From Octopus bimaculoides (lineage: Eukaryota): DNA of 64,000 nucleotides. This document shows, in pieces, positions 1-64,000 of the stretch (position 1 is the stretch's first letter; each line of letters begins with the position of its first letter). Location: assembly GCF_001194135.2 (NCBI RefSeq), contig NC_069004.1:12845533-12909532 (forward strand), read 5' to 3'. Below the pieces are notes generated by a model. It did not search any database, was not told the origin of the DNA, and saw only the letters and a program-made list of their open reading frames with translations. A program made the translations under genes and the position numbers.

Positions 1-824
1 ATTTTTCTCCCCATCAACACATTTATGCTTATTAAAGCAAATTTTGAAAATGTATGATTTTTTTTCTTCAATCCTCTCCCCGTTGTTTTTCTCTATGATT
101 TTAAAATATTGGAAAACCTGAAGTCATTGCTGAGGTTTTACCCACAGTGATTTAAAAGCATCAATATACGTGAGAGTGACAAAAGAAACGAATGATGTGC
201 TAGAGGAAGGTCGTGGGATGTGTTAGAAACAACAGTCAGATCTCCCTTTAATCACACATTTTTTCGCCCGAAAATATCTACAGAATTGTTTTTTTTTTTT
301 TTAAAGTGCATAGTGCCCCAAAAATCGACCAGTCGGTTCGGAGGGGGAGGTGAAAAAAATCAATTTTCAAAAAACATTTTTTCTATAAGATGATTCCCCC
401 CATCATTTTGAACGCCGTGGTGAAAAAAATCTTGCAAAAAAAAAATCTCCTATCCTCCACTAGGGGGTTACCATATTTTTACTAAATTATATAAAATATA
501 TATTATGATATTATATATATTGTTCATTTAATGCCCATTTTCTATGCTAATATGAGAAGTTAATTGACTCTTTTACCTGTTTAAGGTAAAAGATTTTTTT
601 TTTTCAAAGGTGCAACAGGAAGTGCATCTAACCTTAGAAAAACCTGCCTCAATGGATTTCATCTAACTCTTGCAAACATGGGAATGTGGTAATCTGTCAG
701 ATCAGAAGCTACTTTAAACGCTTTTGTTTAGTGAAATGGAATGTTGATTTAGTTTTTGGTCAGAACCAAATGAGTTTAATTTTATTTTTTTAATCTTTTC
801 AGGTAAATCTCCATTTAGTTAAAA

Positions 825-873
825 ATGCCTGGGAATATGGATGATTATTTGAAGATAGAGAAGATAGGTGAAG
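825..873 (+). CDS. CDK1: CDK1 coding exon 1
   Basis: [17 protein letters not shown]; acceptor AG at 801-802 implies an upstream UTR exon; donor gtaagt at 874. Confidence 0.93.
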
Positions 874-3800
874 GTAAGTATCATAGTGTTTGTTTACTGA
901 GGTCTCTAGCACGCTGTGACCCCAAAACCTATAACTGAATAAAGTCTTCAGAATTAGCAGTTGTTGATGTAAAATGTGATGGGGAGAGGGCTAGTGATGT
1001 TTGTGGCATTAATCAGTGGTGGTGGTCATAGAACAATAAACTTTTTAGTGACTTGCACGCTCATATTGCATTCTTTGTACTTTCCAAAGATGTCAATTGT
1101 TTGATCTTATAATTATCTCCCTTGTGTGTTTTTTTTTTTAGATCACTGGTTCTCAGCCAGGATGCATATAAGATTTTTTGTTAAAATTTAAGAGCAATAA
1201 ATTGCTTATAATCCTACAATACATCAAATATTTTAACAATTTTTTAAAAATACAATTCCTAATGATATTTAATAATAAAAATATAACAGGATTTTTTAAA
1301 CATAATCTAGCTATGAGGGTTTGCTGGAGTAAAATAACTATTAAGGGTGGGGGCGGGCATAGATAAAATGGTTGAATACCATTGTTTTAGATCTTGAGCA
1401 GCCTTAGAATTTCTAACTAATTGCATGAATAATTTCATTTAATTAAAGATTATCAACTAAGAATATCACACATCCTGCAGTGTCTCACTACAAGTGTTTG
1501 CTAATAAATTTTATCCCAATCTGTTATTAGTTCATGTTATGCTGTCCTCCCAAATATCTTGGTGAATTGTTAGTCCATAAAATCCTACCACCACCACATG
1601 TCCAAGTATATCACTAATCTGTTATGTCACCTCATTCCTAGTATCTCTGTATATTGTTAGTCTGTTACGTCACCTCCAAATAATTTGATAAAAGTTTAAA
1701 TTGATGTTTGCGTTAGGAACCATTTTAGCACTTTTTAATTGGTTCTGTTTAATGGCAGTGTTCTCATGCAAAATACAGACATGTTTATTATTTGGTCAAA
1801 CTTATGGCCTGTATGTCCTTTTTGGTCTAAGACCTTTTTGATATATATATTTTGCACTCATTTACCCAAGTTGTTAGATTGTTTTTTATTCAAGAAAAAA
1901 ATTGTTAAATCATTTCCCTTCTGTTCTTTGCATGTGTTTTTGAAAAGAATCTAATGATAATTAATGAGAAAATTGCTTTATCCTACAAGCTGAATAATTG
2001 GTCAAGTGACTAAAGCGTTTAAAGGGTGATAGTGATTAAGAACCTGTAATATCCATTCTGGTATCATTGCATGTCTCTTCTTTCCTCACACACTCTAGGG
2101 GTTACTATCAGGCTTGCAATCTTAAGTTTTATTTCTCATGTTTCCTTCCATTATTTTGAGTGTCTCTTTTTTCCTTTTCTTTTTTTAAAATTTTTCCCCT
2201 CCTTTACCTTCTCCTCACAGGTACCTATGGTGTTGTGTATAAAGGACGCCATAAAAGAACAAATCGGATTGTTGCATTGAAGAAAATTCGGTTAGAGAGC
2301 GAAGAAGAAGGAATACCATCGACAGCTATCAGAGAAATCTCATTTTTGAGAGAAATGGTACATGACAATATTGTTAGGTGAGCATTTTAGTTGGGTTGAG
2401 TTATAGGGAGCATGCTATTGAGGGCACATGACTTGATGGTTAGGGTATTTGATTCATGATTGCAAGGTCAGGAGTTTGATTCCCAGCAGTACAGTGTGTC
2501 CTTGAGTAAGACACTTTATTTCACATTGCTCTAGTTCACTACTCTGCAACCTTTTCTCACTTTTCAAAATTCAGCAGTACACCTGAGCTAAAAATATAAC
2601 AATAAGTATAGGGGGAAAATTCTTACTGCAGCATACCTAGCATTGTCTCGTGGCACACGTGTGCCATCGCATATGGTTGCAGAGCACTGCTCTAGTCCAC
2701 TCAGCTGGCAAAAATGAGGTGTACTTGTATTCCAAAGGGCCAATGTTGTCATTTTTTGTCACATTGAATTTCCCTGAGAACTACATTAAGGGTACACATA
2801 TCAGTGGAGTGCTCAGCCACTTGCACATTAATTTCTTGATCTGATCAATTGGAACCCTCATCATTGTAAATAACACACAGTGCCAGCAATGCATTGAAGT
2901 ATCAGTAATGGATCTAGCTGGACTTCTGGTGGCTATTTTTTAATGCCTTTTATAAATATTTTTTTTAATTATTAAAAACTTGAATCTTCAAATTTTAGGC
3001 TTTTATGAACCATTTTTCAGTTTTGAGAAAAACATTTTTACTCCTAATTATTCAATGATTTAAGTCATTAAAACTTTTTTAAAATTCTTTCTGACTATTT
3101 TTGTAAATCCTGCTAAGGTTCCAAAGAGTTTTAACAGACACAAAGTTCATTTCTATTGCCATTAACAATAAATTTCTCCAATAGCTGTTGACAGCCAAAT
3201 GATATCACCAATTCTAACTTTGCTTGAATTATTCTCTCTTTACAATTGTCTACAATTTAAATCATTTGTGAATTATTAAAATAATTTATTTTCAGTTTAG
3301 AAGATGTCTTGATGCAAGAAGGAAAATTATATCTTGTCTTTGAATATTTGTCAATGGATCTGAAGAAATATATGGACTCTATACCAAGTGGAAAGTACAT
3401 GGACACTAAACTTGTAAAGGTATATTCTTTTATTGATTTTCATGATTTTGCACATATCAGGCAGCACTCCAGTTATCGTCGTCCTTTAAGGTCCATTTTC
3501 CATGCTGGTATGGGTTAGATGGTTTGACTAGGGCTGGTAAACCAGAGAGCTGCATCAGGCTCCACTCATCTGTTTTAGCTTGGTTTCTATGGTTGGATGC
3601 TCTTCCTAGTGCCAACCACTTCAAAGGGTGTACTGGATGCCTTTTACATGGCACTGGCAATGACCATGATTCACAGCAAATCACCAGGTCTTGGATAAAC
3701 TGCTTTCCAGACTTTCATTATTGAAGATAGCTTTATACTGTTGTGATTGATATAAGAGTGCTTGAGTAGAATTGTTTTTTCTTTTTTTAAATTCTGCACA

Positions 3801-6800
3801 TGATGTCCATCTCATTATTCAAAATAGAACCCTCTCAATCCCACATTTATTCATTTTTGGCTTACCTCAAGGTTCCATTATGTCTCCCACACCATATCTA
3901 ATCTACATCAAAGACCGGCTCACTGTTATCACTATCTGCTCCTGTGCACATCATACTCTTCATTGCCATCATTCTCACCTAGCCAACACACCTCCGACTA
4001 GACCCAGACACTACATCCATCAAGCAAACAGCACTACATCTGTCCTTTTCATAAGCAACTCACTGCTAAAACTTCTCTTTATAAATATTAAACCCGCATA
4101 ACCTTCCATAATGAATACATGGACAACATAGTTATGAGTGAAACTAGGCTGCTGTCTCTTTATGACTAGAAACTAGTTTTACTGTGAATAGTTGCTGAGC
4201 ATTATACAAACCCTCAAATATGTTCCACTTGGAATACACCTCGTATATCACAGACAGTACAAGAACTGCTGAATCATCCAACACATGGCTTATTTGACCA
4301 ATGGCTAGACCTTGTGAATATCCTATAATCGCCGGCAAGCTGTCTTTTCTGTAACAGTATCTTCTTCAAACTAGCATGTCTCCATCTAAAACCACACAAT
4401 GTACTTCGTTCCCCTCCCCCACTTGTACTTCGAGACTCTTTCTACACAATGCTTCCTTTCCGGAATGATTATACAAGAGACAGGAAGCATCTGTTAGTGG
4501 GTTAATGAGTGAAGGAGAAGTCATTGGTATGAGGAGCAGAGAATGATTGCATATGAACCGATGCACCTGTCTCAAATAAAGGAGTAGTACTCTAATGTAG
4601 AGTACAGTTGTACTCTGTATATGGTTAGAACGTCTTAAGAGCCAAAGTATTTACTTATGATTTAACCATATCGTTCTAACTATAATCCTGTAATTGTTCA
4701 GGGCAGGTTCTACTTGTGATATCCATAAGTAAAGAATATATACTTTTGTTGTTGTCCTGAATTATATAGTATGTTTATGGTGTTGAAGGAAATGAAGTTG
4801 TTACATCTCCATTACAAGTTGTTTTCTGAGTTCCTTTTATTCCTTCCTGTGGCTGAAGTAAAATATAGCATCTTATCCAGTTACATGTAGCACTAAGTTA
4901 TTAATGTAGAAGAGGAGGAGTACCATGGGCTTTTTTTTTAAATATTAGTAGCTATCGTTATTTATCATGGCTGGCAGAATCATTAGCATGCCAAGCAAAG
5001 TGCTTGGTGGCATTCAAATTCTACCAAGGTTAACTTTTCCTTTCATCCTTTCAGGGTCAATAAAACAAGTACCAGTTGAACACTTGGGGGGGGGGGATGT
5101 TATCGACTTACCCCCTCCCCCCAAAATTGTTGACCTTGTGCCAAAATTTGTAGCCATTATTAAGACATTGAGCTGGCAGAATCATTAGTGTCAGACACTG
5201 TGACTAACAGTATTTCTTCTGATTCATTATATTCAGAGTTCAAATTCAGCTATGGTCAACTTTGTCTTTCATCCCTCTAGTGCGGTCAATAAAATAAAAG
5301 TACCAGTAAAATGGCAAGCCGAGAGAATTGTTAGCATGGAGGGGAAATTGCTTAGCGGCATTTCATCCATCTTTATGTTCTGAGTTCAAATTCTGCTGAG
5401 GTTGACTTTGTCTTTTACCTTTTCAGGGTCAATAAAATAAGTATCAGGTGAGCACTAGGGTTGATGTAATCAACTTACCCCCTCTCCCAAAATTGCTGGC
5501 CATGTGCCAAAATTCGAAAACATTATTATTGTTATTAGAGTAGTTTGGATGGTAGGATTGTAGTATGTTAAATATTTTGTGTTATTTGTATTTCAACTTA
5601 TTGGTTTGCAGAGTTACCTTCATCAAATTCTGCAAGGAATTCTCTACTGTCACCAGCGCCGACTCCTTCATCGTGATCTGAAACCCCAGAATTTACTTAT
5701 TGATACATCTGGAACTATTAAATTGGCTGACTTTGGTTTAGCCAGAGCATTTGGTATTCCTTGCCGTGCTTACACTCATGAAGTAAGTTGGGTTTTTGTT
5801 TTTTTACGCATTTATTTTTTAACATTTTTATGATCTTCTGGAAGTTTCATTTTTCTTGACCTCTTACTACCAAATAAATGCAGTTAATTACTAACATTTC
5901 ATGGAGTTGTCTAACAAGCAAAAAGGTTTTCTTATTCAAAGAATTAGATCTTTCATTCAGTTAACTGCTCAAATATCAACCACAAACTTCATCTAGAAAG
6001 TTAATTAACCCTTTTGCATTCAGATTACTCTATCAAATGTAAAGCTTATTTATTCACATTGTTTTTGAATAAATTATGCATTATCTTATAGTGTTGAGGT
6101 TTTGATGATTATTTTTAGAATAACAGTGTAGGGTAGATGTGAGGAGTCAGATCTGGCCAGTTTTAAAATTAGATAAAGTATTTGGGTTGGATATGGCTGG
6201 TTAAAATGCTAAACAGTTAATGATTGCTTTATCTCATTTCTATTGAGGGAGTGAGGCTGTCTTTATTCCATAAAAGTATTTGAATTGTTTTTTTTTTTTT
6301 GTTAGGTTGTTACTTTGTGGTATCGTGCCCCAGAAATCCTACTTGGTTATCAACGCTATTCCACAGCCTTAGACATTTGGAGTATTGGTTGTATATTTGC
6401 TGAGATGGTAACAAAACGACCTCTTTTTAATGGTGACTCTGAAATTGACCAGTTATTCAGAATATTTAGGTAACTTTTCTCTTTTCCTCCTTTTATAATA
6501 TTACTTTCATTCTAGCAAAGTTTCTACGAGTTCTTGATATTTCAGTTGGTTGGATTATTGAGATATTGGATCAACTATTTCTCATGTTTTGATGATTTAT
6601 ATATCACAATTTACAATGGACTAGTCCTCCTGACTGGTCCATTGGTAGAATTCTCAAGTGCAATGTTAATATGGCTGGATATTCCTCGGTCAGTTTGGAG
6701 TGATAGCTACATCTGAGAGATGTTGTCTTAAAGAATGGTATAGTGGTTGTGCATTTGGCACAGGTGGTAGAAATGGTTTAGTCATTTATTACTGCCTTTA

Positions 6801-8428
6801 TTTACAGCATAACATCTGGGACATACACATTCTAAAATATTTGCAGCATTTTTCCTACAACACCATTGATAACATTAGCTGATTTACCTTTTATTGTATT
6901 TTGTGAATACATTAATTCATGAATGTAATCTTAAAATTTCCTAACCAGCTCTGTCAAGTGATAAACAATACAAGAAGGTTGTCATGCTGAAATATTCATT
7001 GACAACCTGGTTATTATTGTGGCTACTTGAGTCCTGAGTAAGAGGAAGACAAACCAAACAACTAGATATCACTCACAGATCTGCTGTTCCTCTGTAGCTG
7101 AGAGCTATTTACTTCATGCTTCAACATGTTGAATTGTGTAGCATGGTTTGTAACACTGGATATTATTTTATTTTCAAATGTGCAAATTCACTAGATAATA
7201 CTTTGGTTGTTATGTTGAAATATTCATTGATAACCTAGTTATCTAGAGCAGGGGTTTTCAAACTTTTTGACTTGCGGACTCCTTTATATTTCAGGCTTTA
7301 CCTTATGAAATTTATACGTGAATATTTGCTTAAAATAACATATATTTTTACATTTATTTATTTAACAGTATTTAACAAATAGGTTTATTGTCAATTAAAA
7401 GATTTCGATTAAAAAACATATATAAAATTAAATTGCCCATAAAAAGTATTTGCTGTCCACGGACCCCCCCCCCCCTGTCTTGTCCTTGCGGACCACAGTT
7501 TGAAAACCACTGATCTAGAGAATAACTTAGAGAAAGACAACCAAAAACAACTAGATGTCACTCACAGATCTTTTGTTTCTCTTAACCTGTTCCTCAGTAG
7601 CTGAGAGCTATTACTGTGCACTTCAACATGTTGAATTGTATAGCATGCTATGTAACATTAAATATTGCTTAATTTGAATTTTCACTAAATAACACTTAGG
7701 TAGAGGCATTGTTGCTTGGTTAAGACATTTGGTTTACAACCATGTGGTTTTAGGTTTGATCTCACTCTGTGACACCTTGGGCAACTATAATCTCAGGTTG
7801 GCCAATACTTTAGAAGTAAAATTTGATAGACAGAAACAGTATGGTAGCCTGTTACGTATTTATAATGTGTGGTTTTTATTTCTTCTGTGCCATCACATTA
7901 ACATTGCTCATAAAGAATGGTGAAATACAATATCTTGAAAATACATGATGCCTGGTATCGGGAACTGGCTATAGGATATTGTCTCCTCCAAGTCATGTCT
8001 GCATGAAATGAATAGGGAAAAAAAATGTAAAAACAATGAGTGTTTTTCAGTTCTGTTACTAACCATTCAAATGTGAAGTGGAGGTTGTCTTCTAAGTCAC
8101 ACAATTCATCATCATCATCATTTGCCTGTCTTCCATGTTGGCATGAGTTGGACAGTGTGGCAAACCGTAGGGCTGCACCAGGCTTTATTTTTCAATGGCT
8201 GTTACAAGGCTGTAGCCTGAGGTTTAATTTAAGCTATTATCTTTTACTTGTTTCAGTCATTTGATTGTGGCCATTCTGGGGCACCACCTTGAAGTATTTT
8301 TTACACGTATGACTTGACCCCAGTATTTATTTTAAGCCTGGTACTTGTTCTATCCGTCTCTGTTGCCGAACCGCCAAGCTACACAGATGTAAAGATGCCA
8401 ACATCAGTTGTCAAGCAGTGGTGGGGGA

Positions 8429-8471
<43 letters not shown>

Positions 8472-9067
8472 ATACAATGGGCTTCTTCCAGTTTCCATCT
8501 ACCAAATCCACTCACAAAGTTTTGGTCAACCAAGACTATAGTAAAAGACACTTGCCCAAGATGCCTTGCAGTGGGACTGAACCCAAAACCATGTGGTTGG
8601 GGAGCAAGCTTCTTACCACACAGCCACACTTGCACTTAATAGATATGATGTTCATGCTTTTTTTTTTATTATTATGCAGGACTTTATCAACCCCAAATGA
8701 AGAATCTTGGCCTGGAGTAACAAATTTCCCAGATTACAAAGCATCTTTCCCACAGTGGAAAGTCAACAATTTGGAAACAGCTGTTAAAACTGATGTTGCC
8801 ATGGAGTCTGCTGGTCTTGATTTGTTACAGGTCAGTGTGCAATGAGATTTTCTTTGATGATGTATTTTTGTTGGCGTGATTAAGATTGGATCAAAGTCAA
8901 TGACAGCAAGAGTTGCCGTTCTTTCTTTGGCTACACATGAAGTAATACATTGAACCTCAGTTTTTCTACCAAAATATTGTCTGCACCGTAGAGATAGTTT
9001 CCCTGACAGACCAACAAGGTTAAGCTTCTCACTAACAGTGAACTTAAAGTATCTCTGTATGTATGTA

Positions 9068-9104
<37 letters not shown>

Positions 9105-10618
9105 TATTTTGTTTAAAAGAGTTCCAACACTGTCTGTTTTTTATGTTTTATTTATATTCCTGCAAAACCAATGTGGGATATGGAATATACAATATATAAT
9201 ATAAAATAAAAATGGATGGTACTATGAAATAAAGTATTGAATGTCTTATTGAATATATGGAATATGTCTTATTGAATANNNNNNNNNNNNNNNNNNNNNN
9301 NNNNNNNNNNNNNNNNNNNNNNNNNNNNNNNNNNNNNNNNNNNNNNNNNNNNNNNNNNNNNNNNNNNNNNNNNNNNNNNNNNNNNNNNNNNNNNNNNNNN
9401 NNNNNNNNNNNNNNNNNNNNNNNNNNNNNNNNNNNNNNNNNNNNNNNNNNNNNNNNNNNNNNNNNNNNNNNNNNNNNNNNNNNNNNNNNNNNNNNNNNNN
9501 NNNNNNNNNNNNNNNNNNNNNNNNNNNNNNNNNNNNNNNNNNNNNNNNNNNNNNNNNNNNNNNNNNNNNNNNNNNNNNNNNNNNNNNNNNNNNNNNNNNN
9601 NNNNNNNNNNNNNNNNNNNNNNNNNNNNNNNNNNNNNNNNNNNNNNNNNNNNNNNNNNNNNNNNNNNNNNNNNNNNNNNNNNNNNNNNNNNNNNNNNNNN
9701 NNNNNNNNNNNNNNNNNNNNNNNNNNNNNNNNNNNNNNNNNNNNNNNNNNNNNNNNNNNNNNNNNNNNNNNNNNNNNNNNNNNNNNNNNNNNNNNNNNNN
9801 NNNNNNNNNNNNNNNNNNNNNNNNNNNNNNNNNNNNNNNNNNNNNNNNNNNNNNNNNNNNNNNNNNNNNNNNNNNNNNNNNNNNNNNNNNNNNNNNNNNN
9901 NNNNNNNNNNNNNNNNNNNNNNNNNNNNNNNNNNNNNNNNNNNNNNNNNNNNNNNNNNNNNNNNNNNNNNNNNNNNNNNNNNNNNNNNNNNNNNNNTATA
10001 TATATATATATAATCTACCTACGTACCTGTCTTTTGTGTTGTGCTAAGAGAAGTAACTCTAATATAATAAGAAACAGTTGGTAGTTGTAGTAGTGGTGGG
10101 CTGGTTGATAATGGTGAGTGAAGAAAGATAGAGAGAAATGAAATATGAAAAAAAAAAACATAAGAGATAAAAGGGTGATGACAACGGTGACAACTTTAAT
10201 ATCTTTTCCTTCTTTCTCTATCTTACCTGACATTTACCATTGTCTCCACCATTGCAATAATAAGACAACCACAGTTCCTTATTTGTGCTAAGCTCTTTTA
10301 CTGTGTTGAATTTTAACCTTGGTGCAAAAATCCCTTTTACTTAAGTGTTGTTCAGTATGGTTTAGAAACCTAGACAATGTTACTTTTGACTTAGAAACTT
10401 CTATCTGAAGTGTTTTGTTTAAATCTGACATCACCATCACCATCATCGTCGTCATTTCTTGATTTGCAATTACTCCTTTCTGTGACTAATCATTAATGTT
10501 GTTCTTTCTCTAATTTCAGAAAATGTTGACTTACGACCCCCATAAGAGAGTGGCTGCCAAAACTGCAATAAACCACAGCTACTTCAATGACTTAGAAAAT
10601 TTCTCTCCTGTACTCTAG
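825..10618 (+). CDS. CDK1: Cyclin-dependent kinase 1, 7 coding exons: 825-873, 2221-2377, 3296-3419, 5612-5782, 6306-6469, 8680-8830, 10520-10618 (915 nt, 304 aa; second in-frame ATG at 837)
   Basis: GEGTYG (T14/Y15), PSTAIRE helix, [15 protein letters not shown] activation segment, [13 protein letters not shown]. All introns are GT-AG with matching phases. Exon lengths match those recalled for human CDK1. Confidence 0.97.
2221..2377 (+). CDS. CDK1: CDK1 coding exon 2
   Basis: GTYGVVYKG...[20 protein letters not shown]; 157 nt. Confidence 0.97.
2420..2880 (+). mobile_element. tRNA-headed SINE, decayed (related copies near 11430-11720 -, 39930-40200 -, 49120-49420 +)
   Basis: A/B-box-like head (gagtttgattccc) plus a shared body (gtggagtgctcagccacttgcac) that recurs in the window. 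Confidence 0.7.
3296..3419 (+). CDS. CDK1: CDK1 coding exon 3
   Basis: [26 protein letters not shown]...LVK; 124 nt. Confidence 0.97.
4965..5520 (+). mobile_element. Two adjacent SINE copies of the ggcagaatc...gagttcaaattc family (also near 13990, 21545, 43290, 48322, 59583)
   Basis: Recurrent ~200 nt consensus with B-box-like gagttcaaattc and an aataaaataagtaccag motif. Confidence 0.75.
5612..5782 (+). CDS. CDK1: CDK1 coding exon 4
   Basis: SYLHQILQG...HRDLKPQN...[18 protein letters not shown]; 171 nt. Confidence 0.97.
6306..6469 (+). CDS. CDK1: CDK1 coding exon 5
   Basis: [10 protein letters not shown]...[12 protein letters not shown]; 164 nt. Confidence 0.97.
7249..7512. mobile_element. 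hAT-type MITE with perfect 8-bp TSD ATCTAGAG
   Basis: TIRs caggggttttcaaact / agtttgaaaaccactg; TSD at 7241-7248 and 7513-7520. Confidence 0.9.
8240..8630 (-). mobile_element. tRNA-headed SINE with internal (CA)n (family also near 17050-17365, 25170-25555, 30170-30830, 53265-53645, 63000-63490)
   Basis: Head ggctgtgtggtaag...ggttcagtcccact on the minus strand; many near-identical copies in the window. Confidence 0.8.
8680..8830 (+). CDS. CDK1: CDK1 coding exon 6
   Basis: [14 protein letters not shown]...AGLDLLQ; 151 nt. Confidence 0.96.
10520..10618 (+). CDS. CDK1: CDK1 last coding exon
   Basis: [35 protein letters not shown]; 99 nt. Confidence 0.95.
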
Positions 10619-10929
10619 ATGGCTTCCATATTCCAGTTGACTGACTCTGATTTGTGATACAACTATTGTACAGATGCCAAAGAGATTGTCTGTTTTGGTA
10701 ATGAGTGTGATTGGTGTGTGTGACTCTGACTGTTTGCTCATTCTTTTCTTGTGAAAGTTTTCTTCCTGTCTTCTCCATTTTCATTTCTTTGGCACTACGT
10801 AAAACCATTTGAGCTTGTTACTGAGGTGATTGTAGTTATATTTTGATGGGAGACCCACCGTCAACTTGTCTTTAAATGGTTACAAACTTGAGATATCCTA
10901 ACATTTATGTAATATACTCATTGTTTTGG

Positions 10930-10935
10930 AATAAA
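10930..10935 (+). terminator. Candidate CDK1 polyadenylation signal AATAAA
   Basis: AATAAA about 310 nt after the stop, followed by T-rich sequence. Confidence 0.5.
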
Positions 10936-11046
10936 ATACTTTTTTCTTTATTAGTGTATAGATAATGAAATTAGTCTTGTCTTTTTTATTGTTTTTTCAA
11001 TCCAATAGGTTTGTCTGTTGACCTGCAATGTCTCTTACCTGTTTAA

Positions 11047-11261
11047 CTCTTTAGCATTTAAACCAGCCATATCCACCCTAAATATTCTACCTATTTTTTT
11101 TGTTCAAACTGGCCAGATCTGGACTCTCACACCTGCCTTACAATGTCATTCTAAAAGCTTATACAATCACATTTTGAAACTGTAAGATGATGCATGATTA
11201 ATTCAAAGCACTCTGAATAAATAGGCATCACATTTGACAAAATAATCTAAATGCTAAAGGG
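11047..11261. mobile_element. piggyBac-like MITE with TTAA TSD (related copies near 6005-6219 and 55100-55575)
   Basis: TTAA-ctctttagcatt ... aatgctaaaggg-TTAA. Confidence 0.75.
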
Positions 11262-14200
11262 TTAATGACTAACATTTTGAATGTAGGAAACCTGGCCCTT
11301 CCTATCCTACCCAAATAGTCTGCTTCATGGCTAATTGGTATGCCATATGTCTGCTACAAAAGGAGATTTGGGAACTAAACTCCTAAAGTGTTGATCACTT
11401 GTTACAGTTACCTCTACGGATTTTCTATAGAAAATCGAGGGTTCCAGTTGATCTGATCAACGGAACAGCTTCCTCGTGAAATTAACGTGCAAGTGGCTGA
11501 GCACTCCACAGACACGTGTACCCTTAACGTAGTTCTCGGGGATATTCAGCGTGACACAGTTTGACAAGGCTGACCCTTTGAATTACAGGCACAACAGAAA
11601 CAGGAAGTAAGAGTGAGAGAAAGTTGTCGTGAAAGAGTACAGCAGGGTTCGCCACCATCCCCTGCCAGAGCCTCGTGGAGCTTTAGGTGTTTTCGCTCAA
11701 TAAACACTCACAACGCCCGGTCTGTTTTTTTATATTGCCAGAAGTCAATTATATGGAGTAAATTTAATACATTAATTGGAAAGATGAAAGTAGTTTAGAT
11801 ATCTTGATGAAAAATGATTTATTTATGCACACTATCAATAAGCCATGTAGCTGTAATGTTGTGAATTCATTGAATACTGTTTACAAATGTTAGTATAAGA
11901 TTATTAAAGTAACAAGCTGACAGAATCATTACTGTGTTGGACAAAATGCTTAGCAGCATCTCTTTAGTTCTTCGTGCTCTGAGGTCAACTTTGCCTTCCA
12001 ACACTCTAGAGTTGATAAAATAAAAAAACAATCAAATACTCCCCTCAAAATTGCAGGCCTTGTGCTTATGTTGGAAACAACCATAGGGTGTAGTGACAGC
12101 TCATAAATAAAATTAGTCGGAGTGCTGCTTCAGAAAATTTTTAGCCATTTTAATATTGTATAAAAGGAAACAGACATATAAAAAGAAAATTTATACATAA
12201 ACTTGACTGGTCCGTGTTATAGCCACTGCCAGGTAATGTGTTTAATTTGTTCACTGAACACTGCTGTGAATTCCCCTTTTTTTTCAAAAATCCCTGCTAA
12301 ATCAAAAAATAAGGGGAGAAAAAAGCCCTATTTTTCAAATCCTGGCAGCAACACTAGCTGAAAGCAGGATAATATTTTAATTCTACACTTTTTCACATTC
12401 AAGAATATAGACACGTTTTTAAGTACAACACGTGGAGTCAATAAGAAATACTACCTTCTGTTCACAGAACCTCAATAAAATTTCTGAGCCACTTGATAAG
12501 GTTCCATTCTCATCAGAGGATGATCAGATATTTAAGTTGCCCATTAATAAAGGTAAGAAATTAGACTAAACAGTTCTCCACTGACATACATGGAGACAAG
12601 AAACAAGAGTTCTATGTAGAATTTCACATGATCAACTGGACTATTAGGCATTACACAATGCACTTTGCATAATTTTAGCCTTCAAATGACACCACCCCAC
12701 TGGCTAGGTGAGCAGGCCAACACTCCCCCTTGATTAAATGGGGACTGGAGCAATGTGAAATGAAGTGTTTTGCCAAGAATACAATGTGCTGCCCAGTCTA
12801 GTGACCGTGAGTACACCAACCTAACCAGCAGGCCATGTGCCTTTACTATTCAATTTAGCTCGGCATAAAACAAAGTTAGTCTTGCAGTTTCCAGACTTGG
12901 GTCTGGTTATTCTATTACATAACTGGGGTTGAAGCCTTGGTGGAATTTTGCTTTAAGCACCTCATATAACCCCGCATAACATTTTGATTGTTTGGAATTT
13001 TCAGAAAATTCTTGCAAATTCATGTTCTATACATGGGAATTCATATAATTATGAAAAAATTTCTTTTTTTTAATTTTTCAAAACTGTTTTTTTTTAAATA
13101 TGGATTGTTCAGACTTTTGGCTTAAATCCCAGCAATGGGCCATTAAATATATTTTTGGGGAGAAAAATATTGGAAAACATCAATTTATGTCAGAGTGACA
13201 ACCAGAAACAAAGAAGGTAAGGTGGTCAAGAGATGCGCAAAAAAATAACAGCTAAATAGCCCTTAAATCACAAAAACAATTTGTTTTGCTTTTGTATAAT
13301 AGTATGAATTTTTGTGTGTAGACATAATTTCACAAAAAATTTTCCAAAAATTCCCCAAAATAAAAAAAGTTATATGGGGTGCTTAAACCACAATTCCACC
13401 ATTTGTCCTTCTCCATTTCTGGAATAAAGGTAACACTATGAGTGGGTTATATGGGTGCTTAGACCAGAATTCCACTGCAATTTCTGGCTGATAGGCATTA
13501 AGAGTTAAGCACTAGAATGTGACCAAAATGTGCAGTGCCATCAACACTAGATTTAGTGTTGGTGGAACATTCCAATTACTCTAAATGATATAAATTGTGT
13601 TGAGAATAATAAATTGGCTAAAGTAAAATGCAACACTAAGTAACACTGCTTAAAACAACTGAGTATTGCATTCCTTTGAGCTTCCGGAATATTGAAAAAT
13701 CTCCTATATTTGGATTAATGGAAGCAATGCACCTTCATTTTCCTGGGCCTCGTATCACACATTTTCTTCCTGCAACACAAAAAAAAAAAAGCTACATCTA
13801 TACTGAAGAAAGTTAAATTTTCTTCTTAGTTGGCTTTCCCCATTTATCCATTCACAGTTGAAAGCATCTCAATCTTGTGACATATCTTCAGTTTGAGCAG
13901 ACAAGATTTGAGAGCAAAAGTAGTGTAAAATCATTGGAAATACTCATCTACGAAGGAAATATCCTCTATTATTAGTGCCTTATCAAAGGGGGGAGCTGGC
14001 AGAATCGTCAGCATGCCAGGCAAAATGCTTAGTGGTGTTTCATTTGTCTTTGTGTTCTGCGTTCAAATTCCACCAAGGTCGACTTTGCCTTTCATCCTCT
14101 TGGGGTTGATAAAATAAGTATCAGTTGATAACTGGAGTTGATGTAATCAACTTACCCCTTCCCTGAAACTACTGGCCTTGTGCCAAAATTTAGAACCATT

Positions 14201-15123
14201 ATTAGTGCCTTAGTAATCAGAATTGAGCCAGTAATTGACTTGCTAGAAATAGCAACGGAATCACCCTGTTAAATAAAGAATTCGTCAGAGTTCTATGAAG
14301 TCCTATAAAACAGATAGTTGATGGTTGTAACACCTTTGATTGTAGGTCTGCTTCGTTTGGGTTAACTCGGGGCTAAACATAATCTCAGATCAAATCCATA
14401 GGTCGTTCACTGTCAAATGATTTAGAGCCAGAGAAGACCTATGATCCCAGATATTCCAGCTATGACCATCCTGTCATTTGTATATAGATGTACTGACTTC
14501 GACACTACTATAGTGAAGAGTGGAGGTCTCTACTTTGCACAGTTGTCTCGTTATGCCTCCAACTGGGCCCTCTCTACTCTCTGCATTTCTTTCCACACCA
14601 CACCCAGTCCTTTCTAGAACGTCAATCCCGTGGAATTTCCTCCCGTTTCCATGCGCATTTTTTTTTCGGCAGTTCTTGATTTCCAACTATTCAAGGTCCA
14701 TGTAGACCTCATTAGTGTAAGAAGATGTGTGAAGGCGATAAACAGACACTCTTCCTTCCGTTTTTAAGAGGGTAGGGTGTGGGTTGAGAAAATTTGGCTG
14801 CTATTTCTAGAAGCTCGTAAAACCACATATAGGCTCTCTCAATGCCTAACAATCATTCAGTTGAACTTTACTTTTATTAGATATATCATTACTGTAGTTT
14901 TTACAGTATTACCATTCTTAGATATTAAAGTATTATTTTGCATTGTATTCACTGTCGTATGTTTGTTATTATGATGTATAAAAGTTTATTACCAAGTAAT
15001 TTCAGGTTGCTGTTTAGTTATTTCGTTTCGTTAGTTTTCATTTTCTTTTTTTCCTTCGTCGTTCGTTTCGCTACGTCGTTATACATTTTTGTAATCACTC
15101 ATTCCATGTCGGAAACTTCAAGA

Positions 15124-15137
15124 GCGGGAGATTTGAC
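15124..15137 (+). promoter_or_regulatory. Candidate E2F/CHR-like bipartite element in a CpG-enriched patch; possible FIRRM promoter
   Basis: GCGG-GAGA-TTTGAC with 4-nt spacing; local CpG enrichment at 15020-15130; the first FIRRM coding exon has an upstream acceptor at 18545-18546. Confidence 0.35.
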
Positions 15138-15374
15138 AACAATATTTCTTGAACTGATGGAAGTATTTTTTAATATAAATGTGTTTTAATGATGGACACA
15201 CACACATAGAGGTTTGAAAATTGGATTTCTCTGTGAATTACTAACAATTTAAATACACTCTCTGTCTAGATAGGTTATAGTTGTTCAACAACACTTCGGT
15301 CTTTCAGTTTTAAAAGTGTTTATGTTTGTATGCGTGTGTATATATATATATATGGCAAACATTCGATATAAGTG

Positions 15375-15408
<34 letters not shown>

Positions 15409-15698
15409 NNNNNNNNNNNNNNNNNNNNNNNNNNNNNNNNNNNNNNNNNNNNNNNNNNNNNNNNNNNNNNNNNNNNNNNNNNNNNNNNNNNNNNNNNNNN
15501 NNNNNNNNNNNNNNNNNNNNATGATATTTTTTTAAAAACTGTTTCAACTTCATTCATTGATACCTGTAGCTGTAACCCCACTAGATCAGATTTATATTAA
15601 GGTTTATAATTGCCATTATTATTTCAGTGTTATGTTGGATATTTGTTAAAACAGTTTCTCTTTCCCTCGTAATAAATGTTTTTCTGAGATATACCTAG

Positions 15699-16340
15699 GT
15701 AGAGGTAAAGAGAATGTGTACACCACCTGTTTTCGGGGGTTTTTAAATTTTGTATTCAAAAATTTGGGGGGGATTTCTATATAGAATACGATTTTGCCCC
15801 AAAATCACGTCAGTGTGGCGAAGGTAAAGAATACGTACACCACCCGTTTTCGACGGAGCCCTAACCCTAAACACCAAAACGGGTGGTGTGCGTATTCTTT
15901 ACCTTTGTCGAAACACTCAATGGCTTTTCCACCTCCACGGTTTCAAAAAATAAAAACCCAGAATGTTTAACTTTCGATTGATGTTTCACGCATGCATAGA
16001 ATTCTACTGAAATAGCAGACGTCAAAAATATCATCACCACCAGAAATCCCGTCATACTAGAAACAACAGCGAATCGACATTATTTCTGGAAAAACTTCTC
16101 CGCTTTCCAATAAGCTAAAGGTAAAACATTCGGAGGTGATGGGTGAAAGTTGGAGAAGGGGATTTGGATGTTTCTATAAGAGAAATTTAAAAAAGAATTC
16201 TTAAAGATTTGTAATCAATATTTTTCTACGTGGATTATAAAAAAAAAAATTTCGAGAAAAGTTAAAAATTAAAAATTTGGGCTGGGGAGGGTTAGGGTTA
16301 TTAACATTTTGAAAACGTGTTTTGGGGGGCAAAATTCTAA
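15699..16340. mobile_element. Putative non-autonomous DNA element with nested inverted repeats and TTAGGG/CCCTAA motifs (Helentron-like?)
   Basis: 30-bp IR 15821-15850 / 15876-15905 (1 mismatch) around CCCTAACCCTAA; outer IR ttttgccccaaaatcacg / cgtgttttggggggcaaaa; third diverged direct copy near 15700. Confidence 0.45.
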
Positions 16341-17369
16341 TTCTCCTATATCAAAAACAGGAACCCGAAGAAATTTTGGAAAAAAATAAGGAAGGGAGAT
16401 AAAGTTTCTAAATACACTCATCACAAATACAAATTACTAATTAAAAAAAATAAAAAGATCATTTCAATTTAAGTTGAGCTGTAATTTTATAATTCATACT
16501 TAAGTTTTACCTAGTGTGTCTGTGCAAAAGAAGTTATTTGTACATACCTTTCTGAATTCCAAAAGAAGAAAAACTTTCAACAGACTCCAGCCATTGAATT
16601 CCCAAACAAGTCTTGCATGTGTATCTGTTGTATTGGATGCGCAAGAGAAACATAAAAACGTACGCATAAATAAGTTATGTTTGCAATTATCTATATAATT
16701 GATAGCAAAGTTTGTATAAAATGAAAATAAATCCACGATTAGTCACACAGATCGATCAAGTTATTGAAGTTTTAAGAGTTTTGTGACAACATAGTGTCTT
16801 GATACATTCTAATGAAAATGTGATAGCAAGAGTTAATGCCACTCTTTCTTTGGAAGAGAAATTAATTTTTGTGGTAGTAATGGTGGTGAAGAAAACATTT
16901 GTTGTGTATTCAATACAACAGATACATGTACAAGATTTGTGTGGGGATTCAATAGCTGGAGTCTCCTGAAAGTCTTTCTTTTGGAATTCAGAAAGGTATG
17001 TACAAATAACTTCTTTTGTACGCGCACAAATTCAGTTTGTCTTCTACTATAGCCTTGGGTCGACCGAAGCCTTGTAAGTGGATTTGGTAGACAGAAACTA
17101 AAAGAAGCCCATTGCGTCCTGCATGGAAAGCGGATGTTAAGTGATGATGATGATGTGTGTATGACTTTGTATCTACGTTTGTCCCCCACCACCGCTTAAC
17201 AAGAAGTGTTTGTTTACAACCCTGTAACTTAGTGGTTGGTTCAGCAAAAGAGACTGAGTATACTAGGCTCAAAAGAGTTGTCCTGGAGTCAATTTGTTCT
17301 ACTAAAACCCTTCAAGGCAGTGCCCCAACATGGCCGCAGTCAAATGACTGAACCAAGTAAAAGATGCTG

Positions 17370-17700
17370 AGCAGAGATCCCCTTCGGTCATGACTGACCA
17401 TGGGATTGCATCTAGAAAGTTACCTTCCCAGGCACAAGTTAGGGCAAGGTTGTTTATGGAAGACCAGAAGTCACCTATGCATACCGGCCTTCCCTCTCCA
17501 CGCCACCAATGTTATCCAAGGGAAAGGGGCCGATACAGCTTGGCACCTGTGACATCGCAACTCATTTCTACAGCTGAGTGAACTGGAGCAACGTGAAATA
17601 CAGTGTCTTTCTCAAGAACACAACACGCAGCCCGGTCTGGGATTCGAACTCATGATCATAAGCTCGACACTCTAACCACTGAGCCATGCGCCTTCACAAA
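17370..17700 (-). mobile_element. tRNA-headed SINE (second copy 46722-47035)
   Basis: B-box ggattcgaactc and A-box ctaaccactgagcc on the plus strand; both copies are highly similar. Confidence 0.8.
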
Positions 17701-17721
17701 ATAGATATAAGATATATACAT

Positions 17722-18403
17722 ATCATCATCATCATCATCATCGTTTAACATCCGCTTTCCATGCTAGCATGGGTTGGACGATTTGACTGAGGACTGGTGA
17801 AACCGGATGGCAACACCAGGCTCCAATCTAAATTTGGCAGAGTTTCTACAGCTGGATGCCCTTCCTAACGCCAACGACTCAGAGAGTGTAGTAGGTGCTT
17901 TTACATGTCACCTGCACGAAGGCCAGTCAGGCGATACTGGCAACGGCCACGCTCGAAATGGTGTCTTTTATGTGCCACCCGCACAAGCCAGTCCAGGGGC
18001 ACTGGCAACGATCTTACTTGGCTTGCCGGGTCTTCTCACGCACAGCACATTTCCAAAGGTCTCGGTCAGTAGTCATCGCCTCGGTGAGGCCCAATGTACG
18101 AAGGTCTTATATATAGATATATATATGTAAACTAGAGTAATAGNNNNNNNNNNACGATCTCGCTTGAAAATCCTACGGAAGCCAGTCAGGCGGTACTGGC
18201 AACGGCCACGCTCAAAATGGTGCATCTTATGTGCCACCCGCACAAGAGCCAGTCCAGGGGCACTGGCAACGATCTTACTTGGCTTGCCGGGTCTTCTCAC
18301 GCACAGCACATTTCCAAAGGTCTCGGTCAGTAGTCATCGCCTCGGTGAGGCCCAATGTACGAAGGTCTTATATATAGATATATATATGTAAACTAGAGTA
18401 ATA
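17722..18403 (-). mobile_element. Young SINE-like repeat with (GAT)n tail and internal tandem units (copies 34565-34975 +, 39560-39850 -, 40316-40457 -, 44155-44305 +, 60735-60880 +)
   Basis: Near-identical 3' ends aacccatgctagcatggaaagcggacgttaaacgatgatgat across copies. Confidence 0.85.
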
Positions 18404-18565
18404 GGTTTTGTGGCACAAACAGATGAAGTGATTTTGTGAAAATAATGTTTATAGTAGAGATAGAGCAAGGTGAAATGATGATGTTATGTTGTCTAAACAA
18501 TGTCAGTTTGTCTTAATGATGAATTAACTATTTTGCTTCATTTCAGATTGCCAAATATCATCATC

Positions 18566-18655
18566 ATGTCACAGTTATTGTTTGTTGAAGATGTTCGAAG
18601 TTGGGAGTCAACAAAATGTCAGCAGGAACTGAACTGCGCTCTCCCAAAGCTTGTT
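18566..18655 (+). CDS. FIRRM: FIRRM exon 1
   Basis: MSQLLFVEDVRSWESTKCQQELNCALPKLV; donor gtatcc. Confidence 0.82.
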
Positions 18656-21600
18656 GTATCCTTTAGTTTTCATGAAATTTAACACAGCTATTTAACTGTG
18701 CTGATATAATCAGTTGATTTTCTATGATACTTAATTGAAAATGTATTCACATGCAAAAGCTTGAAAGAAATGATGCTAGCATACTCCACTGGATGTACAA
18801 TGCCAGTGTGCACGTCTTAGAAAAATTGGGTATATGATACATCAGATTTGGTGTGCAAGAGAGAAGACCATGCTGGTATGAACATGTTATGCGTATGTAT
18901 GAGGACAGCTGCGTAAAAAGTGTCAACCTCTAATTATGGAAGGAACCTGTGGAAGAGGTAAACCCAGGAAGAAGTGAAACAAAAGTGGTGAAATATGATC
19001 TTCAGTTGTTGAGTCACATGGAGGCAATGACAAGTGACTGAGACTTCTGGCAATTTGCTGTGCTTGAGGAGACAATGTCAGCCTAAGTAAAATCGTGGTT
19101 GTAGCCAATGCTGGTGACATGTAAAAGACACCCAGCATACTCTGTAAAGTGGTTCGCATTAGGAAGGGCTTCCAACCATAGAAACCAAGCTAAAACAGAT
19201 GACTGGGAGCCTGGTGCAGCTCTCCGACTTATCAGCTCCAGTCAAACCATGCAACCCATGCCATTATAGAAAACAGACATTAAATGATGAAGATCATGAT
19301 GTATTCAATTATGTTGGAATTTAGTCACTGTTGAGGTGGTGGTGACTCAATTGGTTCAGAGCTAAAGGGAACTCTCGGAATAAAATGGCATAGAGTAATA
19401 GCTGTATGCCACATTTACATATGTTTCAAAGTAAATGTGTATTCTGGAACTGATATTTTCACAGCCTAATATTTTTCATCCTCTGTGATACCCCCATTTA
19501 TTTTCCTTAATTTACTTCAGTCCTGCTTTTCTAGTGATATCGGTGTTGATAGTAAAGTTGGTAAGTAAAATATTTTGTAGTGTTTAGTCAGTTCTTGTAG
19601 TTGCCAACTGGTAGTTAGTTTCTTGAGCCCTGAAAGGTAAAGTTAAACCCAGTGCTGGGTTTGAACTCGGAACAGAATAGGAAGTAACTAAATATCTCAA
19701 AATATTTACCTGATACTCTACTGATTTTCCCAACACACTACGAGCTGGTATCAAAAAGTTGTTGTTTATACATCCATCCATCCCCCCACTTTGGGCTACC
19801 CCATTACTTTTCTTCAATAACCCCTGGATCTGTCCACTCTCCTTAGGGGTAGGGCAGTACTACCCACTTAGGGAACCACTGAATTAGCTTACATTTATGA
19901 GAAAAAAAGATGTGTTTTTCTTCTTTTATTTCTAAGTTTCTATGATTTCATGTTTATTTGGTTCTTTTTTTTCAGGGGTTTTGAATATTATTTGTACATC
20001 ATTTCTGCCTCACATGAAGCTTGCTGCTATTGAGACAAGACTCTTTCACAACATAAGTTCAAAGGTAGGGGATTTAGTAGCATTTCATAAAATTGAAGGA
20101 GCAACTCTACCCAACTGATTAGGGGGCCATTTACTTTAAGTTTGTTATCTATCCCAATTTCTTTGACCTTTAAACATTATCAACTCTAAATGCTTATCAT
20201 ATAATAATCATTTCTTTCAGTTTGACTAATCACCAGCAGAAGCAGCAGAAGGTTATATAATCTGTAATTGTTTCTCATTTCAAGATAAAAAGAAAATTGC
20301 TGTTTCCTGTAATTCTTCAAAAATTATTCAATGTTTTCAACCTTCTATAATTTATTTATTTTTCTTTTGGTGAAGGATGGGCAACACACACACACATATA
20401 TATATAACACATGCACCAGTGTTTGTGCCACATAAACAGCACCCAGTCCACAGCTGCCTTTAGTAGAGTCCTCTCTATGTTGCAAGTATTCAAGGAAGGT
20501 CTCTGGTCTAAGTGCAATTCGCCTCCTTAGTGTCTGCTTCCCTGAAATAGATTTTGACTGCTGCTCTTTCTCTTGTGTTAAACCACAAAAAATGCATCTT
20601 TTCTAGGGACCAGCATCTTAACTATACTATAATTAACAATATAATAATAACACTGTGTGACAAAATTTTTATTTTTGTCTTTGGTCAGTAAGTGCTATTT
20701 CCTGTTTGCTTCTATCTAAAAATCAATAGAAATAACTACTATTCCCTTCGAATTTTGCTTTTTGTCACCTGGGTATCAATGTTTTGAAACTGACCTCTTT
20801 CCCATTACATTTCAGACAGATTCAGTGCTGAGTTGCTGAAGCAGAAATATCATTATAGCAAATATTCAGCTCAGTACTACATATTTGCTTGTCAGTTGCT
20901 TGACCTTAACCACATGAGTATGTCCCTTAGTGGCTGACAATATGTGCATCTCAGATCATGAGCAAGAGTAGTTGGGGAACATCATAGCCATATGTTGAGA
21001 GGGATTCTTTTGGGGTTTGAATAAATGTAAAAAAAGCAAAGTCTGAAGGAAATATCAACCATTTTCCATACTTTCTAGGGGTAAGCAAGTAGGAAATAAC
21101 TGTTGCTACCCAAGGAAAAAAATCATATTACACAGTGTAATTAACTACACTATAATAATTAGCTATACTATAATTAGTTTAATAACAAAATTATTATTCC
21201 ATTTCTTGCCAGTATTAAAGGTAAGATATAAATTACTTTACAGTTTACCAAAAAAACAAGATTTAGGGTTTTGAAGAATTACAGTCTCCTCACATTTTGC
21301 AGAAGACAGAGTTTCATTTATTCCCTTTGGAATAGTAGAAATATTGTAATTTCCAATTCCTTATACATTGAAAATTACAAAGCCTAATTGAATATTTTGT
21401 CTGTGTTCCAGATAAATGATTTGTTGGCAGAAATATTAGAAAATGCTAAGCAAATTCTTCAAGAAGTTACAGAAAAGTCATCTGAATGCCACCAAGAGGT
21501 TGTGGCTATGCTGAAGGTAAGTTTCCAATATATAATCAAAAGTGGCGAGCCAGCAGAATCGTTAGCGTGCTGGATGAAATGCTTAGTGGTATTTTGCCCA

Positions 21601-24600
21601 TTTCTATGTTCTAAGTTCAAATTCCACTGTGGTCAACTTTGCCTTTCTTCCTTCAGGGATCAATAAAGTAAGTACTAGTTGAACACAGGTCAATGTAATT
21701 GACTTATCCCCACTTCCCCCAAGCTGCTCTTGTGGAAAAAATTTGAAATAATAACAATAACAATTATTATCATTATTATTATTATTACTACTACTACTAG
21801 ACAAGCAGAAAAACACCTCATGGTATTTGTTTTGGTTCTTTAACTTCTATGTTCAAATTCCAAATTGGTCAAACTTTTGGGGTTGATAAAATGAGTACCA
21901 GTTTAATATTGGAGTCCATTTAATAATTAGTGCTGATCCCTTAAATCTAAGACCCTATATTTATGTTAAAAAGTCTTTTTTTAATTAAATTTTTTTTTTA
22001 TTTTTATACATTATTCACATTCGATGGATATTTGTCCTCATCTTGTTTGTTGTTAACACAACGTTTCAGCTGGTATACCCTCCAGCCTTCTTCGGGTGTC
22101 TTGGGGAAATTTCAAACCTGGGTTCTCATTCCTAAGGTATTTTGGGGATTAGTGGTTAATTCCAAGCAGTGACCTGAACAATGATAATAATACTAATAAT
22201 AATAACATCGAAAAATACCTTAGGAATGAGAACCCAGGTTCGAAATTTCCCCCAAGACACCTGACGAAGGCTGGAGGCTATATCAGCCGAAACGTTGGGT
22301 TAACAACAAAGATGAGGACAAATATCCGTCGAATGTAAATAATGTACATAATTCCTCATCTCTTGAATACAGAACTGTATTTTTATTTTTATTTTGTATA
22401 TTAACAGCTTGCTGTAAATATTGTGGAATCTACAGAGAGTTGTATGAAATATGTGTGTGGAGCCAGTGAACTTGTCGACTTGGAAAATATACATTCCTTG
22501 CTCTCCTCTGTCCTCAGAGTTTTAACACAATCTTATGAACATTGTAAGGTAAGTTCAGTTTAATTAAATATTTCTAGGGTTGCAATGTTCTGCAAAGTTT
22601 GAGCAAGATGCTCCATTCTAACACTAACTAATCAGTTGAGAACTGAGGATGACCCCTGCTTTTTAGCTAAGTTCACTGAAGTATGCCAAGGGTTATACCT
22701 TGTGTTTGCTTTTAGCTGAGTTTGAAGTATTATGGCAGTTAAAAGTCTTTCATTTGTACCAATGTTGATGGCCAATGTCTTGTAGGAGAGGTTTCAAAAT
22801 TATTGTGTATGGTGAAGGCATGGTTTTGTAGATATGAAGGCGTAGATGTGGCTGTGGGTAAGAAATTTGTATCCCAACCCCATGGTTATGAGTTCAGTCC
22901 TACTGTGTGTCACTTTGGCCATGTATCTTCTATTCTGGCCTCGGACTGGCCTAATCCTTGTGAGTGAATTTGGTAGGCAAAATCTGAAAGAAAACCATCA
23001 TGGGTGTATATCAGTGTGTCTCCTTATCTTCACATTGTGTGATAGTTGTAAATGATTACCACTGTCATACAAGCAGTGTAATTCATTTCCAGTATTTTGC
23101 AAAAACATGTCTGGGCATGGAAAAATGTTACCCTGCTTGGAAACAGGTGAGGGTGGTGACAGAAAAGGCAAGTACAGAAAAGAGAATATTAAAGCAATTG
23201 TATTTCAAAGGCCCCTGAAAAATTTTGCTTTAGATGTATGTATTGGTATGTATTACAAGAAACAGGTTCTTTCTCAAATGTTTTACATAGTTCAACCCAC
23301 ACAAGTGAATGTGTGAAAAAGGAAAATAGTAATTTCGAAAGAAATGTCTATAAAACTAATTTCTGAACATAGAATGGCTATGGGGGTCCACCATAATAAA
23401 ATAGTAATCAAAGGGGTCCGTAGATAAAAAAATGATTGATTAAAACAGAATAAACTATACCTCGACACATGCTTGTTTCTGATTATTTTTATGCATAGCT
23501 TAACAAAGCTATAATATTGATAATGACATATATATATATATATATATGTCTTTTACTTGCTTCAGTCATTAGACTGTGGCCATGCTGGAGCACTGCATTG
23601 AAGGAATTTTAGGTGAATGAATTGACTGCAGTATTTATTCTAATTTATTTTTTAAAGACTGAGGATTATCCTATCAGTCTCTTTTGTCGAATATGTGAAT
23701 ATTAGCTCTTTTATAAATAGCTGACATTCCTAAATGACAACTACTGAAGTATGATGTAGAAGAACTAGACTTCTTTTAATGATATTAACCATGTCTGTGT
23801 AACTGAAATATCCTCTACCATTTGTTCCAGGAGAGTCCTACCATTTATGGTAACCTGTTGCCACTTTTATCTGATGTTTTGTCCAGTTTTTTCAAAAAGA
23901 CTCACCAACTACAAACTGTAATTATTGGTTTATCTTTTCTCATATGATTTCTAAAATTCATTTAATCTTTCAATGTTACATTCTTGTAATTGTAGAGATA
24001 AACTCTTCAAACACTTTCAACACTGACAATTACTACATGACTGATATTTCTCTTTAATTTCTAATCCATTAAGATTAAATGCAAATTTTCCATCACCAGA
24101 TAAAATGCTAATTTAACAGATAAATTTCCCCAAACACTAAGGGTATCTTCTCATTTTGCAATAATTGGAACTAGTAATACAGCTTAGTGTTTTACTCAAG
24201 ATACACAGGCATGGCCCAGTGTTTAAGAAGTTTACTTTTTAACCATGTGGTTTTGGGATCAGTCCCACTGACTGGCACCTTGAGCAAGTGTTTTCTACAG
24301 CAGCTCTGGGCCAACCAAAACTTTTGAGTGGATTTGGTAGATGGAAACCTGTTTGAGTGTATATGTGTGTCTGTCTGTCTGTGCATGTGTATGTGCATGC
24401 AAAGATGTATTTGTTTTTGTGTAACTTGGGTAAATGTTGTAAATGGATATCATAACCATACAAGTGGTGTCTTTCATTCCCAATCTTCTGTAAAAACATG
24501 TCTGGCCATGAAGAAAACATCTTGCCTGAAAATATATAAGGGTTGGTGACAGGAAGGGTATCCAGTTGTAGAAAATCTGTCTCAGTGTGTCCCCTCTGGC

Positions 24601-26907
24601 CCATATAAACATGGAAAAATGGATGTTAAAACAATGGTGATGATTCACAACTTGAAGCTTACAGAATGGTCTGAAGTAATAATCTCAATTTATAATCTCA
24701 GTTTATGATAAATTTGCTGCCAATTTATCTGCTAGTGTCTCTTGTTTTCCTTGAGAAAGTGGCAACCTGGCAAATATTTCTATCTATCTTTTATCTTTTG
24801 CTTGTTTCAATTATTAGACTATGGCTATGCTGGGGCACCACCTTGAAGAATTTTTAGTTGAATAAATCAACTCCAATGTTTTTTTTTAAGCCTGAAACTC
24901 ATTCCATTGGTTTCTTTTGCTGAACTAGTAAGTTGCAGGGATGCAAACACACCAACATCAGTTGTCAAGCAGTGGTGGGAAACAAACAAACATACACATG
25001 TGTGTGCACACACACACAGAGTTTTTTTGCAGTTTCCATCTACCAAATCCACTCACAAGGCTTTGGTTAGCCTGAGGCTATTGTAGAAGGTTTCATGCAG
25101 TGGGACTGAACCCAGAACCTTGTTGGTAAGCAAGCTTCTTACCACACAGCCACATCTGTGCCTATATATCTTATTCTTTTACTTATTTCAGTCATTTGAC
25201 TGCGGCCATGCTGGAGCAGTACCTTAAAGGCTATTAGTTGAAGAAATCGATCCTAGGACTTATTCTTTGTAAGCCTAGTACTTATTCTATGAGTCTCTTT
25301 TGCCGAAAGGACATAAACACACTAACATCGGTTGTCAAGCAATGGTGTGGGGACAAACACAGACACAAAGACACACACATAAATATATATACACAACAAG
25401 TTTCTTTCAGTTTCCATCTACCAAATCCATTTACAAGGCTTTGGTTAGCCTGAGGCTATAGTAGAAGACATTTGCCCAAGGTGCTGCACAGTGGGACTGA
25501 ACCCAGAACCAGGTAGTTGGGAAGCAAGCATCTTACCACACAACCATGCCTGCACCTATTTATTGGGTGCAATGGATAAATTGTTGCCATTTTATAGTTT
25601 TAATTTTGCACATGTGCATTGTTTGGTATTGATTATGTTGACTATGCAGCATAGTAGGGTCAGTTGGGCACCATCTGTGAGAAAAACAGCACCATGACAC
25701 AATTCATTCTGCCAAAAATTTGGAATCAACATGCTATACTTCGTGGCATTCACACTGGAAGCTCCTATACAAACATTTCAGAGTGTTTGTGTATCAATCT
25801 GAGGACATGTACCTAGTGTGATAAAATCAAACATCCAGTCAACATCATGGTGTTTGGAGTGATCACTAGTGATGGTGACGTTGTGCCTTCAGTCATTTTC
25901 CTACACGACCTCAGACTCAACATGGAGGCCTATATCAAGTGCCTGAAGGAGGTAGTGCTAACATCTGGTCACTTAACTCCCCAAACTGCAACCCCCTTGA
26001 TTATTATGTGTGGGGCGTAGTTGAGTGAGAGACCAACAAAACTTGTAACACCAAAAATGAACTGGATTGTGGCAGCATTCACCAACTTAAACAAAGAGAC
26101 CGTCCAGAAGAGTTGCAGGAGATTCTGAAGTTGTTGGAGGCCATGGTTGAAGCCAATGGCGATTTTATTGAATAAATTTACTCTTTAGTATTTCAAGATA
26201 TTTTTGTGTAATTTTGGTAAATATATCTGCTAAAATGTCAGTGTTATTTTCATTTTTGCGTAATTTAGACAACAGTTTATTCACCGCACCCTGTATATAT
26301 TTAAAAAAAATATTTTTGATATTTTCATCATCTTGGAAGGGTACATGAAAACAATGACCTGAAATTGGCAATGAAAGTTATCTAAAATTTATAGAACTGT
26401 TTCTGAAAAATTAAACTCCAAATTGAATGGGAATTTAAAGTTATACTGTGAATATTAAAATGTATTTCTTGGTTTGGTTAATGTTAATCTTGTTTCTTGA
26501 TTTTCAGACAACATTATGCTGTTTGGAAAAAATAAATGTCAAGTCAACTGAACAAGATGTTGTTGATCTTTGTTCAAGTAAGTCGATATTCTTAACTCCT
26601 ATTAACTTCAACTGAAATACATTTAATGATATTGTAATCTGTTAGATATAATACACTGAACCTCAACAGACAATATGTGTGTTTGTGTGTGCTACATAAA
26701 AAGCATCTGTACTGGTGCCATGTTAAAAGCACCCAGTACACTCTGTGGAGTGGTTAGCATTGGAAGGGAATCCAGCTATTGAAACCAAGCCAAAACAGAC
26801 AATGGAGCCTGGTACAGTCCTCTGAATTGCCAGCTCCTGTCAAATCATCCAACCCATGCTAGCATGGAAAATACACATTAAATGGTAATGAAGATGTGTG
26901 TACATGT

Positions 26908-26950
<43 letters not shown>

Positions 26951-29449
26951 NNNNNNNNNNNNNNNNNNNNNNNNNNNNNNNNNNNNNNNNNNNNNNNNNN
27001 NNNNNNNNNNNNNNNNNNNNNNNNNNNNNNNNNNNNNNNNNNNNNNNNNNNNNNNNNNNNNNNNNNNNNNNNNNNNNNNNNNNNNNNNNACACATACATA
27101 CATACAGATGCAGGCATGGCTGTTGCTTCCTAACCACATTGTTTAGGTTCAGTCCCATTGCATGATGTCTTGGGCAAGTGTGTTTAATTATAGCCCTGGA
27201 CTGACTAAAGTCTTTTGATAGAAACTAGAAGTTCATTGTGTATGTATAAATATACATGTGTGTGTGTGTGTGTGTGTATCCCAGCAGGATATATAAAGGT
27301 CCATAGAAACAAATTTCATCTAACCCATGCAAATAGGGATTAGTGGACATTAAGTTAGTGATCTGATTATATATGTGTGTGTGTGAGAGTGTGAATGCTT
27401 GCATTCTGTGTTGAGCTGAGCTATGGATAGTAATGCTGGTTGTCATTTCTCTGCCAAGAAATTGGTCCACTAGCTATGTTTTCTAAAACAAGTGGAAGGT
27501 GCATTTGGCTGTAAAATGATGCCTTGATAGTATGAATTCATCTAACTCATGCAAGTATGGCAAAATGGATGTAATATGAATAAACAAATATGTATTATCA
27601 CTTGGTCCCAGAAGAAGGCAGTGTTAAGAGCTGCTAAAAATGAAAATCAAATTGCTGGTCTACCTGAGGTTTCAGTTGACTTAGATCAATATTTTAGTTA
27701 ATATATGGATGTAGTAAATGATGCTATTTTAGCATCATGTCTTATCTGGGTACTGAAACAATTAAATACCTATTGTGGGGATGACTAATGCTCTGGCTGT
27801 AGGTGCTACCAATAAGTCTTAGAGGTGGTAATTATAGGTATTGAGGTTCATTATGAACAGAAGTTACAATGGAACTTTAATTATGGCACAAATTAATTTA
27901 GTTGATTGACAATAAACTAATTATATTTCTGTTAATTATTGAAGCTGACAGAGAATTGCACCAACAACAACTGTTGTTTTTGAGCTTTATCGTCATCATC
28001 ATCATCATTCAGGGATCAGTCCTACTCATTTAAGATGTTTCAATCGTGACCATCCCATCTATTTCCGAATTATAATAATGCTTGTTGTATTTTGTAAACT
28101 GTTCAACATAGAGCATCTCATCGTTTCTTTTCAGCCTGCCACAGTTTGTTGTCTCTCTGCCAACTGGTTCCAGCTCTTGACATCAAGATTATGATTGGTC
28201 TATGGAAGTCTTTAGCCAGGTAAATGTTTTATTTGCCACTTCGGTGTTTAATGTGAAAGGAAGGGAATAGATGCAGTCAACAAAAACAGTTGCATTGTTT
28301 TAGCTGATTAACCCTTTAGTATTCAGATTAATCTGTCAAATGTAATGCTTATTTATTCACATTGTTTTGAATTATTCAGGTTCAAGAGGGGTGTCCACAA
28401 TATTTGCTTGTAACTTTGTCAATATCGAGCTTCTTAATGAGTCCAAGACATTTTAAGTGATTTTCAATTGTTGTGTATGATACATTTAACCTTTCTGCGA
28501 TCTTTTGCACAGTTATATGACCATTAGATTCAATTATGGCTTTGATCCGGTCATCATCAACTTCAGTATGTCGATCAGAACGTTGGTCATCTTTGAGTGA
28601 AAAATCTTCTGTGCAGAATTTTTTAAACCTTTTCTGACATGTGCCTTCTGTTAAGCTATCAACACTATAAACTTCACATATCTCTTTGTGAGCCTCAGCA
28701 GCTTTCTTGCCTTTACGGAAATAAAAAAGCAAAATATGGTGAAAATGTTCACTTTTGCACTCCATGTTAAAATTGACACTAACAGCTGTAAACAAAATTA
28801 CATGCAATTTGTTTCTGAAGCTTAAAGTAATGGTTATCAAATGTCAAAAGGAAAAAAATTCATAATATTGACAAAGTCATTCGGTTGGACGGTTTGACAG
28901 GAACCAGCTAGGTGGAAGATTGCACCAGGCTACTGTGTCTGTTTTGGCATGGTTTTTACGGCTGGATGCCCTTCCTAACACCAACCACCCTGTAGAGTGG
29001 ACTGAGTACTTTTTACATGGCACTAGCATAGGCGAAGTCAGCTTTGGCATGGTTTTTACAGCTGAATGCCCTTCCAAATGCCAACCACTTCACAGTGTGG
29101 ACTGGATGCTTTTTATGTGGCACCAGCAGGGTCACCAAGTAACTTGCAAGACAAGGAATTATATATGTGTGTGTGTGTGTGTATATACATATGTCTTGTC
29201 TCAGCACCACAGCCTTTATTTTGTTTGTATACTCACTCTATAAGGTGGTTGATGTTAGGAAGGGTATCCAGCCATATAAACCCTGCCAAAACAGACAGTG
29301 AAGCCTGGTGCAGTTTTCTGCCTATCCAGCCCCTGTCACACCGTCCAACCCATGCCAGCATGAAAAACAAACGTTAAATGATGATGATTCACATTTATGT
29401 ATTGCATTTGCTTTTGTCACTCTCCTCACCATTCAATTGCTATTGCCAG

Positions 29450-29486
<37 letters not shown>

Positions 29487-32400
29487 ATTCCTTGTCTTGC
29501 AAGTTACTTGGTGACCCTGCTGGTGCTGGTGCCACATAAAAATTATCCAGTTTGCATTGTGAAGTGGTTGGCATTTGGAAAGCCATACAACTGTAAAAAC
29601 CATGCCAATATGATCGTTAAAAGTGTGACATTGTAATGAATTTTGGTGGAAAGTTTTAATTTAGATCACTTCAAGACAAAGTTTGTATCCTGGAAATGGG
29701 CAGTTTCAGGCAGATTGGTATCAAAATGGTTAAACATCTATGCTTTTCTTTTTCTTTTTCCTCACAGGCTGTCCGTCCAGTACAAAAGTTTTCTTTATTC
29801 AAGACTCGAACTTGAAGCTATCATGTCTTCTTTGGTCTCCAGTATTCAATCAAATTATGACACCTTGTTAAATGTGGCACCCCGGGTTCCAGATGAGACG
29901 GTTGAAGTAGGTAAACTTTCATGAATTTTCAAATGCTTACTCTCTCTCTCTCACTCTCTCTCTCTCTCTCTCTTTCTCACACACACACACTTTCTGTTCT
30001 ATGTATGTATGTGTCTATATATATATACATACGTGTGTATATGAAAGATGAATCATGATTGAGAGAATGACTGGAATTTAAAGGAGTTGGAAGATATAAG
30101 CAGGAGAAACCATTCTGCTGGTATGGGAATCTGATGGGAATGGTTTGATGAAAAATGCCATAATTGGCACAGGCGTGGCTGTGTGATAAGAAGTTTATTT
30201 CACAACCACATGGTTCCTGGTTCAGTCCCACTGCATGGAACCTTGGGCAAGTGTCTTCTATTAAAGCCTTGGGCCAACCAAAGCTTTGTGAGTGGATTTG
30301 GTAGATGGAAACTGAAAGAAGCCTGTTATATATATATATATATAGATAGATAGTAGATAGATAGATAGATAGATGTGTGTGTCTTTGTGCCTGTGTTGTC
30401 CCTCACTACCACCACCACCACTTGACGACTGGTGTTGGTGTGTTTACATCCCCATAACTTAGCAGTTCAACAAAAGAGCCTGATAAAATAAGTACCAGAC
30501 TAAAAAAAGTCCTGGGGTTGATTCTTCTACTATAGCTTCAGGCTGATGAAAGCTTTGTGAGTTGATTTGGTAGACAGAAACTGAAAGAAGCCTGTTGGGT
30601 ATATACACATATATTTATGTTGTGTGTGTCTGTGTTTGTCCACCACCACTGCTTCACAACCAGTGTTGGTGTGTTTACATCCTTATAACTTAATCGGTTT
30701 AGCAAGAAACCAATATGATAAGTACCAGGCTTAAAAATCATAAGTTTGGGGTCAATTCATTCGACCAAAAATTCATCAAGGTGATGCCTCAGCATGGCAA
30801 CAGTCTATTGACTGAAACAAGTATTTAAAAAAAAAAACTATCAAACAAGCAGTGTTTTTCATTTGCAATCTTCTGTGCCCAGCAGCCTTTGCACTGGTTG
30901 TGCCTGAAGGACTTGGAGAAATGTTACCTTCCTTGAAAACAGATACCAGGAAAGACATGTAGAATGCTTTTCCCCTTATTGACTGACACTGTAGAAAATG
31001 TCCCAACAACTTCCATGCAACAATGAAAGAAAAAAAGTCATCGGAGGGGTGATGGATACCCTGCAATCACACAAGGATAAAATTTAATTAAAAAAATATA
31101 TTTCAGACGAATTCATATGTCAACAAAATGACATCAAGAGTTATTTCCCCTGCATATAATTTATGCATATGTAATAAAGAAAAAAACATTTTGATTCACC
31201 CATCTGCTAGTTTTGAAGATGATCCAACCAAAATGTAATGAGTTCAAGCCACTCACCCGATGAGTGTTTCTGCCAGATTTGGTGAAAATCCGTTCTGCCA
31301 TTTTCCAGTAATTTTGCAAACACACAGACAGACAGACAGACAGACACATGCAGGGTAATGAAGAAGTGGACATCAAACTGGTCCTGATGAGGTCAAACAA
31401 CTGAAGCTGAGGTTTCCTTTAATCGGTGCTCACAGTTTTACCATTTCACTTATTAAAAACTGGTCATGTTTCTAAGTCAGTATTTCCTGTATTAACCAGG
31501 TAATACTGACTTGTTGTACCCTGCTGGTCACTATGCACTTCCAATTCTTTCTTGTAATATATTTTTTTCTATTTTCCAGGAAGAAAATCCTTCACAAACA
31601 AATGAGAAATCTTTTCAGATGACTTTGAAGATAACTGGTTTCTTAATGAAGGTTTTGGTAAATTTCGTCAAAGAATATGAAAATTACCTTGGCAAAAGTG
31701 CTGAATCATTATACCCCCTGATTCTCTACATGTTTAAGTAAGTCATTTGAGGTGAATTCTCACCTGTTCATCATCATCATCATCATCATTTAACATCCAT
31801 TTTCCATGCTGGCATGGGTTGGACAGCTTGACAGAAACTGGCAAGACCAGGAGCCACATTAGATTCCATGCTCTATTTTGGCTTGGTTTCTACGGCTGGA
31901 TGTTGTACCTGACAGCAACCACTACACGGTGTGTAGTGGGTGTTTTTTATGGGGCACCATCACTAGTACTGGAAGAATTTTATAGTGGATTGACCCCAGT
32001 ACTTTTTTTTTTTTTAAGCCTGTTGCTTATTGTATCAGTTCTATTGCTGAACCGCTAAGTTACAGGAACATAAACACACCAATACCAGTTGTCAAATGAT
32101 AGTGAAGAACAAACACAGACACAAAGACGCACACATATACAATGGACTTCTTTCAGTTTCCATCTACCAAGTCCACTGACAAGGCTCTGGTTAGCCCGAG
32201 GCTATAGCAAAAGACACTTGTCCAAAGTTCCACTCTGTGGGACTGAACCCATAGCCATGTGATTGGGAAGAAAGCTTCTTACCATACAGCCATGCCTGTG
32301 CTTATAAATTATATTTTTTTTTCTTTTAGGTTTTCTCCTCCTTCTCTCGCTGCTCCAAAACTTATTGAACAAAGTCAACGAGATATCCAGATCCAGTTAT

Positions 32401-35330
32401 TAAATGCCACACAACCACTTCTAACGACACTCATCTTGAACTATCATTTTTGCATTTTAGTTACTGCTGATGAAAATGGTAGGTGTTCCATTTATATTTC
32501 TGATTTGTTTGATTAATAGCAAATATATCATTGTTGAGGTGCTTTTTATATATGTCTGTCCATTTATTACAGGTGTCTGTTATTATACAAGGTGGTACTG
32601 AAAAGTTCCTGGCTTTGGGTAAAAGAAAATGCAGGAGGATCAGTTAATTATGATTTTATCCAACATGTTCCCCTTCTCAGATTCACACACTTATTGCTGT
32701 GATCTTTCAGTTTTTCTAAGCCCTGTAAAAGAACATGGAAAGTTGGGCCTCCAGCCAGGCCTTTCGCAATACCCTTAAAGCCAGGAACTTTTCAGCACTC
32801 CTTGTATATCTAAAATATCATATATCTTTGACAGATTTAGATCCTGACCTGGCATTACCAAGAATCTTGCTTCAGATTATGGTTGTAAATCTTCTTCCAA
32901 AGGCAAAATGTAAGTACCACTTTGTCTGCTTATTTTGTCCTAACTCATTCCTAGCCAGATGGATAAATGGTGTGTATGAAGGGGACATATGATGGACAGA
33001 TATGTGTGAAGAGTGATAAGGGTAATCATGCTGGTGACCAGTGAAAGGCACCTGTGCTGGTACTACATAAAGAGGCACTCATGCTGGTGACATATAAAAG
33101 ACAGACACCCAGTGAACTCTATAAAGTGATTGGCATTAGTTAGGAAGGGCATCCAACTGTAGAAATCATGCCAAAACAGACAATGGAGCCTGGTGCAGCT
33201 CACAGCCTTACCAGATCCAGTCGAGCCTTCTAAACCATGCCAGCATGGAAAATGGATGTCAAACGGTGGTGATGATGATGAAGGGAGGTGGGTAATGGGT
33301 GAAAAAGTTTCAAATGATGCAAGTGGAAGAGGAAAACCAAAACTGATGGACCACACAAAGTTGTTGACAGAGCAAAGTACTTAAAATGGGTCAGAATGGA
33401 CAAGCAGAAATAAAACTGTTGAGGATGAAGAGGTGGGTGGTGTAACATGTTATCTAAGGTAAGGTGATATAACTTCTGCCACTATGTTTCTAATTTAACT
33501 TATATCTTTATATCGGATCTAGTCCAGTGGTTCTCAACCAGTGGCCATATGACCCTTGGGCGGGGTCATATAAAATTTTGTTGCTAAAATTTATGAGCAA
33601 TAAATTGCTTATACTTCTGCAATGCACAAAATATTTTAACAATTTTGTTTTTTTATACAAATCCTAATAATAATTAATTATAAAAGTATAATTGGAGTTT
33701 TTTTACACATTGAATGGGTATGAGAGTCCACCTGAATAAAATAGGAATCAAAAGGGGTCTATGGGTAAAAAATGGTTGGAACCACTGATCTGGTTTAAAA
33801 CCTTCTTATTGTGTTCATCTTTGTTGTCTTTGTAGATGACGTCACAGAAGTTTGGTATTCCCCAAGGAAATTTCCAGGAGAACGTTGTTATGACAACATT
33901 TTAGCAAGTGTATTTAAAACATTACAGAAATGTAATTTATTTTAGACAATTTTATTTTCCTCATTGTTTTTTGTTTCTATCTTGAATCGGCAAAACCGTC
34001 TTACTAATTTGGTATTTGTTTTAATGATGGACTCTCCCGTCCAAGAGGACATGTATGAGTATTCAGCTTTTGCTAAACTACGTGCATACAGGATTTGTTT
34101 ATATTGATTACATGTATGAGCTCACTCCCTCCATCCAATTGATGTTGCCTGAACAGGTGCATGGTGTGCCATATGTCAGGTGTTGAAGTGATTGCAGAGC
34201 AACATGAGATGAAGTGTTTTTGCTCAAGAACACAATGCTCCACCTGGTCTAGAAATTGAAACCACAATCTCGCAATCATGAATGCAACACCCTAACCACT
34301 AGGCCACGTATCCTCACTTTTGTTTTGACAATTATAAAAATAATAATAATTAATTTCTAATTTTGGTATAAAACCAGCAATTTTGAAGGTGGAGGAAGTT
34401 GATTACATCAACACCAATGCTCAACTGGTACTTATTTTATAGACCCTGAAGGGATGAAGAATAAAGTCAACTTCAGTAGCATATAAACTGAGAATGTTAA
34501 GAGCCAGAAGAAACACTGCTAAGCATTATGCCCAGCGTGGTGATGATTCTGTTAGCTTGCTAGCGAGATCGTAGCCAGTACCCCTGGACTGGCTCTTGTG
34601 CGGGTAGCTCATAAAATACACCATTTTGAGCGTGGCTGTTGCCAGTACCGCCTGACTGGCCTTCGTAGGATTTTCGAGTGAGATCGTTGCCAGTGCCCCT
34701 GGACTGGCTCTTGTGCAGGTGGCACATAAAATACACCATTTTGAGCGTGGTCGTTGCCAGTACACCTGACTGGCCTTTGTGCGGGTGACACGTAAAAGCA
34801 CCCACTACACTCTCTGAGTGGTTGGCATTAGGAAGGGCATCCAGCTGTAGAAACTCTGCCAAATCAGATTGGAGCCTGGTGTAGCCATCTGGTTTCACCA
34901 GTCCTCAGTCAAATCGTCCGACCCATGCTAGCATGGAAAGCGGACGTTAAACGACGACGATGATGATGATGATGATTTCAAATTTTGGCACAAGGCCAGC
35001 ACTTTTGGGGAAGTGGGTAAGTCAATTACATCAACCCCAGTACTCAACTGGTACTTACTTTATCGACCCTGAAAGGATGAAAGGCAAAGTTGACCTTGGT
35101 GGAATTTGAACTCAGAATATAAAGCTGGATGGACTGCCACTAAGCACTTTGCCCAGTGCCATAACAATTCTGACAGCTTGTTGCCATCATAATAATAATA
35201 ATCCTTTCTAATATGAGCACAAAGCCTGAAATTTTGGGGACAGTTGTAAGTCAATTACATCAACTCCAGTATGTAACTGGTACTTATTTTATCAATCCCA
35301 AAAGGATGAAAAGCAAAGTCAACCTCAGCA

Positions 35331-35388
<58 letters not shown>

Positions 35389-38300
35389 CATAATAATAAT
35401 CATAATTGAAAGTTGACTCAGTGGATTTCTCTAAAGACACTTTAGAGTCATGTTTAACATCACCCAGAGCCAGGCTTGATATCATTTACAGCCACCCAGT
35501 GATGTTAAACTGCGCCACAGATTATATCCACCATCTAAGAATAAGAAACAAAAAGATAATTTGTTCTTTCAATATATTTTGTATATTTATTTGTATTATT
35601 TCTGTTATGTGAAGGTTCAGTTGAAATGGCCTCTGATATCAGAATTGCTATAACTGCAGCCATTGGATCTCCTCAAAGGTCAGTTTAGTCTTTTATAAAA
35701 TATGAAATATTGTGTTTTTTTTTTATTTAGTTGCTTTGTGATTTGAATGTTAAGCATCGAAAAGCATGAGCTGGTTTGATTTTTATTTTATTTCTTTTGT
35801 CTGAGGGAAGTGAATAGGGACCATGCCATAGCTTTTAAAGCTTTTTAAGATATCAGGAAAACAGGTGGATTATTGTATATTAGTGGTTGAGAGGAATTTC
35901 AGGTAGGTGCACCGTAAGTTGAAAATAATGGAGAAAGTGTATCTAAGAAGAGAGAGATATGATGTAATGGGAAGGAGAAGAGAATTAAGTCAGTGTAGAA
36001 ATTGGTAAGAATAACAATAATAAGGAATATGTCACTTTTGTTCCATGAAATAGAGCTCCTCTGGTCTTGTTGATACAACAAACCAGTTAGTAGTCAGACA
36101 GCACATGGTTTGTGAGTACATCTTTGGATGACAAGATTAAAAAAATGTAGCAGATCTTCATTAATCAAGACAAAGTTCATATAAATGTATTTTTGAGTAT
36201 ATGTGGAAAGAAAATGTTGAAAATCCAAAAGCAAAAATAACAAGTTCCATTAGAGAGTATTCATACAAAAATTAGGTATTGTGAGAAAGTCCATATTTTT
36301 TGTTTTGTCTTAAGAAATAAATTGGATAATTTGTGTTGTAGAAAAAATGTTAAAGTTGGCATGGTAGACAGAAATAGGTCAGTTTTATGTTTTGTTTGAC
36401 CAGTATGTATTTGTTATTAAGACAAGCTAAACAAGAGGAGTTCAGCATTGTAGAAAGTGAAGTTAATATTTGGTTTGACTTGCATTCATAGGCAAGTGGT
36501 TCATGATACAGAAGTAAAAGAAAAGGAATTGGACATAAGCAAAAGATTTCTCCTTCAACTTAATGTGTTGCATAATCTGAGACAGGTGAAAACTAGTTGG
36601 TTTTCTTCTGTGTTGTTGCTTGCTCGGTGTTTGTAGGAAGGTCAGCTATTTGTCTGTTGTTGAGTGAATGAGCCAAGAGGAAAATTCTTTTGACTTTCAC
36701 TTTATATCTTTGAAACACCTGCCAGGTAACTGGTATGTGATTCTGAAATGTCAGTGTCACTTGTTATATGAAGGATCAGTTATGGCTACCTTATAAACAA
36801 TAAAGAAATTAGTCACTTCAGAGGGGCAGAAGCCCCCCCCCCCCTTTTTTTTTGTGTTTTAGTAGAAAGAGAAACGCCATCTCAGTGTAGGCATGTAGTT
36901 GTAGTTTTTAGTGAATGAGGTTTTACTTTTTGCATTGTTTGATGTCAAATGATGGTGATATTTTGTTGTATATTTTAATTCAAGAAACGCCGGTCTCTAC
37001 GAATATCTCTGCACCAACATTTGTGGCTTTGTGGGCAGTTGGCCAGCTCAGCATTTTGCCGTTGTTGTGAGTATCCCTAATTTCTCATCTTATTTATATC
37101 TGTTAACTTAAACCTTTTCCAGGTTAAGCTGAAGTTTGGTTAATTCAGTGTCAGGTCAGAGTAAAATATGTTTATTCTTTTGAATAGTCTGCTATCACAG
37201 ATTTGTTTCCCTAGCATTACTTCATCTTTCTTACTAAAGAATCATCATCATATGTTTGTTTTCCATGCTGGCATGGGTTGGATGGTTTGACAAGCTGACC
37301 AGCTGAAGGGTTGTTCAGGCTCCATGTCTGTGTTGACATGGTTTCTATATCTGGATGCCCTTTCTAATGCCAACCTCTTTACAGAATGTACTGGATGCTT
37401 TTACACAGCACCAGTACGGGTGCTCTTTACATGGCACCAGCACTTATGAGCCACAAGATAAGGGATGCTCAGCTGGAGAGGGTTGCAAAGGACAAGCCTG
37501 GGTGTGAGAGCAACCACACTTTTACTTAGCTTGGCATGTCTTCACAAGCAGGGCAAACCGCCAGGAGTCTCAGTTCCCTGTCATCCCTGCTGTGAGTCCC
37601 AATGTTTGTACATCCTTTCCCACCACTTCATCCCATGTCTTCTTGGGTCTACCCCTTCCCCATGTTCCCTCTACAATTAGAGAATGGCATCTTTTGATGC
37701 AACTGTCCTTCATACACTTTATATGACCACACCAACACAGTCTTCTCTCTTGCACACTGCATCTGATGCTACATATACCCAGTTTTTCTCTCAAATCACT
37801 TACACTCTGTCATATATGCACAGTGACATTACCCATCCAGCAAAGTATACTATCTTCATTTGTTTCAAGTTTTTGCAGGAATAAATTACACTAAATTGGA
37901 TTTTACCTGCACAACAGGTACTGGACTGACCATATTGTTAAAGTCAATTTTTTTATTGAACAAAATATTTCTACAACCCGTAAAACCCTATAAACCAAGA
38001 AGACTTAAGAAGAAATGAATTAGAATCCTGGATGTCAGAGGTGTAATGATGTCAATTTGGGATTGACAAAGAGGCATAACATTACAGACCTATTCAACCC
38101 ATATCGATATATTAAAAATGAGTGAGATAAATGGATGATTTGATGATCAGTAATTTATGTAGAACATTTCTGTGACTCTCAATTGCTCAACACATGGAAA
38201 AGAATAGACGTAATTGTTTCAAAAGATGGTCAGTTGATACGTCCACCTTGGTTAATCAATTGTTGCACAATGCAAATATTTTAATGGAAATTTTCTGATT

Positions 38301-39047
38301 CATCTAAAAATATTTTTAATATATATTTGTTAAATATATATTTGATTCATCTAAAATATATATTTAATATATATTTGTTTCATCTCTCTCTCTCCCCCAA
38401 TATATATACATATATATAAACAAACCAGCATGTGTGTTTTCTGTGATGATTTGATAAGTGGTGCCAAGTATTACAATTCTGTAAATAATAATAATATTGC
38501 ATAAGCGTTCACTGTGTACTGGCTAAAGGAAATAATCTAATATTGGGGCAAATAGGCCCTCACAGTAGTGCTGTTTTTCACAGTGATCAGTTATAAGTTT
38601 TATGATCATAAAAAATATTATTTATATATATATATATATATAATTTAGAGAAAAAAACCCACAATTATTTAATTCATCCATGAAAATCCACAATCATATA
38701 TAGAAAAATTTAATAAGTAAATACACTAAAAAGACCTATAATAAAAATCAAAAAAGTACAAAGTAATAAATATTTTAATATTTATAATAAGTAATTAGTA
38801 ATAATAAGTAATAAATATTTTAATGTTTATTACTTTGTACTTTTTTGATTTTTATTATAGGTCTTTTTAGTGTATTTACTGATTAAATTTTTCTATATGT
38901 GATTGTGGATTTTCATGGATGAATTAAATAATTGTGGGTTTTTTTTCTCTAAATTATATATTTATATATTATATATTGTGAAATTTAATTTAATTTTGAT
39001 AAATTAAATTGAATTTTTCCCTGTAAATTTGGAATTTTTTCCCTAAT

Positions 39048-39099
<52 letters not shown>

Positions 39100-42000
39100 A
39101 AATATATACATGCACACCCACAATAAATCTGTTGTCTGTTACAGGAGTCTGTCCTCTTGACCAACTTACTCCACAGTAATCCTTACTGTAAAATGATGGC
39201 CTGTGATGTTTGGTGTTTCATTGGACGGTGAATATTGAGATTTATATTGTTGTTCTTTATTGATTTCTTATAATAAACAACAAAAATGTATTAAATCTAG
39301 TGTCAAAAATCTTGATGAAATAGAGACCTGTAATCAAATGCATTCCAACCATGTCCACCCTGTCGTATATCTAGGACTACATTGTCTCTGTTCTTTTTTA
39401 ATTTGCTGTAAGTTGTCATTCAACAATCATTCACTTGTAGAATGTGATTAGCGTGAATCAGAAAATTCCATAGAACTGGGGTTTGGGAAGGAAGTCCTTT
39501 GACCAGGTAACTTGTCTAGAAAATATTGATACTGAGGCAGATGTAATTATTCATCATCATCGTCATTTATCGTCCGCTTTCCATGCTGGCATGAGTTGGA
39601 CATTTTGACTGAGAACTGGCAAGCCGGAAGGCTGCACCGGGCTCCAATCTGATTTGGCAAGGTTTCTACAACTGGATGGCCTTCCTAATGCCAACCACTC
39701 CAGGAGTGTAGTGAGTGCTTTGTACATATCACTGGCACAGGTGCCAGTCAGGTGGCACTGGCATCAGCCACGCTCAAATGTTGCTTTTTACGTGCCACTG
39801 GCATGGGTGCCAGTCAGGCGGCACTGGCATTAGCCACAACTACGATTTCACTCAGTTCAACAGGTCTTCATAAGCACAACACTTGTATGTGTCTAACACC
39901 TCATCAACTAACACTTTGTTGGTTATGAGGATGAGAGTTCCAGTTGATCCCATGAATGGAACAGCCTGCTCCTGAAATTAACATGCAAGTGACTGAGCAC
40001 TCCATAGACCTACGTACCCTTAATATAGTTCTCAGGGAGATTCAGCATAACACAGAATGTGAATTACAAATACTACTCATTTTTGCCAGTCAAGTGGACT
40101 GGAGCAACATGAAATAAAGTGTCTTGCTCAAGGACACAATGCTTTGTTGGGAATTGAACTTATGATTGTGAGCCGAATGCCCTAACCACTAAGCCACGCA
40201 CCTTTGCTGTAACATGACATGAAATATTGAAGAAATGTAAGACTTGTAGAAGCTACAAATAGGCAACAAGTTTTAGATGTGCCATTCACATCTCATCACT
40301 TATCTAATTCATCATCATCATCATCATCGTTTAACGTCCGCTTTCCATGCTAGCATGGGTTGGACGATTTGACTGAGGACTGGTGAAACCGGATGGCAAC
40401 ACCAGGCTCCAGTCTGATTTGGCAGAGTTTCTACAGCTGGATGCCCTTCCTAACGCCAAAAAACTGCTCTTGGCAGAATCATTTATTTTCACATTTCAAA
40501 TGAACTGAAATACTGATATGCCTTAATTGATGGTGGTTTTTGGAAACATAGGAGAAGACTTATTGTACTTTCTGGTGTGGTTGTAGATTGAACAATGTTC
40601 TTCTGTTGTGCTGTACATAAATATAATATTACTTTACAGCCTATCTATTTTCTCTATTGTTTCTACTTAATAGTTATGGCAGTGCTGCTTTGTGTCATCA
40701 CCATGTGAAGATCCTGGCAGCTGTGTGGCTAGCTCTAGACTGGTCTCAGACTCAGTTTTATGAACATGTCCTTCAGCTCTACCACAGACTCTTCAAGTTT
40801 CAGTTAATTAACGACCAGGTGAGGGAAAATAATTTCTAACATCTTGCCTAATCTTTTTTCACTCTCATCTCTTCATCACCTCATACCATTACTCCACCTC
40901 TTATATATTTATCTCCTCACACCACTAGGAAAGCTGTAATGTGTTGTAAGTAGGTCCCCTCATTTTTGCTAGCTGAGTGGACTGCAGCAATGTGAAATAA
41001 AGTGTCTTGCTAAAGGACATAGCACAGTCAGGAATTGAACTCACGACCTTATGATCGTAAGCTGAATAGCCTAACCACTATAGCACTACAAGAAACATTG
41101 AAAAGATGTAAGACTTGTAGAAGCCGCAAATAGGCAACAAGTCTTGGATGTTCTCAAACCAGGTTCTATCACACGTGGTGAGTGACCACTTGTGTTTAAG
41201 AACTTCTTGTGTGTATACACGAGACTAGTGTTTGGACAATTGACCAGCAATTGCTATGTAACTCAGTAAACTTTACTTCCGTATATGAAAATATGAACTA
41301 AACAGAAAGTTGGTGTGGGTTAAAATTCATTATACGAGTAGTCAGTTTTCTAACCATAACTATTGATGTTCTTGTGAAATATGTTGTCTTAGGATTGTGA
41401 TCCTGTTATAAAGATACTCTTTAGAAAATTTGCCAACTATACTGAGTTTCTCTTACTACATTTTTTTTTTTTTTAATGTAGTTCCATATGTTAGGATTTA
41501 ATTATATTTCCATTGGTTTATANNNNNNNNNNNNNNNNNNNNNNNNNNNNNNNNNNNNNNNNNNNNNNNNNNNNNNNNNNNNNNNNNNNNNNNNNNNNNN
41601 NNNNNNNNNNNNNNNNNNNNNNNNNNNNNNNNNNNNNNNNNNNNNNNNNNTCAAAACTGTTTTTATAGCTAACAATTGTATTTTAGGAAGAAATTCTCAA
41701 GTTATACCCACCAGCGAACAATCTTTCTCTCTGGAGTCTTGCACAATTAGATACACTTCAAGAAACAATATCATCTCCCCTTAAAAGTGAGTTGGTGCAG
41801 ACCAGTGCAAAAATCATCCACAGCTTGTGTTCCTCGGAAACATTCTCTGACAAAGATATGAAGTCTTATGTAAGTGTGTTTAATGGTGTTTTGTTTTATT
41901 TTTTTCTATTAAACAGAATATGTTTACAGAAATGGTTTTATAACTGAATTAAATATCTCCTGAGAATTTATTTTCATTTGTCTAATTAAGATCTCCAGCA

Positions 42001-44022
42001 TCTACAAAATACCAGTAATACACTCTGCCCAGTCACTCAGTTATACTTCTTTCTCAACAACATTTAATCAAAGGAGATTATTTCTTTAGCCGTGAGTTGG
42101 AGGAGGGACAGTGTAGAGTCTCTGATAATCTTGGAAAGGAAGGTGAAACATCAGACTGGAGAGGTGATCCAAATGCTTGCACCAGTGTACCTGTAACCGG
42201 ACATAACACTGGATTATGTCCTTTTAATCGTGCGTGCATGTGCACACATCTATTAATAGCCCTGAGATGTAAATAAAACGGATCACACATGTAAAATCTG
42301 GCTGCTTGACTTATAATTGTAAAACAACATATGACAGTACCCAAGAACAAGGTGGTTGTCAAACTGGGTGACAACACATTCAGTCCACTATAACAAGTTC
42401 TATCGATATATACCTTGTATATATTTGTCCATCTTGCCTTTCAAAATCCACTGAATTATTCATTTGAAAGATAATTATTTATTATGATGCTCAGAAATGA
42501 TTATGCAGTTTTTTAAAATGCCTATTGCTGGATTTGAACCTATAACACTTATTTACTGTCCTTTTTAATGATAACCACTTAACTGGTATTCTTTCTTCCA
42601 TTTACAGCTTGATGTCCTCAAGTGCCTCCACAGTTTAAGTCGATATTTGGTGACATTATCCCAATCAGGAAGCACCCTTCATTATTTGGTTTTACAACGT
42701 CTGGCAATGATGTGGTCAGCTGAGCCAAAGTTGAGCAACTCAGCTGGCAGCAAGTGTTATCATTCTCTCATACTCAGCAGTCTTCTTGCTACATCAGCCC
42801 AGTTACTCCCAGTCATGAAGCCAGCACACATATCTTCCGTATGTACCTCTTATATCACACAAAATATTATTGTTCTTTTATTTACAGTACATGGGTAAAG
42901 TTTCAGGTGCAAACCTATCCTCTTTCTCTCTTCTCTCCTGCAACTAAAATGGATTTTCTTCCTCTCAACAAGCAATACAAATACTTCTGTCATCCACAGC
43001 CACTTAATTCTACCGTTCCTTTCTCCTTTAGAATTCCAGTGTCTAATCCTTCCAATTATGTATTTCTTCTGTCCAAACTGGCATAATATTACCACCTTTC
43101 ATCCCACAAGATTTATTTATCTGTTTGCCTTGTGATTGCATAATAATTGCAAACAAGTGTCACCATCCTACAAGTGGTGCTGCTGTTTGTTTCCAGTCTT
43201 CTGTGAAAACACATCCGACCTAAATTACACAAGTGCGCAAATTACATGGGTTTTTACAGTATTGTTAATATTGATTGTTTGACTTCAGGTGCTGAACTGG
43301 CAGACTCGTTAGCACACCAGGCAAAATGCTTAGTCAGATTTTGTCTGTCCTTACATTCTGAGTTCAAATTGCACCAAGGTCAACTTTGCTTTTCATCCTT
43401 TCAGGGTTGATAAGATAAGTACCAGTTGAACACTGGGATCAATGTAATTGATTTATTCCCCCCCCTAAATTGCTGACCTTGTGCCAAAATTTGAAACCAA
43501 CAATGTTTGACTTAATGCAGCAAGCAGGCAGGATTGTTAGCATGATGGGCAAAATGCTCAACAATGTTTTGCCCATCCTCATGTTTTGAGTTCATATTGC
43601 GCTGAGGACGACTTTGCCTTACAGCCTTTCAGGATGGGGTTGACAAAATAAGTACAGGTCGAATGCTGGGGAGGGGGGGGTGGAATTGACTTATTCCCTT
43701 CTCTGAAAATTGTTGACCTTGTCCCAAAATTTGAAATCAATATTGTTTGTTTGACTTGGTCTTGAATGAGATTAAATGTTGTCACTAATTCTTGTTTATT
43801 TTGTCAACAGATTCTGAACGCATTGGAAAAATTATTTGATTTGGAACCAGATGAAATTCTACGTTTAGCTACTTCGTTGTTTTTGAAAGAGATTGGCAAA
43901 GTTGACTTACAAAATAATGAAGTAAGAGCTTATTGTTGTTGTTATTTTTATCATCCTCATCATCACTGTGGATTGGCAGAATTGTTAGAACATTGAGCAT
44001 TACCGATTTACTAAGAATATTT

Positions 44023-44061
<39 letters not shown>

Positions 44062-45693
44062 TGTGTGTGTGTGTGTTTATGAAGGGTTGGGGTGAGAATA
44101 TTTCTTATACTAAAATTGATTAAAACGTTTTATTCTTAAAGATATTTATCCATTGGATGGCGTTAGGAAGGGCATCCAGCTGTAGAAACTCTGCCAGATC
44201 AGACTGGAGCCTGGTGTAACCATCCGGTTCACCAGTCCTCAGTCAAATCGTCCAACCCATGCCAGCATGGAAAGCGGATGTTAAACGATGATGATGATGA
44301 TGATCACAGTCATGACTTCTGAGGACATTAAGCAATGGATACAGTGAAAAAGTGGCCATCAGGAATTGATCTTAGACCACATTCTTAGGTCTGCTAGGAA
44401 CTTAATCCTGCTGTTGCCCAATGTGTGTGTGTGTAAGGCTTGGCTGTGTGGTTAAGAAACTTACCTCCCAACTAGATGGTTGCAAGTTCACTCCCACAGT
44501 GTGACATCTTGGGCAAGTGTCTTCTACTATACTCCTGAGCTAACCAAAGCCTTGTGAGTGAATTTGGGAAATGCAAACTGAAAGAATTCCATGTCATATT
44601 TATCTGTTTGCCTTGTGATTGCATAATAATTGCAAACAGGTGTCACCATCCTACAAGAGGTACTGCTGTTTGTTTTCAGCCTTCTGTAAAAACACATCTG
44701 ACCTGGAGAAATATTACCTTGCTTGTAAAAAGGTAAGGGTTGATGACAGGAAGAGCATCTGGCTGTAGAAAATTTGTCTCAACAAATTCTGCCTGACCCA
44801 TGCAAGCATGGAAATGTGGGCATTAAATTGACAATGATGATATAATTGTCAGAGACCTAAACTTTGCATTATTACAAATTTTCAGTATAATCAAAATAAA
44901 AATCTGTAAAATGATTTTAAAAAAAAATTCTTTATTTTTAGGTTTCTGCGAAAATGGGGTCCACTTTTCCAAAAATATTTCAACATTTGCTCTTTGATTC
45001 TAACAGTCTGCTCCATCACCAGGCTATTGAGGCATTTGCCTCATTTGCCCAGGAGACCAACTGTGAGTCTCTGGTTCCACAATGTCTTCTAATGTCAAAT
45101 TCTACAAAAGAAATAATACTTCAGGACACTGCAATAACTTTTCTAAATCATGTAAGTAAACTTCTTTCTTCTTTTATTGCAAAGGAAGAATTATTTGGCT
45201 TCTGTGTAGAAGATATTAAATCTGTCTGAGCCTGGGTTGTTGTTTAGCCCCAATTTGGCTTTGACCAAGTAGACACTATGATCAAACGGGTTCCAGCTAT
45301 GCCCACCTCATAAGTTACATATGAATAACAAACAATAAAGCTGCTGTATTCCACACTTGTAATTCACCCCTACCAATAAAAATATTTCCCCCACCCCCTA
45401 CTGAAGGAGATTTCCTTGTGAACTGTGTTGTTTGGGGAGCATAGACTTTTATGTTCAGTGGATTGTGGCAACTTCATTAGTGGTGGTCAGTAGATCTGAC
45501 CAGCCTGGACACTGTATATATGGTGTGCATATATGTATGTGTGTGTATATATACATACACACACATTGGTTTGTAAAAAAGAATTTTTTGTTTGAATCAA
45601 TTCAACCATGATACTTTCATGATGTCTTTTATAAGCTTCCAGTAAATGGAAGCTACAACTTGGAATGGTCTCACTTATTGTCAAAGTACCTAT

Positions 45694-45759
<66 letters not shown>

Positions 45760-48700
45760 ATACATATATACCACACACAAACACACACTGTTATAGTATC
45801 TTTATCTGTAATACTCTACCCTGACCTTTTCACCCTGGTAAATTGTACATCGTGACTAATTAGTGGTTTACAATTTCATTGCAGACGGCATACAGCTGTG
45901 ATGGTTTCAAGCAGGCCAAATACCTCTCGTCTCAAAGACTTATCATCAATGAAGATTTTGTGATTGCTTGGAAACCAGAGCAAAATAAAAAACAGCAACC
46001 TGAAGATAGTCCAGAAGATTTATTGAAGGTCAGACATATTTCCAATTTACCATCACTTCCACCACCACCACCACTACCACACTTCTACCATCCTCATCAC
46101 CATCATAGGTTCTTTCACATATTATCATGAAGAATGATATACAATACAACATTAACTTTTGCACATCTCAGTACAGTTTCTGTGATGTCCAATCTTCACG
46201 AGTTTGTTACATCTGTTGATACAATTGTAGTTACATTATATTAATGATATCTAGAGATGAGGGCAAGTGGGTCATAGAGAGTCCACTACAGTACTATTAC
46301 GCTATGTTGGTTTCAAATTTTGGCACAAGACCAGAAATTTTGTGGGAGGGGCTGAGTCAATTAAATCAACCCCAGTGCTCAACTGGTACTTATTTTATTG
46401 ACCTTGAACAGATGAAGGGCAAAGTCAAACCCAGCAGCAATTGAACCCAGAACACAAAAAAGGACGAAATGCTAACAATTCTACCGTCTTACTGCCTTTA
46501 CATTAAGATGGTAGAATTCTACCGACTTTCTGCCTTTACATTAAGACGGTAGAATTCTACTGCCTTGCTGCCTTTACATTAAGACGGTAGAATTCTACCA
46601 TCTTGCTGCTTGTATATTAATGCTATCTAGAGGCCACACCAGTGCAAATTACTCTGTTAACATTTAATGTATGGATCATTAAAAATTTACAATAATATTT
46701 AGTTAAAAAAAATAAATGGTAAAGACCCCCTTCAATCATGAATGACCATGAGATTATGCCTAGAAAGTTCCCCTCCAAGGCACAAGTCTGGGCAAGGTTT
46801 CTTATGGAAGACCAGCAGTGGCTCATGCATGGCAGTCTCTCGTCTCCATGCCACCAATGTTATCCAAGGGAAAGGCAAAGGCCAATACAGCTTGGTACCA
46901 GTGACGTCGCAACTTATTTCTACAGCTGAGTGAACTGGACTGATGTGAAATAAAGTGTCTTACTCAAGAACATAACACACAGCCTGGTCTAGGAATCGAA
47001 CTCACTACCTCATGCTCTAACCATTGAGCCATGTACTGTGGTTACTAAAATAATATTTGTTATCCCAAAAGATATGTAACTTCCTTCCACTTCTCCAATG
47101 ACATTGCTGCAAATCACTCAATGTATAGAAATGTATATTTGTTGGCCAGAAAAAAATAGAATTGTTTAGAAATGAAATAATTTTGACATTTCATCAACAT
47201 TGGAAACAATACTTCAACGGATGTCAACACATTTAATACAGCAACCAGCAGTTTAACCCTGTAGCACAGGGATCCCCAAACTTTTTAGACCATCGACCCC
47301 TTCATGGAATCTTTGACCCCCCTCATCCACCACTGGGTGTGTACAAGAAAATAAATAATAATAATATTAATTAAGTACAGTTCTATATTTAAGAGATGGG
47401 TAATTATGTACATTATATACATTTGATGGATATTTGTCCTCATCTTGTTCGTTGTTAACACAACGTTTCAGCTGATATACCCTCCAGCCTTCATCAGGTG
47501 TCTTAAGGAAATTTCAAACCTGGGTTCTCNNNNNNNNNNTTAACACAACGTTTCAGCTGATATACCCTCCAGCCTTCATCAGGTGTCTTAAGGAAATTTC
47601 AAACCTGGGTTCTCATTCCTAAGGTATTTTTCAATGTTGTTGTTGTTGTTCAGTTCACTGCCTGGAATCGAACTCAGAATCTTGGGGTTAGTAGCCCACG
47701 CTCTTAACCACACTACACCATATGCCCATGGCGACCCCTGCTCTAAACTTAGTTGTAGTCTTAATAAAATTTGTTCTGGAAATGTTTAAGAAAATAGAAT
47801 TTTGTTTTATTTCAGGATCAAGAAACAACAGTTGAGGCTCAACACATGTCAGATACAGAATCTGAGGAGGTAAGATACATCAGTTATTATCTTTACATTT
47901 AATGTAGAAAGTATAGCGGTACAAGAGCTACAACTTTTGAAATGGTGGGATGCTTCAAGGTTTAAACATTACTTCAGTGAGTACCCAATGGTATGATCAA
48001 TAAAATATAGGTAAGGCAGTGGTTCTAATCCTTGTCACTACCAATTACCCCTTTCTATTAAAATGAATTCTCCCATGGACCCCAAACTTTTTAATGTTTT
48101 TCTACTCAATTCATTTTATTACTTTTCCCATTTTCATCTTAACTGAAAGATATTAATTACAAGCACCCATGCCAGTACCATGCATAAGCACTCATGCTGG
48201 TGCCACATAAAACACACCCAGCACACTCTGTGATTGGCATTAGGAAGGGCATCTAGCTGTAAAAACCTCGCCAAATCAGACTGGAGCTAAATCAAAATCA
48301 ACCTAGCCAAATCAAAAGGCAGTGAGCTGGCAGAAGGGTTAGCATGCTGGGCGAAATGCTTAGCGGTATTTCATCTGTCTCTATGTTCTGAGTTCAAATT
48401 CCGCTGAGGTCGGCTTTGCCTTTCATCCTTTCGGGGTCGATAAATTAAGTACCAGTTACACACTGGGGTCGGTGTAATCGACTTAATCCCTTTGTCTGTC
48501 CTTGTTTGTCCCCTTGTGGGCAATGAAGAAATAAGACTGGAACCTGGTGCAGTTCTCTTGCTATCCAGATCTGGTCAGACCGTCCAACCCATGCCAGCAT
48601 GGAAAACAGAGCTTAGATGTTGTTGATGATGATGATGATGAATAATTAGTGGGTAATAAAACAGTTTACACTGAACACATGAGTAGTGCCATCTTAGTGG

Positions 48701-48803
48701 ATCTACATGGATCTATGGGGTCCAAAGTTGGGATCTGCCAAGTAAAGAGTTAGAATCAGGTTTGATAAAATAGAGTAAGAAACTGAAAGAATCCCATTGT
48801 GTG

Positions 48804-48856
<53 letters not shown>

Positions 48857-50089
48857 ATGTATGTGTTTGTCCTTCCACCATCACTTGACAACCGATGTTG
48901 GTATGTTTATGTTCCCGTAACTTAACGGTTTGGCAAAAAAGTCCAATATATTAAGTGCTAGATTTACAAAGAATAAGTCATGGGGTCCATTTGTTCAACT
49001 AAAGGCGGTGCTCCAGCATGGCTGCCGTCAAATGACTGAAACAAGTAAAAGAATAATAGGTTTGTCTCTGCACTGCCTGCCAACAGTATTTGTCTCTACA
49101 GTGAGGGTACATAACTTAGTGGTTAGAGTATTTGGCTCCAGATTGTAAACTCTTGATTTCAATTCTCGGCAGCGCATTGTGTCCTTGAGCAAGACACTTT
49201 ATTTCATGTTGCTCCAGTCGACTCAGCTGGCAAAAATAAGTTGTACCTGTATTTCAGAAGGACCAGCCATGTCACATTCTGTATCATGCTGAATCTCCCT
49301 GAGAAGTTACGTTAAGTGTACACGTGTCTGTGGAGTGCTCAGCCACCTGCACATTAATTTCAGGAGCAGGTTGTTCTGTTGATTGGATCAGCTGGAACAC
49401 TCGCTGTCATAACAGAGTGCCAGTTTTTTAAATTTATTTCTACATGACTCCAGGTGGTGCCACAGCACAGCCACAATCTGATGACCGAAACAAATAAAAG
49501 GTAAACGGTAACATACCTACAGGCTTATCTACACACATACACATATACCTACACACTCATCTCTGCATATATATCTACACACATACACATATACCTACAT
49601 ACTCATCTCTGCATATATATCAACACACATACACATATACCTACATATTCATCTCTGCATATATATCTACACACATACACATATACCTACATACTCATCT
49701 CTGCATATATATATCTACACACATATACCTACATACTCATCTCTGCATATATATATCTACACACATATACCTACATACTCATCTCTGCATATATATCTAC
49801 ACACACATACACATATACCTACATACTCATCTCTCCATATACTTCCCTCCCCACCACACACACATTCTTACACTTCAGGCACAATATTCTTCTTTTGCAG
49901 CCTCTTAAGAAAAAACTGAAGACCAAGACCAGTTCAGACATATGGGATGAAGAGTATCGGAACATCATAGACTTACTACAGGGCAACGTGAACAAACTAC
50001 AGTTACTACAAGATCGAGGTGCCTCTCCACCTACCTGGGTAACTACAGAACTAGAAACAATCTGTAAACAACTAGGAACTTTCCAATGA
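18566..50089 (+). CDS. FIRRM: FIGNL1-interacting regulator of recombination and mitosis (C1orf112/FLIP), 24 coding exons, about 939 aa
   Basis: All exons join in phase (2820 nt). Peptides match the recalled vertebrate protein: FLPHMK, ENIHSLLSSVL, KFSPPSL, MACDVWCFIGRYGSAALCHHHV, HQAIEAFASFAQETNCESLVPQCL, WDEEYR. Confidence 0.93.
18800..19090 (+). mobile_element. 5'-truncated RTE-clade LINE tail (related copies 37500-37830 - and 62070-62365 +)
   Basis: Decayed ERRLCW.GH...VEGT.GRGRP.KTWDEVV motif typical of RTE ORF2 C-termini. Confidence 0.8.
19521..19560 (+). CDS. FIRRM: FIRRM exon 2
   Basis: SCFSSDIGVDSKV; 40 nt; cag / gtaagt. Confidence 0.8.
19976..20064 (+). CDS. FIRRM: FIRRM exon 3
   Basis: GVLNIICTSFLPHMKLAAIETRLFHNISSK. 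Confidence 0.9.
21412..21516 (+). CDS. FIRRM: FIRRM exon 4
   Basis: INDLLAEILENAKQ...VAMLK. Confidence 0.9.
22007..22379. mobile_element. Head-to-head inverted dimer of a Penelope-like/SINE repeat carrying hammerhead motifs
   Basis: Arms 22007-22143 and 22211-22346 are reverse complements; same family as 47376-47727. Confidence 0.8.
22256..22301 (+). ncRNA. Minimal type I hammerhead ribozyme motif, sense to FIRRM intron 4
   Basis: GACAC-CUGACGA-A-GGCUG/CAGCC-GAAAC-GUU-GGGUU; palindromic ACGU helix III; one helix I mismatch. Confidence 0.7.
22408..22548 (+). CDS. FIRRM: FIRRM exon 5
   Basis: LAVNIVESTESCMKYVC...ENIHSLLSSVLRVLTQSYEHCK. Confidence 0.92.
23831..23917 (+). CDS. FIRRM: FIRRM exon 6
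   Basis: ESPTIYGNLLPLLSDVLSSFFKKTHQLQT. Confidence 0.88.
25705..26295 (+). mobile_element. Tc1/mariner-superfamily transposase remnant (maT/DD37D-like) with right TIR
   Basis: Decayed KHPVNIMVFGVITSDGDV...SPNCNPLDYYVWG...EANGDFIE; ends caccgcaccctg-TA. Confidence 0.75.
26508..26577 (+). CDS. FIRRM: FIRRM exon 7
   Basis: TTLCCLEKINVKSTEQDVVDLCS. Confidence 0.87.
28135..28219 (+). CDS. FIRRM: FIRRM exon 8
   Basis: TCHSLLSLCQLVPALDIKIMIGLWKSLA. Confidence 0.9.
28386..28877 (-). mobile_element. Mariner internal-deletion derivative keeping only the N-terminal HTH DNA-binding region
   Basis: MECKSEHFHHILLFYFRKGKKAAEAHKEICEVY...HLKCLGLIKKLDI, joined directly to a TIR; residual 13-bp IR 28413-28425 / 28865-28877. 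Confidence 0.85.
29768..29906 (+). CDS. FIRRM: FIRRM exon 9
   Basis: RLSVQYKSFLYSRL...VPDETVE; donor gtaggt chosen for phase. Confidence 0.85.
31120..31370 (+). mobile_element. Helentron-associated (HINE/DINE-like) fragment
   Basis: gatttggtgaaaatccg followed by (ACAG)n, resembling HINE ends. Confidence 0.4.
31580..31737 (+). CDS. FIRRM: FIRRM exon 10
   Basis: EENPSQTNEKSFQMTLKITGF...LILYMF. Confidence 0.9.
32330..32478 (+). CDS. FIRRM: FIRRM exon 11
   Basis: KFSPPSLAAPKL...VTADEN. Confidence 0.92.
32588..32804. mobile_element. Mariner-type MITE, ~28-bp TIRs, TA TSD
   Basis: TA-caaggtggtactgaaaagttcctggcttt ... aaagccaggaacttttcagcactccttg-TA. Confidence 0.85.
32835..32909 (+). CDS. FIRRM: FIRRM exon 12
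   Basis: DLDPDLALPRILLQIMVVNLLPKAK. Confidence 0.9.
33525..33787. mobile_element. hAT-type MITE (related copy near 1145-1385)
   Basis: cagtggttctcaacc ... ggttggaaccactg; TSD atctagtc / atctggtt. Confidence 0.8.
33836..33931 (+). CDS. FIRRM: FIRRM exon 13
   Basis: YDVTEVWYSPRKFPGERCYDNILASVFKTLQK. Confidence 0.9.
35334..35405. repeat. (AAT)n microsatellite
   Basis: Direct reading. Confidence 0.95.
35615..35678 (+). CDS. FIRRM: FIRRM exon 14
   Basis: CSVEMASDIRIAITAAIGSPQ. Confidence 0.85.
36985..37066 (+). CDS. FIRRM: FIRRM exon 15
   Basis: RNAGLYEYLCTNICGFVGSWPAQHFAVV. Confidence 0.92.
38641..38956. repeat. Long AT-rich inverted repeat (foldback), ~130-bp arms
   Basis: 38641-38770 is a near-perfect reverse complement of 38826-38956. 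Confidence 0.9.
39145..39227 (+). CDS. FIRRM: FIRRM exon 16
   Basis: ESVLLTNLLHSNPYCKMMACDVWCFIG. Confidence 0.94.
40674..40818 (+). CDS. FIRRM: FIRRM exon 17
   Basis: RYGSAALCHHHVKILAAV...LINDQ. Confidence 0.94.
41687..41869 (+). CDS. FIRRM: FIRRM exon 18
   Basis: EEILKLYPPANNLSLW...DMKSY. Confidence 0.9.
42608..42838 (+). CDS. FIRRM: FIRRM exon 19
   Basis: LDVLKCLHSLSRYL...PAHISS. Confidence 0.88.
43811..43921 (+). CDS. FIRRM: FIRRM exon 20
   Basis: ILNALEKLFDLEPDEILRLATSLFLKEIGK...NNE. Confidence 0.9.
44942..45151 (+). CDS. FIRRM: FIRRM exon 21
   Basis: VSAKMGSTFPKIF...EAFASFAQETNCESLVPQCL...FLNH. Confidence 0.94.
45885..46028 (+). CDS. FIRRM: FIRRM exon 22
   Basis: TAYSCDGFKQAKY...EDLLK. 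Confidence 0.87.
46478..46620. repeat. Tandem array of a 38-bp self-complementary unit (about 3.7 copies)
   Basis: Units start at 46478, 46516, 46554, 46592; each can form a ~12-bp stem. Confidence 0.9.
47376..47727 (-). mobile_element. tRNA-headed SINE-like element with hammerhead-bearing body
   Basis: A-box tggtgtagt(gt)gg and B-box gagttcgattcc (47664-47675), (AAC)n linker, body homologous to 22211-22379. Confidence 0.75.
47457..47502 (-). ncRNA. Minimal type I hammerhead ribozyme motif (identical copy 47542-47587 across a 10-N gap)
   Basis: GACAC-CUGAUGA-A-GGCUG/CAGCU-GAAAC-GUU-GUGUU; intact core, full helix I. Confidence 0.78.
47816..47869 (+). CDS. FIRRM: FIRRM exon 23
   Basis: DQETTVEAQHMSDTESEE; cag / gtaaga, phase 0. 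Confidence 0.8.
49526..49840. repeat. Minisatellite, about 7 units of 40-48 bp
   Basis: Unit tatctacacacatacacatatacctacatactcatctctgcatata; first period 46 bp. Confidence 0.9.
49901..50089 (+). CDS. FIRRM: FIRRM last exon
   Basis: PLKKKLKT...WDEEYRNIIDLLQG...PPTWVTTELETI...FQ-TGA. Confidence 0.92.
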   Translation, partial: PLKKKLKTKTSSDIWDEEYRNIIDLLQGNVNKLQLLQDRGASPPTWVTTELETICKQLGTFQ

Positions 50090-51586
50090 TGGCTATGTGT
50101 ATGTATGTGTGAGGACAGTTGTGTACTGTAAAACAAAAGAAATGGATTTGTATATAGACTCTGATTATCAGCTCGTCATAATAACCTTTTATTGTCACTG
50201 GGCAACAGGTGGAGGAACATGTTTAAATACTAATAATAGCCTTTTTGGAACTTTTTCTTTGCAATCTGTGATATTTTATATCCAAAATGTTCCATCAGTC
50301 TGTTGTGAGGTTGAAAATGGTCGAGGCAGCAATTTACTAGAACTGGATACTTATACAATATTTAATTAGATGTCCGGTTGATCTGAGTTCAAATCCTGAT
50401 AAAGCTGACATCACTTTTCATCTTTCTGCAATTGATAAAATAATTACCAAGAAAATACTTTCTCCTGTTGTTTAACACCATTTCAGTTGTTGTTACTCAT
50501 GCAAATCTGTGGCCAAAGATATTCCTTGGTTTTGAATTCTAGTCAAAGCCTGTTCACTGTATTTTTGTGACTGATGGCCTTTACAAAACATATTACATCA
50601 AATTTCTCCTCCCCTGTAAATATTAGTGTTCTCTTTATAGTCATACACTCTGAGTCACAGCTAACACATGACAGGTTCATAGAATATCTCTAGTTCAAAA
50701 GTTCCTGGCTGGTCATTATTTTACATCAGTGAGTTCTTTGTATTTGAGCTCACCATGTAATTTTAGTCTGAAAACTGAATTATTTTCAATAAAAATCTCC
50801 AACATCTTTATGAAATACAAATGATAAATTTTGTTGTGCCAAGCAAGAATCATTATGCCAATATTGATAACACACACATACTGGCTCAATTTCACACTTT
50901 TATTATTAAATTGGTTGAATATCTAATGAATAAACTAACCAATCATTTAACTTGTCGGTTAAATGATCCTTTTTTTTTTCCTGTTCATCTCAGTTTTTTT
51001 GTTTGCAACCTTTTCAGTGACAAAAACAAAACAATGAAGTCAAAAGCCAAACCCTGAATAAGTCAGTAAGGCCTGTGTGCACACGTGGACTAACACACAG
51101 GTGATCCCACTGCCATACACACCTGTACAAATGCATGCACATTCAAACCTATCAGTCATCATCACCCTTATCTCCGCTCCTTAACTACACACACACACGC
51201 ACACAAAGTCTCAGACAAGCAAACAAAGCCTCCATAGCGAACTGGGAGGGATAGTCACTGAAAAGATTGCAAATAGCAATGAAAGAGCTTTGACAATTAA
51301 AACAACTGACCGTTTAACCAATTGACTCATAATAAAAGAGTGGAATTAAGCCAGTGTGTGTGTTATTATTGGTGTAATGATTCTCCCTAGACACAATGAA
51401 ATTTGTTTCAACACACGAATTCACATCAAGTATCTTGCAAGCGAAATAGAAATGATATATTTATTCATTATTTTGTTAACCGTTGANNNNNNNNNNNNNN
51501 NNNNNNNNNNNNNNNNNNNNNNNNNNNNNNNNNNNNNNNNNNNNNNNNNNNNNNNNNNNNNNNNNNNNNNNNNNNNNNNNNNNNNN

Positions 51587-51673
51587 TTTAGAGTTCAACT
51601 CCTCCATCATTTTGTTCAGAATGTTCACTTGTTCTTGCCAGAGTCTTCTCACTTGTTCTCCATATTTTAGCTT
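51587..51673 (-). CDS. SETD4: SETD4 last exon, interrupted by the gap 51487-51586
   Basis: KLKYGEQVRRLWQEQVNILNKMMEELNSK. Confidence 0.85.
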
Positions 51674-54600
51674 CTGCAAAAAGGAAACAGAAAAATTGTG
51701 TCAAGAAACACGATTTCAAAGCTGTCATTTTGTGCATGATTGCACATTTTGTCAACATCCTGAAAATAGCATTTGTGTTTTGATATGAAAACCTAGAATT
51801 ACGCATGACATATAACCACTCATAACTTTTATTTATTTCTCGGAATTTTCAGAAAATTTTTGTGAATTTAAATTCTATATGCAGGACTTCACATATGATT
51901 ATACCAAAAAAAATTGTGGTGGAGTGTGATTTAAGGCCTAGGCCTATTTGGCTGCTATTTTTAGCACATATGACAACTATCTCAATGAATGTGACAAAAA
52001 TATTCAATCGGTAAACAAGTCCGCTTTTTTAATACAAAGGGACATCTCATGCAAGTAATCAAATCGATAAACGTGCGTTCTTATTCTAGGCATGCCTAGA
52101 TATCAGTAAATGAACACTTAATTTCTAAAAATTCACTGTCACCCACCAAAATCTCAAATCGCCCACCATTTTCTAGGAATTCGCCCATTGCCCACCTTTA
52201 AGTTGAAATCGCCCACTTTGGGAAGCTATGCTTTAATCACTAAGCTATACACCTTCAACTTTCCCCATCACCACAATGTAGTAGAAAAAATTATTAAATA
52301 ATTACATTGTGTAACATGATTTTTGTCCCTAGGTAGAAACTGTTATTTCCTATTTGCTTACACTTAGTATGAAAAATAGCTAATATTTCCTCCAGACTTT
52401 GCTTTCGTTACAATATTTATTCAAACCCAAAGAATCCCTCTCAACACAAGGCTATGATGCCCCCTTACTACTGCTGCTAATGGTCAGAGATGCACATATT
52501 GTCAGCCACTCAAGGACATGCTCAAGTGGTTAAGGTCAAGCAATTGACAATATTTGCTATAACGATATTTCTGCTTCAGTAACTCAGTGCTGAATATGTT
52601 TGAAATGTAATGGAAAACAGGTCAGTTTCAAGACATTGATGTCCAGGTCCCAAAAGCAAAATTTGAAGGGAATAGTAGTCATTTCCTTTGATTTCTAGAT
52701 AGAAGCAAATAGGAAATAACACTTACTGACCAAAGACAAAAGAAAATATAAATTTTGTTGTCCAGTGTAATTAAAATAACAATAAAAGTAGAACCAAGAA
52801 TAAACTAAACTGTGGATTCACTAATGCAATTCAAAATGTGATCCACTGACCTGTGTCCTTGGTTCCAACAGTTGCAGTTCTGATGAATGTTTGTCCATAA
52901 TAAACTTGACGAGATTTATGGTAAACTCCAAAACCTCAGGTGGCCATTCTTTCTTAGACAAACAGGACTCCCAACAATTCCTGAAAATGTGAGAATAAAT
53001 AGTTTAGAAAATATCACTTCATGTCACAAGGAGTGCATAAAAGGGTTAGCATCTGGTTGCAAAAAAAAGGTTTGTCCAATCCATACCAGCATGGAAAAAT
53101 GGATGTGGAAAATGAAGAAATGACTACAGTAATAAGTGAATATGATCTTAGTTCAGTCAACTTGTGTAGGGGGAAAAAAGCACGCAAATCCTTCAAATAA
53201 GTAAATAATAATAATAATAATTCAAGAAATTATATTCCTTTTCATATATTGTCTATTCTTTTATATTTTATTTGTTTCAGTCATTTGACTGCGGCCATGC
53301 TGGAACACCACCTTCAGTTGAACAAATCGACTCCAGGACTTATTCTTCATAAGCCGAGTACTTATTTTATCAGTCTCTTTTGCCGAACTGCTACGTTACA
53401 GGGACGTAAACACACCAACATTGGTTGTCAAGCGATGGTGGAGGGACAAACAAACACACACACACACACACACATATATATACAACAGGCTTCTTTCAGT
53501 TTCCGTCTACCAAATCCACTCACAAGGCTTTGGTCGGCCCAAGGATGTAGTAAAAGACACATGCTCAAGGTGCCATGCAGTGGGACTGAACCCGGAACCA
53601 TGTGGTTGCAAAACAAGCTTCTTACCACACAGCCATGCCTGCGCCTAATATTAATAAATATATATATATATTTATTAATATTTAGCAGAAGTAACAGAGT
53701 GACTCAAGGTCTGAGATATTCATGCATTAACGCTTATCAAACTAGAAGCTATAGCTGCTTGTTGACAAATTTTTCCGCCTTGTAAGGGTAATTTACCCAG
53801 TATTTCTGCTATTCTAAAGGCAATTCTGTGTCTGAAAATATATCTTCTTGTTTGTATCGTACAATACACATTTCGATGCTTCTAATAAAAACAAATGTTA
53901 GTTTGTTTATATCTATACACACACACACACATATATACACAGGGTGGGCCAAAAGTCACACACCAATAAGCTTAATATGCTCTTGAATTGTAAAAGACGT
54001 TCATCAATTTTTCTAAAATTGGATAAAAAAAATAAAATAAGGATGAATACACACATAGCGCAGGAGTGGCTGTGTGGTAAGCAGCTTGCTTACCAACCAC
54101 ATGGTTTGAACTCTGAACGTAGCAGCAGACAAAATACTGCTAAGTATTTCGCCCACCATGCTAACAATTCTGCCAGCTCACCACCTTAATAATAATAATA
54201 ATAATAATAATTTCTACTATAGGCACAAGGCCTGAAATTTTGTGGGAGGGGACTAGTTGATTACATCGACCCCAGTGCGTAACTGGTACTTAATTTATCA
54301 ATCCCCGAAAGGGTGAAAGGCAAAGTCAATCCCAGGTGCTCTAGCATGGATTCAGTAATAGATAAGAGAAAAGAAATTTCGGTTTGTTTTCACTTGAAAA
54401 CTTAAGAGAGGTGGAAGTAAAACTGAGTCAAATATTTCAGTCTTGTAACTCAGAATTAGAAAATCACATTAAAATTAGTACAACTTTTATGCATTTATAC
54501 AGACTTACAGTTCTTGCCAAGACATATTAAGAATGTGTAAGACAGACTGTAGGTTCCAGGAAATTCCCGTATCTCCAAGATAGTGTAATTGCCTGGAAGA

Positions 54601-57600
54601 AGAAAAACAAAAAAGGGCAATAATTTAGGAAATTACTTAACAAGTCCTTTTAAGTTAGACAGGGGTGGGGAACAGAGGAAAGGTCCATGACCTTTGCAAA
54701 TCATTCTTTCTTAGACTGGTGAGGTTAACAAAATTGATGATGAGCCTGAATGTGAGCAAGGGAGCCTTCATGTGGTCGTTATACATACTAGAAAAAGCAG
54801 CCAAATCCCTTTCAAACCACAGCTATCCAACTTTAAAAAAAGAAAGATACAAAATGACAGGATGGTCATGGGTAGAACGCCTTTGATAATAAAGTACCAA
54901 AAGTCTCGATAGTGTCTAATCAGAGCTCACAACTGTCTTATGAGGAAGAAAAGACACACTAAACTATTTAGTCTAGTTCCCAATATATAAAAACATAAAA
55001 TGGTTACAGATGGAATATCTTTGACTATAGGGTTCTTTCAATCAGGGCTCATCTTTTACTGTGTTCAAAATAAAAAAGGACACATTGGATGATGTACTCT
55101 TAACCCTTTAGCATTTAAACCAGCCATATGCAGCCAAAATATTTTACCTGTTTTATGTTTAAAATGGTGTGGGGCTTACCACAAGGGCCTCTTTTAGCCC
55201 ACAGCTGCTGCGCTAAATGAAAGTAAAGCCCTGGCTGGACATGGTTGGGGAAGATCTCCACAGGCTTGACAGCACCTTGGAGAATGCAGAGGGGCTGGCA
55301 CAGGGCCACCAGGAATGGAGAGCACTGGTGGACATGGTCGGTTCTACACCTGATAATGTCTCTGAGACCACTAATCTGGGAAGCCCCCAGCTTCATCAAC
55401 CAAACATGTTCAAACTGGCCAAATCCAACCTCTCACTATTACTCTACAATGTCGTTCTAAAAGTAAACAAAAACCTCATTGAAATCTCTCAGCTACAAGA
55501 TAATGCATGATTAATTCAAAACATAATGAAATTAGCAGGACATTTGACAGAGTAGTTTGACTGCTAAAGGGCAAGATACACTTCAGGATGGTTCCAGTTG
55601 AAACGCCGCTGATCATAGGCAAGCTTGATCATATTTGAACAATGGCTAAACAGCCAACAACATCTGCAAGGAGCAAACTAATGTTATCTGTTCAGAATGA
55701 TTACCATAAAGTAAACTCTGCTAAGATGTCCAAGGAGCAGAAGCTGGTGCTAAGACAACCAACAGAGACTAAGGAGGGAGGAGAGAGTGACCAACCCCTT
55801 ATACAGAAATAATTAGGACAACTTACTTTTTCAGGTTATATTTCTCAAGTATTTCTTCCTTTTGCCGGAGGCAAGCAATACTGAGGCAGGTTGAAAAGTC
55901 TCTGATGGTGTCTAGAAAGAAGGAATTGTTAAATGTTAGTGCAAAACAGTTGAAAATACAAGGTGCCTTCCAGAAGTTTTGAGACTGTTTTAGGAGAAGC
56001 AGTTATAATTACCCTAGATTGTTGTAACTTTAGTACATCATTACTATACATCTAATAATTCCAATCTGGCAACCTTTGTTATTCCTGATTGAAGGAGACA
56101 GCTGTAACAGCACTTTGAACACACCCTACTAAACATTGCTTTTACAGCTGACTACCTTGCAAAATGTGGTTGAGACATGAAGACAATTTAGATGCACTCT
56201 GTGCAATAAAGTTTGGAGTTAAACTGGGAAAAAAAAACACCACAGAAACTTATGGAATGCTCCAGAGAGATTATGGATGGACTTTTTCACGGGCACAAGA
56301 ATTTCAAGGATGTCAGAGAGAAGGTGAGGGTCAACGAGAGACGTGGGAGGGAGAGGGACATCAGAACATGAAAGCTGGTTGACAAAAATTTACAATTTTC
56401 TGGAGAAAGACCATTGTGTGTCTATAAAGGCAATAAGCAAACAGTTTGGATTTGGCATGGCAACTGTACACAGAATTATTCATGAAGATCTGAACATGAG
56501 CAAAATTAGTGCAAAGTTTGTTCCCAGGGTGCTCAGTAACGAGTATCCTGGTAACCAACTACTTAACAGACATGGGCATCAAAACTGTCCCTTAGTCTCT
56601 CTGCAGTCCAGACCTTGCTCCCTGTGACTTTTGGTTGTTCCCCAAGCTGAAGGAGAACCCCAGGGGCAGTTGTTTTGAAGATGAAGGAGGCTGTGACAAG
56701 GGTCCCGGTCACCGTTTTGGAAGACTTTGTGGTTTGGCAAATCATCATCATCACCATCATCATTTAACATCCGTTTTCCATGCTGGCATGGGTTGGATGG
56801 CTTGACCAGAACTGACAAGACCAGGAGCTGCACCAGGTTCAATAGTCTGTTTCTACAGTTGGATGCCCTTCCTAATGCTAACCACTTTACAGAGTGTACT
56901 GGGTGCTTTTTACATGGTACCAGCACCAGTGCTTTTTATGTGGCACCAGCGCCCACACCAATATATGAGTATAATTTAGTAAATGGAAACTGAACAGAAG
57001 CTTGCATGTGTGTGTGTGTGATTCTGTGTTTATGTATACCTTGTTAACCAGTGTTGTGTTTATTAAGTGACCTTTTATGTCTTGTAACTTTGTGGTTTGG
57101 CAAATCATCATCATTATTTAACGTCCATTTCCAATGCTAGCATGAGTTAGATGGTTTGACAGGAACTGGCAAGGCCAGGGGTCACACCAGGTTCCATAGT
57201 CTCTGCTTTGGCTTGCTTTCTACAGCTGGATGCCCTTCCTAATGCCAGCCACTCCACAGAGTATACTGGGTACATTTTACATGGTACCAGTGCCTTTTAT
57301 GGGGCACCAGCACCCACACCAATGCTTTTTACATGACACCTTGGTTTTAGGATATCAAATAAAGAAATAAATAAAACAAGTACCAGACAGGAATAAGTAC
57401 TGGGGTTAATAGCTATGATAGGCTAAGACCCCGAAAAGTGCTGCCTCTGTATGATGACAGTCCGGTGACTGAAACTACTGAAAGAATTAAAGAATATAAT
57501 ACTAACCGAAAGAAAATTCATAAAAATTATGGGGATTATCAGGAATGATGAAACCATATTCCACAAGCAGCTCTGAATTATTGTGTGGGCCATACTTGAT

Positions 57601-58545
57601 GAAAACTTGGTCATATTTTCTGTAGCTGTCCAAGGTAAGAATCTCAAAACAATTTGTGACTTTGTTGAACTGAGTAATAACCTGAGAAAAAATGACAGGT
57701 GAAAAAATTCAGTTTGGTGAATCTGCATTTGCAAGACAAAAAACGAAAAAACAAAAATTCAGTCCTTAACTAGTCAGCAGGCATGGCTGTTTTTCCAATA
57801 AATCTCTGTTAAATTATGCTTATTTTTAATTTTTTTCTGAATTTTTCAAATTGTAAAGATAATTTATGGACACCCTGTGTTCTGGGCAGATGTCTTCTAG
57901 CAGTGCCTCAGTGGGACTATTTCCTCGAGAGTGATGTAGAAGAAATCTGTTTTATATGTATGTTTGTGTATATAAATATATATATATATATATATAAACA
58001 ATTGCAGCGTGGAAGGTGTTTATAAGCCATTTAAAATAACACACAAAATCCGTTAGATTCACTTCAACATTTAAATTTAATTTGTCAAAATATTTTCGTC
58101 GCTTTGAGACCGCGACCTGTTCACTGACAAAATTCTGTGCTNNNNNNNNNNNNNNNNNNNNNNNNNNNNNNNNNNNNNNNNNNNNNNNNNNNNNNNNNNN
58201 NNNNNNNNNNNNNNNNNNNNNNNNNNNNNNNNNNNNNNNNNNNNNNNNNNNNNNNNNNNNNNNNNNNNNNNNNNNNNNNNNNNNNNNNNNNNNNNNNNNN
58301 NNNNNNNNNNNNNNNNNNNNNNNNNNNNNNNNNNNNNNNNNNNNNNNNNNNNNNNNNNNNNNNNNNNNNNNNNNNNNNNNNNNNNNNNNNNNNNNNNATT
58401 TTGACAAATTAAATTTAAATGTTGAAGTGAATCTAACGGATTTTGTGTGTTATTTTAAATGGCTTATAAACATCTTCCACGCTGCAATTGTTTTCGTTCC
58501 AGCACACGATCTCAGATCAGGTCACTTGCTATGCAAGTGCATCTC

Positions 58546-58598
<53 letters not shown>

Positions 58599-61500
58599 TT
58601 AAATATATAGGGATAAATTATCCAGGCAGATACTGTAAGAATAAGAGCTCTCAGGTATATTCAAGGTTCTGGCCAATCACGTCGAGTAGTAAGAAGCATC
58701 AAGGATTGCTTATAGTAAGCAATCCCACTTTAATTCTTCTGCTGGGTAAATTTGGGTTTGCTTCACTAGAGTATAAGTCCCAAAAATTACAAAGAATACA
58801 GAGACTGGTACATCTTCAAATTTCTCCTTTTAATTTAACAGTCAATAATATACAGCATAATTAGTTAGCTAAAATGACCAACACGTGTTTCTGCTGCATA
58901 GAATATTGTGGGTTGCATACACAAGTGCACAGACACTATGCAGCAGAAACATGTGTCAGTCATTTTAACTAATTATGCTGTATAATTAACTGTTAAATTA
59001 AAAGAAAAAATTTGAAGATGTAGTAGTCTCCATATTCTTTGTAATTGTTTTGGATATATATATATATATATAATACAAATGATATATGAGCATATGGATG
59101 TATACATACATATATGTACATACCTACATCTACATGTATATATAGATGCATATCCGGGTACAGGACGTCAGAAAAATGAATGGGAACATAAAGCACAAAA
59201 ATGGACTTTGTTTACAGACAACAGAATGAACACGTAGGAAAGCAGACGAGCCACTTATGGAATTATTCCTTCATCAGCTGCCTCTATTCTAAACTAGGCG
59301 TTTCGAAGATGAGGCAGAACGCACTCTTAGAATAGCTCTTCCTGAGTAGTGGATTAACCCACTAAACAGAGGATTCCAAGGTAGCAAACACAAACCAAGA
59401 CAGGAAAAATTAGACAGTGACAACAACATTATATATAAATAAATAGGATGGTAGAGTATTGTCAAGGGTGCATGAATAGGGAGCTGTTAGTTCAAATGAA
59501 TGCAAAGAGAGAGAGAGAATGCAGTGAGTGGTGGGACCTGGGTATATAGAGGAGCAAGAGACAACAGGATAGCAAAAATAGGCGGTGAGCTGGCAGAAAC
59601 ATTAACACGCAGGGCGAAATGATTAGTGTTATTTCATCTGTCTTTATGTTCTGAGTTCAAATTCCGCCGAGGTCCGCTTTGCCTTTCATCCTTTCGGGGT
59701 CAATAAATTAAGTATCAGTTACGCACTGGGGTCGATGTAATCGACTTAATTCCTATGTCTGTCCTTGTTTGTCCCCTCTTTGTTTAGCTCCTTGTGGGCA
59801 ATAATAAAAAAAAATAAGAGAGAACAGGATAGCAAAAATATATTAAAACAGTTTTCATGATGTGAATAATCTAAAAGATTATAAGATGTTGCAATAAACT
59901 GACCAGCAGCTGCCAAGCTAAAAGTTCTAATAGGCGAAATACATTACAATATTTTCAACTGACCTTTGCATCAGGTGAATGGTTCAACAGGTCTAGATAT
60001 GGAATCAAAGCACAATTCTTTCCAGATTCTTCAATGTAAGGAGAAGTCGGAACCTCAAAGTAAACACATCGAGTGTTGACAACATTCCATGCCCAGCGGA
60101 AATTTTTCTTGCAAGTCAAAACACTGGTAAGGTAAGGATAACCAAGTACACAGCAGCACTGAGAGATTGCTTCATAAGCATCATAAAAAGTCTTCAAACT
60201 CTTCTGTGCCAGGCGTGATGTATATGGTGGTAAGGCATCTACTGCCTCAGTTTCCCAGTTAGTGATTGTGTCAAATTCCAATGGTAACATTGAAATATAA
60301 CTGCTCCAAACTGAATCACTGCTTTTTGCTCTCTCAGCCAATAGGAATACAGAGAGGGCAGCCTGAGCAGTGATTGGTGGGTTGCATCTGAAATCATAAG
60401 ACAAGGTTCCATTTATCAAAAGAGAGATAGAAAGAGAAGGACAGACATAATTATTATAAATCTATTTCATTTAATTCTCTTCTTGTTCTCAAAGCTTTCA
60501 ACAATTTAAACAAGTATCTTTTAGTATCTTTTACTTGTTTCAAGTGTGGAGGGAATATGGAAATTACATCAACCCCAGTGCTTAACTGATACTTATTTTA
60601 TCAGCCCTGAAAGTCAACTTTGGTGGAGTTTGAACTCAGAATATAAAGATGGACAAAATGCCACTAAGCATTTTGCCCAGCATGCTAATGATTCTATCAG
60701 CTCACTGCCTTTAGTCTTTAACATTTTCCCATTCCTTGGCGTTAGGAAGGGCATCCAGCTGTAGAAACTCTGCCAAATTTAGATTGGAGCCTGGTGTTGC
60801 CATCCGGTTTCACCAGTCCTCAGTCAAATCGTCCAACCCATGCTAGCATGGAAAGCGGACGTTAAACGATGATGATGATGTCCCAACAAAGATCCACTTC
60901 TTTCAGCTCACCTTTAACTGTTCTACACCAAATGTTCTCTGGGTACCCAGGTTTTCATTTTCCAGGTAGTGTCTATCTTAAGGCTACCTTTGGTATCCCA
61001 TAATGATCTATTCTGAGTGTCTGGCTTAATCATCAGAGCTTCTGGTGCTTCATTTCATGCACCACATTATCACAACCAGTTTTCTGGTCCAGCTCTTCAT
61101 TTAAAAACTTCAATGACAATGAGTGCAATTGATCAAATAATCAAATATCCAGGTAGAAAAAAAAAAGCAACAGCAGTTGAATATGAATTCAGGTTTCCAT
61201 ATTCTCAACATGTGATATAATCTCTTATTGTTAACATCCACACAGCTCGGCCACTAATAACTCTAAACAGATCAGATTCAACCCATTATTTTTCTCTATG
61301 TCCAAAGGTTCAGACATAGCTGTATGTTTAAGAAGTTCACTTTACAGCTGATGATTCCAAGTGTCTCCTACAGTTACCAAGGGTTTTTCAAAGCTTTGTG
61401 AGTGAAATTCAGTAGACAAAAACGTACAGAAAATGGTCATATAAATATATGTATATACGTGCGTGTCAGTATGTATATGTGTTCACGTCTACAAATGTTA

Positions 61501-62936
61501 AACTGCCTCATAAGAGTTGCGTCCCTTTTTTCAAACATAACTTTATGATTCTTCATCAATTTTGCACTTCAATGCTGGTATGGGTTGGATGTGTCATCAC
61601 GGCCCAAGCCATTTATTTCCAACTGTAAGCTACTGCTCCTAAAGACTGCTATTCGTACGTGTCATTTGACTTGGTTCCTAGAGCTGGTTGTCTTCCCTAT
61701 TACCAACCACTTTATAGAATGTACTGGATGCATTTCTTTTGTGGCACCAAAAAATGTAAGGAGTGAAGACCAAGGAAAGGAACAGAAGGAGGAATGAACA
61801 AAGGCCAGGAGGAATGGAAATATGTAAGTGTGAAGAGTACTAAATAACCTTGAAGTGCACATTTGCTTAAGGTTGATAAATAGTGCCGTTGTAGTGTACA
61901 CTCTACCTGGCCATTTACACTTGAGCGTGCAGACTAACCCTTATCCTAACCCTAAACCCTATTCCTAATCCACATCATGTTATTTCACAACATACACTAT
62001 GGATGCTGCAGCAGACTACACACTAAAGCAGCACCAAATAAAATAAATACCAGATTGAAATACGTAATTCGACAATGAAATGCCAATCTCTAATTGTGGA
62101 GGGAACATGTGGAAGGGAGAGAGTGTGTGAGAGAGAGAGAGAGAGAGAGGTCAAGAATGAGAGTGAGTGTGAGAGTGCAAGAGAGAGAAAGGGTAAGAGA
62201 CAGCGAAATAGAGATGATGGTGATGTGCAAGCCTCTTACCCAGGAAGACATATGATGAAGTGGTGAGAAAGGGTCTTCAGACGTTGGGCCCCACAGAGGA
62301 GATGACAAGGGACCAAGACTCCTGATGATTTGCTGTGTTTGAGAAGACATGTCAAGCTAAGTAAAATCTTGGCTGTCCATGCATCCAGGTAAGTCCTCTA
62401 CATCCCTCTCTCAGCCAAGAGATCCAAGTCTTGAGGCTCGTGGGCGCTGGTGCCACATAAACTACTTGTGCCACATAAAAGCATCCGTGTTGGAGTCACA
62501 TATATACACCTGTGCTGGTATTATGGAAATGTGCCCATGCCAGTGCCACATAAAAAGGCACCCAGCACAGTTTGTAAAGTGGTTGGCATTAGGAAGGGCA
62601 TCCAGCCATAGAAACCATGCCAAAATAGAAAAAAATGGAGCCTGGATAGCTCACCAGCTGGCCAACTCCTGCCAAACCATCCAACCCATGCCAGCATGGA
62701 GAACAGACATTAACAGATGATGATGATGATGATAACTGATTAAAACACCACAAATTTGGCCCTCAGAATGGCTGCAGTCCAAGGAATAAAACCAGTAAAA
62801 GAGTAATACCTTTTGATTAAGGATGAAACATCACTGTTAAGGACAACAGTCGTAGTGATGATCAATCCTGCCGGTACAGATATCAGAACATCCCCTGGTT
62901 GTAAAGGCTTTACTGTCATTAAACCACGACCAGTGT
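51587..62936 (-). CDS. SETD4: SET domain-containing protein 4, partial. Exons 62936-62810, 60387-59964, 57681-57507, 55911-55827, 54592-54509, 52980-52851, 51673-51587 (runs into gap)
   Basis: [63 protein letters not shown] match the recalled SETD4 layout; phases consistent; start exon outside the window. Confidence 0.92.
52851..52980 (-). CDS. SETD4: SETD4 exon
   Basis: LNCWESCLSKKEWPPEVLEFTINLVKFIMDK...PRTQ. Confidence 0.87.
54509..54592 (-). CDS. SETD4: SETD4 exon
   Basis: KQLHYLGDTGISWNLQSVLHILNMSWQE. Confidence 0.88.
55827..55911 (-). CDS. SETD4: SETD4 exon
   Basis: DTIRDFSTCLSIACLRQKEEILEKYNLK. Confidence 0.85.
55957..56725 (+). mobile_element. Decayed mariner (DD34D-type) element
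   Basis: AIKFGVKLGK..TETYGMLQ, IIHEDLNMSKISAKFVPRVL and PDLAPCDFWLFPKLK remnants with frameshifts. Confidence 0.85.
57507..57681 (-). CDS. SETD4: SETD4 exon
   Basis: VITQFNK...[27 protein letters not shown]. Confidence 0.95.
57997..58493. mobile_element. Inverted-repeat element (~95-bp arms around a 256-N gap) carrying a hammerhead variant; Penelope-like terminus
   Basis: 57997-58091 is the reverse complement of 58398-58493. Confidence 0.75.
58081..58131 (-). ncRNA. Type I hammerhead-like fold with G3-C8 compensatory core, sense to a SETD4 intron
   Basis: UUUGUCA-GUGAACA-G-GUCGC/GCGAC-GAA-AAUAUU-U-UGACAAA; 7-bp helix I, 5-bp helix II, palindromic helix III. Confidence 0.7.
58781..59053. 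repeat. Foldback inverted repeat, ~120-bp arms, ~35-nt loop
   Basis: 58781-58901 versus 58936-59053 reverse complement with scattered mismatches. Confidence 0.88.
59964..60387 (-). CDS. SETD4: SETD4 large exon
   Basis: CNPPITAQAALSVFLLAE...NTRCVY...[12 protein letters not shown]; 424 nt. Confidence 0.95.
62810..62936 (-). CDS. SETD4: SETD4 exon (N-terminal SET half)
   Basis: TGRGLMTVKPLQPGDVLISVPAGLIITTTVVLNSDVSSLIK. Confidence 0.92.
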
Positions 62937-63534
62937 CTGGAAAAGAAAAAACAAAAACTCATAATTGTTATCATTTTAATCTTTTATCTTTTACCTGTTT
63001 CAGTCATTAGTCTGCTGCCATGCTGGGGCATTGCCTTGAAGAATTTTTAGTCAAATGAATCGACNNNNNNNNNNNNNNNNNNNNNNNNNCCCCCCCCCCC
63101 ACTACTTATATTTCTATGAAGCCTGGTATTTATTCTATTGGTCTCTTTTGCTGAACTGCTGAGTTATGGGGACATAAACACACCAACATCAGTTGTCAAG
63201 TGGTGGTGGTGGTGAGGAAAACACACTCACACACACACACACATATATGGAAGCTGGTGCAGCCTCTGACCTTGTATGTTCCTGTCAGGCCATCCAAACT
63301 ATGGAAAGCAGATGTTAAATGTTGATGATGATGTCAATGAAACAATGGGCTTCTTTCAGTTTCCTTCTACTAAATCCACTCACAAGGCTTTGGTCAGCCT
63401 GAGGTTATAATGGAAGACACTTGCCTACGTGCCATGCAATGGGACTGAACTCAGAACCATGTGGTTGGGAAGCATACTTCTTACCACACAACCACAACTT
63501 TTCCATATTTGCACAAACCAGATGAAGACTGGGC

Positions 63535-64000
63535 TTGGTGAAGTTCAGGGAATGTGGAGCATTGTTATGTGGGAAAAGGTTATCATGAAAGATGAAAGGA
63601 AGGGTCTATAGGAGATGCATGAGAGCTGCAGTGCTGTATGGGAGTGAGACATGGTGTCTGACGGAGAGAGAGAGATGGCAATTTTGAGAAGGACTGCGAG
63701 AGCAAATGGTGAGAGAAATATGTGGAGTGAAACTGTTTGATAAGAGGAGGACTGAGGACTTGATGGGGATGCTGGGGTTGGAGGAATTGGTGGAATGGCT
63801 GGCAAGGGCGAATGGAGTGCAGTGGTATGGGTATGCATTTAGGAGGAGTGAGGAGCATGTTCTGAGGAGGGTGCTTGAGTTTGACGTAAATGGACGGAGA
63901 AAGTGAAGTAGACTGAGGAAAACCTGGCGGGGGACAGGTGGAGGAGGGGATTGGAAGGGTTGGCTTGAGAAGGGAGGGCGCCCGAAACAGGGCAAGATGG
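63535..64000 (+). mobile_element. Decayed RTE-clade LINE ORF2 C-terminal fragment
   Basis: MVREICGVKLFDKRRTEDLMGMLGLEE...ANGVQWYG...RRSEEHVLRRVLEFDVNGRRK. Confidence 0.8.

Follow-up and report, generated by a model that had tools for sequence, protein, structure and literature searches.

Upstream of a coding exon of the FIRRM gene of Octopus bimaculoides, two copies of a short hammerhead-bearing element lie head to head in the intron, which raises the question whether they act as a ribozyme switch in the pre-mRNA or are the remains of a past insertion. Minimal hammerheads (min-HHRs) of Penelope-like elements (PLEs) have no helix III of their own, are inactive as monomers and cleave weakly as a dimer of two sense copies; mostly they are found as dispersed single motifs, with some opposite-strand pairs 100–700 bp apart (PMC4209133). 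For O. bimaculoides, exceptional hyper-editing has been reported and linked to neighbouring inverted repeats, and octopus is the most hyper-edited species surveyed (PMC5625713).

Here we analysed the locus within a stretch of 64,000 nt (hereafter: the window), to which all coordinates refer. Most likely, the locus is the inert scar of an insertion, folding into a long RNA hairpin, and not a working ribozyme switch. Moreover, it suggests a short repeat family in octopus in which a tRNA-like head occurs together with a minimal hammerhead and an insertion geometry of the Penelope type. No description of such a tRNA-headed, hammerhead-bearing family in cephalopods was found in the searchable literature.

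Host gene and intron

The host gene is the DUF4487 gene FIRRM. On CM046624.1, to which the window is 100% identical, the annotated 939-aa DUF4487 gene begins at position 18566 of the window on the plus strand, and about 20 co-linear FIRRM exons were placed on this strand by tblastn. Exons of CDK1, 100% identical to Octopus CDK1, are also present in the window.

The coding exon downstream of the element (22408–22548, plus strand) lies at about 12,867,940–12,868,080 of CM046624.1 and has 141 nt, phase 0/0 and a single open frame. It matches residues 108–154 of a cephalopod FIRRM (P0121) with 53% identity (tblastn, E 3e-11) and is in frame with the preceding FIRRM coding exon (21412–21516, plus strand), which was assigned by tblastn and the frame join. 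The intron that hosts the element spans the 891 nt between them (21517–22407, plus strand). In Argonauta hians the orthologous exon has the same boundaries and 62% amino-acid identity. A search with the exon peptide and the concatenated exon peptides against a protein database that included Octopus proteins gave zero homologues; this result does not count against the exon, which is confirmed both by tblastn with P0121 and by its counterpart in Argonauta. The initial annotation had named it FIRRM exon 5. Its assignment as a FIRRM coding exon stands, but tblastn places it as the fourth coding exon, and the number five would require an extra untranslated or very short exon.

The element is missing in Argonauta, where the boundaries of the orthologous exon are identical, and it is therefore dispensable for the definition of this exon. 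The loci of O. vulgaris (OX597837.1) and O. sinensis (CM016882.1) that were compared by way of CDK1 end ~3.4 kb before this intron; in the former, FIRRM begins at about 25,151,856 in the direction of falling coordinates. A PDB sequence search gave noise only, and exact look-ups of the window's open reading frames near the element found none on record. A scan for sigma-70 promoters and terminators is irrelevant to a eukaryotic intron and was uninformative.

Anatomy of the composite insertion

The arms at 22007–22143 (minus strand) and 22211–22346 (plus strand) form an inverted repeat with about 91–93% identity. The repeat search resolved three co-linear blocks (22002–22051/22302–22351 at 88%, 22038–22112/22244–22318 at 85% and 22103–22143/22212–22252 at 98%), blastn aligned 22212–22346 with 22143–22007 at 90.6% over 138 columns (E 2e-49), and the global alignment of the arms yielded 93.3% over 134 aligned bases. 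Hence, the proposed pair of head-to-head arms of ~136 bp is real according to all three approaches.

Both arms are parts of 5′-truncated copies of the same element. The minus arm (22008–22143, minus strand), delimited by alignment to the plus copy and to the full-length copy B elsewhere in the window, lacks the head and linker on its 5′ side and the final ~33 nt on its 3′ side. The plus copy (22148–22379, plus strand) is truncated within the tRNA-like head, with box A lost, and is complete at its 3′ end (...AGAACTGTA). At the junction of the two copies lies GGGG (22144–22147), outside the homology of both. The 67-nt spacer between the arms (22144–22210) had been described as scrambled tRNA remnants, which it is not. 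It contains the 3′ third of the head with a decayed B box (GGTTAATTCC), followed by an (AAT)n linker (22148–22210, plus strand; the loop of the predicted hairpin). This segment aligns to positions 19–76 of the head of copy B with order and orientation kept (blastn 81% over 32 nt), yielding the same co-linear succession of head and (AAT/AAC)n linker as in 47376–47745.

The 3′ tail of ~33 nt (CATAATTCCTCATCTCTTGAATACAGAACTGTA; 22347–22379, plus strand) is present in the plus copy and in copy B, not in the minus arm. Past GAACTGTA, the plus copy and copy B run into AT-rich flanks that are unrelated to each other, and neither locus has an A-rich tail; the family 3′ end reads ...CTCTTRAATAYAGAACTGTA. 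The alignment confirmed that family homology continues to about 22379, leaving 28 nt ahead of the exon at 22408. These 28 nt of non-element sequence consist of 22380–22392 and of a T-rich tract with the acceptor (ttaacAG; 22393–22407, plus strand). They contain two matches to yUnAy, at A22385 and A22391, as candidate branch points. A branch point in this T-rich host or duplicated segment is at least as plausible as the proposed one in the element.

A 13-nt direct repeat, TTTTTATTTTTAT, is located at 21995–22007 and, as an exact match, at 22380–22392. It is a candidate target-site duplication or a T5A-rich target tract. Direct repeats flank the 372-bp composite, while none flank either arm by itself. 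A match of 13 nt was reached in 0.3% of 2000 composition-matched shuffles of both flanks (p ~0.003); as the sequence is of low complexity, the repeat is supportive of a target-site duplication, not conclusive. Such a low-complexity T5A sequence could also be a pre-existing microsatellite.

The repeat family and its full-length copy

Copy B (47376–47745, minus strand) is the full-length reference and lies antisense to FIRRM. It has a tRNA-like head, an (AAC)n linker, a body with an intact min-HHR and the tail. In general terms, a full-length copy is built of a tRNA-like head, then a microsatellite linker, then a body that includes the Penelope-type minimal hammerhead, and finally a tail of ~33 nt without poly(A). 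The head of copy B contains an A-box-like TGGTGTAGTGTGG and a B-box-like GAGTTCGATTCC, ~40 nt apart. Neither ARAGORN with default settings nor the Rfam tRNA model recognised it, and only a weak pseudo-tRNA appeared at a threshold of 70%. A LINE-derived 3′ tail with poly(A) or a short tandem repeat, as expected of a tRNA-SINE, is found at neither locus.

Copy B is flanked by a 9-nt repeat only, which is marginal as a target-site duplication (p ~0.06), and the 5′ end of the family is therefore not fixed. It is interrupted by a gap of 10 N (47530–47539) with 75 identical nt on each side. A candidate tandem dimer at 47462–47582 was rejected, the 75-nt perfect duplication over this gap being an uncollapsed assembly overlap.

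In the ~64-kb window the family is represented by two loci with three independent copies, numbers from which element ends, consensus and covariation are poorly defined; a further ~94 kb of Octopus DNA contained no copies. The pairwise identities of plus copy, minus copy and copy B all fall within 92.5–93.4%. Because of this star-like divergence, the divergence of the arms is uninformative on their joint origin. Patterns made from the hammerhead box and an invariant body box gave 0 matches in metagenome, viral and prokaryotic genome collections.

Origin of the composite

We consider it reasonably probable that the composite is the fossil insertion of a non-autonomous SINE-like retroelement, which arose in one Penelope-type event and left two dead copies and an intronic hairpin. 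A single Penelope-type retrotransposition would have placed a unit of 372 bp in a T-rich tract, with the acceptor AG 15 nt further downstream. The unit would consist of the 5′-truncated sense copy (22148–22379) and of the inverted, more truncated copy (22143–22008) adjoining its 5′ end. The pre-insertion site would read ...TTTTTTTTTTATTTTTAT-TTTGTATATTAACAG, with a single 13-mer, and the duplication of the 13-nt repeat would keep the 28 nt before the exon in their pre-insertion appearance. An insertion at this distance from the acceptor may have been tolerated because the flanking repeat restores these 28 nt. Both copies are dead as source elements because the plus copy is without box A and the minus copy without the entire head.

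When aligned with the PLE insertions described in PMC8557442, the locus has an inverted 5′-truncated copy at the 5′ end of the plus copy and a 33-nt tail on the plus copy only. The earlier statement that inverted terminal duplications are typical of PLE insertions agrees with the inverted 5′-truncated partner in PMC8557442 and with the opposite-strand min-HHR pairs, 100–700 bp apart, in PMC4209133. No open reading frame for a reverse transcriptase related to the element was seen among those of the window. Mobilisation by a PLE is argued from resemblance, because neither a PLE reverse transcriptase nor a pLTR whose 3′ end matches was present in the ~180 kb examined.

It is possible, though unlikely, that two independent insertions took place, the second copy of an abundant SINE having landed inverted against the 5′ end of a pre-existing copy, so that the geometry would be coincidental. 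The arms are indeed no closer to each other than to the unlinked copy 25 kb away (92.5–93.4%), and inverted repeat pairs are common in the window. However, the 13-nt repeat flanks the composite with no direct repeat around a single arm, both copies are truncated exactly at their common junction, and the family is sparse (2 loci in ~64 kb, 0 in the further ~94 kb of Octopus DNA), which makes a chance abutment improbable.

Somewhat more doubtful is a tRNA-SINE driven by a LINE, in which the inverted 5′ segment would result from twin priming or template switching during target-primed reverse transcription and the hammerhead-like box would be a passenger. L1 5′ inversions, reportedly described by Ostertag and Kazazian in 2001, place an inverted 5′ segment ahead of a direct 3′ one and are flanked by a duplication. 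That topology fits the composite, and a short microhomology (TA/GTA) is seen at the point where the minus arm joins the left flank. Nevertheless, twin priming on one RNA gives segments that cover different parts of the template, while both arms here span the same ~136 nt and therefore two templates or re-copying would be needed. In addition, no A-rich or simple-repeat 3′ tail is common to the two loci, and the one-sided tail of ~33 nt is a described PLE trait (PMC8557442). The single Penelope-type event remains our preferred origin.

The hammerhead motif

The plus arm contains a minimal type I hammerhead at 22256–22301 (plus strand) with an intact core. Its helix I is composed of GACAC (22256–22260, 5′ strand) and GGGUU (22297–22301, 3′ strand). 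The core sequence CUGACGA (22261–22267) is followed by an extra A (22268), helix II has 6 bp (GGCUGG 22269–22274 and UCAGCC 22283–22288) and an 8-nt loop, and GAAA (22289–22292) precedes C-G-U-U (22293–22296), with cleavage predicted between 22296 and 22297. Helix I begins with a G-C pair, continues with a G x A mismatch (1.2/2.2) and ends with three pairs. The initial annotation had given a full core (CUGACGA...GAAAC-GUU, 22256–22301) with one helix I mismatch, sense to the FIRRM pre-mRNA; its coordinates were confirmed, as was the orientation, the gene being on the plus strand. In copy B, helix I has five contiguous pairs (GACAC/GUGUU) and the core reads CUGAUGA ... GAAACGUU. The closing pair of helix II (10.1/11.1) is G-C in the plus arm; in copy B and the minus arm it is G.U after decay of the CpG. 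All copies have GAA-ACGU-U, with no helix III loop and palindromic positions 15.2/16.2. In a predicted cofold of two copies, the ACGU boxes paired only inside larger non-native duplexes.

The counterpart in the minus arm (22055–22100, minus strand) is antisense in the FIRRM transcript and inactivated. Its core reads CCGAAGA (22095–22089; U4C) and its helix II closes with G10.1.U11.1. The alignment supports the earlier reading of U4C and of a dead copy, which also fails the structural descriptor. This descriptor demanded both core boxes, a helix II of at least 4 bp, U16.1-H17, paired 15.2/16.2 and a helix I of at least 4 bp. It matched family copies only, the plus arm with one mismatch allowed, and gave 0 matches in 300 dinucleotide shuffles of the 64 kb on both strands. 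A CTGATGA...GAAAC match at 30543–30581 failed the full descriptor and was taken as chance.

That the CUGANGA...GAAAC box is an accidental resemblance in the body of a SINE and never was a ribozyme appears very improbable. Such a reading could draw on the loose pattern CTGANGA-N(8-38)-GAAAC, of which chance alone would yield about one per window, on the three independent copies, which offer no compensatory covariation to cite, and on the Rfam hammerhead models, which have no match. A search of the whole window at the Rfam gathering score found nothing; at E ≤ 10, both loci gave no hammerhead (Hammerhead_1/3/II/HH9/HH10) and no tRNA, and the only matches were spurious miRNA-hairpin hits to the inverted repeat. 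Yet the Rfam result is expected for motifs without helix III and counts against the canonical, not the minimal, hammerhead class. Across the three copies, two changes in helices I and II are one-sided and preserve pairing, and one is disruptive. Against accidental resemblance stand the 0 of 300 shuffles for the full descriptor and traits that it did not demand, namely G10.1-C11.1 in the copy whose CpG has decayed least and a helix II of 6 bp, as known from published PLE min-HHR families. The motif has each of the four hallmarks that PMC4209133 lists: an extra nucleotide between A9 and 10.1, the G10.1-C11.1 pair, a palindrome at 15.2/16.2 and a short helix I, which in the plus arm has a mismatch.

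Predicted hairpin and possible ribozyme in the FIRRM transcript

In the FIRRM pre-mRNA the arms would pair to a hairpin of ~135 bp with a loop of 67 nt. The predicted RNA fold of 21995–22360 is a single long hairpin of -214 kcal/mol (z = -24, 100 shuffles). The likeliest molecular consequence would be A-to-I hyper-editing of the intronic double-stranded RNA, as for the many other inverted repeats of the gene. The long hairpin proposed initially as an ADAR substrate is reasonable in view of this stable predicted fold and of octopus hyper-editing (PMC5625713), but it is generic, with at least ten other inverted-repeat pairs within the window. It is plausibly an ADAR substrate, one among many in the FIRRM gene.

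The initial annotation had further suggested that the pre-mRNA can adopt either the sense hammerhead or the long hairpin, as a switch that would cleave the transcript or tune splicing of the exon. In its favour, all core nucleotides and G10.1-C11.1 are preserved in the plus copy, which has the same orientation as the gene and is 112 nt away from the acceptor; sense intronic hammerheads are also known in amniotes, according to work cited in PMC7761336. On the other hand, helix III cannot form in cis with zero loop nucleotides, and the window's plus strand offers this single sense copy with no second one in the transcript. The G x A mismatch at 1.2/2.2 is one pair off the cleavage site, and min-HHR activity is low in vitro even for dimers (PMC4209133). 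The ribozyme fold (-7.2 kcal/mol) competes with a local core-occluding misfold (-17.8 kcal/mol) and with the antisense-arm duplex (-69 kcal/mol), whose antisense arm is transcribed ahead of the sense arm. Finally, Argonauta has identical exon boundaries without the element. As the hairpin would bury the only sense hammerhead, self-cleavage is not expected. From these predictions a ribozyme/hairpin switch in the FIRRM pre-mRNA is unlikely, and as an account of the whole locus we give it hardly any credence.

Relation to known elements

The motif shares with the min-HHRs of PLEs (Cervera & de la Pena 2014, PMC4209133; review PMC7761336) the core, the missing helix III loop and the palindromic 15.2/16.2. 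It also has the unpaired nucleotide between A9 and G10.1, G10.1-C11.1, a helix I of 4–5 bp, though interrupted by the mismatch in the plus arm, and the expected action as a dimer (PMC4209133). It differs in its 6-bp helix II with an 8-nt loop, compared with the typical 7–8 bp, and in its position within a short tRNA-like-headed element, not in a demonstrated pLTR beside an RT-GIY-YIG open reading frame (PMC4209133). The searched literature contained no octopus example of a PLE min-HHR. With the PLE insertions of Craig et al. 2021 (PMC8557442) the composite has in common an adjoining inverted 5′-truncated copy, a 30–40 bp tail at one end and a bias to simple-sequence targets, although the octopus unit is without an open reading frame and without a partial tandem (pLTR) and measures 372 bp only.

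Similar non-autonomous elements are the Sm-alpha and Sj-alpha elements of Schistosoma (Ferbeyre 1998, Laha 2000, cited in PMC8490949). According to that source they are likewise short, with a pol III/tRNA-like 5′ part and a dimerisation-dependent type I hammerhead, whereas the Sm-alpha hammerhead is canonical, has a short helix III as well as loop-loop contacts, and is often in tandem; the octopus motif is minimal and without a true tandem. Metazoan non-LTR retrozymes (PMC7761336; bioRxiv 10.64898/2026.07.22.740005) are also non-coding, hammerhead-bearing and proposed borrowers of PLE machinery. However, they are head-to-tail tandems that give circular RNAs after double cleavage, while the octopus locus is head-to-head with one live core and has no head-to-tail tandem copies. 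Intronic inverted Alu/SINE pairs that serve as ADAR substrates (PMC526178, PMC5625713) resemble it in that two inverted copies in one pre-mRNA give a long near-perfect double-stranded RNA, here by prediction. Alus are independent neighbours (PMC526178), whereas the octopus arms probably arrived in one insertion.

By itself, the locus is probably neutral. The family nevertheless raises the questions whether Penelope-like elements drive SINE-like elements in octopods and whether foldback insertions feed the unusually high load of double-stranded RNA and hyper-editing of octopus transcripts. A far-reaching and rather unlikely answer would be a pol III-type, tRNA-headed octopod SINE that is mobilised by PLEs, uses its min-HHR in the life cycle and produces “self-neutralising” foldback insertions. 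The hairpin would then loop the 372-nt insert out of the pre-mRNA and become hyper-edited, letting insertions persist 15–30 nt from splice acceptors. If true, the family would be a cephalopod counterpart of Sm-alpha and would supply octopus genes with ADAR substrates from a defined source, and the PLE-SINE partnership would be analogous to that of LINEs and SINEs. For the single fossil insertion that we prefer, the FIRRM intron provides a small natural experiment on the tolerance of 3′ splice sites, with 372 bp accepted 15 nt upstream of the acceptor AG and the T-rich tract duplicated.

Host gene and genomic context

The composite insertion (372 bp, 22008-22379) lies within an intron (21517-22407) of FIRRM, the DUF4487/C1orf112 gene, on the plus strand. 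Upstream, CDK1 exons with 100% identity to CDK1 of O. bimaculoides and O. vulgaris were found at 2160-8845 (+), about 2.1-8.9 kb into the window. Window positions 1-20,618 are 100% identical to the O. bimaculoides CDK1 locus L001 (GCA_001194135.2, CM046624.1:12,836,357-12,866,150); window base 1 corresponds to CM046624.1:12,845,533 and the composite to about 12,867,539-12,867,911. In the L001 record, CDK1 is followed by FIRRM as the next called same-strand gene, encoding a 939-aa protein (Pfam DUF4487) that starts at window position 18,566. The window ORF at 44,954-45,229 matched DUF4487 over the Pfam cutoff, and a tblastn search with the cephalopod FIRRM ortholog P0121 (932 aa) returned about 20 co-linear plus-strand exons between 18,566 and 50,083. 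CDK1 and FIRRM are same-strand tandem neighbours in O. bimaculoides, O. vulgaris and Argonauta hians.

The exon downstream of the composite, coding exon no. 4 by the tblastn count, spans 22,408-22,548 (+; 141 nt, phase 0/0, acceptor cag|CTT, donor AAG|gtaagt). It is a single open frame with 53% identity to P0121 residues 108-154 (E 3e-11, tblastn), is in frame with the preceding exon (21,412-21,516) and has an ortholog with identical boundaries and 62% amino-acid identity in the Argonauta hians locus L005 (24,228-24,368). These findings confirm the initial annotation as to host gene, strand and exon; the initial label was exon 5, against a fourth coding exon in the tblastn count.

Structure and probable origin of the composite

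The plus copy (22,148-22,379, +) is truncated within the tRNA-like head, has lost box A and reaches the 3′ end of the family. The minus copy (22,143-22,008, -) begins exactly at the start of the body and ends about 33 nt before the 3′ end, and the sequence GGGG separates the 5′ ends of the two copies. The 67-nt spacer between the arms had been read as scrambled remnants of the tRNA head; it is instead the 3′ third of the plus-copy head plus the linker, co-linear with the full-length element. The composite is bounded by an exact 13-nt direct repeat, the low-complexity sequence TTTTTATTTTTAT (21,995-22,007 and 22,380-22,392), a length reached by 0.3% of composition-matched flank shuffles. There was no direct repeat around either arm alone.

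Apart from the composite, the window holds a single member of the family, the full-length copy B (47,376-47,745, -). Its tRNA-like head bears motifs resembling boxes A and B; linker, body and tail make up the rest, the linker being (AAC)n and the tail ending ...AGAACTGTA. An apparent tandem duplication inside copy B, mimicking a tandem hammerhead dimer, was rejected as an assembly artefact: the 75 nt beyond the 10-N scaffold gap (47530-47539, flanks 47455-47614) exactly repeat the preceding 75 nt, which marks an uncollapsed contig overlap. No further family copies turned up when patterns were scanned against metagenome, viral and prokaryotic collections and against four additional cephalopod loci, which leaves three independent copies. 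Sequences at 22839-22895 and 63440-63492 weakly resemble the tRNA-like head (70-73%) and probably represent the heads of different SINE families of tRNA origin.

Insertions of Penelope-like elements (PLEs) have been described as carrying an inverted 5′-truncated copy adjoining the 5′ end and a 30-40 bp tail on one end only, in simple-sequence targets (Craig et al., PMC8557442). The layout of the composite matches this description, in line with the earlier view that its inverted duplication is typical of PLE insertions. Pairs of minimal hammerhead ribozymes (min-HHRs) on opposite strands, spaced by 100-700 bp, have also been noted (PMC4209133). Because of these resemblances, and because no A-rich or LINE-like tail is common to both family loci, we favour a single, putatively PLE-type retrotransposition of a non-autonomous SINE-like element. 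Divergence does not distinguish one event from two, since plus copy, minus copy and copy B are mutually equidistant (92.5-93.4% identity). Further caveats are that the 13-nt repeat is of low complexity and that L1-style twin priming also yields this inverted topology, although twin priming should not put one and the same 136-nt segment into each arm.

The hammerhead motif

Alignment of the copies bore out the initial description of both cores: the plus arm retains CUGACGA (22,261-22,267) and GAAAC-GUU (22,289-22,296) with one helix I mismatch (G at 22,298, U in the other copies), and the minus arm carries U4C (CCGAAGA). Rfam hammerhead models gave no score for the motif at any threshold tried. 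Cervera and de la Pena (PMC4209133) defined for PLEs the min-HHR class, which has type I topology, lacks helix III and loop 3 beyond the conserved nucleotides, leaves one nucleotide unpaired between A9 and G10.1, and shows a conserved G10.1-C11.1, palindromic 15.2/16.2 positions and a helix I of 4-5 bp. In the plus arm the unpaired nucleotide is A22,268 and G10.1-C11.1 is retained (G.U by decay at CpG in the other copies), and the palindrome of the motif is ACGU. A descriptor built from the class traits was run on both strands of the window and of 300 dinucleotide-preserving whole-window shuffles; it fitted the family copies only and nothing in the shuffles, whereas a looser CTGANGA-N-GAAAC pattern is expected by chance about once per window. 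On sequence and geometry, we therefore assign the motif to the minimal hammerheads as a genuine member.

The motif groups with the minimal hammerheads of PLEs. Taken as a whole, the element most resembles the SINE-like hammerhead retroposons Sm-alpha/Sj-alpha of Schistosoma (PMC8490949) and the PLE-dependent non-LTR retrozymes (PMC7761336; bioRxiv 10.64898/2026.07.22.740005). Unlike these, the octopus element has the minimal variant, no tandem organisation and a PLE-type foldback insertion. No paper linking a ribozyme to an octopus SINE was found in the literature searched. In Argonauta hians, a relaxed minimal-hammerhead descriptor fits a different sequence (L005 6980-7012, -), CUGAAGA-G-GUUGCA...UGCAAC-GAAACAUU. 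Its helix II has 6 bp and its helix I 4 bp, G10.1-C11.1 is present, and 15.2/16.2 are not palindromic; the sequence could be either a further motif of PLE type or a coincidental fit.

Predicted folding of the FIRRM pre-mRNA

The inverted repeat is far above chance: three co-linear blocks, 85-98% complementary, span 22,002-22,143 / 22,212-22,351, the arms align by blastn with 90.6% identity over 138 columns (E 2e-49), and their RNA folds into one hairpin of -214 kcal/mol (z = -24). In the FIRRM pre-mRNA this hairpin is a predicted textbook ADAR substrate, as initially proposed. That is plausible for O. bimaculoides, which ranked first for hyper-editing among the species surveyed by Porath et al., who ascribed this to neighbouring inverted repeats (PMC5625713). 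The window contains at least 10 other inverted-repeat pairs spaced by up to 2 kb, some more perfect than the composite arms, so that its hairpin potential is ordinary for FIRRM. Four long near-perfect pairs in or near the gene are 96-100% complementary (16515-16644 / 16902-17028, 29120-29182 / 29464-29526, 38651-38785 / 38811-38945 and 57996-58091 / 58398-58493).

A switch between hairpin and ribozyme had also been suggested and is unsupported. The antisense arm would be transcribed before the plus arm, whose first 41 nt, 98% complementary to it, would emerge and meet it ahead of the hammerhead segment. For this 46-nt segment, the ribozyme-competent fold reaches -7.2 kcal/mol, against -17.8 kcal/mol for a local fold pairing the CUGA box with GUUGGG and -69 kcal/mol for the duplex with the antisense arm. 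Self-cleavage at 22,296|22,297 is unlikely, since helix III of the plus-arm motif cannot be closed in cis, the window plus strand holds no sense copy besides the plus arm, copy B being antisense, and in vitro min-HHR monomers were inactive and dimers weakly active (PMC4209133). We consider the locus inert, a fossil for which regulatory function is improbable.

Splice acceptor and branch point

If the 13-nt repeat is taken as a target-site duplication, insertion would have occurred 15 nt upstream of the acceptor AG, the 28 nt before the exon (TTTTTATTTTTATTTTGTATATTAACAG) would be host sequence regenerated by the duplication, and the left flank (...TTTTTTTAATTAAATTTTTTTTTTATTTTTAT) would represent the former upstream portion of the same pyrimidine tract. 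An element-derived branch point had been proposed, and the element does offer a yUnAy match, the best being CUCAU (A22,358), but this lies 50 nt upstream. The matches at normal branch-point distance, A22,385 and A22,391, both fall within the duplicated host segment, so a host-derived branch point appears at least as likely. The Argonauta intron before the ortholog exon (L005 23130-24040) is unrelated, consisting almost entirely of a ~32-nt minisatellite with CCTACCATAGACCCCCTGAGAGCTATTGTA-like units; as it contains no family homology, the element stands outside the ancestral exon definition. At 22060-22070 (+), the antisense of the hammerhead box (CUGAAACGUU read as AACGUUUCAG) makes an acceptor-like site, TTTCAG|C, just after a pyrimidine-rich stretch; antisense family copies could thus offer cryptic 3′ splice sites.

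Other features of the window

Mariner/Mos1-type transposase remnants occur at 28382-28840 (-; HTH_48, E 2.7e-17) and 56343-56627 (+). A 154-aa open frame at 59955-60419 (-) resembles an exon for a methyltransferase of the SET-domain type; against Pfam it gave nothing at E ≤ 1. The open frame at 63688-63903 (+) resembles the C-terminal part of a LINE ORF2 (...GVQWYGYAFRR...) and is unrelated to the hammerhead element.
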